From: an uncultured Alphaproteobacteria bacterium
GTDB lineage: Bacteria > Pseudomonadota > Alphaproteobacteria > Rs-D84
DNA: 64,000 nt
Assembly (NCBI GenBank): GCA_905234185.1
Contig: CAJOGC010000005.1
Span: forward strand, 936 to 64,935
Direction: 5' to 3'
Shown: piece after piece, positions 1-64,000 of the stretch
Layout: each line of letters begins with the position of its first letter
Numbering within the stretch: position 1 is the first letter of the stretch
Position numbers and translations under genes: made by a program
The notes under the pieces: generated by a model
Seen by the model: only the letters and a program-made list of their open reading frames with translations
Databases searched by the model: none
Told to the model about the DNA's origin: nothing

Positions 1-1371
1 AATAGATGCGAACAATGTCGACGGCAACGATGTTAACCCCGTGCAACCATAAAATGTCGCAGAAAACTGCGGAATTGCGCCACTTATTACCGGGAATATT
101 TTACCCAGGTCGCCATCAATCGACGCAACCTTTGCCTGGGTCCCGCCCGATGACTTATAAAACGATATCGCCGCGTCGTTTGTTGATGTGCTGTATCCCG
201 TGGCGGCGCCGCCGAATCGGACGGTGTGTGCACCCGCGGATGGCCACGAACATGTGTATATGGTTTGACCTGTCGATACCGCCGTCCGGGTTATTGTTTG
301 ACCGGAAAGCGTGCCATGGTTGGATGTGTTCTGGGTTAACGTGCCACCATCACCGCAATTAACATAGAATGTCCCCGTCGCGGTCATTGTGAAAACCAAA
401 CTTGTCGCATCGGACGTGGTCGTGACGTGGAACTTATCCTCGGCACAGGTGCCACCGATATCGAAATATCCAGAATCGCATGTCCAGTTACATGTCCCGG
501 CGACCCAGGACGCGTTCGCGGGCAATGTGCCAGAACACCCACATGAAACACGATTCGTGCCGGACGTGGATGTATTTTCGTTGCTGTACCCCCAATCTGA
601 TTCAAACCCAGTGATATATTGGCTTGTCCCCGCCGGGCAAGTGGTGGCAAGTTGCGTGTTGTAAAATGTTTGATACCACATGTTGGCGCTGGACGAAGAA
701 CCCGGGACAATAGTGCTTGGGAATGTTGTTGGCGGAATATACCCGGTCATATTCGTGCAACCCAAAAATGTGCGGTAAAACATATAACTTGTCTTCTTTG
801 CGGACGATGTGTCAACAGATGCGAACAATGTCGCCGGCAACGATGTTAACCCTGTGCAACCATAAAATGTTTCAGCAAACATATAACTTGTATTTGTTGC
901 GGACGATGTGTCAACAGATGCGAACAATGTCGCCGGCAACGATGTTAACCCTGTGCAACCATAAAATGTGTCGAAAAACATATTACTTGTATTTGTTGCG
1001 GATTGTGTGTTAATGGTACTGAACAATCCCGTCGGCAATGATGTTAACCCCGTGCAACCATAAAATGTGTTCTGAAACATATTACCTGTATTTGTTGCGG
1101 ACGATGTGTCAACAGATGCGAACAATGTCGCCGGCAACGATGTTAACCCACTGCAACCAGAAAATGTGTAGTAAAACATCCTGCCTGTATTCTTTGTAGA
1201 CGATGTGTCAATAGATGCGAATAATGTCGACGGCAACGATGTTAACCCTGTGCAACCATAAAATGTCTCATTAAACCGCGGAATTGCGCCACTTATTACC
1301 GGGAATATTTTACCCAGGTCGCCATCAATCGACGCAACCTTTTCCTGGGTCCCGCCGCTTTCTTTATAAAA
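1..1371 (-). CDS. Continuation of the repeat-rich surface-protein gene in a different frame. It carries DUF285-like 33-aa tandem repeats (FYGCTGLTSLPATLFASVDTSSATNTSYMFAET) and a second copy of the N-terminal beta-rich module. It is open to the window edge, so partial, and offset by one nucleotide relative to 1296..1769
   Basis: Hand translation of the minus strand with codons at plus positions 3k+1..3k+3 gives an uninterrupted reading frame across the whole 99-bp repeat array and into region 5..640. That region is a protein-level paralogue of the module encoded at 1400..1700 (KFHVTTTSDATSLVFTMTATGTFYVNCGDGG... vs KFTVTTTSDATSLVFTMTATGTFYVDCGDGG...). No minus-strand ORF with a stop is listed here, consistent with it running off the edge. 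Confidence 0.55.
718..1262 (-). repeat. Tandem array of about 5.5 units of 99 bp, with unit starts near 718, 817, 916, 1015, 1114 and 1213. It lies inside the coding sequence and each unit encodes one 33-aa DUF285-like repeat
   Basis: Direct reading shows 'agatgcgaacaatgtcgccggcaacgatgttaaccctgtgcaaccataaaatgt...' recurring with exact 99-bp period. Units are 85-95% identical. The outer units at 718 and 1213 and the copy at 5..60 are more diverged. Confidence 0.85.
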
Positions 1372-1769
1372 GCGACGGTTGCAGTTGTGCTGTATCCCGT
1401 GGCGGCACCACCAAAACGCACTGTATGTGCACCCGCGGATGGCCATGTGCATGTATATGTGGTCACCTCCGTCCCCGTCCGGGTTATGGTCTTGCCGGAA
1501 ATTGTGCTACCGGTTGTTGTGCCGCTCTGACTTAACGTGCCACCGTCACCACAGTCCACATAGAATGTCCCGGTCGCGGTCATTGTGAAAACCAAACTTG
1601 TCGCATCGGACGTGGTCGTGACCGTGAATTTAGATGTTTCACACTGTGTGCCGTCACCCAAAACATCAATCTGGGTGCCGGTGCATGCCGCAAACGCCGT
1701 CCCCATCGACAGCGAAACAAATAAAGACGCAAAAATCGCAAAAAGTAAGTGTTTTAAACGGATTAACAC
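1296..1769 (-). CDS. N-terminal part of a secreted repeat surface protein. Contains a signal peptide (MLIRLKHLLFAIFASLFVSLSMGTAFA) and a Thr/Gly-rich beta-type module. The ORF as sequenced stops at 1296 after a frameshift
   Basis: GTG start at 1769 is preceded by AAGGAGG. The N-terminus is hydrophobic. The C-terminal 30 aa (…KKAAGPRKRLRRLMATWVKYSR*) are out-of-frame relative to the homologous copy at 60..200. Confidence 0.6.
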   Translation of the reverse strand: MLIRLKHLLFAIFASLFVSLSMGTAFAACTGTQIDVLGDGTQCETSKFTVTTTSDATSLVFTMTATGTFYVDCGDGGTLSQSGTTTGSTISGKTITRTGTEVTTYTCTWPSAGAHTVRFGGAATGYSTTATVAFIKKAAGPRKRLRRLMATWVKYSR

Positions 1770-2136
1770 TGTTTTTCGCCTCCTTCCTTTTTTACACCTT
1801 GATGGAACCATACAAAATATCAGAAAGTCGTTCAAGCATAAAAAAACATTTTTTATGATTTTTTTTCGATTGACACATTTTTTGGGGGGGCTGGTTTCTG
1901 TTTTTGGTGGACACACCCCATTGTGGGACGGGCAATGCGTCGACTGTGCGTCATATCGGCGCAGGCCGGTATTCATCCGCTTTCGCTTATGCTACAGCGA
2001 GACTTCGCCCCCCCCCTCCTTGCCAACGAAAGGTAATTTAAACTCCGCACTCTATATCATCAAAACCAATGTTAACTAAGTCACATGGTCCAGTAAGAGA
2101 ACGTGTCCGGCCACACCACGGAAGCAGTTTTTTGTG

Positions 2137-2322
2137 TCCTAACAAAATAAATACCCATCTTGCGACGGGTATTTGGTCTTCAAAACGTTCATTAACGTTT
2201 GCTAATTCCGTTCCCTCCACCCGCGGTTGCGGGCGTCGCCCGGAATGACAATTTTGTTGTTCCAACAAAATAAATACCCATCTTGCGACGGGTATTTGGT
2301 TTTCAAAACGTTCATTAACGTT
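2137..2322. terminator. Two direct copies of a ~64-bp element (2137..2200 and 2259..2322). Each contains hairpin ATACCCATCTTGCGACGGGTAT followed by a T-run. Copy 2 adds a second hairpin TTTTCAAAACG-N8-CGTTTTGAAAA that overlaps the rpsI stop. Acts as a bidirectional rho-independent terminator
   Basis: Inverted repeats with flanking T- and A-runs on both strands. The copies are separated by a GC-rich palindrome (cccgcggttgcggg). Confidence 0.6.
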
Positions 2323-2845
2323 TTGAAAACTGGGTTGAACGACGTGCCTTGCGAACACCATAGTGTTTACGTTCAACGACACGACTGTCGCGGGTAAGAA
2401 AGCCGGCGGCTTTCAAAACCTTACGCAGATCTGGTTCGGCTTTTTCCAATGCTTTGGAAATACCGTGTTTAACGGCACCGGCCTGACCCGACAAACCACC
2501 ACCCAAAACCATGCAAACGGCATCGTATGCGGTTTCGCGTTTTGTGATGTTAAATGGTTGTGCGATAATCATTTGCAGCACTGGGCGACGGAAATATTTT
2601 TCCACCGGGGTGTCATTGACAATGATATTACCCTTGCCCGGAACCAAATAGACACGTGCAATGGAATCTTTACGTTTTCCGGTTGCATATGTTGCGCCCG
2701 TCAATTTTGCGGATGCTGTCGCAGTTTTTGCCGCGGCTGCGGTTGTCTTTTTCGCAGGGGCTTCTTTTTTAACGGCTTTTGTAGCCGCAGTTTTTGTCGC
2801 GGTTGCTTTTTTGGCCGTTGTTGCTGTTTTCTTTGCTTCTGCCAT
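2315..2845 (-). CDS. rpsI: 30S ribosomal protein S9 with a ~45-aa N-terminal Ala/Lys/Thr-rich extension
   Basis: C-terminal 130 aa show typical S9 (…[19 protein letters not shown]…[18 protein letters not shown]). TAATG overlap with rplM. Confidence 0.9.
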
Positions 2846-3318
2846 TATTCACCCCTTTTGTTTTTACGATTCAGTGACGCAAAATCAATAACGACCGGAT
2901 TTTGCGCGGCATGCTTGTGTTCGGCGCCCGCATACACATGCAATTTTGTCAAACGCTGGTTCGCCAAAGCGACCGTTGTACGGCGGCCCATCATGCGTTT
3001 TACAGCGTTGGTCACCAATTGCGTTGGTTTTTCATCGCGCATTTGGCCCAATGTGCGTTCCTTGGTCGAACCCGTCCACAAAGAGTGCCAAAAGAATTTA
3101 TCTTTATCGGCCTTGTGCCCGGTCAATGCGACCTTGGACGCGTTAATAATGATAACATGATCACCACAGTCCATGTTTGGTGTCCATGTTGGCTTGTTCT
3201 TGCCACGCAGGATGTTCGCAGTAAATGCCGCCAAACGACCCAGTGTGCAATCGGTTGCGTCAATCAGATACCATTTGGCATCTAATTCACACTTTTTTAA
3301 CGATTTTGTCGTTGCCAT
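2845..3318 (-). CDS. rplM: 50S ribosomal protein L13
   Basis: 157 aa with L13 signature sequence. Conserved rplM-rpsI order. Confidence 0.9.
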
Positions 3319-3430
3319 TTTTCTAACCTTTTTTATGTTTTTGCGGACACATTATGCATGCACCCAGCACAAAAGTCAAGAAAAATCAATGCGGTATTAT
3401 TATACCATACCGTGGCACGGGCGCAGAATT

Positions 3431-3463
3431 CCATTCGCTGGCGAATGGGTGTCACGAAGTGAC
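3431..3463. repeat. Compound hairpin element CCATTCGCTGGCGAATGG + GTGTCACGAAGTGAC. Same family as the elements at 63513..63658 and 63697..63840
   Basis: The 15-mer GTGTCACGAAGTGAC occurs at 3449, 63533 and 63718. Each is preceded by a CC(C/A)TTCG…CGAAGGGG-type hairpin. Confidence 0.6.
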
Positions 3464-3844
3464 ATGCTCGTGGTGATGAAATTTCTGATTGTCGATTTCT
3501 GATTTATGATTGTACAGAGCCTATGTCCCAAGAAATCAAGTGCCATCCAATCAGAAATGACACAAGACCGTCGAAGAATGGTTATCATAGGAAAATATAC
3601 TGTTTGCATTTGTGAATATTTTACTATAAAATGTGTTCTGAGTTGGTGATTTGCCAACTTGGGGACTAAGAAACCTCGCGCGAACTGTCAGAGATGACAT
3701 AAAAAATCCAATCACAAATGTGGTTGGAGAGTCGCGAATATACTGAATAAGCGATGACAATGTTTGCGTTGTTTCTTAGCTCCAACCACTCTCGATATTC
3801 TCTTGGGTGGTTTTTTGTTGAAACAGATAAAAGGAGAAAAAACA

Positions 3845-4045
3845 ATGCCAACAAAAAGACCCGTTGCCGACGAAACACTTGCCCAGTTAATTGAAGCAAT
3901 GTATGATTTTATCCGCAAACACCCAAAATATGTTATGCCAATTCACGATATTTATGCACTTTACGATATTGCCACCGTTGAATTCAGCAGAACAATGGGA
4001 TTGATGGCCAAGACGTTAAAAGAATTAGATAAACCAAAGAAATAA
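3845..4045 (+). CDS. Small hypothetical protein (66 aa)
   Basis: ATG preceded by AAAAGGAG. It ends at a terminator shared with convergent argS. No recognisable domain. Confidence 0.4.
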   Translation: MPTKRPVADETLAQLIEAMYDFIRKHPKYVMPIHDIYALYDIATVEFSRTMGLMAKTLKELDKPKK

Positions 4046-4072
4046 AAATCGCCCAATCGGGCGGTTTTTACA
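4045..4072. terminator. Bidirectional rho-independent terminator (CGCCCAATCGGGCG + T-run) between the small ORF and argS
   Basis: Hairpin plus flanking A- and T-runs. Confidence 0.6.
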
Positions 4073-5786
4073 TTTCGCGCGGAACGGTCAATCCCATTAA
4101 ATCGATTGCCGTGGCCAGTGTATCACGGGCTACGCGCACAATGTGCAACCGCCCCGCCCTGGTTTTATCGTCAATATCGTCGCGCATAATCGGACAATTG
4201 TGATAGAAAGTATTTATCAACTGACACAAATCATACGCATAGTTTGCAATTAAATCAGTCGCCCGGTTATCAAACGCGGTCAGAACAGTCCGTTCAAAAT
4301 CCATAATCTGGATAAGCAGATTGCGTTCATCAACGGTCAATTTATGGTTTACGATTTCTGATTTCTGATTTGTTTCGGCCTTTTTCAGAATGCTGTTCAA
4401 ACGAACGGCGGTGTAAAGTATGTATGGACCGGTGCGCCCTTCGAATGATGTGACAGAATCCGGATCAAAGATATAATCGGAACGTAAATCATGCATTAAA
4501 TCATTAAACTTTAATGCAGCCAATGCGATTTCATCAATGGTTTCATCGTCTAATTTTTTGCCCGATTCCGCAACGCGCGCACGCGCGGCAACGCGTACCA
4601 TGTCAATAATGTCATTCAATCCGGCGGCGTTCCCGTCGCGCGTTTTAAATGGCTTGCCATCGGAACCATTTATTGTGCCGTAACCAATATGTTCCAATGC
4701 GTCGGCCGGGAACATATTTAACAATTCTGCAACACGGAACAACTGTTCAAAGTGTAACGATTGACGTTTGTCCGTCAAATATATGACTTTATCAGGGTTA
4801 TCGGTAATCTTACGATAATACAGTGCCATAATATCTGTTGCGTCATACGGAACTGCGCCACGCGAATTATAGAACATCACGGGTGGCATTGGTTTATTGT
4901 CTGTATCGCGTTTTACAATGATGATTTCGGCTCCGTCGCTTTTTACCAACAGATTCTTGTCGCGAATCATTTTCTCAACGGGTGCTGTATATTTTGCTGC
5001 GTTTCGTTCACCCAAATCATTATCAAACGGAACAATGTTTAATGATTTTACAGTTTTATTCATAGATGCCAATGAAATCGGCATAAAAATATTGTATATC
5101 GCATTATACCCCGCATGACCCTGCTGTAATTCCGCCGTAATCATTTGCGCATGTTCCAAAAATGCTGTGTCGGTTTTTGCCAATGCCGCAGCAGATGGAT
5201 AGTATGTGTCTAATTCAGCCGGATCAAATGTGTATTTGGAATAATCGCCGTCTGGGTCAAAATTCGATTGAAAGAACGGCCAATCAGGGTGCAAACGTTC
5301 AATCCATGCGATAACGAATCCCATAGAACGCCCCCAATCACCCATGTGATTATAAGAAATCATTTTGTGTCCCAAAAAGCGTCCCAAACGATACAGCGTG
5401 TCGCCAACAATAGATGTGCGCAAATGACCAATGTGTAACGATTTGGCAACATTATATGCACCGTAATCCATATCGATTACCAATGGTTTGTCTGCGGTAA
5501 TTTGTTCTGGTGCGGCGACGTTTTTCCATATAAAATCATCGCGTAATTTAATATTAATAAATCCCGGCCCGGCAACTGACGCGTTTTCCACAAAATCCAA
5601 TTCTGCCAGTTTTGCGACATAGTCGGTGGCTAATTCGCGCGGATTTTTGCCCGCCGATTTGACATTAACCATCGCGACATTAGTAGCAAAGTCGCCAAAT
5701 TCGCGATTGCGTGGCGATTCCAGGTTCACCGTTGCCCCTAACTTTTCATTTATCTTATCGGATACATATTTATAAAGATTCATCAA
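4068..5786 (-). CDS. argS: Arginyl-tRNA synthetase
   Basis: 572 aa. HIGH-type motif SLHIGHLRT. Class I ArgRS architecture. Confidence 0.92.
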   Translation of the reverse strand: MMNLYKYVSDKINEKLGATVNLESPRNREFGDFATNVAMVNVKSAGKNPRELATDYVAKLAELDFVENASVAGPGFINIKLRDDFIWKNVAAPEQITADKPLVIDMDYGAYNVAKSLHIGHLRTSIVGDTLYRLGRFLGHKMISYNHMGDWGRSMGFVIAWIERLHPDWPFFQSNFDPDGDYSKYTFDPAELDTYYPSAAALAKTDTAFLEHAQMITAELQQGHAGYNAIYNIFMPISLASMNKTVKSLNIVPFDNDLGERNAAKYTAPVEKMIRDKNLLVKSDGAEIIIVKRDTDNKPMPPVMFYNSRGAVPYDATDIMALYYRKITDNPDKVIYLTDKRQSLHFEQLFRVAELLNMFPADALEHIGYGTINGSDGKPFKTRDGNAAGLNDIIDMVRVAARARVAESGKKLDDETIDEIALAALKFNDLMHDLRSDYIFDPDSVTSFEGRTGPYILYTAVRLNSILKKAETNQKSEIVNHKLTVDERNLLIQIMDFERTVLTAFDNRATDLIANYAYDLCQLINTFYHNCPIMRDDIDDKTRAGRLHIVRVARDTLATAIDLMGLTVPREM

Positions 5787-5800
5787 TAATACCCCACAAA

Positions 5801-7081
5801 TTATATCGGTAAAACAACGCGCACGCGCAAACCGCCCAAATCGCTGTTTTCCAGGAATATTTGTCCGCCGTGGTTTTCAATCGCGGTTTTCGCGATGGAT
5901 AATCCCAGCCCAGTTCCGCCGGTTTTTGCACCACGTGCTTCATCCAGGCGGACAAACGGACGCATTGCGTCGGCTTTTTTGTTATCCGGGATGCCGGGGC
6001 CGTCGTCTTCTATGATAATCTCTACCTGGTCTGGGGTATCGATTTCTGTGATTTTTATCGTCTTTTTGGCGTATCTTGCCGCGTTTTCAATAATATTCGC
6101 GAATGCACGCGCCAATGCCATTGGGCGCGCATAGAATTGTGCCGGCGTGTCCGGGAAATCGGTAAGAATCTTCTTTTTCGGCGCGGCATCACGCGCAGTG
6201 CGCAATAACATTGATGGCAATTCGGTGACCTGTTCTATTTCCGGCATTTCCCCACGCGCGAACGCCAGATATCCGTTAACCATTTCCGTCATGCGATCGA
6301 TGTCGCGCAATAATTCATCTTTTTCTGCGGTTTCTGTTTCAACCGCCAAACGCATCCGGGTAAGCGGTGATTTCAAATCGTGACTGACTGCGTTCAACAT
6401 GTCCGTGCGGGTACGATTATAACGATCAAGACGTTCTTTCATAGTTATCATAGCAGATGCTGCTTCGCGGATTTCGCGTGATCCCGATGGTTCAAATCCC
6501 GGTGCGTCCAGACCACGGCCAAAACGGTTTGCCGCCCGCGCAATGCGACGAATACTGCGTGTGTGCAACACTATGAACGGTGCAACCAAAATGCTTACTA
6601 TCAAAATAGATGCGATTAGCCATATAAGAAAAACTTCGGCACTGGTTGAATAAATTCGATGCATCGAAACCCCAAAAGTCGCAACGCGACCATCATTTGT
6701 CGGGACATCAATTTGGACAGAACGTTTGCCACGATTAATATATATATTGGCGCGCTGATTTAGTCGCTGTTTCAATTGATTCGACAACGGTCCCGCAATC
6801 ATCGAATGATTGTCATCATGTTTCGGTCGTGACATCGTATCGTTTACCGCCACATTAATACCAACATCGCCAGCCATTGTGTCCAATGCCACCGTGTTTT
6901 GGTCATTTATAAATTTCATCATTGTGGATATTTCACCGGCCAATGAACGCGCCATGGTCGCGTGTACGCGTTCCCAGTGGTTCCCAAAAAACACATTTGC
7001 AACAATAGTTAACGACACCACCAATGGCAACAAAACCATTAATATTGTGCGCCAAAGAAAACTGCGGGGCATTATTTTCAT
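5801..7081 (-). CDS. Two-component sensor histidine kinase of EnvZ/ChvG type (2 TM segments, HAMP, HisKA, HATPase_c)
   Basis: H-box HDLKSPLTRM and G-box GTGLGLSIAK. Two N-terminal hydrophobic segments. Confidence 0.85.
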   Translation of the reverse strand: MKIMPRSFLWRTILMVLLPLVVSLTIVANVFFGNHWERVHATMARSLAGEISTMMKFINDQNTVALDTMAGDVGINVAVNDTMSRPKHDDNHSMIAGPLSNQLKQRLNQRANIYINRGKRSVQIDVPTNDGRVATFGVSMHRIYSTSAEVFLIWLIASILIVSILVAPFIVLHTRSIRRIARAANRFGRGLDAPGFEPSGSREIREAASAMITMKERLDRYNRTRTDMLNAVSHDLKSPLTRMRLAVETETAEKDELLRDIDRMTEMVNGYLAFARGEMPEIEQVTELPSMLLRTARDAAPKKKILTDFPDTPAQFYARPMALARAFANIIENAARYAKKTIKITEIDTPDQVEIIIEDDGPGIPDNKKADAMRPFVRLDEARGAKTGGTGLGLSIAKTAIENHGGQIFLENSDLGGLRVRVVLPI

Positions 7082-7085
7082 TGTT

Positions 7086-7733
7086 TTACTCCGTTATTTT
7101 ATCGTCATGTGAACCATGGTCTATAATTTTATAGCCACGGCCACGAACAGTTATTATATCCAGATTTGATAATACACCATTTAATTTTGTGCGCAAGCGT
7201 TTTGCAACCATTGGTGCTGCAGATACGATGTTGCCCATAGGTGTGGTTAAATGTACTAATAATTTTTTTTCTTCACCAGACAATGCAAACAACCTTGAAC
7301 CGGTTCCAGAATCAACAAAAAACTCATTATCGGCAAAAATCAAGCCCTTTGGCAATTTTATTGGGGCATCAGTGGTTTTTATTATGTTATTCAGGCGCAG
7401 TATTAATTCGCGCAACTGAAACGGCTTTGCCAGATAATCGTTCGCACCACCAGAAAGCCCCGCGATAGCGTTTTCTGGCCCCGTCATTGCAGTTAACATT
7501 ATTACCGGCGTTGTATCGCCACCCGCGCGCAGGTTCTGTAAAAATGTTAATCCGTCCAAGCCGGTCATCATGCGGTCCAGCACTATGGCATCAACATGTA
7601 TTCTGTTTAATATTTCGCCACCATGTTCAGAGTCAAAGGCAGAAACGACGGCAAACCCTTCGGCACGCAAACCACGTGCCAAAGCCATATTTAATGTTTC
7701 GTCGTCGTCAATAATAAGAACTGTTTTATTCAT
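7086..7733 (-). CDS. OmpR-family response regulator. It is in an operon with the kinase downstream
   Basis: Receiver domain with DDD…D…K. C-terminal winged-helix (…VRGRGYKI). Start chosen at MNKTVLIIDDDE. Confidence 0.85.
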   Translation of the reverse strand: MNKTVLIIDDDETLNMALARGLRAEGFAVVSAFDSEHGGEILNRIHVDAIVLDRMMTGLDGLTFLQNLRAGGDTTPVIMLTAMTGPENAIAGLSGGANDYLAKPFQLRELILRLNNIIKTTDAPIKLPKGLIFADNEFFVDSGTGSRLFALSGEEKKLLVHLTTPMGNIVSAAPMVAKRLRTKLNGVLSNLDIITVRGRGYKIIDHGSHDDKITE

Positions 7734-7797
7734 GTTGCATGGTTCGTTTTTTGTCGTGTCGCGACATATGCGCATTACGCCACGCACATGGCGACCA

Positions 7798-8718
7798 TTA
7801 TTTTCCCAATGGTCCAACCGCGTATTCGCCCGGCTGGATAGTCATTATACCGCCGTTTGGCCCGGTCATATCTGCATCATCTGTCGCTGCGTGGAACTTT
7901 AATCCAGCGGTTGCAAATTCGGTCTTGAACAATGCGTACCCCGTGCCACCACCAGTGGTCGGTCCCTGCATCCCTAACGAATAATAGCCACCCAAAATAC
8001 CGTAATCCAAATCAATATAATCTATGCTGACCAACAATGAGACATTGCTAAGCCCGTCACTGGTCATATTGCATGTGAATTCACGATTAGATAATGTGGC
8101 CTGGGAATTAACGGGAATCACAATATCCATAACTGTCGGTTCGCATACGCGTGATATACCGTTGACCAACATTTCATATGTCATACCAACGGTTGCCTTG
8201 GATAATCCGGTTGAAACACTAACCTGGGAAATTGTAGCCTTAGGAATTTTGACCAATGCATTGGCAATTCCACTGCGCACAGGAAAAGAAATGCCGGACT
8301 GCAAACAGTCGCGTGAGAACGGGTCCGCTTCACATATGTATACACGCGAATGAGAGTTCATCATGAACATGTTCGCCAGACTGTTAAACAAAAACGTGCG
8401 CGTAATACGGTCATTCAGTTTTGTACAACCAAAATTACGACATATTATCATCGGACGATCCGCAAACATCACCCCAGGATGAGCGGCGGATTCGGCCGCA
8501 CGGGCATCGATTATGTTTTGATCGTAATTAAGACTGTCGGCGCGTTGCATAAATTCGGTTTCTGGAATAAAATTCGGATCGTCAGGGTACGCATAGTACG
8601 ACTGAACCGGTGTCTCGGTATAGATTGTTTGGAAATTATCATATTCAACAAATTCTTCGGCGTGTGCGCTAAATGTGCCCCAAACCGCCAGAATAGCTGC
8701 AAAACCTAATTTACGCAT
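7798..8718 (-). CDS. Secreted hypothetical protein (306 aa, signal peptide MRKLGFAAILAVWGTFSAHA)
   Basis: Long ORF with cleavable signal peptide. No recognisable domain. Confidence 0.55.
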   Translation of the reverse strand: MRKLGFAAILAVWGTFSAHAEEFVEYDNFQTIYTETPVQSYYAYPDDPNFIPETEFMQRADSLNYDQNIIDARAAESAAHPGVMFADRPMIICRNFGCTKLNDRITRTFLFNSLANMFMMNSHSRVYICEADPFSRDCLQSGISFPVRSGIANALVKIPKATISQVSVSTGLSKATVGMTYEMLVNGISRVCEPTVMDIVIPVNSQATLSNREFTCNMTSDGLSNVSLLVSIDYIDLDYGILGGYYSLGMQGPTTGGGTGYALFKTEFATAGLKFHAATDDADMTGPNGGIMTIQPGEYAVGPLGK

Positions 8719-8858
8719 GGCAAAACCCTTTATCTCTCAGATAAATATTAAAACAATCGTGGGGGCTGTGTCAAAGCAAAAATATTTTTATTGAAAATTA
8801 TAGTTTGTTTGTTCTATAAATTACCGTAGAGATATTAATTAAGGCAAGGTGACAAATA

Positions 8859-9518
8859 ATGGTGGATATAATAATTACAGGCGAAGCGGGTAAATTGCAC
8901 GCGGTGTATCATAAATCTGAAACGCCGGGGGCGCCATTGGCGGTCGTGTTATCCGGAAATCCGCGTCAAAAACATCATATGAACGACCGTGTGTCATATG
9001 CAATGTTTCGGGCATTTATGGATATCGGTTTTTCTGTTGTGCGGTTTAATTATCGTGGGGTAAACGATTCCGATGGCTCGCTTGGAACGACAACTGAAAA
9101 CATGTTAGATATCGCGACAGTGATTGATTGGATTCAGAATAAAAACGAAGACAGCGACAAAATATGGATCGCCGGACACGGCTTGGGGGCGTGGTATGTA
9201 TTGCAAACCATGATGCGCCGTCCAGAAATTTCTGGTTTTGTTCTGGTTTCCCCCGACCCGTCTATTTCTGATTATTCATTTTTGTCGCCACGACCGAATC
9301 GCGGATTATTGCTTCAGGGGGCGGCGGAATCTGATGATGCACGGGCATTTTCAGAACATTTGACACATATATTAAAACGCCAGGCACAAATAGATTTGGA
9401 AACAATACGGATAAAAAACGCAGATTGTGAATATAGTCAACCGGCAGATCTGCGCCAGATGTATAATGACCTAAAGGCGTATGTCGGTCGCGAAAACGCA
9501 GAAAATAAGTTATTGTAA
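8859..9518 (+). CDS. Alpha/beta-hydrolase-fold protein (COG2945-like) with an atypical nucleophile-elbow sequence GHGLG
   Basis: 219 aa. Motif …[10 protein letters not shown]… appears where G-x-S-x-G is expected. Confidence 0.6.
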
Positions 9519-9519
9519 A

Positions 9520-10509
9520 ATGAATCAAAAAGAACGATTTTTGGATCCAACTGTGCCAGATGAGATGGCGGCGACGATTCGTCCTAAGACACTGGCTGAT
9601 TTTATTGGACATGATGGGTTAAAGCAAAACCTGTCTGTGTTTATTGCTGGCGCAAAATCGCGTGGTGAAGCAATGGATCATGTTTTGCTTTATGGTCCCC
9701 CGGGATTAGGTAAAACGACATTGGCGCATATAGTCGCAAATGAATTGGGAACGAATTTTCGTACGACTGCGGCACCTATGCTTACTAAACAAGGTGACTT
9801 GGCGGCGATTCTGACCGCATTGGAACCGATGGATGTTTTATTTATTGATGAAATACATCGTTTGCCAACCGCCATCGAAGAAGTTCTGTATTCTGCGATG
9901 GAAGATTTCAAATTAGATATTATGTTGGGCGAAGGTCCGTCGGCCAAAAGCGTTCGTATCGATCTGCCGCCGTTTACATTGGTTGGTGCGACAACACGTA
10001 CCGGATTATTGTCGAATCCATTGCGTGACAGGTTTGGAATTGATTTGCGTCTTTCGTTTTATTCGCCGTCAGATTTGGCAAAAATTATTAAACGCAGTGC
10101 TGGTATTTTGGGAACGGAAATAGACGACGAAGCCGCATTAATGTTGGCGCAAAGTTCACGTGGCACGCCGCGTATTGCGAACAGATTATTGAAACGCGCA
10201 CGCGATTTTGCAGCGGCAACGAACGGACAAAAAATCACCGTGGAAACCGTAAAAACCGCCCTGTTCCAGTTGCATATTGACGCATCGGGTTTAGATGAAA
10301 TCGATCGCGAATACATGCTGACAATTGTGAAAAATTATGCCGGTGGCCCGGTTGGAATTGACAACTTGGCGGCGGCATTATCGGAACCTGCGGATACAAT
10401 AGAAGATGTTATTGAACCATACCTTATGCAATTGGGGTTTGTACAACGCACACCACGTGGTCGTATTATAACTGATTCTGGGTACGAACATTTGGGATTG
10501 AAAAAATAG
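9520..10509 (+). CDS. ruvB: Holliday-junction branch-migration ATPase RuvB
   Basis: Walker [13 protein letters not shown]+ plus winged-helix architecture. No ruvA upstream. Confidence 0.92.
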
Positions 10510-10577
10510 TTTACGCTTTATTAACAATATGTTATGTGCGGTAAAAAACCGGGCATGTTTTTTATGGAGAAAGAAAA

Positions 10578-10976
10578 ATGAGAACATTCAGATACAATTT
10601 TTCAATTGCCTATGCGGACACAGATGCCGGTGGCATTGTATATCACGGGCGATACATTGAAATTGCGGAACGCGCCCGCATGCAGATGATGCGTGGGATT
10701 AAATTGCCGGCGGGCGATATGGGGTTCGTTGTCCGCGAATTGTCCATAAAATATATGCACCCTATGCATTTGGCCGATGATATCGTTATCGAAACAGAAA
10801 TTATAAATGTCGGTGGCGCGTCGATGGATTTACAACAAAAATTCGTGCATGATGGCATAATTTGTGCTATAATGAATATCACTGTGGTCTATATCGGTGC
10901 GGACATGCGCGCAAAACGCATACCCAACACGGTGGCGACACATTTAGATTCAACAAAGGAAGAAGGAAATGACTAA
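10578..10976 (+). CDS. ybgC: Tol-Pal-associated acyl-CoA thioesterase YbgC (4HBT fold)
   Basis: 132 aa with YADTDAGGIVYHG motif. Conserved position before tolQ. Confidence 0.8.
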   Translation: MRTFRYNFSIAYADTDAGGIVYHGRYIEIAERARMQMMRGIKLPAGDMGFVVRELSIKYMHPMHLADDIVIETEIINVGGASMDLQQKFVHDGIICAIMNITVVYIGADMRAKRIPNTVATHLDSTKEEGND

Positions 10977-11409
10977 CTTTTCATTATGGACATTGTTTAC
11001 CACAGATGTTGTTACGGCAATTGCATCGATTGTTTTGGTAATTTTTAGTATTTTATCATGGGCGGTAATCGTTGAAAAAATTCGCCTGTTCCGCACGGTG
11101 CGTCGTAATAAACCACACGGCAATCCGGATGCTGTAATTGCACCATTTGATAAAAACCTGTGGTTTTTGGCAATGGTCGCGGGGGTATCACCATTTATCG
11201 GTCTGTTCGGAACCGTATGGGGGGTTATGGATTCGTTTGCATCGATTGGTCTTAACCAGTCGGTCAGCATTGGTGTCATTGCACCGGGGTTGGCAACCGC
11301 GTTGGGTACAACTGCACTGGGACTTATTGCCGCAATACCGGCCGCGATTGCATACCAGGTATTTACGAAAAAATCCGACGATTTATACGAAAAATTGGGT
11401 GGAAAATAG
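10969..11409 (+). CDS. tolQ: TolQ/ExbB-family proton-channel protein (short, 146 aa)
   Basis: MotA/TolQ/ExbB C-terminal TM pair. Operon position. Confidence 0.78.
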   Translation: MTNFSLWTLFTTDVVTAIASIVLVIFSILSWAVIVEKIRLFRTVRRNKPHGNPDAVIAPFDKNLWFLAMVAGVSPFIGLFGTVWGVMDSFASIGLNQSVSIGVIAPGLATALGTTALGLIAAIPAAIAYQVFTKKSDDLYEKLGGK

Positions 11410-11411
11410 CC

Positions 11412-11816
11412 ATGTCCAGATTAAGACGCAGACGCGATACAGATGCACTGATTCAACTAACGCCGATGATTGATGTCATGACGGTGTTGCTGGCGGTGTT
11501 TATGGTGACGACCCCAATGATGACAAATGGTATAGATTTGGATTTGCCAAATGCCGGGCATTCGGCACTGACTGGAAACGACCACGCAATCCAAATAAGT
11601 GTCGATGCCAATGGGCAATACTATCTTAACGAAATGCAATTAGATGTCGATGATGTTGTGAAACGCGCAATTGCAATGCGTGGTGAAAACCCACAACTGG
11701 CAATTATGATAAATGGTGACAAACACGCGGATTATGGCGCGGTAATGGTCGTTATGGGTAAATTGAAAGATTCTGGATTCCAGCGCGTCGGTTTGCGAAC
11801 GAAAGCGGAAAAATGA
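11412..11816 (+). CDS. tolR: TolR/ExbD-family protein
   Basis: 134 aa with a single TM and ExbD-like periplasmic domain. Confidence 0.8.
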   Translation: MSRLRRRRDTDALIQLTPMIDVMTVLLAVFMVTTPMMTNGIDLDLPNAGHSALTGNDHAIQISVDANGQYYLNEMQLDVDDVVKRAIAMRGENPQLAIMINGDKHADYGAVMVVMGKLKDSGFQRVGLRTKAEK

Positions 11817-12571
11817 ACATCGATAAAACATTTTCTTTGGAAAATATTATGGTGTCGTTGGTTGGACACCTGGTTTTTATTGCGATTGCGGTCACATCGT
11901 TTGCAATATTGTTGGAACGAACAATGTTGATTGCGCCTGATCGTATCCAGATTATGGAAATAGACCTTAATTCGGTCACGGTGTCCGGCGAAGAAACCAA
12001 GTTGTTTAACACCAATCCGCCGGATGAGGCCAAAGATGATAAAAAACCAGCTGAATCGCCAGAGCCCGCGCCGGAACCTGAACCGGATGAAACACCGGTG
12101 GAGGAAAAACCCATAGAAACGCCGTCAATGACGGAACCAGAACCGGAAAAGAAAGTCGAAGAAAAAAAAACCGAAAAAGTCGAAGTTGAACCGGTGCCCG
12201 CACCAAAAAAGAAAATGGTGATTCGTGTTAATCGCGAAAGTGTCTCGTTAAATCGGACATTAAATGTTTCGGTTGTTGATGCGTTGCGTGTGGCGATGAC
12301 GCGTTGCTGGGTCATCGATAAAAATCGTTCCGATATTTCGGATATTCGCGCAGTTGCACATTTGACTATGCGAAAAAATGGGACGGTGCGCGATGTATGG
12401 TTTGAATCGGCGGCGCGTGCCGATGACGACCCTGCGTTCGCATATGTTTTGGATACTATTCGTGCGGCAATAAATACCTGTCAACCATTGCGTATGTTGC
12501 CGGAAAACGAATTTTCCAAGTGGGAAAAAATCCAGTTAACATTTTATCCCAACAGCGGGAAAGTTATGTAA
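11813..12571 (+). CDS. tolA: TolA-like protein (TM anchor, Pro/Glu/Lys-rich linker, C-terminal domain)
   Basis: Domain architecture and operon position. Linker is PEPAPEPEPDETPVEEKP…. Confidence 0.65.
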   Translation: MNIDKTFSLENIMVSLVGHLVFIAIAVTSFAILLERTMLIAPDRIQIMEIDLNSVTVSGEETKLFNTNPPDEAKDDKKPAESPEPAPEPEPDETPVEEKPIETPSMTEPEPEKKVEEKKTEKVEVEPVPAPKKKMVIRVNRESVSLNRTLNVSVVDALRVAMTRCWVIDKNRSDISDIRAVAHLTMRKNGTVRDVWFESAARADDDPAFAYVLDTIRAAINTCQPLRMLPENEFSKWEKIQLTFYPNSGKVM

Positions 12572-12603
12572 AAAAAAAATCGCGCCAGAAGGCGCGTTTT
12601 TAT
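12572..12603. terminator. Bidirectional terminator (A9-CGCGCCAGAAGGCGCG-T5) shared by tolA (+) and rnpB (-)
   Basis: GC hairpin flanked by an A-run and a T-run. Confidence 0.7.
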
Positions 12604-12611
12604 TGTGTGCC

Positions 12612-12937
12612 AGATTCACTATAAGCCGGATTCTGTACATGCCCCGGGCCAGTCATAGAACCATCCCGGGGTAGCGGACATAATTAATCTGCACCCGAAG
12701 TTACCAACGGGTGTCAAGCCCTCTACCCGCCACCTGACTGGGACATGTCAATTGGTGGCCTATTTGAAGTTGCTGCACATAGAGATTGGCCGTTTCAAAC
12801 GATTTTCATCGCATACGTTACTGTTCCTCTTATCGTCGGGTCACCCCGCCAGGCCGTTAGCCTGTATGCCGTCCCATGCAGTCCGGACTTTCCTCCGCCA
12901 CGTTGCCGCGACGGCTATGTCCCGTTCATCTGAACAT
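12612..12937 (-). ncRNA. rnpB: RNase P RNA (bacterial type A)
   Basis: Minus strand contains GGAGGAAAGTCCGGACTGCATGGGACGGCATACAGGCTAACGGCCTGGCGGGGTGACCC… and 3' ACAGAATCCGGCTTATAG (P4 halves AGGAAAGTCCGG / ACAGAATCCGGC). Boundaries are about ±15 nt. Confidence 0.8.
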
Positions 12938-12974
12938 GTTAATAATAGTTTATAAATATTGATTTTCAAGTATT

Positions 12975-13187
12975 TTAATTTTCGCCCATATGACGCGCAT
13001 TGTTCAATGCGTGGCGCAAAGATTGTGTCGCGATTTCACGAATTTTGCCCACAAAGGCACGCATGTTCATTGCGTCCGCGATACCATCGCTAAAAATATG
13101 TGCTATATATTCTATTTGTGTTGGTGAAATTGTATAGACTTCGCTGGTTATTTCGCTTGTATTTAACTGTCGTACTGGTGTTCGCAT
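12975..13187 (-). CDS. Small hypothetical protein (70 aa), possibly HTH-like
   Basis: ATG preceded by AGGGGGGG (the C7 tract on the plus strand at 13192..13198). Weak sigma-region-4-like C-terminal helix pattern. Confidence 0.4.
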   Translation of the reverse strand: MRTPVRQLNTSEITSEVYTISPTQIEYIAHIFSDGIADAMNMRAFVGKIREIATQSLRHALNNARHMGEN

Positions 13188-13387
13188 ATCGCCCCCCCTG
13201 ATTTCAATTTTTCATACACAATATATCATATTTTTTATGCATTTTACATAAATATTTCATAAAAATCGTGTATTTAGCGAAATCCCCCCTTGCGCATGCC
13301 GCGATAGTGTATTATATCATAAAGTGACTTGACGGAAAGACGCAAAATTGCTATACATTTCCTGATAAAAAGACAAGGAAACAAGAA

Positions 13388-15994
13388 ATGTTGGATATTT
13401 TAACACGACTTTTGGGATCTGCTAATGACAGATTAGTTAAATCTTATGACAAAACAGTTTCAATTATAAATGATTTAGAGCCTAAATACCATGCAATGAG
13501 TGACGATGAATTGCGTGCACAAACCACGATTTTGCGTGAACGACTGCAGGGTGGCGAAAAAGAAAAAAATATATTACCAGATGCCTTCGCCCTGGTACGC
13601 GAAGCCGCAATCCGCACCGTCGGCATGCGCCATTTTAATGTGCAATTAATTGGTGGTATGGTTTTAAACGACGGCCAAATTGCCGAAATGAAAACCGGTG
13701 AAGGTAAAACCTTGGTCGCGACATTGGCAATGTTTCTTAAATCATTGTATGGTCGTGGTGCGCACCTTATTACGGTTAATGATTATTTGGCATCCCGTGA
13801 CGCAAACTGGATGGGACAAATTTATAAGTTTTTGGGGCTAACCGTTGGGGTGATTCAGCACGATATGACCGACGAAGAGCGTCGCGCGGCATATGCATGC
13901 GACATCACATATGTGACCAATTCCGAATTGGGATTCGATTATCTGCGCGATAATATGAAGTTTTCCAAAGAGCAACAGGTGTTGCGCCCATTGTTCTTTG
14001 GTATTGTCGATGAAGTTGACAGTATTTTAATTGATGAGGCGCGCACACCCCTTATCATTTCGGGGCCCGCCGAAGATGTCAGCCAGTTGTACGCCCGTGT
14101 TGACGATGTTGTCGTAAAACTGGGGCCGGATGATTTCAAGAAAGACGAAAAAGATCGCCATGTCACATTGACTGAATCAGGTGTCGATAATGTGACCCGA
14201 TTGTTGAAAGATGCGGATTTGTTGGTTGGCGACAACCTGTACGCGGCAGAAAATGCGGCATTGGTTATGCACATTCAGCAATCATTATTAGCGCATCATT
14301 TGTATCAAAAAAATGTTAACTATGTTGTTCGCAATGGCGAAATTCTGATTGTGGACGAATTTACCGGACGCGTTATGACGGGGCGTCGTTTTGGCAAAGG
14401 ATTACATCAGGCAATAGAGGCCAAAGAACATGTGACTGTTCAACCAGAAAATCAGACAGTGTCCAGCATTTCGTACCAGAACCTTTTCCGTTTGTATGAA
14501 ACTTTGGCTGGCATGACCGGGACCGCCATGACCGAAGCCGCAGAATTCGAGGAAATCTATAAATTACGCGTCGTGTCGATTCCGACGAATCGCCCGGTTG
14601 CGCGTGTTGATCATCATGATGAAATATATCGCAATAAAGATGAAAAGTATGCCGCTATTTTGGCCCAGATAAAGGATTGTATGTCACGAAAACAGCCGGT
14701 TTTGGTTGGAACCGTGTCCATCGAAAAATCTGAAGAGTTGGCGGCATTGGTGCGTTCAGAATTGGGGATTAATCCCGCGGTGTTGAACGCAAAGCATCAT
14801 GAATCCGAAGCAAAAATCGTGGCCCAGGCGGGTGCGCCCGGTGCGGTCACTATTGCAACAAATATGGCGGGGCGCGGAACCGATATTAAATTGGGCGGAA
14901 ATGCCGAAGAATTAATTTCGGCATTGGATAAAGACGCACCGGATTTTGATAATAAAAAGAAAGAGATATATGAAACAATCGAAGCAAACAAAAAACTTGT
15001 TCTGGACGCGGGTGGTTTATATGTTATTGGGACAGAACGTCACGAATCGCGCCGTATTGACAACCAACTGCGCGGTCGTTCCGGACGCCAGGGTGACCCG
15101 GGTGATTCTAAATTCTTCCTTGCTCTGGACGATGATTTGATGCGTATCTTTGGGGCCGCGCGGCTGAATGGTATGTTGACAACGCTGGGACTTAAACCGG
15201 GCGAAGCAATTACCCACCCATGGATAACCAAGGCATTAGAAAAAGCACAAAAACGTGTCGAAGCGCGCTATTTCGAAATGCGTAAAGAATTGTTGAAATA
15301 CGACAATGTGATGAATGAACAACGCACCGTCGTTTATAAACAACGCAACGATTTAATGACATCTGATGATTTAAGCGGATTGGCGCGCGAAATGATTGGC
15401 GATGTTGTTGAAATGATTTGCGAAAACAATATTCCTGAACGTGCAATGCCGGCGGATTGGAATATTTCGGGAATACACGATGCTATGCTGCGAACATTTG
15501 CATTGGATATTACCGACATAGAAAATTGGAAAACCGATGAAGAAATTACCGAACGCAAGGCATTCGAAGTACTTAACGGGTTGGCACTGCGGCGTTATGA
15601 GCAGCAGAGCGAAAAGTATGGGACCGAATTAATGCAAATGGCATCGCGCCAAATGATGTTGGGGGCATTGGACGGTGTCTGGAAACGCCACTTGCAACAG
15701 ATGGACTATTTGCAGACGGCAATAGGATTGCGGGGATATGCCCAAAAGAACCCGTTGTATGAATATAAACGCGAAGCATTGGGATTGTTCAAAAATACAA
15801 TTAACAATTTCAAGTTAATGTCGGTGTCTTATATTTGTCGCATGGAATTAACACGCGAAAATGTTGCGGCGACGGCCGCGGAACACGCCAAGCATGATGC
15901 GGACATGAACCAATCGACCGAGGCGCGTCGTAATGCACCATGTCCGTGTGGTTCGGGATTGAAATATAAACACTGCCACGGTAAATTAAGTTGA
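13388..15994 (+). CDS. secA: Preprotein translocase ATPase SecA with C-terminal zinc finger CPCGSGLKYKHCHG
   Basis: 868 aa with DEAD-like motor motifs and full SecA architecture. Confidence 0.95.
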   Translation: MLDILTRLLGSANDRLVKSYDKTVSIINDLEPKYHAMSDDELRAQTTILRERLQGGEKEKNILPDAFALVREAAIRTVGMRHFNVQLIGGMVLNDGQIAEMKTGEGKTLVATLAMFLKSLYGRGAHLITVNDYLASRDANWMGQIYKFLGLTVGVIQHDMTDEERRAAYACDITYVTNSELGFDYLRDNMKFSKEQQVLRPLFFGIVDEVDSILIDEARTPLIISGPAEDVSQLYARVDDVVVKLGPDDFKKDEKDRHVTLTESGVDNVTRLLKDADLLVGDNLYAAENAALVMHIQQSLLAHHLYQKNVNYVVRNGEILIVDEFTGRVMTGRRFGKGLHQAIEAKEHVTVQPENQTVSSISYQNLFRLYETLAGMTGTAMTEAAEFEEIYKLRVVSIPTNRPVARVDHHDEIYRNKDEKYAAILAQIKDCMSRKQPVLVGTVSIEKSEELAALVRSELGINPAVLNAKHHESEAKIVAQAGAPGAVTIATNMAGRGTDIKLGGNAEELISALDKDAPDFDNKKKEIYETIEANKKLVLDAGGLYVIGTERHESRRIDNQLRGRSGRQGDPGDSKFFLALDDDLMRIFGAARLNGMLTTLGLKPGEAITHPWITKALEKAQKRVEARYFEMRKELLKYDNVMNEQRTVVYKQRNDLMTSDDLSGLAREMIGDVVEMICENNIPERAMPADWNISGIHDAMLRTFALDITDIENWKTDEEITERKAFEVLNGLALRRYEQQSEKYGTELMQMASRQMMLGALDGVWKRHLQQMDYLQTAIGLRGYAQKNPLYEYKREALGLFKNTINNFKLMSVSYICRMELTRENVAATAAEHAKHDADMNQSTEARRNAPCPCGSGLKYKHCHGKLS

Positions 15995-15997
15995 GCC

Positions 15998-16025
15998 ATG
16001 CCCCCGTTTTCGGGGGCATTTTTAT
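15998..16025 (+). terminator. secA rho-independent terminator (ATGCCCCCGTTTTCGGGGGCAT + T-run)
   Basis: Perfect 9-bp stem followed by TTTTTAT. Confidence 0.75.
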
Positions 16026-16091
16026 ATGAATAAAATCTTGTGTTTTATACCAAAAACGCATATAATACCCACAATAAATCAGGGTGAAAAA

Positions 16092-16811
16092 ATGAGTAAA
16101 ATACCATTTTATATTGGAAATTTTGTCGCAATATTTGTGCCGGATGGCGCGCGCCGTGCACGCGTTCGCGGAAACATCAATCGCGTGTTGTACACACCAC
16201 GAATCAAGAACTTTATTTGGCGCACATATCACGAACGTGCAAAAAGCATAAAGTTTGTTCGTCAAATAAACCTTAATCGGGTATGTTTGGTCGTTAATGA
16301 TAAATATTTTGTTAAACTTTTTCGTAACATTACGCCACAGCGGGTTCAGAATTATGAAAAGTTAATGAAATTCATCGCCCCGCGTTTAAGTGTCCGAATT
16401 CCGGTCGTTCATGTCGATAATCATATGGCTATGTATGTCAGTGAAAAATTACCGGGTCGAACAATTCACACTTTTGACTGGGAAACCGTGATGCGGAACG
16501 AACCAAAGTTTAAGGCCCAGGTTGCAAAATTGATTGATGAAATCCAAAGTATAAAGATAGAATCTATTCCGCATCATGAACTGTATTCGCACAGTTTGCA
16601 ACCAGAACGCGCAACGGAACCAAAAACCGATAATCCACGTCCTGTATTGGCGCACTTTGATTTGAATGAAACTAATTTCTTGTTCGATGATGATATGAAT
16701 ATACGCGGGGTAATTGACTGGGACATGTGCTCTATCGCCCAAAATCCCGAAACAGATATGTTCGTATTTAACCGTTTTTGGAACCGATACAAGGATGCGC
16801 ATAAATCGTAA
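16092..16811 (+). CDS. APH/choline-kinase-family phosphotransferase
   Basis: Brenner motif HFDLNETNFLF and DWDMCS (the H-x-D-x4-N … D-W-E/D pattern). RBS AGGGTGA. Confidence 0.65.
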   Translation: MSKIPFYIGNFVAIFVPDGARRARVRGNINRVLYTPRIKNFIWRTYHERAKSIKFVRQINLNRVCLVVNDKYFVKLFRNITPQRVQNYEKLMKFIAPRLSVRIPVVHVDNHMAMYVSEKLPGRTIHTFDWETVMRNEPKFKAQVAKLIDEIQSIKIESIPHHELYSHSLQPERATEPKTDNPRPVLAHFDLNETNFLFDDDMNIRGVIDWDMCSIAQNPETDMFVFNRFWNRYKDAHKS

Positions 16812-16854
16812 TTTTTTATAATAATGTGGTTGCCCCACTCTGTTATTTTTTGGT

Positions 16855-19800
16855 ATGGTATCGCACATGACAGGTCAGTTTGTTCATCTTCACACGCATA
16901 CACGGTTGTCGATTGGTGCATCGACATTGATGATTCAGGCCGGGAAAAAGGCACCACCGGAAATTGCGGCAAAAACAATCCCTGCAATGTGCATCTCTGA
17001 CGGTATGACCGCATGCGCGTTAACAGATACAAACCTTATGTCGGGGTGTGCCGAATTTTCCGATGCATTGCCGGCGAAACATATTCAGCCCATTATCGGC
17101 GTGGAAATATCACTTAATCAACATACCGCCGATCCAAAAATTTTACGCGAATCCAGTCTAAGCAAAATTGTATTATTGGCCCAGAATCACGATGGATACC
17201 TGAACCTGTGCGAATTATCACGAATAATGTATATGCGGGGCGAAAACCACCATCTGGGGCCGTATATCACATTTGACGAATTGCAATCTCATTCTGGTGG
17301 CATAATTTGTTTGTCGGGGGCACACAATGGCCCGCTGGGCATGGCAATTTGTAATAATCAAGATGCATTGGCATACACATATGCACACCGTCTTTTGGAC
17401 ATGTTTGGCGACAGGTTTTACATAGAGATTCAACGGCATGGTTTGGAAAACGAGATAAAAACAGAACCCGTATTTCTGGAAATTGCCAAGGAATTAAATA
17501 TCCCAATTGTTGCAACAAATGATGTATGTTTCGCGACCAAGAATGATTACGAGGCTGCCGATGCATTGTCTTGTATTCTGGGGCAAACAAAAATTATTGA
17601 TCCGAATCGCCCACGAAAATCGTCCGAACAATATTTCAAAACAACCGCAGAAATGGTCGAACTGTTTTCCGATTTACCCGAAGCGATTGAAAATACTGTC
17701 GCAATTGCGAACCGTTGTGGATTTATGGTTAACATCCATGAAAAACCGCTGTTGCCACGTTTCGGTGCCGATTTTGATGCGGAATGTCAAATGTTGCGCG
17801 ACAATACGATGTCCGGTTTGGCGCGCCGGCTTAAAGAACATAAAATCAAAGATACAAAGCCATATTATGACCAGGCCGAATTCGAATTAGGTGTTATTGA
17901 CGGCATGGGCTTTCCGGGCTATTTCCTTATCGTTGCGGAATATATTAATTGGTGCCGAAACAATGATATTTTGACTGGTCCGGGTCGTGGATCGGGTGCG
18001 GGGTCTATAATTGCATGGGCGTTGGGTATTACGCATGTTGATCCATTGAAATATGGTTTGTTGTTCGAACGTTTCTTGAATCCGGATCGTATTTCTATGC
18101 CGGATTTTGATGTCGACTTTGAACCCGAAGGAATCGAAACAGTTCTTAAACATGTATGCGATAAATATGGTGCGGAATCTGTTTGCCGAATAATCACATT
18201 CGGTGGACTGAAGGCCAAAGGTGCCATTCGTGATGTTGGTCGTGTGTATGGCATGCCCTATTCTAAAACCGATCGATTTACCAAGTTAATACCGGACGAT
18301 GCAAAAACACTTAAGGGTGCGGTGGACGAATCATCGGAAATTCGCGGAATTTTGGACAGTGACGATGATATGAAGAAAGTGGTCAAAATCGCCGAAGAAT
18401 TGGAAGGTTCGTTCAGAAACCTTGGGCAACATGCATGCGGCGTTGTTATTGGCGACCGTCCAACAACCCAAATCGCGCCTGTTTATCGTGACCCGTCAAA
18501 TCCGTTGCCGTCCAGTCAATATGATGGCCATTACCTGGAAGCGACCGGATTAATTAAGTTCGACTTTTTGGGACTTGAAACACTGGTCGTGTTGAAAAAC
18601 GCAATTAAACTGATTCAGAAAACGCGTGGCATTAATGTGAACCTTGACACAATTCCAACCGACGATAAACGAACAATTGAACTGTGGCAAAACGGATTCA
18701 CCGAAGGAATATTCCAGTTCGATGCCCCTTTTGTTAAACAAACCCTGCGCAAAATGCGGCCCACACATTTTCTTGAAATATCCGCACTTAATGCGCTGAA
18801 TCGGCCTGGTCCTATTCAATACATTCCTCAATTTATTGCCCGTATGCATGGTGAAGAACCAATAGAATATGTTCATCCGCTGGCCGAACCCATTCTAAAA
18901 GAAACATATGGTATTATCGTTTACCAAGAACAAGTTATGTTATTAACCCGTGCATTGGCGGATTTTACCCGCGGTCAATCGGATACTGTGCGTAAAGCCA
19001 TGGGTAAAAAGAAATTGGATTTGTTGGCCGAACTGGAAGTTAAATTTTTAGAGGGATGTGAAAAAAAAGGAACGCTGAATACCGACCAGGCAAAAGATTT
19101 GTGGGAAAAGTTCAAGAAATTTGCAGAATATGCATTTAATAAATCACATGCTATTGCATATTCCATTGTTGCAAATCAATGTGCTTATCTTAAGGCGAAT
19201 TATACACCGGAATTTCTGGCCGCCGCAATGTCCAGTGAACTGAATGCGACAGACAAGTTGATTTTACTAATAGACGATGCAAAAACTAATTTTGGAATAC
19301 AGATTGTTCCACCAGATATCAACGAAAGCGAATCGTTATTCACTGTGCGCGATGGTAAAATTCTTTATGGATTGGCCGCGATTAAGGGGGTTGGGGTCGC
19401 TGCAACCGATATGATTGTCCGTGAACGCATCGAACATGGCCGGTTCAGAAACCTTACAGATTTTGCGAAAAGATGCGCCCCGTTTATGAATAAAAGAATA
19501 CTCGAAGCGTTTGCCCGTACGGGCGTTCTTGATTCATTGGAACCTAATCGGGCGTTAATATTTATGAACGCCGACGCAATATTGTCATATGCATCTAAAT
19601 CAAAAGATGACGCAAATTCTTTATCGTTGTTTGCCAACACAATAGAAGATGATGTATCCGAAGATAGATTACACAAAAACCTGGCAAAAACAACCGCATG
19701 GAATTTTTCCCGTCGCCTTGAAAACGAATTGTCCGCGTTGGGATTCTATATTTCGGCCCATCCGTTGGACCAATACAAACATTTAATTGTCCGCGCCGGA

Positions 19801-20313
19801 TTGGCAATAAGTTCGTCACTGGAAAGCATTGGCGATCGGAAACAGGTCCAGATTGCCGCAAGTGTGGGTTCTTATTCGCGCCGAAAAACAAAAACCGGAA
19901 AAGAAATGATAACCATTAATGCATCGGACAGTGCCGGGAATATCGAAGCGGTGGCGTTTGGCGATGCGGCCATAGAATTCGCAAAGGTCTTGGAAAACGA
20001 AAGCATTGTTTTAATATCCGGCAAAACATCCGTGCGCGATGATCGTGTGTCTGTGTTTGTTGATTCTATTGTGCCTTTGGCCCAGTGGGTGGCGAAAATC
20101 GCCAGAAAAATGACACTGGATATTTCGAATGCTCGCGTTTTGCCGAATGTAAAAAAATCGCTGGCCAGTTTGCCACGCGGCGTGACATTGGTTGAATTGA
20201 ACCTGCATTCGGGTGACGCCATAACCAAAATAAGATTGAATGGTGGCGTTGAACTAGGCGTCACAACAACCGCGGATATGACCGCATTGGGAATACGGGT
20301 GGGAATAGAATAA
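16855..20313 (+). CDS. dnaE: DNA polymerase III alpha subunit
   Basis: 1152 aa. PHP N-terminus (FVHLHTHT), polymerase core, OB fold. TAATG overlap with rsmH. Confidence 0.93.
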   Translation: MVSHMTGQFVHLHTHTRLSIGASTLMIQAGKKAPPEIAAKTIPAMCISDGMTACALTDTNLMSGCAEFSDALPAKHIQPIIGVEISLNQHTADPKILRESSLSKIVLLAQNHDGYLNLCELSRIMYMRGENHHLGPYITFDELQSHSGGIICLSGAHNGPLGMAICNNQDALAYTYAHRLLDMFGDRFYIEIQRHGLENEIKTEPVFLEIAKELNIPIVATNDVCFATKNDYEAADALSCILGQTKIIDPNRPRKSSEQYFKTTAEMVELFSDLPEAIENTVAIANRCGFMVNIHEKPLLPRFGADFDAECQMLRDNTMSGLARRLKEHKIKDTKPYYDQAEFELGVIDGMGFPGYFLIVAEYINWCRNNDILTGPGRGSGAGSIIAWALGITHVDPLKYGLLFERFLNPDRISMPDFDVDFEPEGIETVLKHVCDKYGAESVCRIITFGGLKAKGAIRDVGRVYGMPYSKTDRFTKLIPDDAKTLKGAVDESSEIRGILDSDDDMKKVVKIAEELEGSFRNLGQHACGVVIGDRPTTQIAPVYRDPSNPLPSSQYDGHYLEATGLIKFDFLGLETLVVLKNAIKLIQKTRGINVNLDTIPTDDKRTIELWQNGFTEGIFQFDAPFVKQTLRKMRPTHFLEISALNALNRPGPIQYIPQFIARMHGEEPIEYVHPLAEPILKETYGIIVYQEQVMLLTRALADFTRGQSDTVRKAMGKKKLDLLAELEVKFLEGCEKKGTLNTDQAKDLWEKFKKFAEYAFNKSHAIAYSIVANQCAYLKANYTPEFLAAAMSSELNATDKLILLIDDAKTNFGIQIVPPDINESESLFTVRDGKILYGLAAIKGVGVAATDMIVRERIEHGRFRNLTDFAKRCAPFMNKRILEAFARTGVLDSLEPNRALIFMNADAILSYASKSKDDANSLSLFANTIEDDVSEDRLHKNLAKTTAWNFSRRLENELSALGFYISAHPLDQYKHLIVRAGLAISSSLESIGDRKQVQIAASVGSYSRRKTKTGKEMITINASDSAGNIEAVAFGDAAIEFAKVLENESIVLISGKTSVRDDRVSVFVDSIVPLAQWVAKIARKMTLDISNARVLPNVKKSLASLPRGVTLVELNLHSGDAITKIRLNGGVELGVTTTADMTALGIRVGIE

Positions 20314-21158
20314 TGAAACATATTCCTGTTCTTTTAGATGCCGTAATGGCCGCCATGGGGGATATTCGTGGGCGGAGTGTGGTTGACTGCACATTTGGTG
20401 CCGGTGGCTATTCCCGTGCATTTCTGGATGCGGGGGCTAATGTTGTTGCGTTTGATCGTGACCCAAATGTTATTGCCGATGCCGAAAATCTGTGCAAAGA
20501 ATACGGCAACAGGTTCCGGTTTATCCCCGAAACATTTTCACATCTGGGCGATTTAGACGAATCTTTTGACGCTATTGTATTTGACCTTGGTATTTCATCG
20601 ATGCAGATTGATATTCCCGAACGCGGTTTTTCATTTCGCGCGGACGCACCATTAGACATGCGAATGTCTGGGACCGGATTGACCGCCGCGGAAATGCTGC
20701 AAAAAATATCGGCAAATGAATTGACACGCATATTGCGCGAATATGGCGACATAAAAAAAGCAAATGTATTGGCGCGGGCAATCCTGGGAAAAATGCCCAA
20801 AACAACTTTTGAATTGCGTGATTTGATTTTCAATCCGCGCGATGTCGCACCGGTATTCCAGGCACTGCGTATTGCCGTGAACGACGAAATGGGCGAATTA
20901 GAACGCGCACTGGCCAATGTGCCGTCACGACTAAAATCCTGTGGAAAGTGCATCTGTGTGACCTTCCATTCGATAGAAGACAGAATAGTTAAAAACACTT
21001 TTCGTGATTGGACAACGACACCTGGCGATCCGCATTTGCCGAACAATCGCCCCGCCCCATTTATCCAAATGCGGGCGACCGTTCCATCGGCCGATGAAAT
21101 AAGTGCTAATCCGCGTGCGCGCAGCGCGCATATGCGTGGCGTTATAAAATCATGTTGA
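20313..21158 (+). CDS. rsmH: 16S rRNA (cytosine1402-N4)-methyltransferase RsmH/MraW
   Basis: 281 aa with SAM-binding motifs (DCTFGAGGYS) characteristic of the family. The dcw-cluster neighbours ftsL and ftsI are absent. Confidence 0.88.
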   Translation: MKHIPVLLDAVMAAMGDIRGRSVVDCTFGAGGYSRAFLDAGANVVAFDRDPNVIADAENLCKEYGNRFRFIPETFSHLGDLDESFDAIVFDLGISSMQIDIPERGFSFRADAPLDMRMSGTGLTAAEMLQKISANELTRILREYGDIKKANVLARAILGKMPKTTFELRDLIFNPRDVAPVFQALRIAVNDEMGELERALANVPSRLKSCGKCICVTFHSIEDRIVKNTFRDWTTTPGDPHLPNNRPAPFIQMRATVPSADEISANPRARSAHMRGVIKSC

Positions 21159-21211
21159 CCGCACAATGGGTAATTGCCTATAATAGCAGGACTTAAGGAA
21201 AGGATTTTTTT

Positions 21212-21718
21212 ATGAAAAAATTATTATTTGGTTTCATTGCGATGATTGTGGCGTCTGGGGTGGCACATGCGTTTTGTCCGGTATGCACTGTCGCGGTCGG
21301 CGCGGGGCTTGAAGGGGCGCGAATCCTTGGGGTATCTGATGTTATAACGGGATTGTGGGCTGGCGGTTTAATGTTGTCTTTGTCTGCATGGACCGCGGGC
21401 TATATGCGTGACCACGGCATTACAAACAGGCTTTTAATTGCATTGAACTATGTGGTGTATTATGGAATATTGGCATTAATATATGTATTGCCGGTGGGCC
21501 ACCCGACACTTCGATTTGACGCAACAACATTATGGGGTGTGGACCAGTTTCTTTTGGGGACCATTATTGGTTCTGTGGTGTTCTTTTTGGCCGGCAAATG
21601 GTATGAACGAATCAAGGCAAACAATGGTGGTCATGCATGGTTTCCATTCCAAAAGGTGGTATGGCCACTGGGTGCATTAATAATAGTCACACTGATTTTT
21701 TGGTTGTTTATCATTTGA
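21212..21718 (+). CDS. Polytopic membrane protein (about 5 TM) with a CPVC motif immediately after the first TM segment
   Basis: Hydrophobicity pattern. CxxC at residues 22-25. It is upstream of and co-oriented with the two Cys-rich secreted-protein genes. Confidence 0.55.
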   Translation: MKKLLFGFIAMIVASGVAHAFCPVCTVAVGAGLEGARILGVSDVITGLWAGGLMLSLSAWTAGYMRDHGITNRLLIALNYVVYYGILALIYVLPVGHPTLRFDATTLWGVDQFLLGTIIGSVVFFLAGKWYERIKANNGGHAWFPFQKVVWPLGALIIVTLIFWLFII

Positions 21719-21820
21719 TTCATAAAATGGGCTTGATTTGTACTGCATATAAATGATAAAATGTGCACAACAGAGAGATGTATTTTGAAGTCTAAACGCA
21801 CTCATTTTTCGGGTTGTTTT

Positions 21821-24085
21821 ATGCTGGTTGCCTTGGTGGCTCTTGGCTTTGATGCCTTTGCTGTTCAGGCACCGAACCCGCGCGGTTCTTCATCGGCACC
21901 TACTTCGACGGCTCGTTCAACCGATTCGGCAAATGTATCGCGTGTTGCCGTTGGACGTTCGGCCGTCCGTTCACCGGCCCGTGGTGCGATTGTATCAACC
22001 GTCACGCGTGGTGGTGCAACTGTGGCACGGGGTGCATCGGGTACGGTGGCACGTGGTTCGACTGCTCGCACGGGGGTGTCCCCTCATAGTGCGCGTTCCG
22101 CGATTGCAATTGACACCTCTCGCGCCGGAACGGCCCGCGCGACCAAGGTGTATAGTGATATATCCAAGATTGGGGGTGGCTATGCCACCTGTCGCGAATC
22201 GTATGCGACATGCATGGATCAATTCTGTGCGAACGCGAACGACACATATCGTCGCTGTTATTGCAGTTCTCGGTTTACCGAATTTCGTAATACCGAAAAC
22301 GCACTGGACGAAGCAAAAACATTGCTGATGCGGTTCGAGGATAATAACCTTAACGCTGTTGACAAAAGCGCCGCCGAAGTTAACGCCATGTACACCGCCA
22401 CGGTGGGCGAAGCCGCGATAAAAAACGATACCAGTGCGGCGGCAAAAATGCTGGACGAAATAAGCGATTTGTTATCCGGGAAAAAGAAAACAACATATTC
22501 ATCGGGGTTGTCCTCGACTTCTCTGGGTGTTCTGTCTTTTGATTTTTCAACAGACATTGACGACATTTGGTCAGATGGGGGCAATTCTATATTTTCCACC
22601 GGACTTAACAGCCAGAATCTGTCGGAACTTGAAGGGGTCAGCCTGTATAACGCCGCGAACAAACAGTGTACTGATATTATGTCTGGCGATTGCGAAAGTT
22701 CGGCTGTGTTTAATATGGCGCGTTCTTCGTACAGTATTATGATTACCCAGGACTGTAACGCTTACCAGGCGAATGTGGATAAGAAAGTCGAATCTGTTAA
22801 ACAAGCCGTCCGTACCGCGGAAAAATATCTGCGCGAGGCACGACTTGCCGAATATCACTCACACAATAATGCCAATGTTAATGAATGTATTACCAAGGTT
22901 CGTACGGCTTTGACGGCCGACACGGCATGTGGTGCAAATTATAAACGTTGTTTGGACTATACCGGTGCTTATATTAATCAGACCACCGGTGATGCGATTT
23001 ATTCACCCCGGCTGTTCCAGTTAACCGATTTAATCAAATTATCCGGCGTCACTGACGGAAAAAGTGACATGGATGTTCTGGCTCAGAATCCAAAGTTTAA
23101 TGATTTCTTGGAATCACGAAAAATATTTGCCAATGCAGCCTTGGATACATGTCGCGACATTGCGTCCACGGTATGGAATGAGTTCAAACGGACCGCATTA
23201 ATAGAAATCGCCCAGGCCCAAGACGAGAAGATTGAAGAAGTCAAAATGTCATGCGTCAGCACCATGGCCGATTGCTATGATACCCAATCTTCGGCACTAA
23301 AGAGTTTTGATGATACAACCGCACAAATGGCGGGGGCAATATCTGCATACGCAGCAAGACAAATGTGTGTAGATAAGGTTTCGGCCTGTGCCGCGTTATA
23401 TGGGAACGATACCCCATGCCAATTTAATAATGATGGGAAATTAGCAAATGCGAGTTCTTGTGGATTAACGGCTTTACTTAAATTCGTTGACACTGTTGAT
23501 ACTGTTCGCATTACCGAAGGTTGTGAAACCGCATTACAAAATTATGCCAAAGAATTATGTACACCAACATCCGGCACGATTGGATATCCATGGAATTGTC
23601 GATTGATGTCTGCCAAAGAAATTCAAAACAATTTGACCACAATGGCGGGTACATATTGTGATTTGGGTTCGAACGCCAATATGTCTGTCAACACCGAAAC
23701 TATCATAGATGCTTTGGTAAGCGATATATCAATGCAACTTGCCGATGCCATGATGGACCAATGCCAGGCATTGGGCGGATTGTGGATAGAAGGAAACGGC
23801 TTCATCCCGAATAATTACAACGAACTAAAAGTCTATTACAGCACAGTGTACGGCAACAATCAAACATATGTCGAAAACAGCAGATTATATGGCCGTTGCA
23901 TTGAAAGTACAACTCGTGTTCTATGCGAAGCGTATAATACAGATAATGATACAAAAACAACATTGACAACATATGATGCACTTAGAGACACATGTAATTT
24001 TAGTCAGGCATGGTATGAAAAGAAATGCACCGAAGAACTTGGTGGTGTTTGGGAAAATTCAACCTGCTATATTACGGAAGAGTAA
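21821..24085 (+). CDS. Large secreted cysteine-rich protein (about 750 aa) with an N-terminal Arg/Ala/Ser/Thr/Val-rich low-complexity region
   Basis: Signal peptide MLVALVALGFDAFA. About 35 Cys. The N-terminal ~300 nt are locally GC-rich with many overlapping spurious ORFs. The start could also be ATG at 21761. Confidence 0.6.
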   Translation: MLVALVALGFDAFAVQAPNPRGSSSAPTSTARSTDSANVSRVAVGRSAVRSPARGAIVSTVTRGGATVARGASGTVARGSTARTGVSPHSARSAIAIDTSRAGTARATKVYSDISKIGGGYATCRESYATCMDQFCANANDTYRRCYCSSRFTEFRNTENALDEAKTLLMRFEDNNLNAVDKSAAEVNAMYTATVGEAAIKNDTSAAAKMLDEISDLLSGKKKTTYSSGLSSTSLGVLSFDFSTDIDDIWSDGGNSIFSTGLNSQNLSELEGVSLYNAANKQCTDIMSGDCESSAVFNMARSSYSIMITQDCNAYQANVDKKVESVKQAVRTAEKYLREARLAEYHSHNNANVNECITKVRTALTADTACGANYKRCLDYTGAYINQTTGDAIYSPRLFQLTDLIKLSGVTDGKSDMDVLAQNPKFNDFLESRKIFANAALDTCRDIASTVWNEFKRTALIEIAQAQDEKIEEVKMSCVSTMADCYDTQSSALKSFDDTTAQMAGAISAYAARQMCVDKVSACAALYGNDTPCQFNNDGKLANASSCGLTALLKFVDTVDTVRITEGCETALQNYAKELCTPTSGTIGYPWNCRLMSAKEIQNNLTTMAGTYCDLGSNANMSVNTETIIDALVSDISMQLADAMMDQCQALGGLWIEGNGFIPNNYNELKVYYSTVYGNNQTYVENSRLYGRCIESTTRVLCEAYNTDNDTKTTLTTYDALRDTCNFSQAWYEKKCTEELGGVWENSTCYITEE

Positions 24086-24088
24086 AAA

Positions 24089-24943
24089 ATGAAGAAGTAT
24101 TTGACATTCATTTTATTTGCAATAACGACAACAACCGCAAATGCCGGATGGAATGGGGATTTTGTTGGTTGTGCAATGTTCACAAGGCTTTTTGGACTTG
24201 ATGATTATTATTTTTGTGGTGCCCACGAAGCGAAATGTGCGAACGATTGGGCGGAAGAAGTTGAATTAAATAAATCTGTTAAATGGTTTAAAGATGGCGA
24301 CCAACAGGAATTGGGTGACGACCATAAACGTTATTACTGTTGCTTTGGGGAAGTGAAAAGCAAACCAACCCAGAAAAAAGGTAGTGCCACCGGAACACCA
24401 GGAAAATGGGTTCGCGCGGATGATTGGTATAAAGTAGAACCAAAAACAATAAGTATTAATGGGGGGACTTGTTCGTATACTGAAAAAACCGATGTATGTG
24501 GTCGTGTCACAAATGATAAAGAAGAAGTATGTAAAGAACAACTTGAAAAAAATATTACTTGTCCTGAGGGGCAATACTTTCGCGAATCAAGTCAATCGTG
24601 TGCAACACTGTGTGAAACTGGTTATGCATATGAGTCTGCGAAATCTAACAACTGTGTCGAATGTCCGGAAACAAATACCCAGGGTGTTGTTGATGATGGA
24701 TATGACAAAAATTATAAATTTGGGTATCCAGTGGAACCCGCGCACAGAATATGTCGCAAGTGCGATGCCAACAGTTTCTTTGACACAAATACAAAACAGT
24801 GTGTCCAGAAGGTGAGTTTGAAAAATTTATCGCCGGTTGATTTGCAATACGGCAGAAATGCCAATACCAGGGACAAGAAAGTTATGGACCAGTGCTGGAC
24901 AAAATACGGCGAAGATTACAAGAAGTGCGTGTTAAACCAATAA
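24089..24943 (+). CDS. Secreted cysteine-rich protein (284 aa, 18 Cys) with EGF/TNFR-like Cys spacing
   Basis: Signal peptide MKKYLTFILFAITTTTANA. Motif CPEGQYFRESSQSCATLCETGY…NNCVECPETNTQG. There is a 4-nt gap after the preceding gene, and a terminator at 24945..24971. Confidence 0.6.
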   Translation: MKKYLTFILFAITTTTANAGWNGDFVGCAMFTRLFGLDDYYFCGAHEAKCANDWAEEVELNKSVKWFKDGDQQELGDDHKRYYCCFGEVKSKPTQKKGSATGTPGKWVRADDWYKVEPKTISINGGTCSYTEKTDVCGRVTNDKEEVCKEQLEKNITCPEGQYFRESSQSCATLCETGYAYESAKSNNCVECPETNTQGVVDDGYDKNYKFGYPVEPAHRICRKCDANSFFDTNTKQCVQKVSLKNLSPVDLQYGRNANTRDKKVMDQCWTKYGEDYKKCVLNQ

Positions 24944-24944
24944 C

Positions 24945-24971
24945 AAAAACCGCCATTTTGGCGGTTTTTTG
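24945..24971 (+). terminator. Rho-independent terminator (CCGCCATTTTGGCGG + T6)
   Basis: Hairpin plus T-run directly after the stop. Confidence 0.7.
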
Positions 24972-25026
24972 ATTCTAAAACATCACAACAAACTGACAGA
25001 TAATAGATATAAAAATCCAGCGTCCC

Positions 25027-25440
25027 CTATTCTACACCATTCAGGGTTTTCAACATTTTCAATATCATGTCGCGTTGATCATCGTTCGGTAATTTCCAAA
25101 ACAACCTTATTAACTGTAATGTTTCGTTTTTCGATAATGGATCATCGTCTGATTGGTCCGCGACCCGCGCACGACGTCCAGAACGGGTTTCTTCGGGTGG
25201 ATTACCGGGCAACCCCAGAAAGAAAAATGATACGGGGGTTTCCATGGCGGTACTTATCTCGAACAAGCGCGATGCAGATATACGATTCCCCGCCGTTTCA
25301 TATTTTTGTATTTGCTGAAAAGATATTCCACATACATTGGCCAAATCTTTCTGGGACAGCCCCAACATAACGCGTCGCAGTTGCATGCGTTGACCAATAT
25401 GTTCATCCACCGATGTTATTGTCACTTTTCTTCCGGCCAT
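25027..25440 (-). CDS. XRE-family (Cro/C1-type HTH) transcriptional regulator
   Basis: HTH sequence GQRMQLRRVMLGLSQKDLANVCGISFQQIQKYETAGNRIS. Start chosen at MAGRK (RBS GGGGAA). Confidence 0.7.
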   Translation of the reverse strand: MAGRKVTITSVDEHIGQRMQLRRVMLGLSQKDLANVCGISFQQIQKYETAGNRISASRLFEISTAMETPVSFFFLGLPGNPPEETRSGRRARVADQSDDDPLSKNETLQLIRLFWKLPNDDQRDMILKMLKTLNGVE

Positions 25441-25569
25441 TTTTTCCCCGATCTGTTTTTGTTTACGAAATATTCCCTTTACACACCATAATATACAATT
25501 TTTGTTTTTATTTTGCAATCAAAAAACATATGTGATACCATGCATAATGTAGATTTTTATGAGGGAATT

Positions 25570-27042
25570 ATGGCAAAACCGCTTGTTTTATGTATTATGG
25601 ATGGGGTCGGCATTTCAAACGCGCGCGAACATAACGCGGTGGCGTTGGCAAAAATGCCCTATTTTGATTCTTTGATAAAAAAATATCCACATTCACGGTT
25701 AAATGCATCTGGTGCGGCGGTCGGGTTGCCCGACGGTATTATGGGTAATAGCGAGGTTGGCCACATAACCATCGGTTCGGGGCGTGTGGTAAATCACTTT
25801 TTACGTCGTTTTGAAATGGCGGATTGGGCCAAGAATAAAAACCTGAACAATTTTATATCGCGTGTGAATCGGCATGGTGGCGTTGTTCATATTGCGGGTT
25901 TAATGTCGGACGGTGATGTACATTCTGATTTGTACGAAATAATCGCTATTACGAAATATATTATGGATGCAGGATTACGGGTGTATATTCATTTTATTAC
26001 CGATGGTCGCGACACCCCACCACACAGCGCGAAAAAATATTTATATAAAATAAAGCGCGAACTGGCGGACTATTTTGTAAATAATCAATTAATGTGGGGA
26101 ACTGTTTCTGGGCGTTATTACGCAATGGACCGGAATAACAATAACGATCGCACCGAATTGGCATTTGATGCAATCGCAAACGCGTCTGCTGAATATCATG
26201 CACCAACGGTCGAAATGGCAATCGATGGCGCATATGCCCGTGGCGAAAGTGACGAATTTATCAAACCAACAATTATCAATGGCGATAAACCTATTACTAA
26301 AAATGATGGTTTTGTATTTGGAAACTATCGTTCCGATCGGGCGCGACAAATCGTTCGCGCGATGCTGGGGGTCGGTTGCGAAATGCTGTGCTTTTCGCAA
26401 TATGGCGAAGGGCTGGACGAACACTGCCCCGCATTGTTGGACGATATTGATGTGCCAAATACACTGGGCGATTTATTGGCGAAACATGGGTTATCACAAT
26501 TACGTATTGCCGAAACAGAAAAGTATAATCATGTGACCTATTTCATGGATGCCGAACGAAATATAGATTTCCCACACAGTAAAAAGATTCTTGTTCCGTC
26601 GCCCGATGTTGCAACATTTGACATGAAACCGGAAATGAGTGCGATAAAAATCACAGATAAACTTATTCCACAACTGGGCAAATATGATGTCGTGATATTG
26701 AACTATGCCAATGGTGATATGGTCGGTCATACTGGAAACGAAAAAGCAACAATAAAGGCAATGGAAGTATTGGACGAACAATTAGCACGACTTGTTCCGG
26801 CGGTATTGAAATTGGGTGGCGAATTGCTGATTACCGCCGATCATGGTAATGCGGAACAAATGTGGGACGATGAACACAATGCACCGCACACCGCACACAC
26901 AACAAATCCTGTTAATTTGATTTATGTTGCCAATGATGCAAAACCGCTGCGTAACGGTGGATTGGCCGACATTGTACCAACAATGTTAAAACTTTTGGGA
27001 ATTCCGCAACCGGCGGAAATGACGGGACATGCCCTATTCTGA
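25570..27042 (+). CDS. gpmI: 2,3-bisphosphoglycerate-independent phosphoglycerate mutase
   Basis: About 490 aa with iPGM motifs (…LCIMDGVG…, …SDGDVHS…, …ITADHGN…). Confidence 0.9.
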   Translation: MAKPLVLCIMDGVGISNAREHNAVALAKMPYFDSLIKKYPHSRLNASGAAVGLPDGIMGNSEVGHITIGSGRVVNHFLRRFEMADWAKNKNLNNFISRVNRHGGVVHIAGLMSDGDVHSDLYEIIAITKYIMDAGLRVYIHFITDGRDTPPHSAKKYLYKIKRELADYFVNNQLMWGTVSGRYYAMDRNNNNDRTELAFDAIANASAEYHAPTVEMAIDGAYARGESDEFIKPTIINGDKPITKNDGFVFGNYRSDRARQIVRAMLGVGCEMLCFSQYGEGLDEHCPALLDDIDVPNTLGDLLAKHGLSQLRIAETEKYNHVTYFMDAERNIDFPHSKKILVPSPDVATFDMKPEMSAIKITDKLIPQLGKYDVVILNYANGDMVGHTGNEKATIKAMEVLDEQLARLVPAVLKLGGELLITADHGNAEQMWDDEHNAPHTAHTTNPVNLIYVANDAKPLRNGGLADIVPTMLKLLGIPQPAEMTGHALF

Positions 27043-27486
27043 CTTTTTACGACGCGCAGCAAAAAACGAGCGTAATAATTGCGCACTTTCGTCCGCATAT
27101 TCGGGCAACTGACGCACAGTGGGCAACCAAAGGTGTTTATCCGTGTCATATACCCGTGCGTTGGACAAAATACCCCCGCCCTTTTCATCGGTTGCTGCAA
27201 AGAAAACATTTTGAATCCGCGCAAACGATATTGCCGTTGCACACATAGCACACGGCTCCAGCGACACATAGATATCACAATCGTCCAGGAATTTTGTTCC
27301 CAGTTTCTTGCAAGCGCGGTTAATTGCGACTATTTCCGCATGTAATGTCGGATTTTTCTTTTTCTGGACCATGTTTTCGCCACGGGCAATGATTTTACCA
27401 GAACGCACAATAACCGCGCCGATTGGGACATCATCGTGTTTATATGCGCGCCGTGCCGAAATTAATGCTTGCTTCATAAAACTCAT
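27034..27486 (-). CDS. tadA: tRNA-specific adenosine deaminase
   Basis: CDA motifs HAEIVAI and PCAMCA. 150 aa. Confidence 0.88.
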   Translation of the reverse strand: MSFMKQALISARRAYKHDDVPIGAVIVRSGKIIARGENMVQKKKNPTLHAEIVAINRACKKLGTKFLDDCDIYVSLEPCAMCATAISFARIQNVFFAATDEKGGGILSNARVYDTDKHLWLPTVRQLPEYADESAQLLRSFFAARRKKSE

Positions 27487-27503
27487 GAATTACACTGTAA
27501 TAC

Positions 27504-28061
27504 ATGGAATCTAAATTGCAAATCATTTCTGGAACATATCGTGGGCGAAAATTGACACTGCCACGCGGGGCGCGCCCAACCCAGAATCGCGCACGAATTG
27601 CGCTGTTTAATATGCTGGAATCTGGAATCATTGCCCCAAGCGCAAAAATGATTGTTTGGGATGCGTTTGCGGGATCTGGCGCGTTCGGAATTGAATGTAT
27701 TTCCAGATATGATGCAAGTGCCATATTTACAGACACCGCCCCGGAATCTATTGCCGCGATCCGCAAAAATATTACAGCGATTTCTGGGGACAATCGGTCG
27801 AAAATTGTACAAAATGATGCCATCGGCGCGATATCACAATTTGCCCCAAGGGCCAACATTGTATTTGTTGATGCACCATATGATGCCGCGGAATTGGGGC
27901 GTGCGTTTGTAAACAAATTGGGGCGTGTGGCAAAACCCGGCACTATATTAATCTGGGAACAGGAATCCACAAATTCCATTGAACCGAACCCGGAAACCTG
28001 GAACATACTGCGTGATAAAACATATGGTCGGGCCCGGTTTCTGATTTTATCGCGAAAATAA
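27504..28061 (+). CDS. rsmD: 16S rRNA (guanine966-N2)-methyltransferase RsmD
   Basis: 185 aa with motifs DAFAGSGAFGIE and VFVDAPY. Confidence 0.8.
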   Translation: MESKLQIISGTYRGRKLTLPRGARPTQNRARIALFNMLESGIIAPSAKMIVWDAFAGSGAFGIECISRYDASAIFTDTAPESIAAIRKNITAISGDNRSKIVQNDAIGAISQFAPRANIVFVDAPYDAAELGRAFVNKLGRVAKPGTILIWEQESTNSIEPNPETWNILRDKTYGRARFLILSRK

Positions 28062-28164
28062 TTAAAATTCCCTTGATTTTCCAGATATTTTGATAAATAA
28101 TATGCCCCGCACGGCACCCTTGGAGGCCGCGCATAGTTTAACCAGAGCTATAAAAGGATTTAAA

Positions 28165-28821
28165 ATGGCTATTGAAATAAGTGCAGAAATTCGCAATGTT
28201 GCCGGCAAGGGGGCCGCACGTAGCATCCGCAAAAACAGCAATGTTCCGGCGGTTATTTACGGTGAAAAGAAAGCCCCAGTTGCAATCGAATTGAACGGTC
28301 GCGACTTTGACATGTTGTTGAAAACACCGGCTTTGCGGACAAAATTATTTAATATTAAAACCAAAGATGGTGTCGAAGATGCCATGTTGATGGATGTTCA
28401 GTATCATCCGGTTTCCGATCGTGTTATCCACGCGGACTTTAAACGCATTAATGTCAAAGAACCGGTTAATGTGGTCGTTCCGGTCGAAGTTATCAATGTC
28501 GAAACATCCCGCGGAATTAAGGTTGGCGGTGTTCTGAACTTCGCTGTGCGTAAGGTTGCCCTGCGCGGTTTGGTCCAAGATATCCCAGAAAAAATCACAA
28601 TCGATTTGACCAATTTGGGCATTGGTGAAACAGTCCATGGTTCCGATTTGGTATTGCCAAACGGTATTGAATTGGGCTTGCACCAGGCGGAATTGGCGTT
28701 CGCAACAATTGGTGGTAAAATGGCCGAAGAAACAGATAACAAGGCCGCCACTGCCGCAGCCACTGCTAATGCAGCAGCCGCGCCGGCCGCTGCGACCGCC
28801 GCGCCAGCCGCCAAGAAATAA
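28165..28821 (+). CDS. rplY: 50S ribosomal protein L25/Ctc with a C-terminal Ala-rich tail (…AATAAATANAAAAPAAATAAPAAKK)
   Basis: L25 N-domain (…AEIRNVAGKGAARSIRKN…PAVIYG…) followed by the Ctc beta-domain. Confidence 0.85.
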   Translation: MAIEISAEIRNVAGKGAARSIRKNSNVPAVIYGEKKAPVAIELNGRDFDMLLKTPALRTKLFNIKTKDGVEDAMLMDVQYHPVSDRVIHADFKRINVKEPVNVVVPVEVINVETSRGIKVGGVLNFAVRKVALRGLVQDIPEKITIDLTNLGIGETVHGSDLVLPNGIELGLHQAELAFATIGGKMAEETDNKAATAAATANAAAAPAAATAAPAAKK

Positions 28822-28840
28822 TTTATACATTATTTCATAT

Positions 28841-28871
28841 AAAACCGCCCAAACGGGCGGTTTTGTTTTGA
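28841..28871 (+). terminator. Rho-independent terminator (CCGCCCAAACGGGCGG + T-run)
   Basis: Hairpin plus TTTTGTTTTG. Confidence 0.7.
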
Positions 28872-28886
28872 TATTTTTATTCCCAT

Positions 28887-28920
28887 ATACTTGAAATCAA
28901 TTTTTGATTAACTATATCTG
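28887..28920 (+). promoter_or_regulatory. Possible heat-shock (sigma-32-like) promoter upstream of dnaK (CTTGAAA … CTATATCT)
   Basis: CTTGAAA matches the sigma-32 -35 consensus. The -10 region matches only weakly. Confidence 0.3.
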
Positions 28921-28952
28921 TCATAACCAGAAATTCATAAGGAGTGAAAATT

Positions 28953-30842
28953 ATGTCAAAAGTATTAGGTATCGATTTGGGAACAACCAATTCCGCCATG
29001 GCTTTCATGGACGGAACCGATCCAAAAATTATTGAAAATAGCGAAGGTCAACGCACAACACCATCTGTTGTTGCAATTACAAATAATGGCGAACAATTAG
29101 TTGGTATTACGGCCAAGAACCAGGCGGTCACCAACCCAACAAACACCATTTATGAAATCAAACGTTTGATGGGGTTGCGCTTTGACAGCCCGGCGGTTAA
29201 AGAAATCGAAAAACGCGTTCCTTACAAAATTGTTGCGGGCGATAATGGCGACGCATGGGTTGAAATTGATGGCAAGAAATATGCCCCGTCCCAGATTTCC
29301 GCAATGATTCTGTCTAAATTGAAAAAGGATGCGGAAAATTACCTGGGCGAAACAATTACCGATGCGGTTATTACCGTTCCGGCCTATTTCAACGATTCTC
29401 AGCGTCAGGCAACCAAGGACGCCGGTCGTATTGCGGGTCTGAATGTGTTGCGTATTGTTAACGAACCGACTGCGGCTGCATTGGCCTATGGTTTGGATAA
29501 AAAGAAAGATGGGACCATTGCGGTATATGACCTTGGTGGTGGTACATTTGATATTTCTATATTGGAAATTGTTGATGGCGTGTTCGAAGTTAAATCGACA
29601 AATGGCGATACCGCGTTGGGTGGTTCGGACTTTGATGCCCGTGTTTTGAAATATTTAATCGATGAATTCAAGGCACAAAGTGGTATCGATTTGTCTGGCG
29701 ACAAATTGGCGTTACAGCGTTTGAAAGAAGCCGCCGAAAAAGCAAAAATCGAATTATCGTCGAAAACTTCGACCGAAATCAATTTGCCGTATTTGACGGC
29801 GGATGCAACGGGGCCAAAGCACTTTACCACAACACTGACACGCGCTAAATTGGAATCGTTGGTTGATGATTTAATCCAAAAAACCATTGAACCATGTCGC
29901 AAAGCATTAAGTGATGCGGGTATTGATAAATCACAAATCAGCGAAGTTATTTTGGTCGGTGGTCAAACCCGTATGCCGAAGGTTGTTGAAACGGTCAAGG
30001 AATTCTTTGGTCGTGAACCGCACAAGGGTGTGAACCCGGACGAAGTGGTGGCCCTGGGTGCCGCAATTCAAGGCGGCGTTCTGAAAGGCGATGTCAAAGA
30101 TGTCCTTTTGTTGGATGTCACCCCGTTGTCGTTGGGTATTGAAACATTGGGTGGTGTGTTTACGCGTCTTATTGACCGCAACACAACAATTCCAACCAAG
30201 AAATCCCAAGTGTTCAGCACCGCCGAAGATAACCAATCGGCCGTGACAATTCGTGTGTTCCAGGGCGAACGCGATATGGCCGCAGACAACAAGTTGCTGG
30301 GTCAGTTTAATTTGGAAGGTATCGCACCGGCACCACGTGGTATGCCACAAATCGAAGTTTCGTTCGATATTGACGCAAACGGCATTGTGCATGTTTCCGC
30401 CAAAGATAAAGGCACCGGCAAAGAACAGGCTATTTCTATTAAATCGGATGGTGGTTTGTCCGAAGATGAAATCAAGCGCATGGTTGATGAAGCCGCCGCG
30501 AATGCCGATGCCGACAAGAAAAAACGCGCGTTGGCCGAAGCACGCAATAACGCCGAAGCCGCAGTGTTCGGTATTGAAAAATCATTAAAAGAACACGGCG
30601 ACAAAATTAGTGAAGCGGAAAAAACAGCAATAGAAGAAGCCAAGAAAGCATTATCTGACGAATTGGCGAAACCGGACACTACGGCGGAATCTTTGAAAGA
30701 AAAGACGGACGCGTTAACCGAAAAAGCCATGAAGTTGGGTGAAGCGGTCTATAAGGCACAACAGGAACAATCCGCACAAAACGCACCAGAAGATAAAAAA
30801 GACGATGGTGCAACCGATGCCGATTTTTCTGAAAAGAAATAA
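28953..30842 (+). CDS. dnaK: Molecular chaperone DnaK (Hsp70)
   Basis: [16 protein letters not shown] and the other Hsp70 signatures. RBS AAGGAG. No dnaJ or grpE adjacent. Confidence 0.95.
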
Positions 30843-30867
30843 TTTGGTTGTTGGTGTAATTTGTTGT

Positions 30868-30902
30868 AAAAAAAAAACCGTCCAGTTTTGGACGGTTTTT
30901 AC
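30868..30902. terminator. Bidirectional terminator (A10-CCGTCCAGTTTTGGACGG-T5) between dnaK and pfk
   Basis: Hairpin flanked by A-run and T-run. Confidence 0.7.
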
Positions 30903-30908
30903 TAACCA

Positions 30909-31988
30909 TTATTTCACTTCCCCAATATATACACCCATATCGTGTGCGATTTCCAGCAATGGATCATTTTCTGATACATATGCGTTTGATGTGAACAATT
31001 TTGGAATATTTGGGTCATTTATACATTCACCCGCATTGGCAAATTCCGCCAGTGATACCGTCTTTACCACACCATTTTGTAATGCGGTCATTACGTATGT
31101 TTCATTGTTTTCAATCGCATTTAGTGCCGTGTCCGCCATTGCGGTTGCCAACAGACGGTCAGACGCAGTTGTGTCGCCAGAACGTTGAAGGTGTTCTGGA
31201 AATGCCGTACGATTTGGAATGCGTGCGGCGGTTAATGCACGGGATACCATATCGGCGGGTTTCCCCGAATGGCCGCGGATGGTTATCCCCTCGGCTACCA
31301 TAATAATTCCATAATCATTTGGTGAATTTTTAATATGCTTTATTAATGCATCGGTATTAAACTTTATTTCCGGTATTAAAATTGCCGATGCGCCCGCGGC
31401 AAGTCCCGCATTTAAAGCCAATGCGCCACAATCGCGCCCCATTGATTGAACCACGAACCAGCGGTGATGACTGCGTGCAGTTAACATTAATTGGTCACAA
31501 TATTTTGTTAATTGTTCCACCGCCGTATCAAATCCGATTGTACGGTCGGTCAACGGAATATCCATATCGATAGTCTTTGGAATGCAAACCAGTTGTACAT
31601 CGCGATAAATTTCACGATTTGCCCACGCCAGTGATAACGAACCATTGCCCCCGATTAAAATCACCGCATCCAGTTTCAATTCGCGTATAGAACTGTAAAG
31701 TTTTTTATTAAACGCCACAAGCGATCCCGTATGTGCCGCTGTTTCAAAATTCAATGCACCCGCATGACCGTTACGCAGGAAACTTCCCGCGATGTGCGTA
31801 TATTCAATCGGTAAAATATCGTCGTTTAATTCAATAAAACGCACTGGCGACGACACCAAACCATCGGTCCCGTCAAGAATACCAAAAACACGCCATCCAC
31901 GCAGGTGTGCACCACGCATAATGTGCCATATCGCAGTATTCAGACCACTGCAATCGCCCCCGGTTGTCAAAACCCCTATTCTTTTCAT
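30909..31988 (-). CDS. pfk: 6-phosphofructokinase (ATP- or PPi-dependent PFK family)
   Basis: Motifs TTGGDCSGLN, GGNGS and QSMGRDCG. Start at MKRIGVL with RBS GGGGGAA. Confidence 0.85.
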   Translation of the reverse strand: MKRIGVLTTGGDCSGLNTAIWHIMRGAHLRGWRVFGILDGTDGLVSSPVRFIELNDDILPIEYTHIAGSFLRNGHAGALNFETAAHTGSLVAFNKKLYSSIRELKLDAVILIGGNGSLSLAWANREIYRDVQLVCIPKTIDMDIPLTDRTIGFDTAVEQLTKYCDQLMLTARSHHRWFVVQSMGRDCGALALNAGLAAGASAILIPEIKFNTDALIKHIKNSPNDYGIIMVAEGITIRGHSGKPADMVSRALTAARIPNRTAFPEHLQRSGDTTASDRLLATAMADTALNAIENNETYVMTALQNGVVKTVSLAEFANAGECINDPNIPKLFTSNAYVSENDPLLEIAHDMGVYIGEVK

Positions 31989-32087
31989 ATTTTCCCCCAC
32001 TTTTCCCAACATTATACCATAAAATATATTGACAAAGAATAGTTTTTTGTAGTATTTTGTCCAATATTCAGTATCAGGAGAATATTT

Positions 32088-33218
32088 ATGTCCAGTAAAA
32101 ATAATATGGGTAAGACAAAACGTTCAACCGACGATATGATTGATGATGCAATTGCACAGCAAAATGACTGGTTGGAAAACCGTCGCTCATATGCGCGCCG
32201 GTTTCTTAAAACGCTTAATATTTTTGCGCGTCCAAAAGATGAAAATAATACACCGGCCAAGAAAGAAACTAAAAAAGAATCACATTATCCATTGCGTGCG
32301 TTTTGGTTCCCTATTCTGTGTGCTATAATTGTTATATTAATTGCCATATGGGTTATGTTCGTCCGCACTAATGCACCGCAACGCGTCGTTATTGTGCCGG
32401 TTGTCCCAGATTCAATTACACGCGTTATATCGGAAAAAGAAGCACCTGCTTTTGACATTGTGCGTATCCAACCCGATGGAAATATTGTTGTTGCTGGACG
32501 ATGGGCACCGAACAAAAGTGTATCTATCGCAATAAATGGTAAAATTGTCGCGACCGAGCAAACAAACAACGACGGCGAATTCGTCTATGCTCCAAAGAAA
32601 CCGTTGGCCGCCGGAAACTATACCTTGTCTTTGATTGGTGTCGGAACGAACACAAAATCATCAGACAAGGTTTTTTTGTATGTATCTGATGAAGGTTATG
32701 AAAATAGTGTTTCATTATTGATGACCAAGAAAGGCAGCACATTGTTACAAACACCGACCGTCCTGCGTGATGGTGATTTGGCGGTGTCAAAGATTGATTA
32801 TCTGGAAAATGGCCGTATCGTTGTGACAGGCGACGCAATGCCACGTCTGCGCGTATCATTGTGGTTGAATAATACATACATGGGATATGCACATGTATCT
32901 GATTACCGCCATTTTGGGTTGGGTGCCGATGTTGGAAAATTGGAAAGTGGCAAAGAATATGAATTGTCGGTTCGCCTGCACGATGGTGACGGCAATACTG
33001 TGACCAGTGTAAATCACAAATTTACAATGCCCGAAATGACCGGGGCTGATGATACATTCTATACCGTGCGGCGTGGCGATTGTTTATGGATAATTGCGCG
33101 CAACTTTATGCGTCGCGGAATTTTATTCAGTATAATTGCTGATAAAAATCATATTGAAAATCCGGACCTTATTTATCCGCAACAGAAATTACAAATTCCA
33201 GTGACAAACAAACAATAA
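32088..33218 (+). CDS. Membrane-anchored protein with a C-terminal LysM peptidoglycan-binding domain
   Basis: N-terminal TM segment. C-terminal …YTVRRGDCLWIIARNF…IYPQQKLQIP LysM pattern. Confidence 0.7.
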   Translation: MSSKNNMGKTKRSTDDMIDDAIAQQNDWLENRRSYARRFLKTLNIFARPKDENNTPAKKETKKESHYPLRAFWFPILCAIIVILIAIWVMFVRTNAPQRVVIVPVVPDSITRVISEKEAPAFDIVRIQPDGNIVVAGRWAPNKSVSIAINGKIVATEQTNNDGEFVYAPKKPLAAGNYTLSLIGVGTNTKSSDKVFLYVSDEGYENSVSLLMTKKGSTLLQTPTVLRDGDLAVSKIDYLENGRIVVTGDAMPRLRVSLWLNNTYMGYAHVSDYRHFGLGADVGKLESGKEYELSVRLHDGDGNTVTSVNHKFTMPEMTGADDTFYTVRRGDCLWIIARNFMRRGILFSIIADKNHIENPDLIYPQQKLQIPVTNKQ

Positions 33219-33232
33219 AGAGCAGAACGAAA

Positions 33233-33742
33233 ATGACTTCAAAAGGCGTCAAAGAAATTATAAAATTTCTGCAGCACGATTATCGCGCCAATATTACTAA
33301 ATCACAGTACGAACAACTTATTTACCTGCGTGGGGTTGAATATTACGGTGTTCGCACATTAAGAAAAGTATTCGGTATTGCTATTTCTGCATGTGCATAT
33401 CCGGAATGTGAGTATTGCCATAAACCAATCACAAACATTGATGATTTAACCATAGATCATACGGTCCCGCGTTCGCGTGGCGGTTCAGATGCGATTGAAA
33501 ATTTGCAACCTATGCACGGAAAGTGCAATTCAGACAAAGGATGCACTATGCCGACAACGCACCCAAGTCAAAGTGCATCTTTGACTAAACCAAAGCATCC
33601 AAAACATCGTTCAGTGAAAAGACCACCGCGCAACGAAAATATATGCGGGCGCGACATTGATGAATTAGCGCAAAAATGCGAACGCGTCGACAACATATAC
33701 CGCTATCGTATTTCCGCGATGCGTCGGAAAAAGTGCAAATAA
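33233..33742 (+). CDS. HNH endonuclease-family protein
   Basis: Cys-x2-Cys … IDHTVPRSRGGSDAIENLQPMHGKCNSDKG (the HNH beta-beta-alpha-Me motif with zinc cysteines). Confidence 0.75.
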   Translation: MTSKGVKEIIKFLQHDYRANITKSQYEQLIYLRGVEYYGVRTLRKVFGIAISACAYPECEYCHKPITNIDDLTIDHTVPRSRGGSDAIENLQPMHGKCNSDKGCTMPTTHPSQSASLTKPKHPKHRSVKRPPRNENICGRDIDELAQKCERVDNIYRYRISAMRRKKCK

Positions 33743-33795
33743 CACATTTACACTGGACATTAATATCTTGATGATATAGAATCATTTTCACTATC

Positions 33796-33869
33796 GCGGG
33801 CGTGGTATAATGGTAGCACGTCAGCTTCCCAAGCTGAAGACGAGGGTTCGATTCCCTTCGCCCGCACCA
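33796..33869 (+). tRNA. tRNA-Gly (anticodon CCC)
   Basis: GCGGGCGTGGTATAATGGTAGCACGTCAGCTTCCCAAGCTGAAGACGAGGGTTCGATTCCCTTCGCCCGCACCA. Near-identical to canonical tRNA-Gly(CCC). CCA is encoded. Confidence 0.92.
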
Positions 33870-34029
33870 CCCGTCTTTGCTGACGCAAAGCCGCGGTTAG
33901 TGTTGCGACGATTAGAGATGCAGCAGCGCGATGTCTTATCTTGCCAAAACCCCAAAATTTGTCAGAAAAAATCGTTTACATTTTGTGTTAAACACGCTAT
34001 ATTGTACCGGCAAAACAAGGAAAGATTTA

Positions 34030-34599
34030 ATGTCAGCAGAACCTAATCGCAATTTGATTTCGGATAATTATGATTGGTACCTTAGCCGGGTTTTACCGGT
34101 GGTTTCGCGTCGGGCAATTCAGCCAAAGTATGGTTATCATGGGCTTTATACGCATACATCTGCCGTTGTATTTCGTGGCATAGACTATGCACTGTCGGCA
34201 CAGGAAAACCCGATGCCAGTCGTGTTGGCTTGTGCATTTCATGATATGGCGCGCACAAATGATGGGCCGGATATTCGTCATGGGGAAAACGCGATTCCTA
34301 TTATCAAAAGTATTCTTCACGACTATTTGCCGGTATCGCCACTGGAGGCAAAGATGATAATAAACGCGGTCAAAAATCACCCTTTTGGCATGGTGGCCCC
34401 GGACTATGTTTCGGCGTGTTTGTATGATGCAGACCGAACACGACTGGCATGGGAATGCGGATACGAAGCACGATTTTTTACCACCGACCGCGCAAAAAGT
34501 ATCGCATCAGACGACGCAACAAAATACATAAAGTTCATGAATGAAACCATGTCAAAATATGCCCACGGGATTATAAATCACCTGGATATGCAGTATTAG
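34030..34599 (+). CDS. Hypothetical protein with an HD-like motif (AFHDMAR)
   Basis: ORF with RBS AAGGAAAG. Weak metal-dependent phosphohydrolase-like signature. Confidence 0.45.
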   Translation: MSAEPNRNLISDNYDWYLSRVLPVVSRRAIQPKYGYHGLYTHTSAVVFRGIDYALSAQENPMPVVLACAFHDMARTNDGPDIRHGENAIPIIKSILHDYLPVSPLEAKMIINAVKNHPFGMVAPDYVSACLYDADRTRLAWECGYEARFFTTDRAKSIASDDATKYIKFMNETMSKYAHGIINHLDMQY

Positions 34600-34643
34600 T
34601 TATACTGTGGATTTTTTCATATGGGAAAAATCGCCGAATTTAT

Positions 34644-34672
34644 TTGACTTTCATGAAATTTCGGGTAATAAT
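34644..34672 (+). promoter_or_regulatory. Sigma-70-type promoter for the rpsP operon (TTGACT-N17-AATAAT) with a ~150-nt leader
   Basis: Near-consensus -35, 17-bp spacer and an AT-rich -10 hexamer read directly from the sequence. Confidence 0.5.
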
Positions 34673-34820
34673 AGTCCCGCAAATCCCAAAGATTGCCATT
34701 CGAATCAGACCAGTACGCGGTATGCGTGTGGAACATCATCCGGCGAGTTTTCGCCCTTGGTGGCGGTTTTCTTTGTGGATAAAACAGTTTTATAAACAAA
34801 ACACATAAGGAGTGTAAAAC

Positions 34821-35255
34821 ATGGCTACTGTTATCAGATTAGCACGTTACGGGGCAAAGAAACGCCCATATTATCATGTTGTTGTTACGGATTCACGCAA
34901 TGCGCGTAATTCTGGCAACATTTTGGCTGTCGTTGGTAAATATGACCCAATGCAAGCAAAAGACAGCGATAAACGCGTTATCTTGAAAATCGATGAAGTC
35001 AAGGCGTGGATGGCCAAGGGTGCAAAACCATCTGACCGTGTTTATAAGTTCTTGGTAAAGGCCGGGTTAGCGGCTGCTAAACCGATTCCGGTTCAGACAA
35101 AGAAAAACCAACCGTCTGAAAAAACACAGCAGAAAATTAAAGACAAAGAAGCAAAACTGGCCAAAATAGCCGAAGAAAAAGCTGCCGCAGAAGCCGCAGC
35201 CAAGGCTGCAGCAGAAGCACCAGCGGAAACACCAGCGGAATCAACGGCCGAATAA
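34821..35255 (+). CDS. rpsP: 30S ribosomal protein S16 with a C-terminal Ala/Lys/Glu-rich extension
   Basis: N-terminal 80 aa show canonical S16 (MATVIRLARYGAKKRPYYHVVVTDSRNARN…), followed by a ~60-aa low-complexity tail. Confidence 0.9.
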   Translation: MATVIRLARYGAKKRPYYHVVVTDSRNARNSGNILAVVGKYDPMQAKDSDKRVILKIDEVKAWMAKGAKPSDRVYKFLVKAGLAAAKPIPVQTKKNQPSEKTQQKIKDKEAKLAKIAEEKAAAEAAAKAAAEAPAETPAESTAE

Positions 35256-35503
35256 TGCCAGCAAAAGAACAGCGGAAAGATCAAGTCGCACAATATTGCA
35301 TTCGGATTCTGGAGCGCCATGTGTTCGCCCAGTTGTCCTTCTTAACCAAGGAAGATCGCGACATTGTGTATGACAGCTATGTCCAAAATATTGGCCAAAT
35401 GATCCAGTACGCAGTGCAACACAACATCGATGTAGAACAGTATTTCCGGGAAATCAAGAACATACTGTTAAAATCTAAAAATGTCCGCGAACGAACACGA
35501 TAA
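35255..35503 (+). CDS. Hypothetical 82-aa protein inserted between rpsP and rimM
   Basis: ORF with TAATG overlap to rpsP. No recognisable domain. Confidence 0.35.
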   Translation: MPAKEQRKDQVAQYCIRILERHVFAQLSFLTKEDRDIVYDSYVQNIGQMIQYAVQHNIDVEQYFREIKNILLKSKNVRERTR

Positions 35504-35948
35504 AATCTTGGTCGGTAAAATCGTCGCCCCCCAGGGCATTCGGGGCGATGTTCGTGTTCAGACATATAGCGAAAATCCGGTGGATTTCAGAACATTCAAT
35601 GTGATAAGCAATCGTTTTGATGAAAAAGATTTTCGCTTTATTCGTGTTGTGCCAAATTCGACCGTAATAATTGCACACATTAACGGGTTTGATGACCGCA
35701 ACGCGGCCGAAACACTGCGCGGGACCGAGTTGTTTATTGAACGTGGCACCCTGCCCGCACCCAGCGATGGCGAATATTACCAGGCGGATCTGATCGGATT
35801 TTCGGTTGTTCGCGATGACAAAAAAATCGGAATTGTTGTTGGTTTTCAGAACTTTGGCGCAGGCGATATAATAGAATTAGATAATGGCAATTATGTTTCG
35901 TTCATAGGCGCCGATGTTGATATGAAAAATAAAGAGATTAAATTATGA
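35481..35948 (+). CDS. rimM: 16S rRNA processing protein RimM
   Basis: Motif …ILVGKIVAPQGIRGDVRV… and a PRC-barrel C-terminus. Operon position. Confidence 0.85.
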   Translation: MSANEHDKILVGKIVAPQGIRGDVRVQTYSENPVDFRTFNVISNRFDEKDFRFIRVVPNSTVIIAHINGFDDRNAAETLRGTELFIERGTLPAPSDGEYYQADLIGFSVVRDDKKIGIVVGFQNFGAGDIIELDNGNYVSFIGADVDMKNKEIKL

Positions 35949-36107
35949 TTAGTACAACAGTTAAAAAGGAAACACAAGATACAAACAAATCTGAATTGAT
36001 GCGCTTTTTATCGGCAAAAAATGTTATTATTGTACATCCAGACCAACATATTGTGGCCCAAATTGTAAAAAGTTTGGAAAAAACCAAATAAAAAGGAATT
36101 GCGCACA

Positions 36108-36440
36108 ATGTTTATCCCAAAACCGTTTGTTTTTACAAGCATGATTAATCCAGGCGGAACCACCAAAGTCTATTTACCTGGCCAGTCATGTATTATGCGC
36201 AACATCGATGGTTTGCCGGTGAACACGCATGAAATCGTCTGTGTTCATTCGTGCGAACAATTTTTTTCGTACCCTACGATTGGATACGGCATCAGATGTA
36301 TTCCAGAAGATGCAACATGTCCGTTTGGTGGATGGTGCCGCGGTGCGCGCATTGTTGTAAACGGTAAAATGACCAAACATAGTATCGATATGAACTATCA
36401 ATTAGTACGAAATTTAAACAAACCACAGAAAACGAAATAA
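36108..36440 (+). CDS. Hypothetical Cys-containing 110-aa protein inserted between rimM and trmD
   Basis: ORF only. No recognisable domain. Confidence 0.35.
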   Translation: MFIPKPFVFTSMINPGGTTKVYLPGQSCIMRNIDGLPVNTHEIVCVHSCEQFFSYPTIGYGIRCIPEDATCPFGGWCRGARIVVNGKMTKHSIDMNYQLVRNLNKPQKTK

Positions 36441-36441
36441 A

Positions 36442-37128
36442 ATGCACTTTAACATACTGACCATTTTTCCAGAAATGTTTCCCGGCACACTTGGGGCCGG
36501 TGTGGTTGGACGCGCATTGGGAAAAGGTATTTGGTCGTATGACACCATTAATATTCGTGATTTTGCCGTAAATAATTATGGCAGTGTTGATGACGAACAG
36601 TTTGGCGGTGGTGCGGGGATGGTTATGCGTCCCGATGCATTGGGCGACGCGATTGATTCAATCAAAAATCGCGGTAAAATCATATTCTTTTCGCCGCGTG
36701 GCCCGACATTAAACCAAAAAATGGTGCGTGAGTTTGCGGCGGACAAAGACGCGATATACACCCTGCTCTGTGGTCGGTACGAAGGAATCGATCAACGTGT
36801 TATCGATGAATATGATATAATGGAGTTGTCTGTCGGGGACTATATACTGTCAGGTGGCGAAATTGCCGCGCAAGTTTTTATTGACAGTTGCGTTCGCGTG
36901 TTAGATAATGTGCTGCACGGTGGGACCGAATCCACCGAAAATGAAAGTTTCGAAATCGGCGGGTTGGAATGGCCGTTGTATACCCGACCGTCAGTATGGC
37001 GTGGACGTAATGTCCCAGAAGTCCTGCTGTCTGGTCACCACGGCAACATAGAACGGTGGCGGAAACAACAATCGGACGAAATAACCAAAGAACGTCGTCC
37101 GGACTTAATAAAGGAAAACAAGAAATGA
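36442..37128 (+). CDS. trmD: tRNA (guanine37-N1)-methyltransferase
   Basis: SPOUT/TrmD motifs (…ILTIFPEMF…, …[13 protein letters not shown]…). Confidence 0.9.
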
Positions 37129-37517
37129 GTATCTTGAAAAAAGTAGAGGCCGCAAATATCGCAAAAGTCGCGGCAGATAAAAAAATCCCAGACTTTAAAG
37201 CCGGGGACACTGTAAAAGTTCATGTAAAAATTAAAGATGGCGACAAATTCCGTATCCAGGTATTCGAAGGTGTCGTTATCGCCCGCGATGGTGGAAATGG
37301 AAACAACGCATCGTTTACGGTTCGTCGTGAATCTTATGGTGTTGGCGTTGAACGCAAATTTCCACTTTATACACCAGCGATTGAAAAAATCGAAAAGGTT
37401 CGTATTGGTCGCGTCCGCCGCGCAAAGTTGTTCTTTTTGCGTGGTTTGTCGGGCAAAAAGGCGCGTATTGTCGAAGATTTGTCTGCCACATCCGCGGAAA
37501 AATCCGAAAACAAATAA
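37125..37517 (+). CDS. rplS: 50S ribosomal protein L19
   Basis: Start at MSILKKVE with ATGA overlap to trmD. L19 signature …[27 protein letters not shown]…. Confidence 0.9.
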
Positions 37518-37534
37518 TCAAACGATTTGTTTTA

Positions 37535-37565
37535 CCTGGTCCCGCAATTGCGGGACTTTTTTATT
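37535..37565 (+). terminator. rplS operon terminator (GTCCCGCAATTGCGGGAC + T7)
   Basis: Perfect hairpin plus T-run. Confidence 0.75.
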
Positions 37566-37616
37566 GTACGATTTATCAATTTGACATTACAGATATGCAA
37601 ATGTAAAATACATGCT

Positions 37617-37961
37617 ATGAGAAAAATAATCGCATTTTTTATGTTGCTGTTCGTTTTTACAAACGCGTATGCATTTATTGACCGTGGTAATGCAATTATA
37701 ACTGTTTTAGACAAGGCCGCTGGAAAAACATACACAATGACAATTCCCGTGGAAAACGATGTCAAATATGAAAAATTGAATCTGAATGTGCGCGCATGCA
37801 AACAAACAGATCCTTTTATGCCTGAAAATGCGTATATGTTTATCGAAATCACGAACAACAACAATGAAAAAATATTCAGTGGCTGGATGAATAAAAACGC
37901 ACCTGGTGAAAACCCGTTACAAAATGCTGACTATGACATATGGCTGGTTCGGTGCGAATAG
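37617..37961 (+). CDS. Small secreted hypothetical protein (115 aa), possibly DUF2155-like
   Basis: Signal peptide MRKIIAFFMLLFVFTNAYA. No enzymatic motif. Confidence 0.45.
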   Translation: MRKIIAFFMLLFVFTNAYAFIDRGNAIITVLDKAAGKTYTMTIPVENDVKYEKLNLNVRACKQTDPFMPENAYMFIEITNNNNEKIFSGWMNKNAPGENPLQNADYDIWLVRCE

Positions 37962-37983
37962 TTCTGTTTTTATGGGGGAAAAT

Positions 37984-38280
37984 ATGAAATCTGTATTGAA
38001 ATTTATGTTGGGTATCGCGGTTTTACTTGTTGCGTTTTTTGTGTTTTTTTGCACGCAACGATCGAACGATTTATCAACCGGAAATCTGGAAAATTGGTTA
38101 GCGGCATCGACCGATCAGCGCACTACCGTTGCCAAAGTTGCCGTCGCTGGCGATGGCGACATTAACCTTATTGTTGCATGTGTGAATAAAATGGCCACAC
38201 TGCCCGGCGCACGTGAAATGATTGTCCGTGACGCAATTTCATTGTGCCACACGGGAATCATACTCAAAGAAAACATATAA
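37984..38280 (+). CDS. Small membrane-anchored hypothetical protein (98 aa)
   Basis: N-terminal TM segment after MKSVLKFMLGIAVLLVAFFVFF. Confidence 0.4.
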   Translation: MKSVLKFMLGIAVLLVAFFVFFCTQRSNDLSTGNLENWLAASTDQRTTVAKVAVAGDGDINLIVACVNKMATLPGAREMIVRDAISLCHTGIILKENI

Positions 38281-38283
38281 ATT

Positions 38284-38982
38284 ATGAAAAACTGGGCGAT
38301 TTTCGTATTAATTGCTTTTTGTATTGTGGATGCCGGTGCCGCGACAATCGGCGATAAATATGTCGGTAAAAAGTATGTGAATAATCCCCTGGGCGAAGGA
38401 TTTGGCATCGACGCGGATCCATTGATACGAACCGATGCCTTTGATTGCACAACATTTGTGGAAACCGCCCTGGCTGATGGCGACATCCAACGGCTTAATA
38501 AAATAAGATATAAAAACGGGTTCGTTAACTTTGTTAATCGCAATCATTTTGTTGAAACAGACTGGTTGCCAAATAATTCCGATATTTTAACAGATGTGAC
38601 AAAGAAATATGGTCGAACCGCGGTGCGACATGTAAAAATAGATCGTGCAAATTGGCTTAATAAAAATTATGGTATCGAAAACCGGGCCCCACAAAAATCG
38701 GTAAAATTGGGCTATATTCCATACAGCAAAGTCCGGAAAATCGAAAACACAGAACCCCTGGTCGTATTATTTATCGGCGATAAATATAAGACCGATGATA
38801 CATTGGGGACAGATTTAGCTGTGATGCACATGGGTTTTTTGTTGCCTGGGGGTATATTACGACATGCGTCATCCGACCGCGGTCGTGTTATTGATGTCGA
38901 TTTTTACGAATATGTTGCAAATCGACAAAAATCGCCCCATAATCTTGGCGTTATGCTATTGGAAATAAAAAATGACAAATGA
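38284..38982 (+). CDS. Secreted DUF1460-like protein with a NlpC/P60-type or amidase-like Cys motif (AFDCTTFVE)
   Basis: Signal peptide followed by a conserved …DAFDCTTFVETALA… catalytic-Cys-like context. Confidence 0.5.
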   Translation: MKNWAIFVLIAFCIVDAGAATIGDKYVGKKYVNNPLGEGFGIDADPLIRTDAFDCTTFVETALADGDIQRLNKIRYKNGFVNFVNRNHFVETDWLPNNSDILTDVTKKYGRTAVRHVKIDRANWLNKNYGIENRAPQKSVKLGYIPYSKVRKIENTEPLVVLFIGDKYKTDDTLGTDLAVMHMGFLLPGGILRHASSDRGRVIDVDFYEYVANRQKSPHNLGVMLLEIKNDK

Positions 38983-40105
38983 TAAATTGATGCGTATTGA
39001 TATGGGCAGATTAAATACGAATCTGGCCCCGGATTATGATGACAAAGCCACACTTTGCCTGGGCATAGAATCGTCATGCGACGAAACATCGGCCGCAATT
39101 GTCGATTCTAACCGTAATATTTTGTCTCATATTATTTATTCACAAATTCCAGAACATCAGAAATATGGCGGCGTTGTGCCTGAATTGGCGGCACGCGCAC
39201 ATATATTAGCGATTGATGAAGTAATCAAAAGAACACTTGAAAACGCCGACAAAACGATAAATGACATCGATGTTATTGCGGCAACCGCGGGTCCGGGGTT
39301 GATTGGCGGTGTGTTGGTCGGCTGGATGGCGGCCACGGGTATTGCACAGGCAACCAACAAACCATTGGTTGCGGTGAATCATCTTGAAGGGCACGCACTG
39401 GTTCCACGTCTGCATGCGGCATCGGCGACCGGTATTGACGAAAAAACATCTGTGGAATTTCCTTACCTGCTTATGTTGGCATCGGGTGGTCATTGCCAAA
39501 TTTTACTGGTTCGTGGTGTTGGAAAATATGAATTAATCGGTCAAACGCTGGACGACAGTGCCGGCGAAGCATTTGACAAAGTTGCAAAAATGTTGGGACT
39601 TGGGTATCCCGGTGGGCCAATTGTTGATAAACGCGCCCAAATGGGCAACCCGAATGCGTTCGATTTCCCGCGCCCCCTATGCGACAAACCGGGATGCGAT
39701 TTTAGTTTTAGCGGTATAAAAACCGCAGCACGTGTATTTCTGGACCGTGTTTCGGAATCGGCGCGTGATGACAAATTTATAAATGATTTTTGTGCATCGT
39801 TCCAGGCATCCGTGGTTGATTGTATAATAAACCGACTGGGGCATGCATTTGCCGACAAACGCGTTCGTAGTGCGGCACCAAAAACACTTGTTGTGGCCGG
39901 TGGCGTTGCCAAAAACAGTGCTATTCGTGCCGCAATGGAAGCATTGGCACACAAACACAATGTTATCTTTGCCGCACCACCAATGAATTTATGTACAGAT
40001 AACGGCGCAATGATTGCATGGGCCGGACTGGAAAATTACCGCATCGGGAACATTGTGCGCGAACCGGTTGCACCCCGCCCCCGCTGGCCATTGACGGAAT
40101 TGTAA
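38972..40105 (+). CDS. tsaD: tRNA N6-adenosine threonylcarbamoyltransferase TsaD
   Basis: Motifs LGIESSCDETSAAIV, HLEGH and GGVAKN. Confidence 0.9.
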   Translation: MTNDKLMRIDMGRLNTNLAPDYDDKATLCLGIESSCDETSAAIVDSNRNILSHIIYSQIPEHQKYGGVVPELAARAHILAIDEVIKRTLENADKTINDIDVIAATAGPGLIGGVLVGWMAATGIAQATNKPLVAVNHLEGHALVPRLHAASATGIDEKTSVEFPYLLMLASGGHCQILLVRGVGKYELIGQTLDDSAGEAFDKVAKMLGLGYPGGPIVDKRAQMGNPNAFDFPRPLCDKPGCDFSFSGIKTAARVFLDRVSESARDDKFINDFCASFQASVVDCIINRLGHAFADKRVRSAAPKTLVVAGGVAKNSAIRAAMEALAHKHNVIFAAPPMNLCTDNGAMIAWAGLENYRIGNIVREPVAPRPRWPLTEL

Positions 40106-40143
40106 ACCTTGAATTTTTGTGGTTTTGTGTTATAATTCAACAC

Positions 40144-40632
40144 ATGACAAAATCTGAAGAATTTTATGCCGGCATAAACAAATTGGCTGATTATGACAAC
40201 CAGTCTAAACAGTTGATGTTGTACGCAATGGAATTTAGCGATGTTTACAACGCGCGCTTTACTTTGCCAGAAATGGTATATCTGTTGCGCAACGCGTACA
40301 AGGAACGGCTGACCCATTCAGCGGTTCTGGGCGAAAAATTTATGCGACCAAACACCGATCCAACAAGTGGTTTTTGTTTAATAACAAGTTATCTTATATA
40401 CACACTGACCGGTGGCGAAAATGTGTGGGAAATACATGGCGCCCGTCCATTGCATTGGTGGTTGTATCACAAACAAACCGGTAAAATTTTTGATATAACA
40501 TATTCTCAATTCAAACCAACAATGTTGCATAACCTGTACCAAAACGGGTCTGTTTTTCATCCAGATGAACAATTGACCGAAATGTTGAAACAACGCGCCA
40601 AAACATTGGCGCATCGCGCGGGGCTGGAATAA
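40144..40632 (+). CDS. Hypothetical 163-aa protein
   Basis: ORF only. Confidence 0.4.
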   Translation: MTKSEEFYAGINKLADYDNQSKQLMLYAMEFSDVYNARFTLPEMVYLLRNAYKERLTHSAVLGEKFMRPNTDPTSGFCLITSYLIYTLTGGENVWEIHGARPLHWWLYHKQTGKIFDITYSQFKPTMLHNLYQNGSVFHPDEQLTEMLKQRAKTLAHRAGLE

Positions 40633-40633
40633 A

Positions 40634-41866
40634 ATGCAACGGCCAGAACCCGCCATTTCACCAAATACCATTTTCAGCGTTTCTGACGCATCTGCATTAC
40701 TCAAAGGCGTCGTAGAAACCGCGTTTCCACGTATAAAAATTCGTGGTGAACTGTCACAAATTACGCGCGCGACTTCGGGACATATGTACATGACGATAAA
40801 AGATTCCGGGGCCGCAATTTCTATGATTATATGGCGCGGCACCCCGGTTGCTTTTAAGTTGGAAGAAGGACTAGAGGTCATAGTCACCGGCCGTTTCACA
40901 ACATATCCCGCACGCAGCAATTATCAAATTGTGGTCAGCGAAATTGAAATGGCGGGCGTCGGCGCAATTCTTAAAATGCTGGAAGAACGAAAGCAAAAAT
41001 TATCCCGCGAAGGATTATTCGACGCATCGCGTAAAAAGCCCCTGCCACGTCTGCCACAAACAATCGGTGTCGTGACCAGTCCGACCGGTGCCGCGTTCCA
41101 AGATATTCAGAATCGTCTGCGCGAACGGTTCCCTGTTCATGTATTGCTGTACCCCGCCACGGTCCAAGGGGCAACCGCCGCAACCGAGGTTGCCGCCGGA
41201 ATTGAATATTTCAACCGCATGAATAATGTCGATGTCATTATTGTCGCGCGCGGTGGCGGCGCACTGGAAGACTTGTTGCCGTTTTCCGAAGAAATTGTTG
41301 TTCGTGCCGCCGCGGCAAGTCACATTCCGTTGATTTCCGGTGTTGGGCACGAACCTGATTGGATGCTTATTGATTTTGCGGCCGATGTGCGCGCGCCAAC
41401 ACCAACCGGCGCCGCAGAAATGGTTGTGCCAACGAAACTGGCGTTAACCCAGGAAATTGATAATTTATGGCATCGGTTATCAGGCGCATTTATGACCCGA
41501 TTGGGACATGCCAAACAACGCATCGAATCTATTAATATAAAAAGTCCGCACCAGGTTATTATGGAACATCAGCAACGCGTTGATGACACCGCACGAACAA
41601 TGGATATACTTATGTCTACAAAAATACAAAACGCACATCAAAAAATGGCGTTGTTTATCGGGTTTGATAACATCTTAGACCAACGAATGGGCGCGATGGC
41701 TCAATCAATTACGCACATGGGGCAAATGCTAAATAGTTTAAGTTATAAGAGTGTTCTGTCCCGCGGATACGCGATTGTTCGCGACAGTAAAAACAAAATT
41801 ATTACGCGCAGTGACGGCGCCACCCCCGCCAGCATTGAATTCACTGATGGAGTGTTGAAGTTATAA
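40634..41866 (+). CDS. xseA: Exodeoxyribonuclease VII large subunit
   Basis: OB-fold N-terminus (…VSDASALLKGVVETAFPRIKIRGELSQ…) followed by the catalytic domain. Confidence 0.88.
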   Translation: MQRPEPAISPNTIFSVSDASALLKGVVETAFPRIKIRGELSQITRATSGHMYMTIKDSGAAISMIIWRGTPVAFKLEEGLEVIVTGRFTTYPARSNYQIVVSEIEMAGVGAILKMLEERKQKLSREGLFDASRKKPLPRLPQTIGVVTSPTGAAFQDIQNRLRERFPVHVLLYPATVQGATAATEVAAGIEYFNRMNNVDVIIVARGGGALEDLLPFSEEIVVRAAAASHIPLISGVGHEPDWMLIDFAADVRAPTPTGAAEMVVPTKLALTQEIDNLWHRLSGAFMTRLGHAKQRIESINIKSPHQVIMEHQQRVDDTARTMDILMSTKIQNAHQKMALFIGFDNILDQRMGAMAQSITHMGQMLNSLSYKSVLSRGYAIVRDSKNKIITRSDGATPASIEFTDGVLKL

Positions 41867-41876
41867 GGGGGGCAAC

Positions 41877-42269
41877 ATGATTTACACGGGCTATTGGGCA
41901 AAAATCAATGACTATATTGCCGATGAACTAACGCCGGTTGGTATTTCCGGTTGGTCGCCAGATGGGTATACTGGTAAGACATATAAGAAACTGGCCCCGA
42001 AATATTCGTGGTGGCACGAATGGCATGACAAAAACTTGTCCGAACAATGGTACACAAAGAAATATTATGAAACGGTGTTAGACAAATTAAATCCTGATGC
42101 GATCGCAAACGAATTACAAACACTTGGCAAAAATGTTGTATTGCTCTGTTTTGAATCCCCAGACAAATTCTGTCATCGACATATTGTCGCAAAGTGGTTG
42201 TCTGAAAAAGCAAATATAACTGTTATGGAATATAAATTTTTATCGAAACAAGCACAACTAAAACTGTAA
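41877..42269 (+). CDS. DUF488-family protein
   Basis: 130 aa with the characteristic LLCFESPDKFCHRHIVAKWL motif. Confidence 0.65.
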   Translation: MIYTGYWAKINDYIADELTPVGISGWSPDGYTGKTYKKLAPKYSWWHEWHDKNLSEQWYTKKYYETVLDKLNPDAIANELQTLGKNVVLLCFESPDKFCHRHIVAKWLSEKANITVMEYKFLSKQAQLKL

Positions 42270-43919
42270 TTACTTAATCAATGTTTTTGCGGTGGCAATG
42301 GATTCAGGTGTTATTTCCGCACCACTTATTATCCGCGCAACCTCAGCCACCCGTTCGTCCCCGGTGATTTCGCACACAGTTGTTGTTGTCTTATTATCAC
42401 GAACACTTTTTTCAATCTTGAAATGATGATCGGCAAAACCGGCAACCTGGGCAGAATGCGTGACGACCAATGCCTGGGCAGATTCTGCTAGTTTATTTAA
42501 ACGCAATCCGACCGCCGATGCGGTCGCGCCACTGATTCCCGTATCAACCTCGTCAAAAACGAATGTATGTGCACCGGTATCCGTTATTAAGACAACACGC
42601 ATCGCCAACATTAAGCGTGCCAATTCCCCACCAGATGCCGATTTATGCAGTGGTGCAAATGGCGACCCGGGATTTGTTTTTATCATAAATGTGATGTCAT
42701 CAACACCGGTCGCAGTTGGATCAGTTTCCATCCGTTCAACCATAAAATCTGCGTTGCCTAACTTAAGGTCAGGAAATTCACCCCGTAAACGCTTTCTTAA
42801 TTCTTCGGCAGCAGCCAATCGCGCCGTGGTTAATTTAGATGCACACGCGTCAAATTTCGCACGAAAAACATCAACATCATGCGTAAGTTTCTTTAATGCC
42901 GCATCGGAATTATCAATTGTTTCCAGTTGTGCGGACATTTGATTCAATTTTTCAGGCAGTTCATCCGCAGAAACACGATGCTTTCGCGCGGCCGCACGAA
43001 TAGCAAATAATCTTTCCTCGATTTCATCAACACTGGTCATATCCATGTCGGGCGTTGTCACGTGCGCGGCAACATCCGCCAATACGTCCGCCACTTCGTA
43101 AAGTTTTTCGATTTGGTCCGCATATGGGTTTGGTTCGGTCTTTATTCTTTCCAAAATGTGCGCCACATCAAATACAAAAGAATCCAGTGATTTACCATTC
43201 GGATTCATCGCCGCATTCGCTTCAGATACAATTGCTGCGTTTTTTTCCGCGTTCATAATCGCAGTGCGTTTGTCGGATAATTCAGATTCTTCCCCGGTTC
43301 GCACATTAAGCGCACGCAATTCCGCGACATTGTGTTCAAGATATTCGCGCTCGTCCGCCGCACGTGCAACTATTTCGCGCAATTCGTGCAATCGTAAATC
43401 CGCAGCGTGATATTCGCCGTACGCGTTGTGCGTGTCCGTCAACAAATTGGAATACCCAGGAATATTAGCAATGGCAAATTCATCCAGTGCCGCAAGGTGT
43501 GTTGATTGGTCCAACAAGCGATGATTCGCAAATTGGCCGTGTATTTCCACCAATCCATCGCCAACAACATGCAATACCCTGACCGACACCGGAATATCGT
43601 TTATCCATGCGCGACTTTTGCCGTCCGCCGACAATGTGCGACGCAAAATAAGATTATCGTCCGCATCGATGCCATTTTCGGTCAAAATCGCACGAACAGC
43701 ATCGGGGACATTATCAAATTCCGCGGATACCGATGCCACATCACACCCAGAACGCACCAATCCCACATCCGAACGCGCACCCAGTGCCAATGACAACGCG
43801 TCCAACAAAATACTTTTACCCGCGCCGGTTTCACCAGTCAAAATATTAAGCCCCACGCCGAATTCTATGTTCAGTTTTTCAATTAATACTATATTAGAAA
43901 TGTTTAGTGCGGTTAACAT
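42270..43919 (-). CDS. recN: DNA repair protein RecN (SMC-like ATPase)
   Basis: Walker A GETGAGKS. Coiled-coil middle region. C-terminal signature and Walker B. Confidence 0.9.
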   Translation of the reverse strand: MLTALNISNIVLIEKLNIEFGVGLNILTGETGAGKSILLDALSLALGARSDVGLVRSGCDVASVSAEFDNVPDAVRAILTENGIDADDNLILRRTLSADGKSRAWINDIPVSVRVLHVVGDGLVEIHGQFANHRLLDQSTHLAALDEFAIANIPGYSNLLTDTHNAYGEYHAADLRLHELREIVARAADEREYLEHNVAELRALNVRTGEESELSDKRTAIMNAEKNAAIVSEANAAMNPNGKSLDSFVFDVAHILERIKTEPNPYADQIEKLYEVADVLADVAAHVTTPDMDMTSVDEIEERLFAIRAAARKHRVSADELPEKLNQMSAQLETIDNSDAALKKLTHDVDVFRAKFDACASKLTTARLAAAEELRKRLRGEFPDLKLGNADFMVERMETDPTATGVDDITFMIKTNPGSPFAPLHKSASGGELARLMLAMRVVLITDTGAHTFVFDEVDTGISGATASAVGLRLNKLAESAQALVVTHSAQVAGFADHHFKIEKSVRDNKTTTTVCEITGDERVAEVARIISGAEITPESIATAKTLIK

Positions 43920-43961
43920 GCCGGAATTATACCCAAATCACCATGAAAAATTCAAGGATTT

Positions 43962-44405
43962 TTACAGTTTTTCCAACACCCAATCATGCAACCACAAAAT
44001 ACATGTCTCGATTTGGTATTCTGGGTATATTTGATGCATCAGTTTTTCGTATTCGGTTAACTGCGCAACATATTTATCACGACGCGCACGCTTATCTATG
44101 TCTGTTTTATAATCCAGGATACGAACTATTTTATTTAGATCGTCTATGACCAAACGATCAATACGGCGACTTACAAATTCACCATTTATGATGCCCGCGA
44201 CCGGAACCTCTGTTCGTGCGTTTTCGACAAAAAACACCGATAAACCATCACATGATTTTACATGATTTTCAAGTTCACAATCTACTTTACCACAATCAGA
44301 TAATGTACGAACAAATGCCAATTTTTTATGCATTTCGTTTCCGGAATCTGTTGCGTATTTTATCGCATCATATTCATCTAAAAGTTCGGTTAAATTATTT
44401 GCCAT
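43962..44405 (-). CDS. addA: RecB-family (PD-(D/E)xK) nuclease domain, produced as a separate 147-aa ORF. Presumed C-terminal nuclease of AddA
   Basis: Motifs …GIINGEFVSRRIDRLVID…ILDYKTD… Its start overlaps the helicase ORF stop (ATGGCAAATAA). Confidence 0.7.
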   Translation of the reverse strand: MANNLTELLDEYDAIKYATDSGNEMHKKLAFVRTLSDCGKVDCELENHVKSCDGLSVFFVENARTEVPVAGIINGEFVSRRIDRLVIDDLNKIVRILDYKTDIDKRARRDKYVAQLTEYEKLMHQIYPEYQIETCILWLHDWVLEKL

Positions 44406-47046
44406 GTATTATCCTGATGTTATCTTCTTTGACAACCGCATCGCCGAGTGTTCCAAGCGCATCCCACAGCAATGCGTACCATGATTTTTCGTTCGCGTTC
44501 TTGTCCGATGTATGCCCATAGATATAAAGTTCATCCCGGGCGCGCGTCATTGCAACATAAAGCAACCTGTAATATTCGGCAAAACGAATATTCGACAGTG
44601 CGTCTGTTGCGGTTTCAAGATTTACGCTGGGTACCTGGCGTGGAACCCAAAGCCATGCCGGCGGTATATTTGGATCATATTCCATATCTTTTGGCATTAT
44701 GTCCGATGTTATTGGGACAACATTATCGCCCCGCGGAACCCGCAGGGTATCAATCAGAAACACAACCGGTGCTTCCAGTCCCTTGCTGCCATGAACGGTC
44801 GCGATCCGAACACCGGTCGATGCATTTATATCGCGTTTTATTTCGGAACCACCGGTTATGAACCATTTAAGAAAATGTCGCAATGTGCCAGGCTGGGTCC
44901 GTTCGTATGACAGACACAGTGTCATAAATTCTTCTAAGGGGTCTATTACCTGGGGCCCCAATGCGGACACAAAACTTTCCCGCACACCGGAATCAAATAT
45001 CCTTGAAAAAAACGAGTATGGCGCCATGGATGCCGACATATCAACAATAGATTTCAATCGTCCATGCACATCCGGATATTTTTGTTCCAGAGCATCAAAA
45101 ACTGTCATTTCTGATGTATTACCGACGCCATTTTTTGCCGTATTTTTTATTTTACATAAATCAAAAATATCGGCTTCGGTCAATCTGAAAATTGGACTTT
45201 TCAACACACAACATAAACTATAATCATCGGCCGTATTAAGACAGAATCTAACAAGATTCATAAGATCGCGTATTGCCGGAAACATTGGCAAAATAATGCG
45301 GTCTGTGCCAGCAACTTCGATATTTCGTTTCTTTAATGCCGTGACCAAAGGAACCACCATTGGATTACGATGCTGGACAAGCACCATTATGTCCCCTGGT
45401 TTATATTTTCCAGCGTCAAGTATCGATTTTATTTTGTCTGCTATGATTGAAACATATTGCTGGGTGTCGATACCGTCACCTTTTTTGGACATCATTTTTT
45501 GTAATTCGACAAGTCCGTCACCATCGCCACGAAAACAGACGTGATTATTATTGTGAAACCCCGTTGTTGCAATTACATCCGGATTGCCAAAAAACTCGTC
45601 CACTGTATATAAAATCGATGGCAATGAACGGAAACTCTGTGTTAATGGTATTTCACTTATTGTCCGCAAATTAGCCTCTATTTGACGTTTTATATCGTCA
45701 CGACTGGCTGCAAAAGCGCGCGAATCCGCGCCCTGGAAACCATATATCGATTGTTTTGTGTCCCCCACTACAAACAATGTATGTATATCGTGTTTGGTAT
45801 CACCATTTACAAAAAAATCACCGACCAGCATACGCAAAATATCCCAATGCAACGGCGATGTATCCTGGGCTTCATCAACCAAGATATGTGACAACGAAAA
45901 ATTTAATTGCGACAGCACCCAACCCATAACATCCGGTTTGGAAAAAAGTTTGCGTGTGCATAACACCAAATCATCAAAATCCAGCAAATTGCGCTGACGC
46001 TTTATATCACGATAAATATTTGTAAATGCCGCGGCTAAATCAAACAGCGCAACCGAATTCATAAAAATGTCCGCATTTATGTTATATTGATCGACATCGA
46101 AAACACGCGATTGTTCGTTGATCAAAAAACCTTGTTTTTGTATATGTTTTATCGGAGTTCTGTCTTTTGTCAAATATGCCGTCTTGTATTCATCAAAATC
46201 TATTGTTTTATCAATATACTTTTTTGTTAAATCAAACACCTTCATAAGGTACGCCGGCTGATTACCATCCGCTTTTATCTTGGCATCCAAGAAATCTGCT
46301 ATTCCGCGCAGTTCAGATTCCGGTACATCTATAACAGGGACCGAATCCAGTTTAAGAAATTTTCGCGTTGTATCAATAAAGTATTTGCGATACTCTTCGA
46401 TATTATCAACCATAAAAAAGTATTCGTATTGTTCGCTTAAAGTTTTCAGCAAAAGAGAAAGTCGTTGTTCACTTAACACATTCACAATACGCGCGAACGC
46501 ATCGCCAACACGACCATATTTAGCTGGTTCCAAATCAGACGCGTTTATAAGACGATCAAATGCCTCGTACTGCAAAACACGTTGATTCACATCAGACACC
46601 AATGTCCATGATGGGGATATGCCCGCCTCTAGCGGGAAGCGGCGCAATATTTCTTCGCAAAAACTGTGTATCGTTTTGATTTCAAGATTATCCGGATGAT
46701 CGATATACCAAAAGAAAACAGATCGTGCATGAGCAATATCATCAGCCGTCGCAGGTTTATTAAGCGCAACATCTTTCAATAATTCCACTAATTCTTCATC
46801 TGAGGCAACCGCCCAATCCCGCAATGCCCGCAAAATACGGTTGCGCATTTCACCCGCCCCGGCATTAGTGTATGTAAGGCATAATATTCCACTGTGTTCG
46901 ATATCATCAGATCTGAACAAAATTCGCAATAACCGCTGGACCAGAACACTTGTTTTGCCGGTACCAGCATTCGCCTGGACCCACACATTTCTGGACGGAT
47001 CCGCGGCATTGTCTTGTTCCGGTGATAATTCTGGTTTTTTGTTCAT
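44395..47046 (-). CDS. addA: UvrD-like SF1 helicase corresponding to the AddA N-terminal 880 aa
   Basis: Motifs GTGKTSVLVQRL and TIHSFC plus UvrD helicase motifs. No addB adjacent. Confidence 0.82.
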   Translation of the reverse strand: MNKKPELSPEQDNAADPSRNVWVQANAGTGKTSVLVQRLLRILFRSDDIEHSGILCLTYTNAGAGEMRNRILRALRDWAVASDEELVELLKDVALNKPATADDIAHARSVFFWYIDHPDNLEIKTIHSFCEEILRRFPLEAGISPSWTLVSDVNQRVLQYEAFDRLINASDLEPAKYGRVGDAFARIVNVLSEQRLSLLLKTLSEQYEYFFMVDNIEEYRKYFIDTTRKFLKLDSVPVIDVPESELRGIADFLDAKIKADGNQPAYLMKVFDLTKKYIDKTIDFDEYKTAYLTKDRTPIKHIQKQGFLINEQSRVFDVDQYNINADIFMNSVALFDLAAAFTNIYRDIKRQRNLLDFDDLVLCTRKLFSKPDVMGWVLSQLNFSLSHILVDEAQDTSPLHWDILRMLVGDFFVNGDTKHDIHTLFVVGDTKQSIYGFQGADSRAFAASRDDIKRQIEANLRTISEIPLTQSFRSLPSILYTVDEFFGNPDVIATTGFHNNNHVCFRGDGDGLVELQKMMSKKGDGIDTQQYVSIIADKIKSILDAGKYKPGDIMVLVQHRNPMVVPLVTALKKRNIEVAGTDRIILPMFPAIRDLMNLVRFCLNTADDYSLCCVLKSPIFRLTEADIFDLCKIKNTAKNGVGNTSEMTVFDALEQKYPDVHGRLKSIVDMSASMAPYSFFSRIFDSGVRESFVSALGPQVIDPLEEFMTLCLSYERTQPGTLRHFLKWFITGGSEIKRDINASTGVRIATVHGSKGLEAPVVFLIDTLRVPRGDNVVPITSDIMPKDMEYDPNIPPAWLWVPRQVPSVNLETATDALSNIRFAEYYRLLYVAMTRARDELYIYGHTSDKNANEKSWYALLWDALGTLGDAVVKEDNIRIIHGK

Positions 47047-47141
47047 TTATGCCCTTGCTTTATGAAAAAGATTCTAGTATAAATCATTACGAACTGCAAG
47101 AGCGATATTACATATCGTTAATATTTCGGGGGGAAAGACAA

Positions 47142-49079
47142 ATGGAAGGTGTTTTATCAAGCAATATTTTCGTGTATATTTGTGGTGGATTAGGATTTTT
47201 ATTAATAATCGCGTTAATCGCATTGTTTTTCATTTCACGCAAATCTCAACTGGTTATGCAATCTTTATTGGATATTATGTTGCGCCCAGAAAGTGCGCGC
47301 GTTGGCGACGCGACCCGTGTATTAAACTCCATTATGGCCACGGAAATCGCAAAAATAGAACAAAATTTTCGCATAATGTGCGAAACCATGAACGGTCAAA
47401 TCGCACATGCAAACGAACTTGAAAACCAACTGACCAAGCAAAACGAAAAATTGCTGTCTTTGGCCGACGCGGCGACAAAAAAAATGGCCCAGATGTCCGA
47501 CAGATTGGACAACACGCTTAACGGTATGAATACGATTGTCGGTTCACAGTCATGGAATGATGTCACAAATGCATCAGACCGGTTTTCGACCAATGTCAAT
47601 GAGTTGCTTAATAAAATTGATAAAACAACGAACGATACAACCGACCGCATCACCCAGATTCAACAGCAAATAGATTCCTGGGTTGAAACCAGCACCGATT
47701 TAAGTGGCCGGCTGGGCACTGAATTTGAATCTAATGCGACCCAGATGACCGATATCACACAAAAAGCGGCAACAATGCAACAACAACTTGAATCTTTGGC
47801 GCAGACGACCGCGGACGGGTTCACAAATGTCAAAAATGCATCGGCCGAATATACCGATATCATGGAAAAGAATAATGAAATGCTGGATAACCATCTTAAT
47901 AAACTTGATGCATTTTCCAAAATGTCAAAAAAACAGTTAGCCAGTCAAACAAATATTATAACCAACACCGCAAATGTTGTCGCCGGCCAGGTCCGACTGA
48001 CCGAGACATCCATTGAAAAACAAATTCGCAAATTATCCGACGCTGTTGACGCTTTGACCGCGTCCGCCACAGAAACCGAGGGGTCTGTGCGTGGGCTATC
48101 AACCGAATTAACCAATTTAACCAATCGGTTCAACCACGAAATCAAAGACTTTGCAACAGAAGTTGTTTCGGAATTAAAGACCGTGTCCGGGGTCGCAAAT
48201 ATTACACTTGAAAACACAAAAACCGCGGCAAACGCGTTTTCAGAGTCTGTTCGCACAATGGGAACCGGTGTCCGCGAAACTTTGATTGAAATGAATACCG
48301 CGCACACACAATTAACAGGCCAATCAGAAACGCTGATTAAAATGTCACGTGAAACCACGGAACAATTGCAACCACTGTCTGAACTTATCGAAAAGTATTA
48401 CGCCGCCCTGCCCGACCTGTCGCGTGATTCCGTGGCTGCGGGTGAAACGCTTGGTCGAATTGTCGCAGAATTAAATACCAGTATGGAAATGATGAAATCC
48501 ACGGTTAATGAATCAACCGATGCAATTTCCAAGTCGGCAACTCAGTTAGAAGAACTGGCCGGCGATTCAAGACAGCAAATGATTGATTTAATGTCGGACT
48601 ATGCCAAGGCCGTTGACACCATGCAAACACTGAATAAACAGATGATGGTGGCACGCGCGACGGCACCTATGGACGCGATTAAATCCACCCCGACGGACAC
48701 CCAGTATGGCCGCGTGAGCACAAGCGATTTCATTAAACAAAGCGAAAAAGTTTTTGGAAAGTTGCACGAACAATCAATTGATTTAACACGCGCGACCGGC
48801 GTCGACATCCCAGACAATATATGGAAGGCATATCATGACGGCGATACCGCTATATTTTCCAAATGGTTGGCTAAAATGCTAACCGCGGCGGATAAAAAGC
48901 AAATCCGTGACATGTTGAAACGCGACAGTGTTTTCCGGTCCCAGTCGTCACAATTTGTACGCAGTTTTGATAAAATAATGTCTGCATCGGAATCTGTGGA
49001 CAACGCAGAAAAAGTTGCGACGGCGTTGCTAAAAACCGACCTGGGACGGATTTATACCGCACTGAAGGGAAACATCTGA
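47142..49079 (+). CDS. Membrane-anchored long coiled-coil protein (645 aa)
   Basis: N-terminal TM (IFVYICGGLGFLLIIALIALFFI) followed by about 600 aa of heptad-like Q/N/T/L-rich sequence. RBS GGGAAAG. Confidence 0.55.
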   Translation: MEGVLSSNIFVYICGGLGFLLIIALIALFFISRKSQLVMQSLLDIMLRPESARVGDATRVLNSIMATEIAKIEQNFRIMCETMNGQIAHANELENQLTKQNEKLLSLADAATKKMAQMSDRLDNTLNGMNTIVGSQSWNDVTNASDRFSTNVNELLNKIDKTTNDTTDRITQIQQQIDSWVETSTDLSGRLGTEFESNATQMTDITQKAATMQQQLESLAQTTADGFTNVKNASAEYTDIMEKNNEMLDNHLNKLDAFSKMSKKQLASQTNIITNTANVVAGQVRLTETSIEKQIRKLSDAVDALTASATETEGSVRGLSTELTNLTNRFNHEIKDFATEVVSELKTVSGVANITLENTKTAANAFSESVRTMGTGVRETLIEMNTAHTQLTGQSETLIKMSRETTEQLQPLSELIEKYYAALPDLSRDSVAAGETLGRIVAELNTSMEMMKSTVNESTDAISKSATQLEELAGDSRQQMIDLMSDYAKAVDTMQTLNKQMMVARATAPMDAIKSTPTDTQYGRVSTSDFIKQSEKVFGKLHEQSIDLTRATGVDIPDNIWKAYHDGDTAIFSKWLAKMLTAADKKQIRDMLKRDSVFRSQSSQFVRSFDKIMSASESVDNAEKVATALLKTDLGRIYTALKGNI

Positions 49080-49171
49080 TTATTATTCCTGTAAATTCGG
49101 CACAAAACAACATTATTCGACAATTTCATCGGATGTGTTGTTTTTGATATTTAAGTTGACAAAATGCATAT

Positions 49172-50281
49172 TTGGTATATAATACTCAAAAAAGGGTGTG
49201 TTTCGTGCAAAACCAAAAACTGATTACTATTATTGTTCCTTGCTATAACATAGAGCCGTATATCGGTTATTGTCTGAACTCTATTATGTCGCAAAACATC
49301 ATTAATAAGTGCCAAGTTTTGTGTATCGACGACGGGTGTTCCGATGGGACGCCGAAATATCTGGCTAAATACGCGAAAAAATACCCCAAAATTGTTTCTG
49401 TTTTATCTCGGACAAACCGGTCGGGCGTCGGGAACTTTGGTGTGTCCGCCGCGCGTAATTTGGGATTGGATAATACTTTGGGTGAAACAGTCATGTTTAT
49501 CGATGGCGATGATTTAATTGGTGGCCGGCGCGATTTTCCAGGCAAATGCGACAAATACTGTCTTGAACACTTTTACGACACAATGAAATCACACCAGGAC
49601 GCATCTATGGTCGTAAGTGATATCGAATATGTCACCCGCGACAGCAGCAAAATTATCACCACGCGCCGTTTCAACATTCTGAATGACCGGTTGGCCCACG
49701 ATATATCAAAATATGATCATGCGCTGGATTTTCTGGATATGCGCATCAGCAGTTGCGCGTCATTATATCGTACAGACCTTATTAACAAGCATCATATTCG
49801 TTTTCGTCCGGGTATGATGTATTTCGAAGATGCGCACTTTGTTATGCAATATGCATTCGCCGCAATCCAAGACCAATACCCATGTATATTAACCCCAACA
49901 GACTTACCGACACTGTACCTGTATCGCAGTCGCCCACATTCTGCCATGCACAAGTTGTCCATGCATTCCGAAAGCGATATGCGCAGACTTGAAAGGACAA
50001 AAAAGCGTTTGGAATACTATGCATATTTGTTGGACGAAAGCGAAAAACAATTCGGTAGTGGCTCTCGCATTTATAATATTGCGGCCCACAGATATGCAAA
50101 CAAAACCGCAAAAGATATCGAAGATAATTTCAAACCTGTTTACGAAACAGAATATTACGCATTGCTGGACTATATCCCACACGAATGCCGTCACGAATGC
50201 AATAACAACAATTGCTGCTGTTGCCCGTATCATTATAAACTTGAATACAAGCGCCGAATGATAACCGAACGGTCCAGATAA
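49172..50281 (+). CDS. Family-2 glycosyltransferase with an unusual C-terminal Cys/Asn cluster (HECRHECNNNNCCCCPYH)
   Basis: GT-A motifs IIVPCYN…IDDGCSDGT…FIDGDD. An alternative GTG start at 49205 has a better RBS. Confidence 0.72.
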   Translation: MVYNTQKRVCFVQNQKLITIIVPCYNIEPYIGYCLNSIMSQNIINKCQVLCIDDGCSDGTPKYLAKYAKKYPKIVSVLSRTNRSGVGNFGVSAARNLGLDNTLGETVMFIDGDDLIGGRRDFPGKCDKYCLEHFYDTMKSHQDASMVVSDIEYVTRDSSKIITTRRFNILNDRLAHDISKYDHALDFLDMRISSCASLYRTDLINKHHIRFRPGMMYFEDAHFVMQYAFAAIQDQYPCILTPTDLPTLYLYRSRPHSAMHKLSMHSESDMRRLERTKKRLEYYAYLLDESEKQFGSGSRIYNIAAHRYANKTAKDIEDNFKPVYETEYYALLDYIPHECRHECNNNNCCCCPYHYKLEYKRRMITERSR

Positions 50282-50288
50282 GACAATC

Positions 50289-50948
50289 TTAACGCGCGTT
50301 AGCGATAAACCTGTTCAGCACAGGACGAATCTCATTGAAAACATCGTCTGGGTTCATACGGATGCCGTTTGGTTTAATCTCGTCCACGACTGTCCAATGT
50401 TTCGAATCGCGTGTCGCAAGTGCTTTATACACATCCGCGACATCTGTTAATAGTCTAGGGTTGCTTTCATGAATATCGGGTTTACCATTTTGATACGCCT
50501 TTAACCCATGGTTACGCATTGCATAAGATATGCGGGCGGGCAAATACAGATAAATATTATGATCTGGACGGATAATACCCATTTGGTCGAATTCCATAAT
50601 TTCAAGATTCGCTATCTCTGGAATCCATTGTTCGCGCGGCAATCTGGCAATAGAGTAAACATTGCTGTATGTATATCGATCAAACACAATCCATTTACCT
50701 GCATCAATCCATTGCTTTATCCGTGGCATCTGGGCCAGACGGTCGGCCGCAAACAAACGCATAACATGTTCACGCGACGGGTTGGATTCGGCGGTCAGAT
50801 AGCTTTTTATCTGTCTGCCTGTTTCTGAATCATATTGTGGGAAATCAAGTGTTTCTGTGGCGACCCCTTGACCATTAAGATATTCGACTATTCTCATTAC
50901 TTGGGTATGTTTCCCGGCTTTATCAGCACCCTCGACAGCAATTATCAT
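50289..50948 (-). CDS. Thymidylate-kinase-family nucleotide kinase with a variant P-loop (EGADKAGKHT)
   Basis: RBS AAGGAG 5 nt upstream. Tmk-like fold pattern with DRY…, and an atypical P-loop (EGADKAGKHT). Confidence 0.6.
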   Translation of the reverse strand: MIIAVEGADKAGKHTQVMRIVEYLNGQGVATETLDFPQYDSETGRQIKSYLTAESNPSREHVMRLFAADRLAQMPRIKQWIDAGKWIVFDRYTYSNVYSIARLPREQWIPEIANLEIMEFDQMGIIRPDHNIYLYLPARISYAMRNHGLKAYQNGKPDIHESNPRLLTDVADVYKALATRDSKHWTVVDEIKPNGIRMNPDDVFNEIRPVLNRFIANAR

Positions 50949-51000
50949 TTTATCTCCTTTTTTTACCATACAAATGCCCGCATTACGCGGGCGGAATAAA

Positions 51001-53085
51001 TTAATCTTCTAAAAAGCTCTTTAATTTACGCGCCCTTGTTGGGTGTTTAAGTTTATTAAGGGCTTTCTGTTCAATCTGGCGGATTCGTTCACGGGTCACA
51101 CCGATATATTCACCAACCTCTTCCAGGGTGCTGGTTTTATTAGTGCTCATACCGAAACGCTGGCGCAGGACCGTTTCTTCCTTTGGGTCTAATTCGGACA
51201 GAATTTGTGTGACAATTTTACGCAGGTTCTTTTGTGCCGCCGATGTAAATGGATTTTTCGCAGTTTCGTCCGCGATAATTTCGATACGGCTGCTATCATC
51301 TTCGGTGCCAACGGGTGCCTCTAATGAAATTGGTTTAAGGTTAACTTTCATCGCCTTGTGAATCTTGTCAACCGGCAGATAGATAATCTTGGACAATTCT
51401 TCGGCGGTTGGGGTGCGGCCATATTTATGCATAAATTGCCGTGATGCGCGCTGAATTTTATGAATATTATCAATCATGTGAACCGGTATACGAATAGTGC
51501 GTGCTTGATCTGCTATACTGCGGGAAATGCCCTGTTGAATCCAGTTTGTTGCATATGTTGAAAACTTGTTCCCCAAACGATAATCAAATTTATCAACCGC
51601 CTTCATTAACCCGATATTTCCATCCTGGACCAGGTCGGAAAAATCCAACCCCAGACCGCGATTGCTGGACTTTTTGGCGAATTTGATAACCAGACGCAAG
51701 TTCGCCTCTATCATTTCGCGTTTCGCACGGGCCGCTTCGGTTTGTCCACGACGAACCAATTCCACAACCTTTTTATATTCCGCGGTTGGTTGGCCGGTTT
51801 CGAATGCGATTGCGGTAATATCGTCCTGGATCTTTATGATATCTTTTTCGTGTTTTTTAACGAAATTAACCCATACCGCATTCTTGGATTTTGCCATTTT
51901 CTTTACCCAGTTGCGATTTATTTCGTTTCCGATATATTCCGCCAAGAAATCTTCGCGTTTAATCTTGTTCGCCATGGCAAGGCGCAACAGTTTCCCTTCA
52001 AGTCCCAAAAGCAATTGGTCGCGTTTGGTTAATTGTTCTAATATTTCGGCATTACGATCATCATTAAGACGAATCTTGCTAACATACTCGAACAGTTCAA
52101 GACGCATTTTTGTGTATTTCTTTTCAAGTGCTTCATCCGGCTTAGAAGATGTCAGTAAGTTGTCCAAACGACGGGCCTGTAATTTCTGCATTCCGGTGAA
52201 CACGCGTTTGATTTTTGCGAACAAATCCAAAACCATTGGCATCAACGACTCTTCCATCACAGGAATCGGAACGCCGGACGTGCCACGTGGCGCATCTTCT
52301 TTTTTGATGCCATCTTCATCTTCTTCGTCATCTTCATCATCTTCGTCATCGGATGCCGTAGATTCTTCAAGGTCGTCCAAATCATCATCATCCAGGTTGT
52401 CAACATCATCAACCCCTTTGGATTTAAGCGCCTCGGACAACGCAGCCAGGGATTTTTGTTCGGATTCAGACGAATACATCACTTCCAAATTCACGATATA
52501 ACGCAAACGAATATCTTCGTTCAACAATTGTTGATACCAATCCAACATTGCACGAATTGTCATTGGACTTTCACACAAACCGTACACCATTAAACGGGAT
52601 GCGGCCTCTATACGTTGGGCAATGGCGACTTCCCCGGCGGCAGTCAACAACTGCACCGTTCCGATTTGTTTAAGATAAGATTGTACGGAATCCTGGCCCC
52701 CAAGAACCAACGAACCAGTTTGGCTGCGCTCCAATTGCTTTGCAAAGTGTTCATAATCTTCGTCATTAACATCAACTTGTTCCGCATCGGCATTCAACAA
52801 ATTGCGCGTTTTATCACGATTTTCTTCGCTGTCTTCGTCTTCGTAATATTTCTCTATATTTTTGGAATAGTTGTCGGTTTCCAGCATTTCCAAACCCAAA
52901 TCTTGGGTAAAGAAGTCCATAACCTCTTCCTGTTCACTGGCCGGCACTTCGTCTGCTTCATTGGCGGCATTAAAATCCATTTGGGAAAAATAGCCAACTT
53001 CGACCGCAGATGTCGCTAATTTCTGAAGATTTTCCGGCAACGAGCCGATTAATAACTTGGTTGCGTCATCAAGTTTCTTTGCCAT
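51001..53085 (-). CDS. rpoD: RNA polymerase sigma-70 factor RpoD with an acidic insert
   Basis: Regions 1.1 to 4.2 are present. Acidic stretch DDDDLDDLEESTASDDEDDEDDEEDEDG. Confidence 0.95.
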   Translation of the reverse strand: MAKKLDDATKLLIGSLPENLQKLATSAVEVGYFSQMDFNAANEADEVPASEQEEVMDFFTQDLGLEMLETDNYSKNIEKYYEDEDSEENRDKTRNLLNADAEQVDVNDEDYEHFAKQLERSQTGSLVLGGQDSVQSYLKQIGTVQLLTAAGEVAIAQRIEAASRLMVYGLCESPMTIRAMLDWYQQLLNEDIRLRYIVNLEVMYSSESEQKSLAALSEALKSKGVDDVDNLDDDDLDDLEESTASDDEDDEDDEEDEDGIKKEDAPRGTSGVPIPVMEESLMPMVLDLFAKIKRVFTGMQKLQARRLDNLLTSSKPDEALEKKYTKMRLELFEYVSKIRLNDDRNAEILEQLTKRDQLLLGLEGKLLRLAMANKIKREDFLAEYIGNEINRNWVKKMAKSKNAVWVNFVKKHEKDIIKIQDDITAIAFETGQPTAEYKKVVELVRRGQTEAARAKREMIEANLRLVIKFAKKSSNRGLGLDFSDLVQDGNIGLMKAVDKFDYRLGNKFSTYATNWIQQGISRSIADQARTIRIPVHMIDNIHKIQRASRQFMHKYGRTPTAEELSKIIYLPVDKIHKAMKVNLKPISLEAPVGTEDDSSRIEIIADETAKNPFTSAAQKNLRKIVTQILSELDPKEETVLRQRFGMSTNKTSTLEEVGEYIGVTRERIRQIEQKALNKLKHPTRARKLKSFLED

Positions 53086-53106
53086 GTAAAACCCTTTGGA
53101 ATTAAA

Positions 53107-53658
53107 TTATTTGCTTTTCTTTTGAGATTTTTGCGCTTTTGCAACGGCGTCACGAATTGCGGATTCCGAAACCAATCCCAAAACAACCGGACTCTGAATC
53201 TGAATTGATGAAATAGATTTGTCCGAAAAAGACTTGTGCGTTTTGTTGCGAATTGACGCCACCGTTGGATTAGTGCTGCGCATCAGGCGGGCAATTTGAC
53301 CATCAGACAATTCTGGATAATTTTTCAGAATCCATAAAATGCCACCAAGCCGATTTTGGCGATGTAATTTAGGCGTATATCCAACACCCTTTTTGTTTTG
53401 GGCGTTTTGCGCATCGACAATTTCCTGGCGCAAAGTAAGGCGCGCAGACGGATCCGCTTCGCACATTTCGATATCTTCACGCGTCACCTGGCCATTCAGA
53501 ATTGGGTTCAGACTCTGGACCTTGCTATTTTCAGCATCGGCGATATTTTTTATTTCTAATTCATGAAGACCGCAGAATTCCGCGATTTGCTCGAAAGTCA
53601 ATGCTGTGTTTTCAATCAACCACAGCGCCGTAGATTTTGGCATGTATGGATAGTTCAT
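53107..53658 (-). CDS. Conserved alphaproteobacterial hypothetical protein (DUF1013-like)
   Basis: N-terminus MNYPYMPKSTALWLIENTALTFEQIAEFCGLH resembles the DUF1013 family. RBS AGGGGA. No dnaG upstream of rpoD. Confidence 0.45.
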   Translation of the reverse strand: MNYPYMPKSTALWLIENTALTFEQIAEFCGLHELEIKNIADAENSKVQSLNPILNGQVTREDIEMCEADPSARLTLRQEIVDAQNAQNKKGVGYTPKLHRQNRLGGILWILKNYPELSDGQIARLMRSTNPTVASIRNKTHKSFSDKSISSIQIQSPVVLGLVSESAIRDAVAKAQKSQKKSK

Positions 53659-53732
53659 GGAAATTCCCCTAATGTTAACGGCGCTTAATATAGACCAGAA
53701 TGCGCAAAATTTCAAGTGTTTTTTTCAGATTT

Positions 53733-55148
53733 TTATGCTTTTTTGGTCAATTTTGGTCCCGTTGGTGTATCGGTCAAAACCCAGCCCGCCGCGTCTATTT
53801 CGGCACGCAACGCATCCGCGGTTGCCCAATCTTTTGCGGCTTTCGCGGCGGTGCGTTTTTCAGCCAGTGCCACAATTTCCGCCGGTGCGACTTCTGATTC
53901 CGCCGCCACCAACTTTTCTGCATGTTCCACAAACATCAATCCCAACAACCGGTCAACAAATTCAACCAGCGCAATCTTGGTTGCATTATTTACCGAATTG
54001 TCACGCAATAATTCCTGGAAAACAACCAGTGTTTCCGCGGTTTTAAGGTTGTCTGATGTCGGCGCCAACAATTTATCGTGCCAGGTGTCATAGACCGCCC
54101 CGTCCAGTTCGCCCGATTTGTTCGCAATAATGTCGGCCACACGACGCACAATATTTTTATACCCGTTCGCCGCCGCATCCAAACTTTCAAATGAAAACTC
54201 TACCGGCTGGCGATAATGCCCAAGGGTCACAAGGTATCTGTATGCCATTGGATCATATCCCTTTTCAATCAACGTCCTAACCGTCCAGAATGAACCAGAC
54301 GATTTGGACATTTTCCCGTCTTTCAGCACCAACCATGCCCAATGCACCCAATACGAAACCCAAGGTTTCCCAACAATAGGTTCACTTTGTGCAATTTCGT
54401 TTGTATGATGTACCTTGATATGTTCTTGACCCCCGGTATGAATATCAAAATGGTCGCCCAGGTATTTCATACTCATTGCGCTGCACTCCAAATGCCAGCC
54501 AGGGAACCCGACACCCCACGGACTGTCCCATTCCATTTGACGTTTGGTATCGGTTGGTGAAAACTTCCACAACGCAAAATCGGTTATGTTGCGTTTGTTA
54601 TTATTTTCAATACGCGCCCCACCCCGTAATTCGGAAAGATTTTGTCCACCCAATTCGCCATAGGTTGGTAATTTCGCCGTATCATAATAAATGCCATCGC
54701 CCGGTATTTCATAGGTATAACCTAGTTTTTCCAATTTTTGAATTAGTTCTATCTGTTCTTTGATATGGTCGGTTGCACGCGGTGTTACGGTTGGCGGAAT
54801 TATGTTTAATTCGTTCATATCGGCAACGCAGTTGTTAATATATTTTTTAGCAACTTCCCATACAGACATATTTTCGCGCGCCGCCCCCTTTTCCATTTTA
54901 TCGTCCCCGGTATCTTCATCACTGGTAAGATGCCCAACATCTGTAAAATTCATTACATGATTGACATCATACCCATTTGCCAAAAACATACGTTTCAATA
55001 TATCGTTGTTAAGAAATGTGCGCATATTCCCCAGATGCTGATCCCAATAAACCGTTGGACCGCAAGAATAAAACCCCATTTTACCTGGAACCAATGGTTT
55101 GAATTCTTCAACTTTACGCGACATTGTATTAAATAATCTGATTTGCAT
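53733..55148 (-). CDS. cysS: Cysteinyl-tRNA synthetase
   Basis: KMSKS motif present. Class I N-terminus (SCGPTVY…HLGN). Confidence 0.92.
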
Positions 55149-55392
55149 GACATTTTCCTTTGTATTTTTATACGATGATAACTGATTGATTGATTTATTG
55201 CAAACAAAACATGTTCGCACGATTAAAAAAGCGAATTAACAACAACAGTAAAAATTTATAAAACGAACTGTCATATTGTTATTATCTCAACTCATCATAA
55301 GAAAGTCAAGTTTATCTCCATCATATTGACAATACATTATTATTTGTTTAGCATATTATCATGCAAGTCGTGATATAAAAAAGGCGAGAAAA

Positions 55393-56493
55393 ATGAAATT
55401 TTTCAAGAAAATTGCTCTTGGCGGCGGTTTAATGTTGGCAATTGGTACAACTAGTAACAAAGCATTTGCCCAGAGCAACAAATCAATCACCTTTCGTGAC
55501 ACCATTATTGCGCCATACAACGTTTCCACACGCGTAATACCCATTGAATTGGGAGAAAAAATAAAGAAAATATGTTCTAGCGAAACAGCCCCTAGCCGTA
55601 AATACACCGTATCTGGAACCGTTGTTGCAAATATGTTATGGGACTATGCAGAATACGTTAACGACAGCACCGTTATCAATTATAGCGAATCCGACTGTAC
55701 CGTATATGGAACTAATGGTGTAATGGTGTATAACATTGACACAACTGGTGATGGCTTAGCCGATAAAAGCGTACAATTTCCAGTCGACATTCGTAATCCC
55801 AATAAACAAACCAAATATGATAAACGTGGCAAAATAATAACATGCAATGTCAACGAATATGATAATCGTGGTGGTATGCCAATAACTAAACAGGTTTTGG
55901 TTAAAGGTGTTAATCGCCGTAAAGCACCGGATAAGCATAAATATTATGTTCGCGACTCTGGTGATGATGTCTTTGAAATTTCCGGTCGGATTGTTGCACA
56001 AAATTGGGTATCTGAATGGTGGATTACCTCTGCAGATTGGGGGAACGGCATTGTGTCGTATGGTGGCGACATAGAAGAAGCTGATTTAGTAACAATTGCA
56101 TACTTTGTAGATGTGGACGGCAATGGTATTAGTGATATATGTTTACAATACATAAAACATATTTCAGATCCAAGAGTTGCAACATCATTCATAGGTAAAA
56201 ATGTATCTTGTGAAATAAATCGTAACAAGATAAATGAATATGATTTAGATAATCCTAAATACTATAATGCTATGCCTATGCATGACAATATGAATGACAT
56301 TATTCAAAATGAAATTGGCGTCGCCTATATATTAAATCCAGAAAAATCTGATGTTTGGAGCGGCAAAATATCGTACACGCCGTATAATCCTGATGCCATT
56401 TTACAATCATTTATCACACCAGAGGTTCTGAAGAAGAAACAAATTGCCTATATGCGATATATGCAAAAACAAGCAGACAAAAAACAACATTGA
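55393..56493 (+). CDS. Secreted hypothetical protein (366 aa)
   Basis: Signal peptide MKFFKKIALGGGLMLAIGTTSNKAFA. No recognisable domain. Confidence 0.5.
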   Translation: MKFFKKIALGGGLMLAIGTTSNKAFAQSNKSITFRDTIIAPYNVSTRVIPIELGEKIKKICSSETAPSRKYTVSGTVVANMLWDYAEYVNDSTVINYSESDCTVYGTNGVMVYNIDTTGDGLADKSVQFPVDIRNPNKQTKYDKRGKIITCNVNEYDNRGGMPITKQVLVKGVNRRKAPDKHKYYVRDSGDDVFEISGRIVAQNWVSEWWITSADWGNGIVSYGGDIEEADLVTIAYFVDVDGNGISDICLQYIKHISDPRVATSFIGKNVSCEINRNKINEYDLDNPKYYNAMPMHDNMNDIIQNEIGVAYILNPEKSDVWSGKISYTPYNPDAILQSFITPEVLKKKQIAYMRYMQKQADKKQH

Positions 56494-56524
56494 TAAAAAC
56501 GCCCAAACGGACGTTTTAAATTCC

Positions 56525-56613
56525 TGGCGGAGCGTATAGGACTCGAACCTATGGACCGCTATAACACGGTCACGGATTAGCAATCCGCTGCATTACCACT
56601 CTGCCAACGCTCC
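56525..56613 (-). tRNA. tRNA-Ser (anticodon GCU)
   Basis: Reverse complement GGAGCGTTGGCAGAGTGGTAATGCAGCGGATTGCTAATCCGTGACCGTGTTATAGCGGTCCATAGGTTCGAGTCCTATACGCTCCGCCA. Long variable arm. Confidence 0.9.
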
Positions 56614-56744
56614 GAATGGTGAACGGTATTATACAGAAACAAAAAATAAATGCAAGCGTGAAAAACGCGAATATAATACAATCATTCAGGCATATTGTAA
56701 TTTACCTTGAAAAGTCGTAAAAATATTCTATATTTAGTTTCGCT

Positions 56745-58502
56745 ATGAAAGAATATATTTTGCCTTTTCGTGATTTGGTCGTGAATCCTGGTTTAACCGT
56801 TCCGATTTATATTGATAATCCGCTGTCTGTGTCGTGTATAGAAGCCGCAAGCAAAAACGGTGGCCGTATCGTCCTTGTTGCACAGCACTGTTGGGGTTAT
56901 CCCGCCAACGAGGTTGATATATACAAGGTTGGCACAATCGGCGAAATCGCCCAGGTTTTACGCATGCCGGACGGTTCATTGCACGCAATTGTTCGCACCA
57001 CAAGCGCGGTCCGTCTTTCCGGCATTGTGGTTGAAAACGGCATCTTTATGGGCGACATAACACCTATCGAAATACTAGACGACAGTGAATTTGACCAAAC
57101 TATCGCCCTGCGCGATAAAATAGCCAATAATATTCAATCAATGTCCACGGCCCGCAAACTTAAAATCGACAAATTACGCACTGTTATTCAGTCTTATCCT
57201 TTGCCGGCCTTTGTTGATACCGTTGTTCAAATGCTGGACATCGATACAGATGTCGCGATTAATATTCTTTGTGCAACGACATGGCGCGAAAAACTAATCA
57301 TTTTGCTGGAGCAAGTCAATTTGATGGCGGAAACCATGAAAATCGAGGATTCTATTAATCGTCGCATTAATCAACAAATGGAGAAAGGCCGTCGAGAGGC
57401 GATTTTACAGGAAAAAATGCGCGCAATTCAGGTCGAAATGGGCGAAAACACCGAAGAAATGGATGCAGAAAACCTGCGCGAACGCATCGAAAAGTCCCAC
57501 ATGTCTGCGGACGCCAAAGAAAAAGCACTGTCTGAATGGCGACGCATGCGCACCCTGTCCCCGATGTCGAACGAAGGCGGACTGTTGAAGGCATACTTGG
57601 ACGAAATGTTGTCTATGCCATGGAATAAGTATGACAAGCAGCCCATAGATATTCAGGCGGCCCGCGCGATTCTTGACAGTGAACATTCCGGAATGGATGC
57701 GGTCAAAGAACGCATTTTGGAACATATTGCCGTTATGAAAAAAACCGGCAAAAACAGTGGCAGCATTTTATGTTTCGTCGGCGCGCCCGGTGTTGGAAAA
57801 ACATCGTTGGGGAAATCTATCGCCGCCGCACTTGGTCGAAAATATCAACGCATATCACTTGGCGGTATTTCTGACGAGGCGCATTTCCGCGGGCACCGCA
57901 AGACCTATATCGGTGCACAAACGGGCCGCATTATGGACGCGCTTAAACGAAGCAAATCAAATAACCCCGTAATCGTGTTGGACGAAATTGATAAAATGAC
58001 GCGTGATTTTCGTGGTGATCCGGAATCTGCATTGTTGGAAATATTGGACCCGGAACAAAACAAAAACTTCCGCGATCATTATCTTGAGGTTGATTTTGAT
58101 CTGTCTAATGTTCTTTTTATTGCAACAGCAAACAGTCTGAACTTTTCCAATGCGTTAAAGGATCGTATGGAAATCATCGAAATTCCGGGATACAGCATGG
58201 ATGAAAAGGTTCGCATTGCCCGCGAACACTTGATTAAACGCGCGGCAAATGACACCGGATGGGCGGTTGAAAACATCACCATTTCGGACGATGCAATTCG
58301 CCATATCATTCAAAATTACACCAGCGAAGAAGGTGTTCGCCAATTACAACGCGAATTGACCGCTATTCTGCGCCGTGAATTGTTAAAGAACGACGGCAAC
58401 GACAAACCAACGGATTTTACACCAAATAAAATCGACGATTTATTATCACTGCAGCATTCCGCTGGATTTAGTAAAAAAATAGGATTTGGAGTAAGATTAT
58501 GA
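56745..58502 (+). CDS. lon: Lon-like protein with a Lon N-terminal domain and an AAA+ module that ends before the serine-protease domain
   Basis: Walker A GAPGVGKTS, Walker B VIVLDEIDKM, sensor-1 FIATANS. The ORF stops at 585 aa. Downstream ORFs are not protease-like. Confidence 0.78.
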   Translation: MKEYILPFRDLVVNPGLTVPIYIDNPLSVSCIEAASKNGGRIVLVAQHCWGYPANEVDIYKVGTIGEIAQVLRMPDGSLHAIVRTTSAVRLSGIVVENGIFMGDITPIEILDDSEFDQTIALRDKIANNIQSMSTARKLKIDKLRTVIQSYPLPAFVDTVVQMLDIDTDVAINILCATTWREKLIILLEQVNLMAETMKIEDSINRRINQQMEKGRREAILQEKMRAIQVEMGENTEEMDAENLRERIEKSHMSADAKEKALSEWRRMRTLSPMSNEGGLLKAYLDEMLSMPWNKYDKQPIDIQAARAILDSEHSGMDAVKERILEHIAVMKKTGKNSGSILCFVGAPGVGKTSLGKSIAAALGRKYQRISLGGISDEAHFRGHRKTYIGAQTGRIMDALKRSKSNNPVIVLDEIDKMTRDFRGDPESALLEILDPEQNKNFRDHYLEVDFDLSNVLFIATANSLNFSNALKDRMEIIEIPGYSMDEKVRIAREHLIKRAANDTGWAVENITISDDAIRHIIQNYTSEEGVRQLQRELTAILRRELLKNDGNDKPTDFTPNKIDDLLSLQHSAGFSKKIGFGVRL

Positions 58503-58876
58503 GCGAACAAGCAACAAAAACAGCCACATACCCCGATCTGGAAAATGGCCAAATGATAACTATCATAACCGATAAAGAAACGGCCAAAGCCATCCATGAA
58601 TACAACAGTATTTGTAATCAAATTCAGTCATTCAAAATAGATTCTCAGGTGATAACTGGTCTTAGTGGCCAGATTTGTGAAATATACAAAGCACAATCAC
58701 CAAAACTGAAAATCTGGTGCATAAGAAAATATCTGCCCTTGATTGACGACGATGTCTATGAATGTCGTATCGAAAGAAAGAACGACAAAGCAAATAAAGA
58801 CCCTGAATTGATTCTGGGTGGTGTGGAATACTTGTATTATAAGCTGCTTAGTAAAAACAGCGGGCGGGCAAAATGA
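58499..58876 (+). CDS. Hypothetical 125-aa protein (ATGA overlap with the lon-like gene)
   Basis: ORF only. Confidence 0.4.
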   Translation: MSEQATKTATYPDLENGQMITIITDKETAKAIHEYNSICNQIQSFKIDSQVITGLSGQICEIYKAQSPKLKIWCIRKYLPLIDDDVYECRIERKNDKANKDPELILGGVEYLYYKLLSKNSGRAK

Positions 58877-59418
58877 TTCTTGTACTGAACACATCCGGGG
58901 CCGATTTGGAATTTGTTTTGGATGACAAATATGCCCGCGTTTCTGTTGAAAAACAATCGGTTGCATTGCCCACCGAAACGGCGCGTTTTATCGCCAAATG
59001 TGGGGCAACATGGTCCGACATTTCCGCAATTGGTATCGTTGTTGGCCCGGGAAGTTTTACTGGTATCCGCTTGGGCATCGCCTATGTTAAGGGCTTAGGT
59101 CTGGGGCTGGACATCCCCGTTGTTCCAATAAACGCATTTGAATTGTATCTTGCGCAGACACCGGACGCGTTTGTCGCGATTGATTCCGGACATGGCGATT
59201 TCTTTGTTGGGGCCAAAAATTTACCGCCCTGTATTATGTCAATCGATGAAATCGAAACCAAACAAATGGAATGGCCACGCACGGTTGGACATCGCCCGTT
59301 TGACTTGAAATTAGGAACGCAAATCGTTCAAAATAAATTGGCACACCAAGGTAATGAACCAATTGTCCCGATGTATTTGCGTCCCAGTTATGTTGAAACT
59401 AATAAAAAGGAAAAATAA
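58873..59418 (+). CDS. tsaB: tRNA threonylcarbamoyladenosine biosynthesis protein TsaB (YeaZ)
   Basis: Motif …GPGSFTGIRLGIA…. Usual tsaB-rimI pairing. Confidence 0.8.
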   Translation: MILVLNTSGADLEFVLDDKYARVSVEKQSVALPTETARFIAKCGATWSDISAIGIVVGPGSFTGIRLGIAYVKGLGLGLDIPVVPINAFELYLAQTPDAFVAIDSGHGDFFVGAKNLPPCIMSIDEIETKQMEWPRTVGHRPFDLKLGTQIVQNKLAHQGNEPIVPMYLRPSYVETNKKEK

Positions 59419-59419
59419 A

Positions 59420-59749
59420 ATGGCAAACATTATTCAAAAAATATTTTTATCAAAATTCGAATGCTCTCTTATTGATGCGATAAATAAATCTGATGTGAAA
59501 ATGACGCACAACGATGATGTACAGCACATGTTTTCAACTACTTCGTACAGCATCAATAATAACAAAATGAATATTATGGCCGTACATCAGTGGCATCATG
59601 CCCAGGGCGATAACTATACACTTAATATCACCAGTGATTCTGAGTCACCACGAACACCAAACAGATATCTTGCCGATGATATTGTTGCCCATAAATTTGT
59701 ACGAAAAATATTTATGAGAATGCAACGCAAATATGCAAAACAAAAATAA
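59420..59749 (+). CDS. Small paralogue 1 of a 3-gene tandem family (110 aa)
   Basis: N-terminal MANIIQKIFLSKFECSLIDAINKSD is conserved with the next two ORFs. Confidence 0.5.
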   Translation: MANIIQKIFLSKFECSLIDAINKSDVKMTHNDDVQHMFSTTSYSINNNKMNIMAVHQWHHAQGDNYTLNITSDSESPRTPNRYLADDIVAHKFVRKIFMRMQRKYAKQK

Positions 59750-59759
59750 CGAGAATAAA

Positions 59760-60137
59760 ATGGCAAAAATCTTTCAACGTATGTTTTTATCTAAAAATAA
59801 AATTCGCATACTGGATATGATCGAAAATAATGCGGATAAAATAACGTATGATTATTACGAACACTCTTATTTTCCATACCATGAATTTACGATAAAAACA
59901 CCGACAAGCGTCCTTACATCTACATCGACCAGGGACAGATATTTGTTTAGCCGTACTTATATTTCACAATATAATTTCGCTGAAACTTTGCCAAACGGAA
60001 CCGTACACGAAGAATCCGAAGAGTTCACGCCTTTTGCTAACCGGGTTCATTCGGCTATGTTCCGCGCATTTATAAAGGCCAAGAGTATTGAGGCAATACA
60101 TAAAAAACAAGAAGATTTCCTGAAAAAACAAAGATAA
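59760..60137 (+). CDS. Small paralogue 2 (125 aa)
   Basis: N-terminus MAKIFQRMFLSKNKIRILDMIENNADKITY. Confidence 0.5.
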   Translation: MAKIFQRMFLSKNKIRILDMIENNADKITYDYYEHSYFPYHEFTIKTPTSVLTSTSTRDRYLFSRTYISQYNFAETLPNGTVHEESEEFTPFANRVHSAMFRAFIKAKSIEAIHKKQEDFLKKQR

Positions 60138-60160
60138 ATAAGTAAAAAGAGATATTAATT

Positions 60161-60520
60161 ATGGCAAGTTTTATTCACAAAATTTGGCTCACACCTGTTC
60201 AGTGCAAAGTATTGGATTTTATCAAAGAAAACGCTGATGCGGTTGAATACAAAAAAGGCAAAACGGTCGCTATTTTACCGGGTTATAACGAATATACCGT
60301 AAACCATGTATTTATACACGCAGACAATAAAGCATTACACGCGACACTTATCGCGCCCGAAAATAAGTCCCAGGATTTTAAATCGACATATTCATTTTCG
60401 TGCAAAAAACCGTGCACTAAGAAAAAATGCCCATTGCTTAATGCGACACAATCTGCTCATCACGGATTGACGACGGGTTTGCAAAAATGGTTTATGCCAG
60501 GATGTATAACAACTATATAG
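60161..60520 (+). CDS. Small paralogue 3 (119 aa)
   Basis: N-terminus MASFIHKIWLTPVQCKVLDFIKENADAVEY. C-terminal Cys-rich tail (CKKPCTKKKC). Confidence 0.5.
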   Translation: MASFIHKIWLTPVQCKVLDFIKENADAVEYKKGKTVAILPGYNEYTVNHVFIHADNKALHATLIAPENKSQDFKSTYSFSCKKPCTKKKCPLLNATQSAHHGLTTGLQKWFMPGCITTI

Positions 60521-60573
60521 AACACCAAAAAAATCGCGAGAAATGATGATAACCGCATTTCTATTGGATTACA

Positions 60574-60960
60574 ATGTTAAATAAGCTTGCCAATCTTCAT
60601 AAACAATGCTTCCCCGACAAACCATGGTCGGCATCTGATTTTGCAGAATTAAAGAAATCGGGGTGTGAAATTTTGGCGTCCGATAACGGATTTATAATAT
60701 GGCGAACAGTCGCAGACGAAGCCGAAATAATATCCATTGGGGTTGCCCCGAATGCGCGCCGTTCTGGTATCGCCGGTGCCATGATTTTGCTTATGGAACA
60801 AGAATTGAAAAAATCAGGTATTGTCAATGTGTTTTTGGAAGTTTCTGAAGTGAATATTCCGGCAAAAAAACTATATGAAAAATACGGGTTTGTACCGACC
60901 GGAAAAAGGCCCAAATATTACGATGGTACCGATGCAATTATCATGACCAAAAGGCTGTGA
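60574..60960 (+). CDS. rimI: Ribosomal-protein-alanine N-acetyltransferase (GNAT)
   Basis: 128 aa with a GNAT fold motif (…RRSGIAGAMI…). Position downstream of tsaB. Confidence 0.78.
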   Translation: MLNKLANLHKQCFPDKPWSASDFAELKKSGCEILASDNGFIIWRTVADEAEIISIGVAPNARRSGIAGAMILLMEQELKKSGIVNVFLEVSEVNIPAKKLYEKYGFVPTGKRPKYYDGTDAIIMTKRL

Positions 60961-62006
60961 AAATGAACGAAAAATCATTGTCAAAAACACACGGCAAAAT
61001 CCTGCAACGGGTTGCAAAAACAGATACAAATATACACGGGATAAGAAAGGCCGAAACAGTCCCTGCCCGCAAATTAAGCCTTGTCATATTTGGCGGTGAA
61101 AGAACTGTGAAAAACAAAGATGCAAACTGGTATATGTCGATGTTCGAGCGTCTTTTGCATTTTTATAATATACACGATGTCAACATATATTCTGCCGTTT
61201 ATGATTTCGAATCCACCAACAGGAAACCAGAACGCACAAATGCGTTTATTGCGGCCGGTCATAAAATAGCCAGGATGTATGGGGCCACAACACCCATTGA
61301 TACGCAATACATAGATGATTTATATCGAACCGTTGTCCGACCGCGTTTTATAAATAAAAACAATGAAATACTGTCAGAAATTGACGCAATAAATAATGTT
61401 CGACAACTGATTATCTTTGACCATTGTCATGGTGCCACACCGGTGCGCGCGTTCCAAGATATTATGGCATCAGATATGGAAAAATCCGGATATACACCAT
61501 CAACGATACGAAAGATTATGAAAAACCTGTTGGTTATTCAACACGCCCCCGTTGCGCCCCTGGAAAAATCGCGATTTAACACCGTCTCTTTTATGTCTGC
61601 GAATGACACACTCATGAATTTTTACAATAAAATTTCAGAATACATAGCAGATAATAATGCCGATGTATTACCGTCTTATATTTCATTGGGTAATTTTTTT
61701 GTCACCCACGCATTCACATACCAATACTTGGACGAACATTCTATTATTGGGCTGGTTCCGAATGAAATTTATGGTATGTTAACGCCGGACGGTGAAATAA
61801 TAATGGCTGCGGAACGCAATGCGATAATAAATGGCATTCGTGCCGCCCAGCAAGGCGCCCCGATGCCAACAATCCGCGAATTAATCGCCCCGGCATCTGA
61901 TAAAGATGCTATTAAACCAGACTTTGATACATTGATGCAGAACGGCGAATCCCTTATGAACATGATGCGTTATGATATGGCCCAGGAAAAATCGAAAGAA
62001 AGATAA
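60957..62006 (+). CDS. Hypothetical 349-aa protein
   Basis: ORF only. Convergent with the Pif1-like helicase, with a 5-nt gap. Confidence 0.45.
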   Translation: MKMNEKSLSKTHGKILQRVAKTDTNIHGIRKAETVPARKLSLVIFGGERTVKNKDANWYMSMFERLLHFYNIHDVNIYSAVYDFESTNRKPERTNAFIAAGHKIARMYGATTPIDTQYIDDLYRTVVRPRFINKNNEILSEIDAINNVRQLIIFDHCHGATPVRAFQDIMASDMEKSGYTPSTIRKIMKNLLVIQHAPVAPLEKSRFNTVSFMSANDTLMNFYNKISEYIADNNADVLPSYISLGNFFVTHAFTYQYLDEHSIIGLVPNEIYGMLTPDGEIIMAAERNAIINGIRAAQQGAPMPTIRELIAPASDKDAIKPDFDTLMQNGESLMNMMRYDMAQEKSKER

Positions 62007-62011
62007 CCCCG

Positions 62012-63283
62012 TCAAATATCATTGATAAAATCGACGACGCGCTGATCAAATATAACATCCCGCGGTCGCAACGGCGCAGACATGTGAATATCGGCCGCAC
62101 TGCGCGTACGCGACAGCGCGACATATGTTTGTCCATGCGCAAACGCCCCGCGCGAAATATCAACAATGACAGCATCTAAAGTTTTACCTTGGGCCTTATG
62201 TATCGTCATCGCGTACCCCAGGTTCAGCGGAAATTGTTTGTATGACCCAACCTCGGTTTCAATAATTTTGTCGTCCGCATCGCGCGAATATTCTATTTTT
62301 TGCCACTTTTCGGGCTTTACGACAACGACATCGTGCGTTTTATTTAGTAATTGGACAATTATTTCATGCGCCCCAAGTTGCTCTACAATACCCATTGATC
62401 CATTGTGCCATTTATCACCATTTTTAACAAAAACGACCAGTGCACCCTGCTTTAATGTCAGATTCATTGGCGCCGGTACATCGCGTTCAGAAAAATTGCC
62501 CGTAATTTCGCCGTTGTATGTCACATCTGGTGCAGCGATTTGATTTAACCTGTCGTCATTAATGCGTTCCGCAACCGCCCGAAACGGTGTAATTATAACC
62601 GCATTTGCGCGCCGCGATGCATCATCTATGCGACAATTATTGAAAAAATCCAGCGCCGATGAATCGTTTCCACGCAATCTCATAAGATTATCCAACAATT
62701 TATCGTCTTTTTGGCGATAAACTGTTCCGAAATTAAATGGAATAAATTCCGCACGCCGATATGCGTGCGAATCAAAGAAATATGCATTAGGGTGTTCGTA
62801 TTCGGTTGCATAGTATTTTTCCGCATCCCGCGTTATAACCGGCGGTAATTGAAACAAATCGCCAATCGCAACGATTTGGATTCCGCCAAACGGTTCATTA
62901 TTTCGCCGCGCCGCCCGCATAAGGTAATCCATTGCATCCAATAAATCCGGTGCAACCATCGATATTTCATCAATTATTAAAACATCGGTTCCACAGAGGA
63001 TATTTCGCGGCTTCGCCTTTAATTTCAACAATTCCATCATGATGAAATCGCGCGGCTGAATCTGGAACAACGAATGTATGGTTTGCCCCCCGACATTAAG
63101 TGCCGATACCGCGGTCGGACATGCACAAATAATGCGTTTTTTCGATGCGGATTTAATATAATTTACAAAAGTCGATTTTCCGGTTCCCGCCGGGCCCAGT
63201 ATAAGGATGTTAGATCGCGTATTTTCTAGTGTATTGAACGCGGCCATTTGCGATGGATTCAAAATCGGAACGATTGAAGACAT
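62012..63283 (-). CDS. Pif1-family SF1B DNA helicase
   Basis: Walker A GPAGTGKST. Motif II DEISMV. Pif1-signature GDLFQLPPV. 423 aa. Confidence 0.8.
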   Translation of the reverse strand: MSSIVPILNPSQMAAFNTLENTRSNILILGPAGTGKSTFVNYIKSASKKRIICACPTAVSALNVGGQTIHSLFQIQPRDFIMMELLKLKAKPRNILCGTDVLIIDEISMVAPDLLDAMDYLMRAARRNNEPFGGIQIVAIGDLFQLPPVITRDAEKYYATEYEHPNAYFFDSHAYRRAEFIPFNFGTVYRQKDDKLLDNLMRLRGNDSSALDFFNNCRIDDASRRANAVIITPFRAVAERINDDRLNQIAAPDVTYNGEITGNFSERDVPAPMNLTLKQGALVVFVKNGDKWHNGSMGIVEQLGAHEIIVQLLNKTHDVVVVKPEKWQKIEYSRDADDKIIETEVGSYKQFPLNLGYAMTIHKAQGKTLDAVIVDISRGAFAHGQTYVALSRTRSAADIHMSAPLRPRDVIFDQRVVDFINDI

Positions 63284-63349
63284 ATGCGTATAATGCCATA
63301 ATAAAAAATCCCTTGCAAGGATTTAAGAAACGATTATAATACCCGCCGT

Positions 63350-63426
63350 GGGTTATTAGCTCAGTTGGTTAGAGCGGAGCGCTCATAACGCTTTGGTCGT
63401 GGGTTCGAGTCCTACATAACCCACCA
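63350..63426 (+). tRNA. tRNA with CAU anticodon (elongator Met or lysidine-modified Ile2)
   Basis: GGGTTATTAGCTCAGTTGGTTAGAGCGGAGCGCTCATAACGCTTTGGTCGTGGGTTCGAGTCCTACATAACCCACCA. The anticodon stem lacks the three G-C pairs of an initiator. Confidence 0.85.
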
Positions 63427-63496
63427 CGATGATTCTCCAGACCGACATTGCAACTGGGAAATATTTTACGCCACGGGCGTTTTTTTTGTTTCCTTT

Positions 63497-64000
63497 TCCA
63501 GATACTAAAATTCCCCTTCGCGGTGCGAAGGGGTGTCACGAAGTGACGGGGTAGTTGTGGCGAGAGCCAAAGAAAGAAAAAACTTCACCACTCTTTCTGA
63601 CTACCCCGTCTTGCGTCACTGCCGTTCCGCAATCCACCCCTTCACTGTGGTGAAGGGGAATTAAACTCACTGGAATCATATTCCAGAGAATAAAGTCCCC
63701 TTCGTTGCACGAAGGGGTGTCACGAAGTGACGGGGTAGTTGTGACGAAAACCACAGAAAGTAAAAATTTTCCTCTCTTTCTGACTACCCCGTCTTGCGTC
63801 ACTGCCGTTCCGCAATCCACCCCTTCGTGCAACGAAGGGGATTTTGGAATCTGGCATCATAACTTTATTTTTACGCAATTATTCCAGAGAATTTAACTCC
63901 CCTTCACCACAGTGAATGGACGAAGTCTCGGCGAAACGAAGTGAAGGCGGATGGACAGGCGAAACGGACGGGGTAGTAATAAAACAAATTTTCACTTGCA
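63497..64000. repeat. Array of about 185-bp highly structured units (starts near 63497, 63681 and 63881). Each contains hairpin CCCCTTCG…CGAAGGGG, GTGTCACGAAGTGAC and the long inverted repeat GACGGGGTAG…CTACCCCGTC. The array runs off the window end
   Basis: Units 63513..63658 and 63697..63840 are about 90% identical. 'attccagagaat' precedes each unit. The third copy is truncated by the window edge. Confidence 0.8.

Follow-up and report, generated by a model that had tools for sequence, protein, structure and literature searches.

The window analysed here, a stretch of 64,000 nucleotides from an uncultured alphaproteobacterium, carries a tRNA-Met gene with a promoter-like site upstream (63313-63340), a PIF1-family helicase gene as its other flank and a terminator-like hairpin downstream, beyond which lies an array of structured repeats that runs off the window's end (Table 1). 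The sibling contig L001, which is 100% identical to the window up to position 63659, runs on into ssb, rho, an arginase-family gene and other ordinary genes, and the array, with several units placed head to tail, occupies the space between tRNA-Met and ssb, two genes that converge. An earlier note on this DNA had described a structured repeat array past the tRNA gene, and this description was borne out, as two full units of ~184 bp and the start of a third are present with the listed motifs in their places.

Table 1. Features of the tRNA-Met locus and of the outlying repeat copy, with positions in the window
Feature	Position	Strand	Description
Decayed single module	3430..3463	+	H1 CCATTCG..CGAATGG; H2 intact; GGGGTAG tag lost
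tRNA-Met (CAT)	63350..63426	+	ARAGORN; Rfam tRNA 69.7 bits; context, outside the repeat
Intrinsic-terminator-like hairpin and T8	63468..63487	+	ACGCCACGGGCGT then TTTTTTTG; closes the tRNA-Met transcription unit ahead of the array
Unit 1, inverted dimer, tails inward	63495..63679	.	Left flank TTCCAGATACTAAAATT, right flank AATTAAACTCACTGGAAT
Module 1L	63507..63558	+	H1 CCCCTTCG-CGGTG-CGAAGGGG; H2 GTCAC-GAA-GTGAC; then GGGGTAG
Central spacer of unit 1	63559..63596	.	Small hairpin TGGC-GAGA-GCCA; AGAAAG...CTTTCT round an A-rich loop
Module 1R, inverted	63597..63664	-	R1 39.9 bits; + strand CTACCC-CGTC-TTGCG...CGCAA-TCCA-CCCCTTCAC..GTGAAGGGG
Unit 2, inverted dimer	63680..63857	.	Terminal inverted repeats of 40 nt, 85%
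Module 2L	63691..63742	+	R1 52.8 bits; H1 loop TTGCA; H2 identical to module 1L
Module 2R, inverted	63780..63846	-	R1 38.0 bits; H1 is the exact reverse complement of 2L H1
AT-rich spacer between units 2 and 3	63858..63880	.	Unlike the junction AATTAAACTCnCTGCAATCCG between other units
Start of unit 3	63881..64000	+	Long-variant module at 63893-63980, R1 21.2 bits; 37-nt H1 insertion; cut by the window end

The units follow one another at a spacing of 184/183 bp and share direct repeats at 63508-63585 and 63692-63769 (78 nt, 86% identity) and at 63579-63643 and 63762-63826 (65 nt, 94% identity). Tandem Repeats Finder failed to pick up the array. The long inverted repeat GACGGGGTAGT/ACTACCCCGTC proved to be 100% complementary in both unit 1 and unit 2, and neither the 22-mer GTGTCACGAAGTGACGGGGTAG nor the hairpin CCCCTTC-N7-GAAGGGG was matched once in 100 shuffles. 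Two details of the earlier note required amendment: the start motif of the units is present, with unit 1 opening as TTCCAGATACTA and not as ATTCCAGAGAAT, while the third unit does begin at 63881, as a divergent variant of 21 bits with the insertion in its first hairpin. What had been overlooked is that every unit consists of a ~50-nt module present twice in inverted orientation. The covariance model of this module, R1, identified five modules in the orientations + - + - + between 63507 and 63980 (module 1L scoring 56.3 bits, E = 1e-18) in addition to the decayed copy at 3430. The terminal inverted repeats of unit 1 measure 24 nt (79%), the linker AATTAAACTCnCTGCAATCCG|ATTCCAGA is conserved between units, and a 3-4-bp hairpin following GTAG was seen in the window units only. 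When folded, unit 2 as RNA reached -94.5 kcal/mol (z = -12.7), unit 1 as DNA -44.9 kcal/mol (z = -7.1) and module 1L as DNA a z of -4.8; modules and units thus fold far better than shuffles, with the exception of the unit-3 module, whose fold is no better than theirs. The relative of the first motifs that had been reported at 3431-3463 was likewise recovered, as CCATTCG-CTGG-CGAATGG followed by GTGTCACGAAGTGAC (DNA fold z = -3.2; partial R1 match of 8.9 bits). It is placed between the convergent ORFs 2363-3160(+) and 4068-5786(-), and within the ~95 kb of the species that were examined modules occurred at the array locus and as this one decayed copy only.

The module consists, in order, of AATT, a first hairpin H1 (CCCCTTC-loop-GAAGGGG), a T, a variable second hairpin H2 and a GGGGTAG tag. 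In H1 the outer stem CCCCTTC/GAAGGGG is invariant and the inner stem and loop are free, while H2 has a freely varying stem of 3-8 bp that is mostly closed by a C-GNA-G triloop, a classic stable DNA mini-hairpin. Two inverted modules with their GGGGTAG tails inward, together with a short spacer, make up a unit of ~175-205 bp. The search pattern left H2 unspecified, and 82 distinct H2 sequences were found among the matches listed, with a perfect stem of at least 4 bp in 64 of the 82 as against ~10% of shuffles. Across 147 distinct copies, 95% of cells were paired and the covariation score was 0.175, compared with 0.050 for shuffles (reached by none of 500), with the two variable H2 pairs distributed over CG/GC/UA/AU as 49/36/6/2 and 77/24/10/23. 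This strong covariation across copies shows that the H2 hairpin structure is under selection. GNA triloops, which are a hairpin signature of DNA and not of RNA, occupy 40 of the 82 H2 loops, 36 of these 40 being closed by a C-G pair.

The pattern CCCCTTC-N5-9-GAAGGGGTG-N8-20-GGGGTAG was matched in at least 118 stretches of genome_contigs, where ~1 would be expected by chance. The matches listed come from genomes titled as six phyla, and their record titles name Bacteroidota, Alpha-, Beta-, Gamma- and Zetaproteobacteria, Ignavibacteriota, Spirochaetales, Endomicrobium and Oscillospiraceae; the repeat is common to gut-associated Alphaproteobacteria, rumen Bacteroidales, Ignavibacteria and some phages. 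Of the 118 clusters among the matches listed, 91 are singletons, 23 pairs, three triples and one a quadruple, and dimers in the same set are arranged tails-in (15), heads-in (8) or in tandem (9), with AATT at both outer ends of the tails-in dimers. Placement is mostly intergenic, between convergent genes in 26 cases and divergent genes in nine, and within 200 bp 100 modules lie past a gene 3' end as compared with 64 ahead of a 5' end. Those past 3' ends are on the same strand as the gene in 60 cases and on the opposite strand in 40, without orientation bias in any taxon group, and the strand of ~100 modules elsewhere was unbiased with respect to genes. Orientation was also unbiased when set against the majority gene strand or GC skew. 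Of the 12 modules carried by two phage-like contigs, 11 run antisense to the genes, which could hint at a strand-specific role. A viral scan returned five loci only, and a plasmid search with the consensus module returned nothing relevant.

Comparison of strains indicated that the array changes quickly from one to the next. Between 52013 and 63659 the window and L001 agree at 100% identity, after which they diverge, L001 carrying one unit and a single module before ssb. Strain L140, which is 98% identical over rho-ssb, carries half a unit together with two units and one lone module, and its halves are recombinant: a left half identical to that with module 2L is found in its unit B, and the long variant of unit 3 recurs there in the opposite orientation. 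The module counts are three in L001, at least five in the window and five in L140 by the covariance model, plus one long variant that the model did not detect. Near-identical strains thus carry differing mosaic arrays at this locus, although some of the differences could represent assembly path switches at repeats and not real alleles. As regards the continuation of the array past 64000, a helicase-based search yielded no new contig and an SSB-based search found the sibling strain and not the window strain's own continuation; a 48-mer of unit 3 had no match in metagenome_contigs, and a 22-mer search gave seven loci, every one from other organisms.

No gene accompanies the module consistently, as judged by clustering of the neighbouring genes and by a Pfam scan. 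The 150 flanking ORFs matched 181 Pfam families with at most three members each, and transposases were absent from the 25 most frequent of these families. A crude HUH...Y motif regex and the Pfam scan of the 150 flanking ORFs identified no RAYT or other candidate enzyme, whether in the 64-kb window, in ~20 kb of additional sequence or at ~140 loci. A gene flanked by two inverted modules at one locus (L005) was considered and proved to encode a glycosyltransferase, not a transposase. Rfam 15 returned for the window the tRNA and chance-level microRNA/sRNA matches only, the best non-tRNA score being 30.3 bits against a threshold of 135, and no match for modules of eight loci from other taxa.

Taken together, these data make it probable that the array is a strain-variable, BIME-like cluster of REP-type palindromic DNA repeats situated between tRNA-Met and ssb, of which the CGTC-tagged REP superfamily (including Neisseria dRS3 and Rickettsia RPE-4/6) is the closest known group. 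Repeats of this kind are familiar in bacteria as 'junk or selfish' DNA. The module would act as DNA, through an extruded or single-stranded hairpin, and not as a dedicated RNA, and new loci would arise when a hairpin-specific enzyme acting in trans mobilises a module; the leading candidate for this enzyme is, tentatively, a RAYT-like HUH nuclease. Growth, shrinkage and mosaicism of the array may then follow from recombination, gene conversion or slippage between near-identical modules, while any effect on the host, e.g. the blocking of read-through between tRNA-Met and ssb, would be secondary.

The earlier note had offered a MITE-like family, a structured ncRNA array and an island boundary as possible readings. 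The first of these survives in part, since the repeat is non-coding, palindromic, multi-copy and strain-variable, but the entity that repeats is the ~50-nt module. A classical MITE, in which the ~180-bp units are IS deletion derivatives with terminal inverted repeats (TIRs) of 28-42 nt that are moved in trans by a DDE transposase and have accumulated through nested or adjacent insertions, would account for the terminal inverted repeats of both units, for their typical size, for the AATT at both ends of tails-in dimers and for the variable array content of strains. Such an origin is nevertheless unlikely, as single modules are the commonest form (91 of the 118 clusters listed) and heads-in and tandem pairs exist, neither of which is predicted by a TIR-bounded element; furthermore, unit halves recombine independently, and no clear target-site duplication or transposase-bearing parent was observed at any locus. 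A REP/BIME-type repeat fits better than a TIR-bounded MITE because the module usually stands alone in other genomes. An assembly artefact, whereby the sequence past 63659 is a chimeric join to another repeat locus and the array is absent from any one genome, might be suspected from the abrupt fall in identity to L001 (from 100% to ~85%) right at the end of unit 1, from a Logan contig that ends inside the first hairpin and from the far side of the L140 array, which is joined to a different gene. However, units of the same kind occur in four independent assemblies (the window, L001, L140 and L141), which renders this explanation very unlikely, and the repeat family would be real even if the join were chimeric, because such a join would need further copies of the unit in the genome.

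The possibility that the modules are cis-acting RNA signals, i.e. terminators, insulators or 3'-end stabilisers stacked up where tRNA-Met and ssb converge, is in keeping with the very stable folds, with the terminator-like pattern that H1 and a following AATTTT or ACTTTATT form on the minus strand, with the single module of L001 and L140 that abuts the ssb stop codon in a terminator-like orientation, with the enrichment of modules past gene 3' ends and between convergent genes and with their antisense placement in the two phage-like contigs. We consider it quite unlikely, given the absence of an orientation bias past 3' ends, the GNA triloops typical of DNA hairpins, the presence of both orientations in every unit and the location of the array beyond the tRNA terminator; with no Rfam family matched and no strand bias across ~100 modules, the structured ncRNA array proposed for this locus was likewise abandoned. 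An island boundary or attachment scar is scarcely credible despite the position of the array directly 3' of a tRNA gene with a PIF1-family helicase gene across it. The sibling contig, on which this idea was tested, carries ordinary genes and no integrase within 10 kb downstream, and a shared k-mer search found no fragment of tRNA-Met of 11 nt or longer repeated downstream, so that an integrase and a directly repeated tRNA 3' end, the two hallmarks of an island, were both missing; moreover, many genomes carry dispersed copies of the family at sites other than tRNA genes.

For annotation, the REP-type reading removes a false lead, the locus being neither an RNA gene array nor an island at tRNA-Met, and it explains the assembly breaks and disagreements encountered here in this organism. 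The bipartite hairpin repeat now has a searchable definition in the form of a pattern and a covariance model. Identification of what moves the module would fill a known gap in REP biology, because few or no tnpA-Y1 genes are reported in Alphaproteobacteria (PMC6006769) and CGTC REPs are reported without a dedicated transposase (PMC3733652). A more speculative suggestion, and one we hold to be doubtful, is that the H1-H2-GGGGTAG module represents an uncatalogued REP superfamily with a single conserved partner. Approximately 23 module positions are the same in Bacteroidota, Proteobacteria, Ignavibacteriota and phages, a constancy across phyla that would, for such a superfamily, imply a single partner. 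This partner would be either a hairpin-specific nuclease or transposase, new to repeats, that moves horizontally, or a universal host factor, and module arrays would be hotspots that reshuffle within populations while the flanking divergence is near zero.

Among known repeat systems, TIR-bounded bacterial MITEs, such as the Correia/NEMIS elements of Neisseria, resemble the units described here as non-coding elements of ~100-200 bp with terminal inverted repeats, long hairpins and strain differences, but differ in that half-units of the present repeat occur alone and in all relative orientations, with no target-site duplication or parent element seen. Integron attC and CRISPR arrays also present structured sites in series, and attC functions as a folded single strand; they were rejected, as the array has neither cassettes nor spacers, neither an integrase nor cas genes, its units abut and copies are dispersed singly elsewhere. 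The REP, BIME and REPIN systems, with their GTAG- and CGTC-tagged superfamilies, show matching dimer, cluster and intergenic behaviour (PMC3733652).

The CGTC superfamily (Di Nocera et al. 2013, PMC3733652) comprises small intergenic stem-loops with an unpaired CGTC (or TGTC/CCTC), an 8-9-bp stem starting with A/T, a 4-5-nt loop and a 3-nt tail close to CCA, found mainly in Alphaproteobacteria and also in Bacteroidetes, Chlorobi and Spirochaetes; it forms inverted dimers and sometimes clusters, and its taxon spread is similar to that of the module. In alphaproteobacterial copies of the module, H2 taken on its bottom strand has the form of a small REP bearing a CGTC tag and a CCA tail, many copies being TGGA-stem-GAA-stem-GACG, and the remainder GG(A)...(G)AC is present in 27 of the 82 H2 types. 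The H2 of the right-hand modules of the window is CGTC-TTGCG...CGCAA-TCCA, and in module 1R it looks like a CGTC-tagged REP with its CCA tail as that element is defined (PMC3733652). One copy (L107) fits the definition fully, as CGTC-TTTTTTGC-TATC-GCAAAAAA-T-CCA, and a relative (L123) has canonical CGTC REPs beside its module. By contrast, most H2 stems, at 3-8 bp, are too short, Bacteroidota copies are without the CGTC tag, and the invariant CCCCTTC/GAAGGGG hairpin and CTACCC extension seem to fall outside the published definition. Additionally, tails-in dimers predominate here and are described as rare there (PMC3733652).

In a canonical REP there is one hairpin, its basal stem measures 7-20 bp, and GT[AG]G precedes the foot of that hairpin by 0-2 nt on the 5' side (PMC6006769). 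The module, by comparison with the REP-RAYT systems of Enterobacteria and Pseudomonas, has two hairpins, with GGGGTAG 3' of them, and no RAYT was found at the loci searched; its GTAG stands 3' of H2 after GGG, and the 5' motif of the other strand is CTAC. REPIN families have been described as lineage-specific and vertically inherited, whereas the conserved parts of the module are common across phyla. With these systems the module nonetheless shares a GTAG-containing tag, inverted pairs that yield a long hairpin, arrays of alternating orientation with conserved linkers and variable copy number, a location past genes and compensatory changes in its stems. Units 1 and 2 are, like REPINs, inverted pairs with a short spacer from which one long hairpin is possible, and the array as a whole, with its + - + - + orientations, 184-bp spacing, conserved linker and strain-variable module count, has the organisation of a BIME.

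The features that an earlier note had described at 63427-64000 of the window, downstream of tRNA-Met, are present: two repeat units lie 184 bp apart (86% identity over 78 nt and 94% over 65 nt), and a third does start at 63881 (+), a divergent variant in sequence that runs off the end of the window. The start given for unit 1 had to be corrected, the actual start being TTCCAGATACTA, while the relative of the sub-motifs at 3431-3463 proved real. The diagnostic strings of the array are absent from shuffled sequence; Tandem Repeats Finder, run on the window, did not report the array. On folding, unit 2 reaches -94.5 kcal/mol as RNA (z = -12.7; the other strand is almost equal), and unit 1 as DNA gives -44.9 kcal/mol (z = -7.1).

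According to an inverted-repeat table, every unit is a palindrome in its own right; unit 2 carries 40-nt terminal inverted repeats, and one of its two outer hairpins is the exact reverse complement of the other. When other genomes were compared, the elementary part proved to be a module of approximately 50 nt, composed in order of AATT, a first hairpin H1 (CCCCTTC-loop-GAAGGGG), T, a second hairpin H2 (G plus a variable stem-loop), GGGGTAG and T. A covariance model of 90 distinct copies, run unfiltered on the window and on the sibling-strain contig L001, detected five modules and one weak partial match in the window. Since the matches alternate in strand, the unit consists of two inverted modules whose GGGGTAG tails point inward, with a short spacer between them that contains AGAAAG...CTTTCT in the window. 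H2 differs between the two sides, reading GTCAC-GAA-GTGAC in the left module and, on the + strand, CGTC-TTGCG-12 nt-CGCAA-TCCA in the right.

Features of the tRNA-Met region and matches to the module model, in window coordinates
Feature	Position	Strand	Score (bits)	Remark
Partial module	3430-3463	+	8.9	
tRNA-Met	63350-63426			promoter-like site 63313-63340
tRNA terminator	63468-63487			hairpin and T8
Module	63507-63558	+	56	
Module	63597-63664	-	40	
Module	63691-63742	+	53	
Module	63780-63846	-	38	
Module	63893-63980	+	21	

In a collection of species-representative genomes, the pattern CCCCTTC-N5-9-GAAGGGGTG-N8-20-GGGGTAG matched at least 118 stretches, with approximately one match expected by chance (uniform composition; 23 fixed bases and 65 gap combinations on both strands of 596 Gb). 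According to the record titles, the loci among the matches listed belong to Bacteroidota (65), Alphaproteobacteria, including Rickettsiales MAGs and Candidatus Enterousia (29), Ignavibacteriota (8), Polaromonas (5), Gammaproteobacteria (Arenimonas, Francisella, Francisellaceae and Caedibacter; 4) and Ghiorsea (3), with one locus each from Spirochaetales, Endomicrobium, Oscillospiraceae and an unclassified source; the rarest groups are short MAG contigs and could represent binning errors. Bacteroidales copies display AT loops and an H2 of GCC-GAA-GGC or CCC-GAA-GGG, and alphaproteobacterial copies an H1 loop GCTGGC and an H2 of the form GGAC...GAC; the subfamilies thus track taxonomy and do not stem from a single contaminant. 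Some alphaproteobacterial MAGs are module-dense, the Rickettsiales MAG JAITCH01 yielding approximately 20 model matches in four sampled chunks. In a Rickettsiales MAG, modules follow one another as direct tandem repeats at a 71-bp period (L022, positions 1-1042), and this MAG also holds one copy (L107) whose H2 exactly fits the published CGTC-1 dimensions. Additionally, five viral contigs carry the pattern. The IMG/VR contig L134 is a Mu-like phage with an rve/Mu transposase and an AAA protein, and has 7 modules in its intergenic gaps; L136, also from IMG/VR, is a tail-gene region with 5 modules in the gaps between genes. Phages could serve as carriers of the module family between hosts.

The structure of H2 is under selection. 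This hairpin is near-universal although the search pattern does not specify it, and 64 of 82 distinct H2 sequences form a perfect stem of 4 bp or longer, as opposed to approximately 10% of shuffles. Across 147 distinct model-aligned copies 95% of cells are paired, an alignment that is biased toward pairing because it was fitted to the model, and with which the independent count on the 82 H2 sequences agrees. The covariation score is 0.175 versus 0.050 for shuffles, none of 500 attaining it, and pairing falls to 65-68% when the partner is shifted by one column; CG/GC/UA/AU counts at the two variable H2 pairs are 49/36/6/2 and 77/24/10/23. GNA triloops account for 40 of the 82 H2 loops (GAA 23, GTA 6, GCA 6 and GGA 5), 36 of them closed by C-G. 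The d(C-GNA-G) element is a classic, unusually stable DNA mini-hairpin, and these triloops hint that the hairpin acts as DNA. The remainder GG(A)...(G)AC is kept in 27 of the 82 H2 types, its opposite strand reading CGTC...(T)CC.

The best 150 matches, from 100 loci, comprise 91 single modules, 23 pairs, 3 triples and 1 quadruple, with tails-in (15), heads-in (8) and tandem (9) pair geometries. Flanking genes are convergent in 26 cases and divergent in 9, and within 200 bp 100 modules follow a gene 3' end versus 64 that precede a 5' end. Module orientation is neutral: same- versus opposite-strand counts after 3' ends are 28/20 in Bacteroidota, 19/11 in Alphaproteobacteria and 13/9 in others, and measured against local GC skew the counts are 55/51, against the majority gene strand 51/36. 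Only the phage contigs L134 and L136 depart from this, 11 of their 12 modules lying antisense to the genes. Fourteen of the 91 single modules (100 loci, L003-L102) fall within ORFs of 150 aa or more; these could be in-frame insertions like Rickettsia palindromic elements, or the ORFs could be spurious.

No gene accompanies the module from locus to locus. When the ORFs at module loci were clustered all against all, no family occurred in more than 10 loci, and a Pfam scan of 150 flanking ORFs returned 181 families of at most 3 members each, without a recurrent neighbour; the 25 families listed from flanking ORFs are all ordinary metabolism and envelope genes. A crude HUH...Y regular expression retrieved no RAYT-like ORF from the window, approximately 20 kb of extra flank and some 140 loci, and Rfam gave no match on the modules of the window or of eight other loci.

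Contig L001 (ENA contig k119_656964), reached via the tRNA-adjacent PIF1-family helicase, maps in reverse onto the entire window. The two are 100% identical over 52013-63659 (11.6 kb), and this identity is lost sharply where unit 1 ends (window 63660 onward versus L001 9624 downward). The break marks either a tract of recombination or gene conversion, or a switch of assembly path at the repeat. In L001, unit 1 is followed by a spacer, a single module (H2 GCCC-GCA-GGGC), the ssb stop codon and then rho, three modules being the sole separation of the convergent tRNA-Met and ssb. A Logan contig (L002) ends within the first hairpin. A further sibling contig, L140, was found through its 99%-identical SSB and is 98.2% identical to L001 across rho-ssb. 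In window orientation its array begins with one inverted module and a unit with right H2 GGGC-GTT-GCCC; the next unit joins the left half of the window's unit 2 to the long variant, which has the opposite orientation in the window's unit 3, and a single module then precedes ssb. The far side of this array adjoins a gene absent from the window and L001, and L141 shows the ssb-proximal part again. Unit alignment revealed a conserved frame of ATTCCAGAnAAT leader, left module, spacer, right module and AATTAAACTCnCTGCAATCCG trailer, within which halves are swapped. The sibling-strain comparison thus indicates that the array is real, recent and fast-changing. Path switching at repeats may account for part of the assembly disagreement; even this would require further copies in the genome.

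In related species (SSB 87-89% identical) carD adjoins ssb and modules are absent. A more distant relative (L123), approximately 76% identical to and syntenic with window 30.9-36.5 kb, has clusters of canonical CGTC-type REPs and a heads-in pair of the two-hairpin module. Dense mosaics of these REPs, e.g. TGTC-ATCCCGGC-CACCGA-GCCGGGAT-CCA, occupy its positions 5580-5800 and 6830-7260 beside the pair. Similar sequences occur in the window at 1949 (+; CGTC-ATATCGGC-GCAG-GCCGGTAT-TCA) and 27024 (-; CGTC-ATTTCCGC-CGGTT-GCGGAAT-TCCCA), each overlapping the end of a long ORF.

The earlier suggestion that the array marks an island boundary at tRNA-Met was not upheld, as the 10 kb past the array in L001 contain no integrase and no tRNA k-mer of at least 11 nt recurs downstream. 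This stretch encodes, in order, SSB, Rho, two small proteins, an arginase-family protein, two proteins without a Pfam match, a DUF308 protein, a small HNH protein and a ResIII helicase. The HNH gene, approximately 8 kb past the array, is the second of its kind, a 169-aa HNH endonuclease gene (33233-33742) lying directly upstream of tRNA-Gly (33796-33869) in the window. The remaining window is ordinary chromosome (dnaE, secA, ruvB, argS, dnaK-like, trmD, xseA, uvrD-like, rpoD and cysS). At approximately 41000-43000 cumulative GC skew peaks and long ORFs change from mostly + to mostly -, which could reflect the replication terminus or merely the change in gene strand. A 99-bp tandem repeat at 755-1270 (5.2 copies, 83% matches) lies within a long minus-strand ORF and thus encodes 33-residue protein repeats; the 615-aa product, called on a sibling contig (L130 15313-17160), has no Pfam match. 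Additionally, 56745-58502 encodes a 585-aa Lon-like protein with LON substrate-binding domain, AAA domain and lid, without the protease domain, and 59354-60520 holds three small tandem paralogous ORFs (131, 134 and 119 aa) that share the N-terminal pattern MA.I..K.(F/W)L; no Pfam match was obtained for the one examined.

Established here are the anatomy of the module, its covariation and dispersal, the absence of a linked gene and the variability between strains. These features agree with palindromic repeats of the REP type and the composites that they form. BIMEs consist of REPs at regular spacing in alternating orientation (PMC2817692), and REPINs of two inverted REPs and a spacer, RAYTs being their presumed mobilisers (PMC3337134). 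In the proposed mechanism, the module would act as a DNA hairpin, a trans-acting hairpin-specific enzyme would seed new sites, and recombination or slippage between modules would turn the array over. A RAYT-like HUH nuclease is the best guess for this enzyme, albeit a tentative one; however, Y1 transposases are reportedly scarce in Alphaproteobacteria (PMC6006769), and none was found in the sequence searched here. A reading of low probability is that the modules form a pan-bacterial REP superfamily that has not been catalogued and depends on one conserved partner. The kind of repeat is well known, while the specific bipartite module is not in Rfam and did not appear in the accessible portions of published text, consensus-sequence figures aside.

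Di Nocera et al. describe two tagged REP superfamilies (PMC3733652). Those of the CGTC type have a CGTC tag, a stem-loop and a CCA tail, occur mainly in Alphaproteobacteria and also in Bacteroidetes, Chlorobi and Spirochaetes, form dimers and sometimes clusters, and include dRS3 of Neisseria and RPE-4/RPE-6 of Rickettsia; they are described as lacking a dedicated transposase (PMC3733652). The same tag-and-tail scheme is found in H2 of the right-hand modules of the window and of many alphaproteobacterial copies, and on this fit, together with the REP-like features, the array is read as a BIME-like cluster of a CGTC-related REP family. Unlike CGTC REPs, however, the module adds an invariant H1 hairpin and a CTACCC extension.
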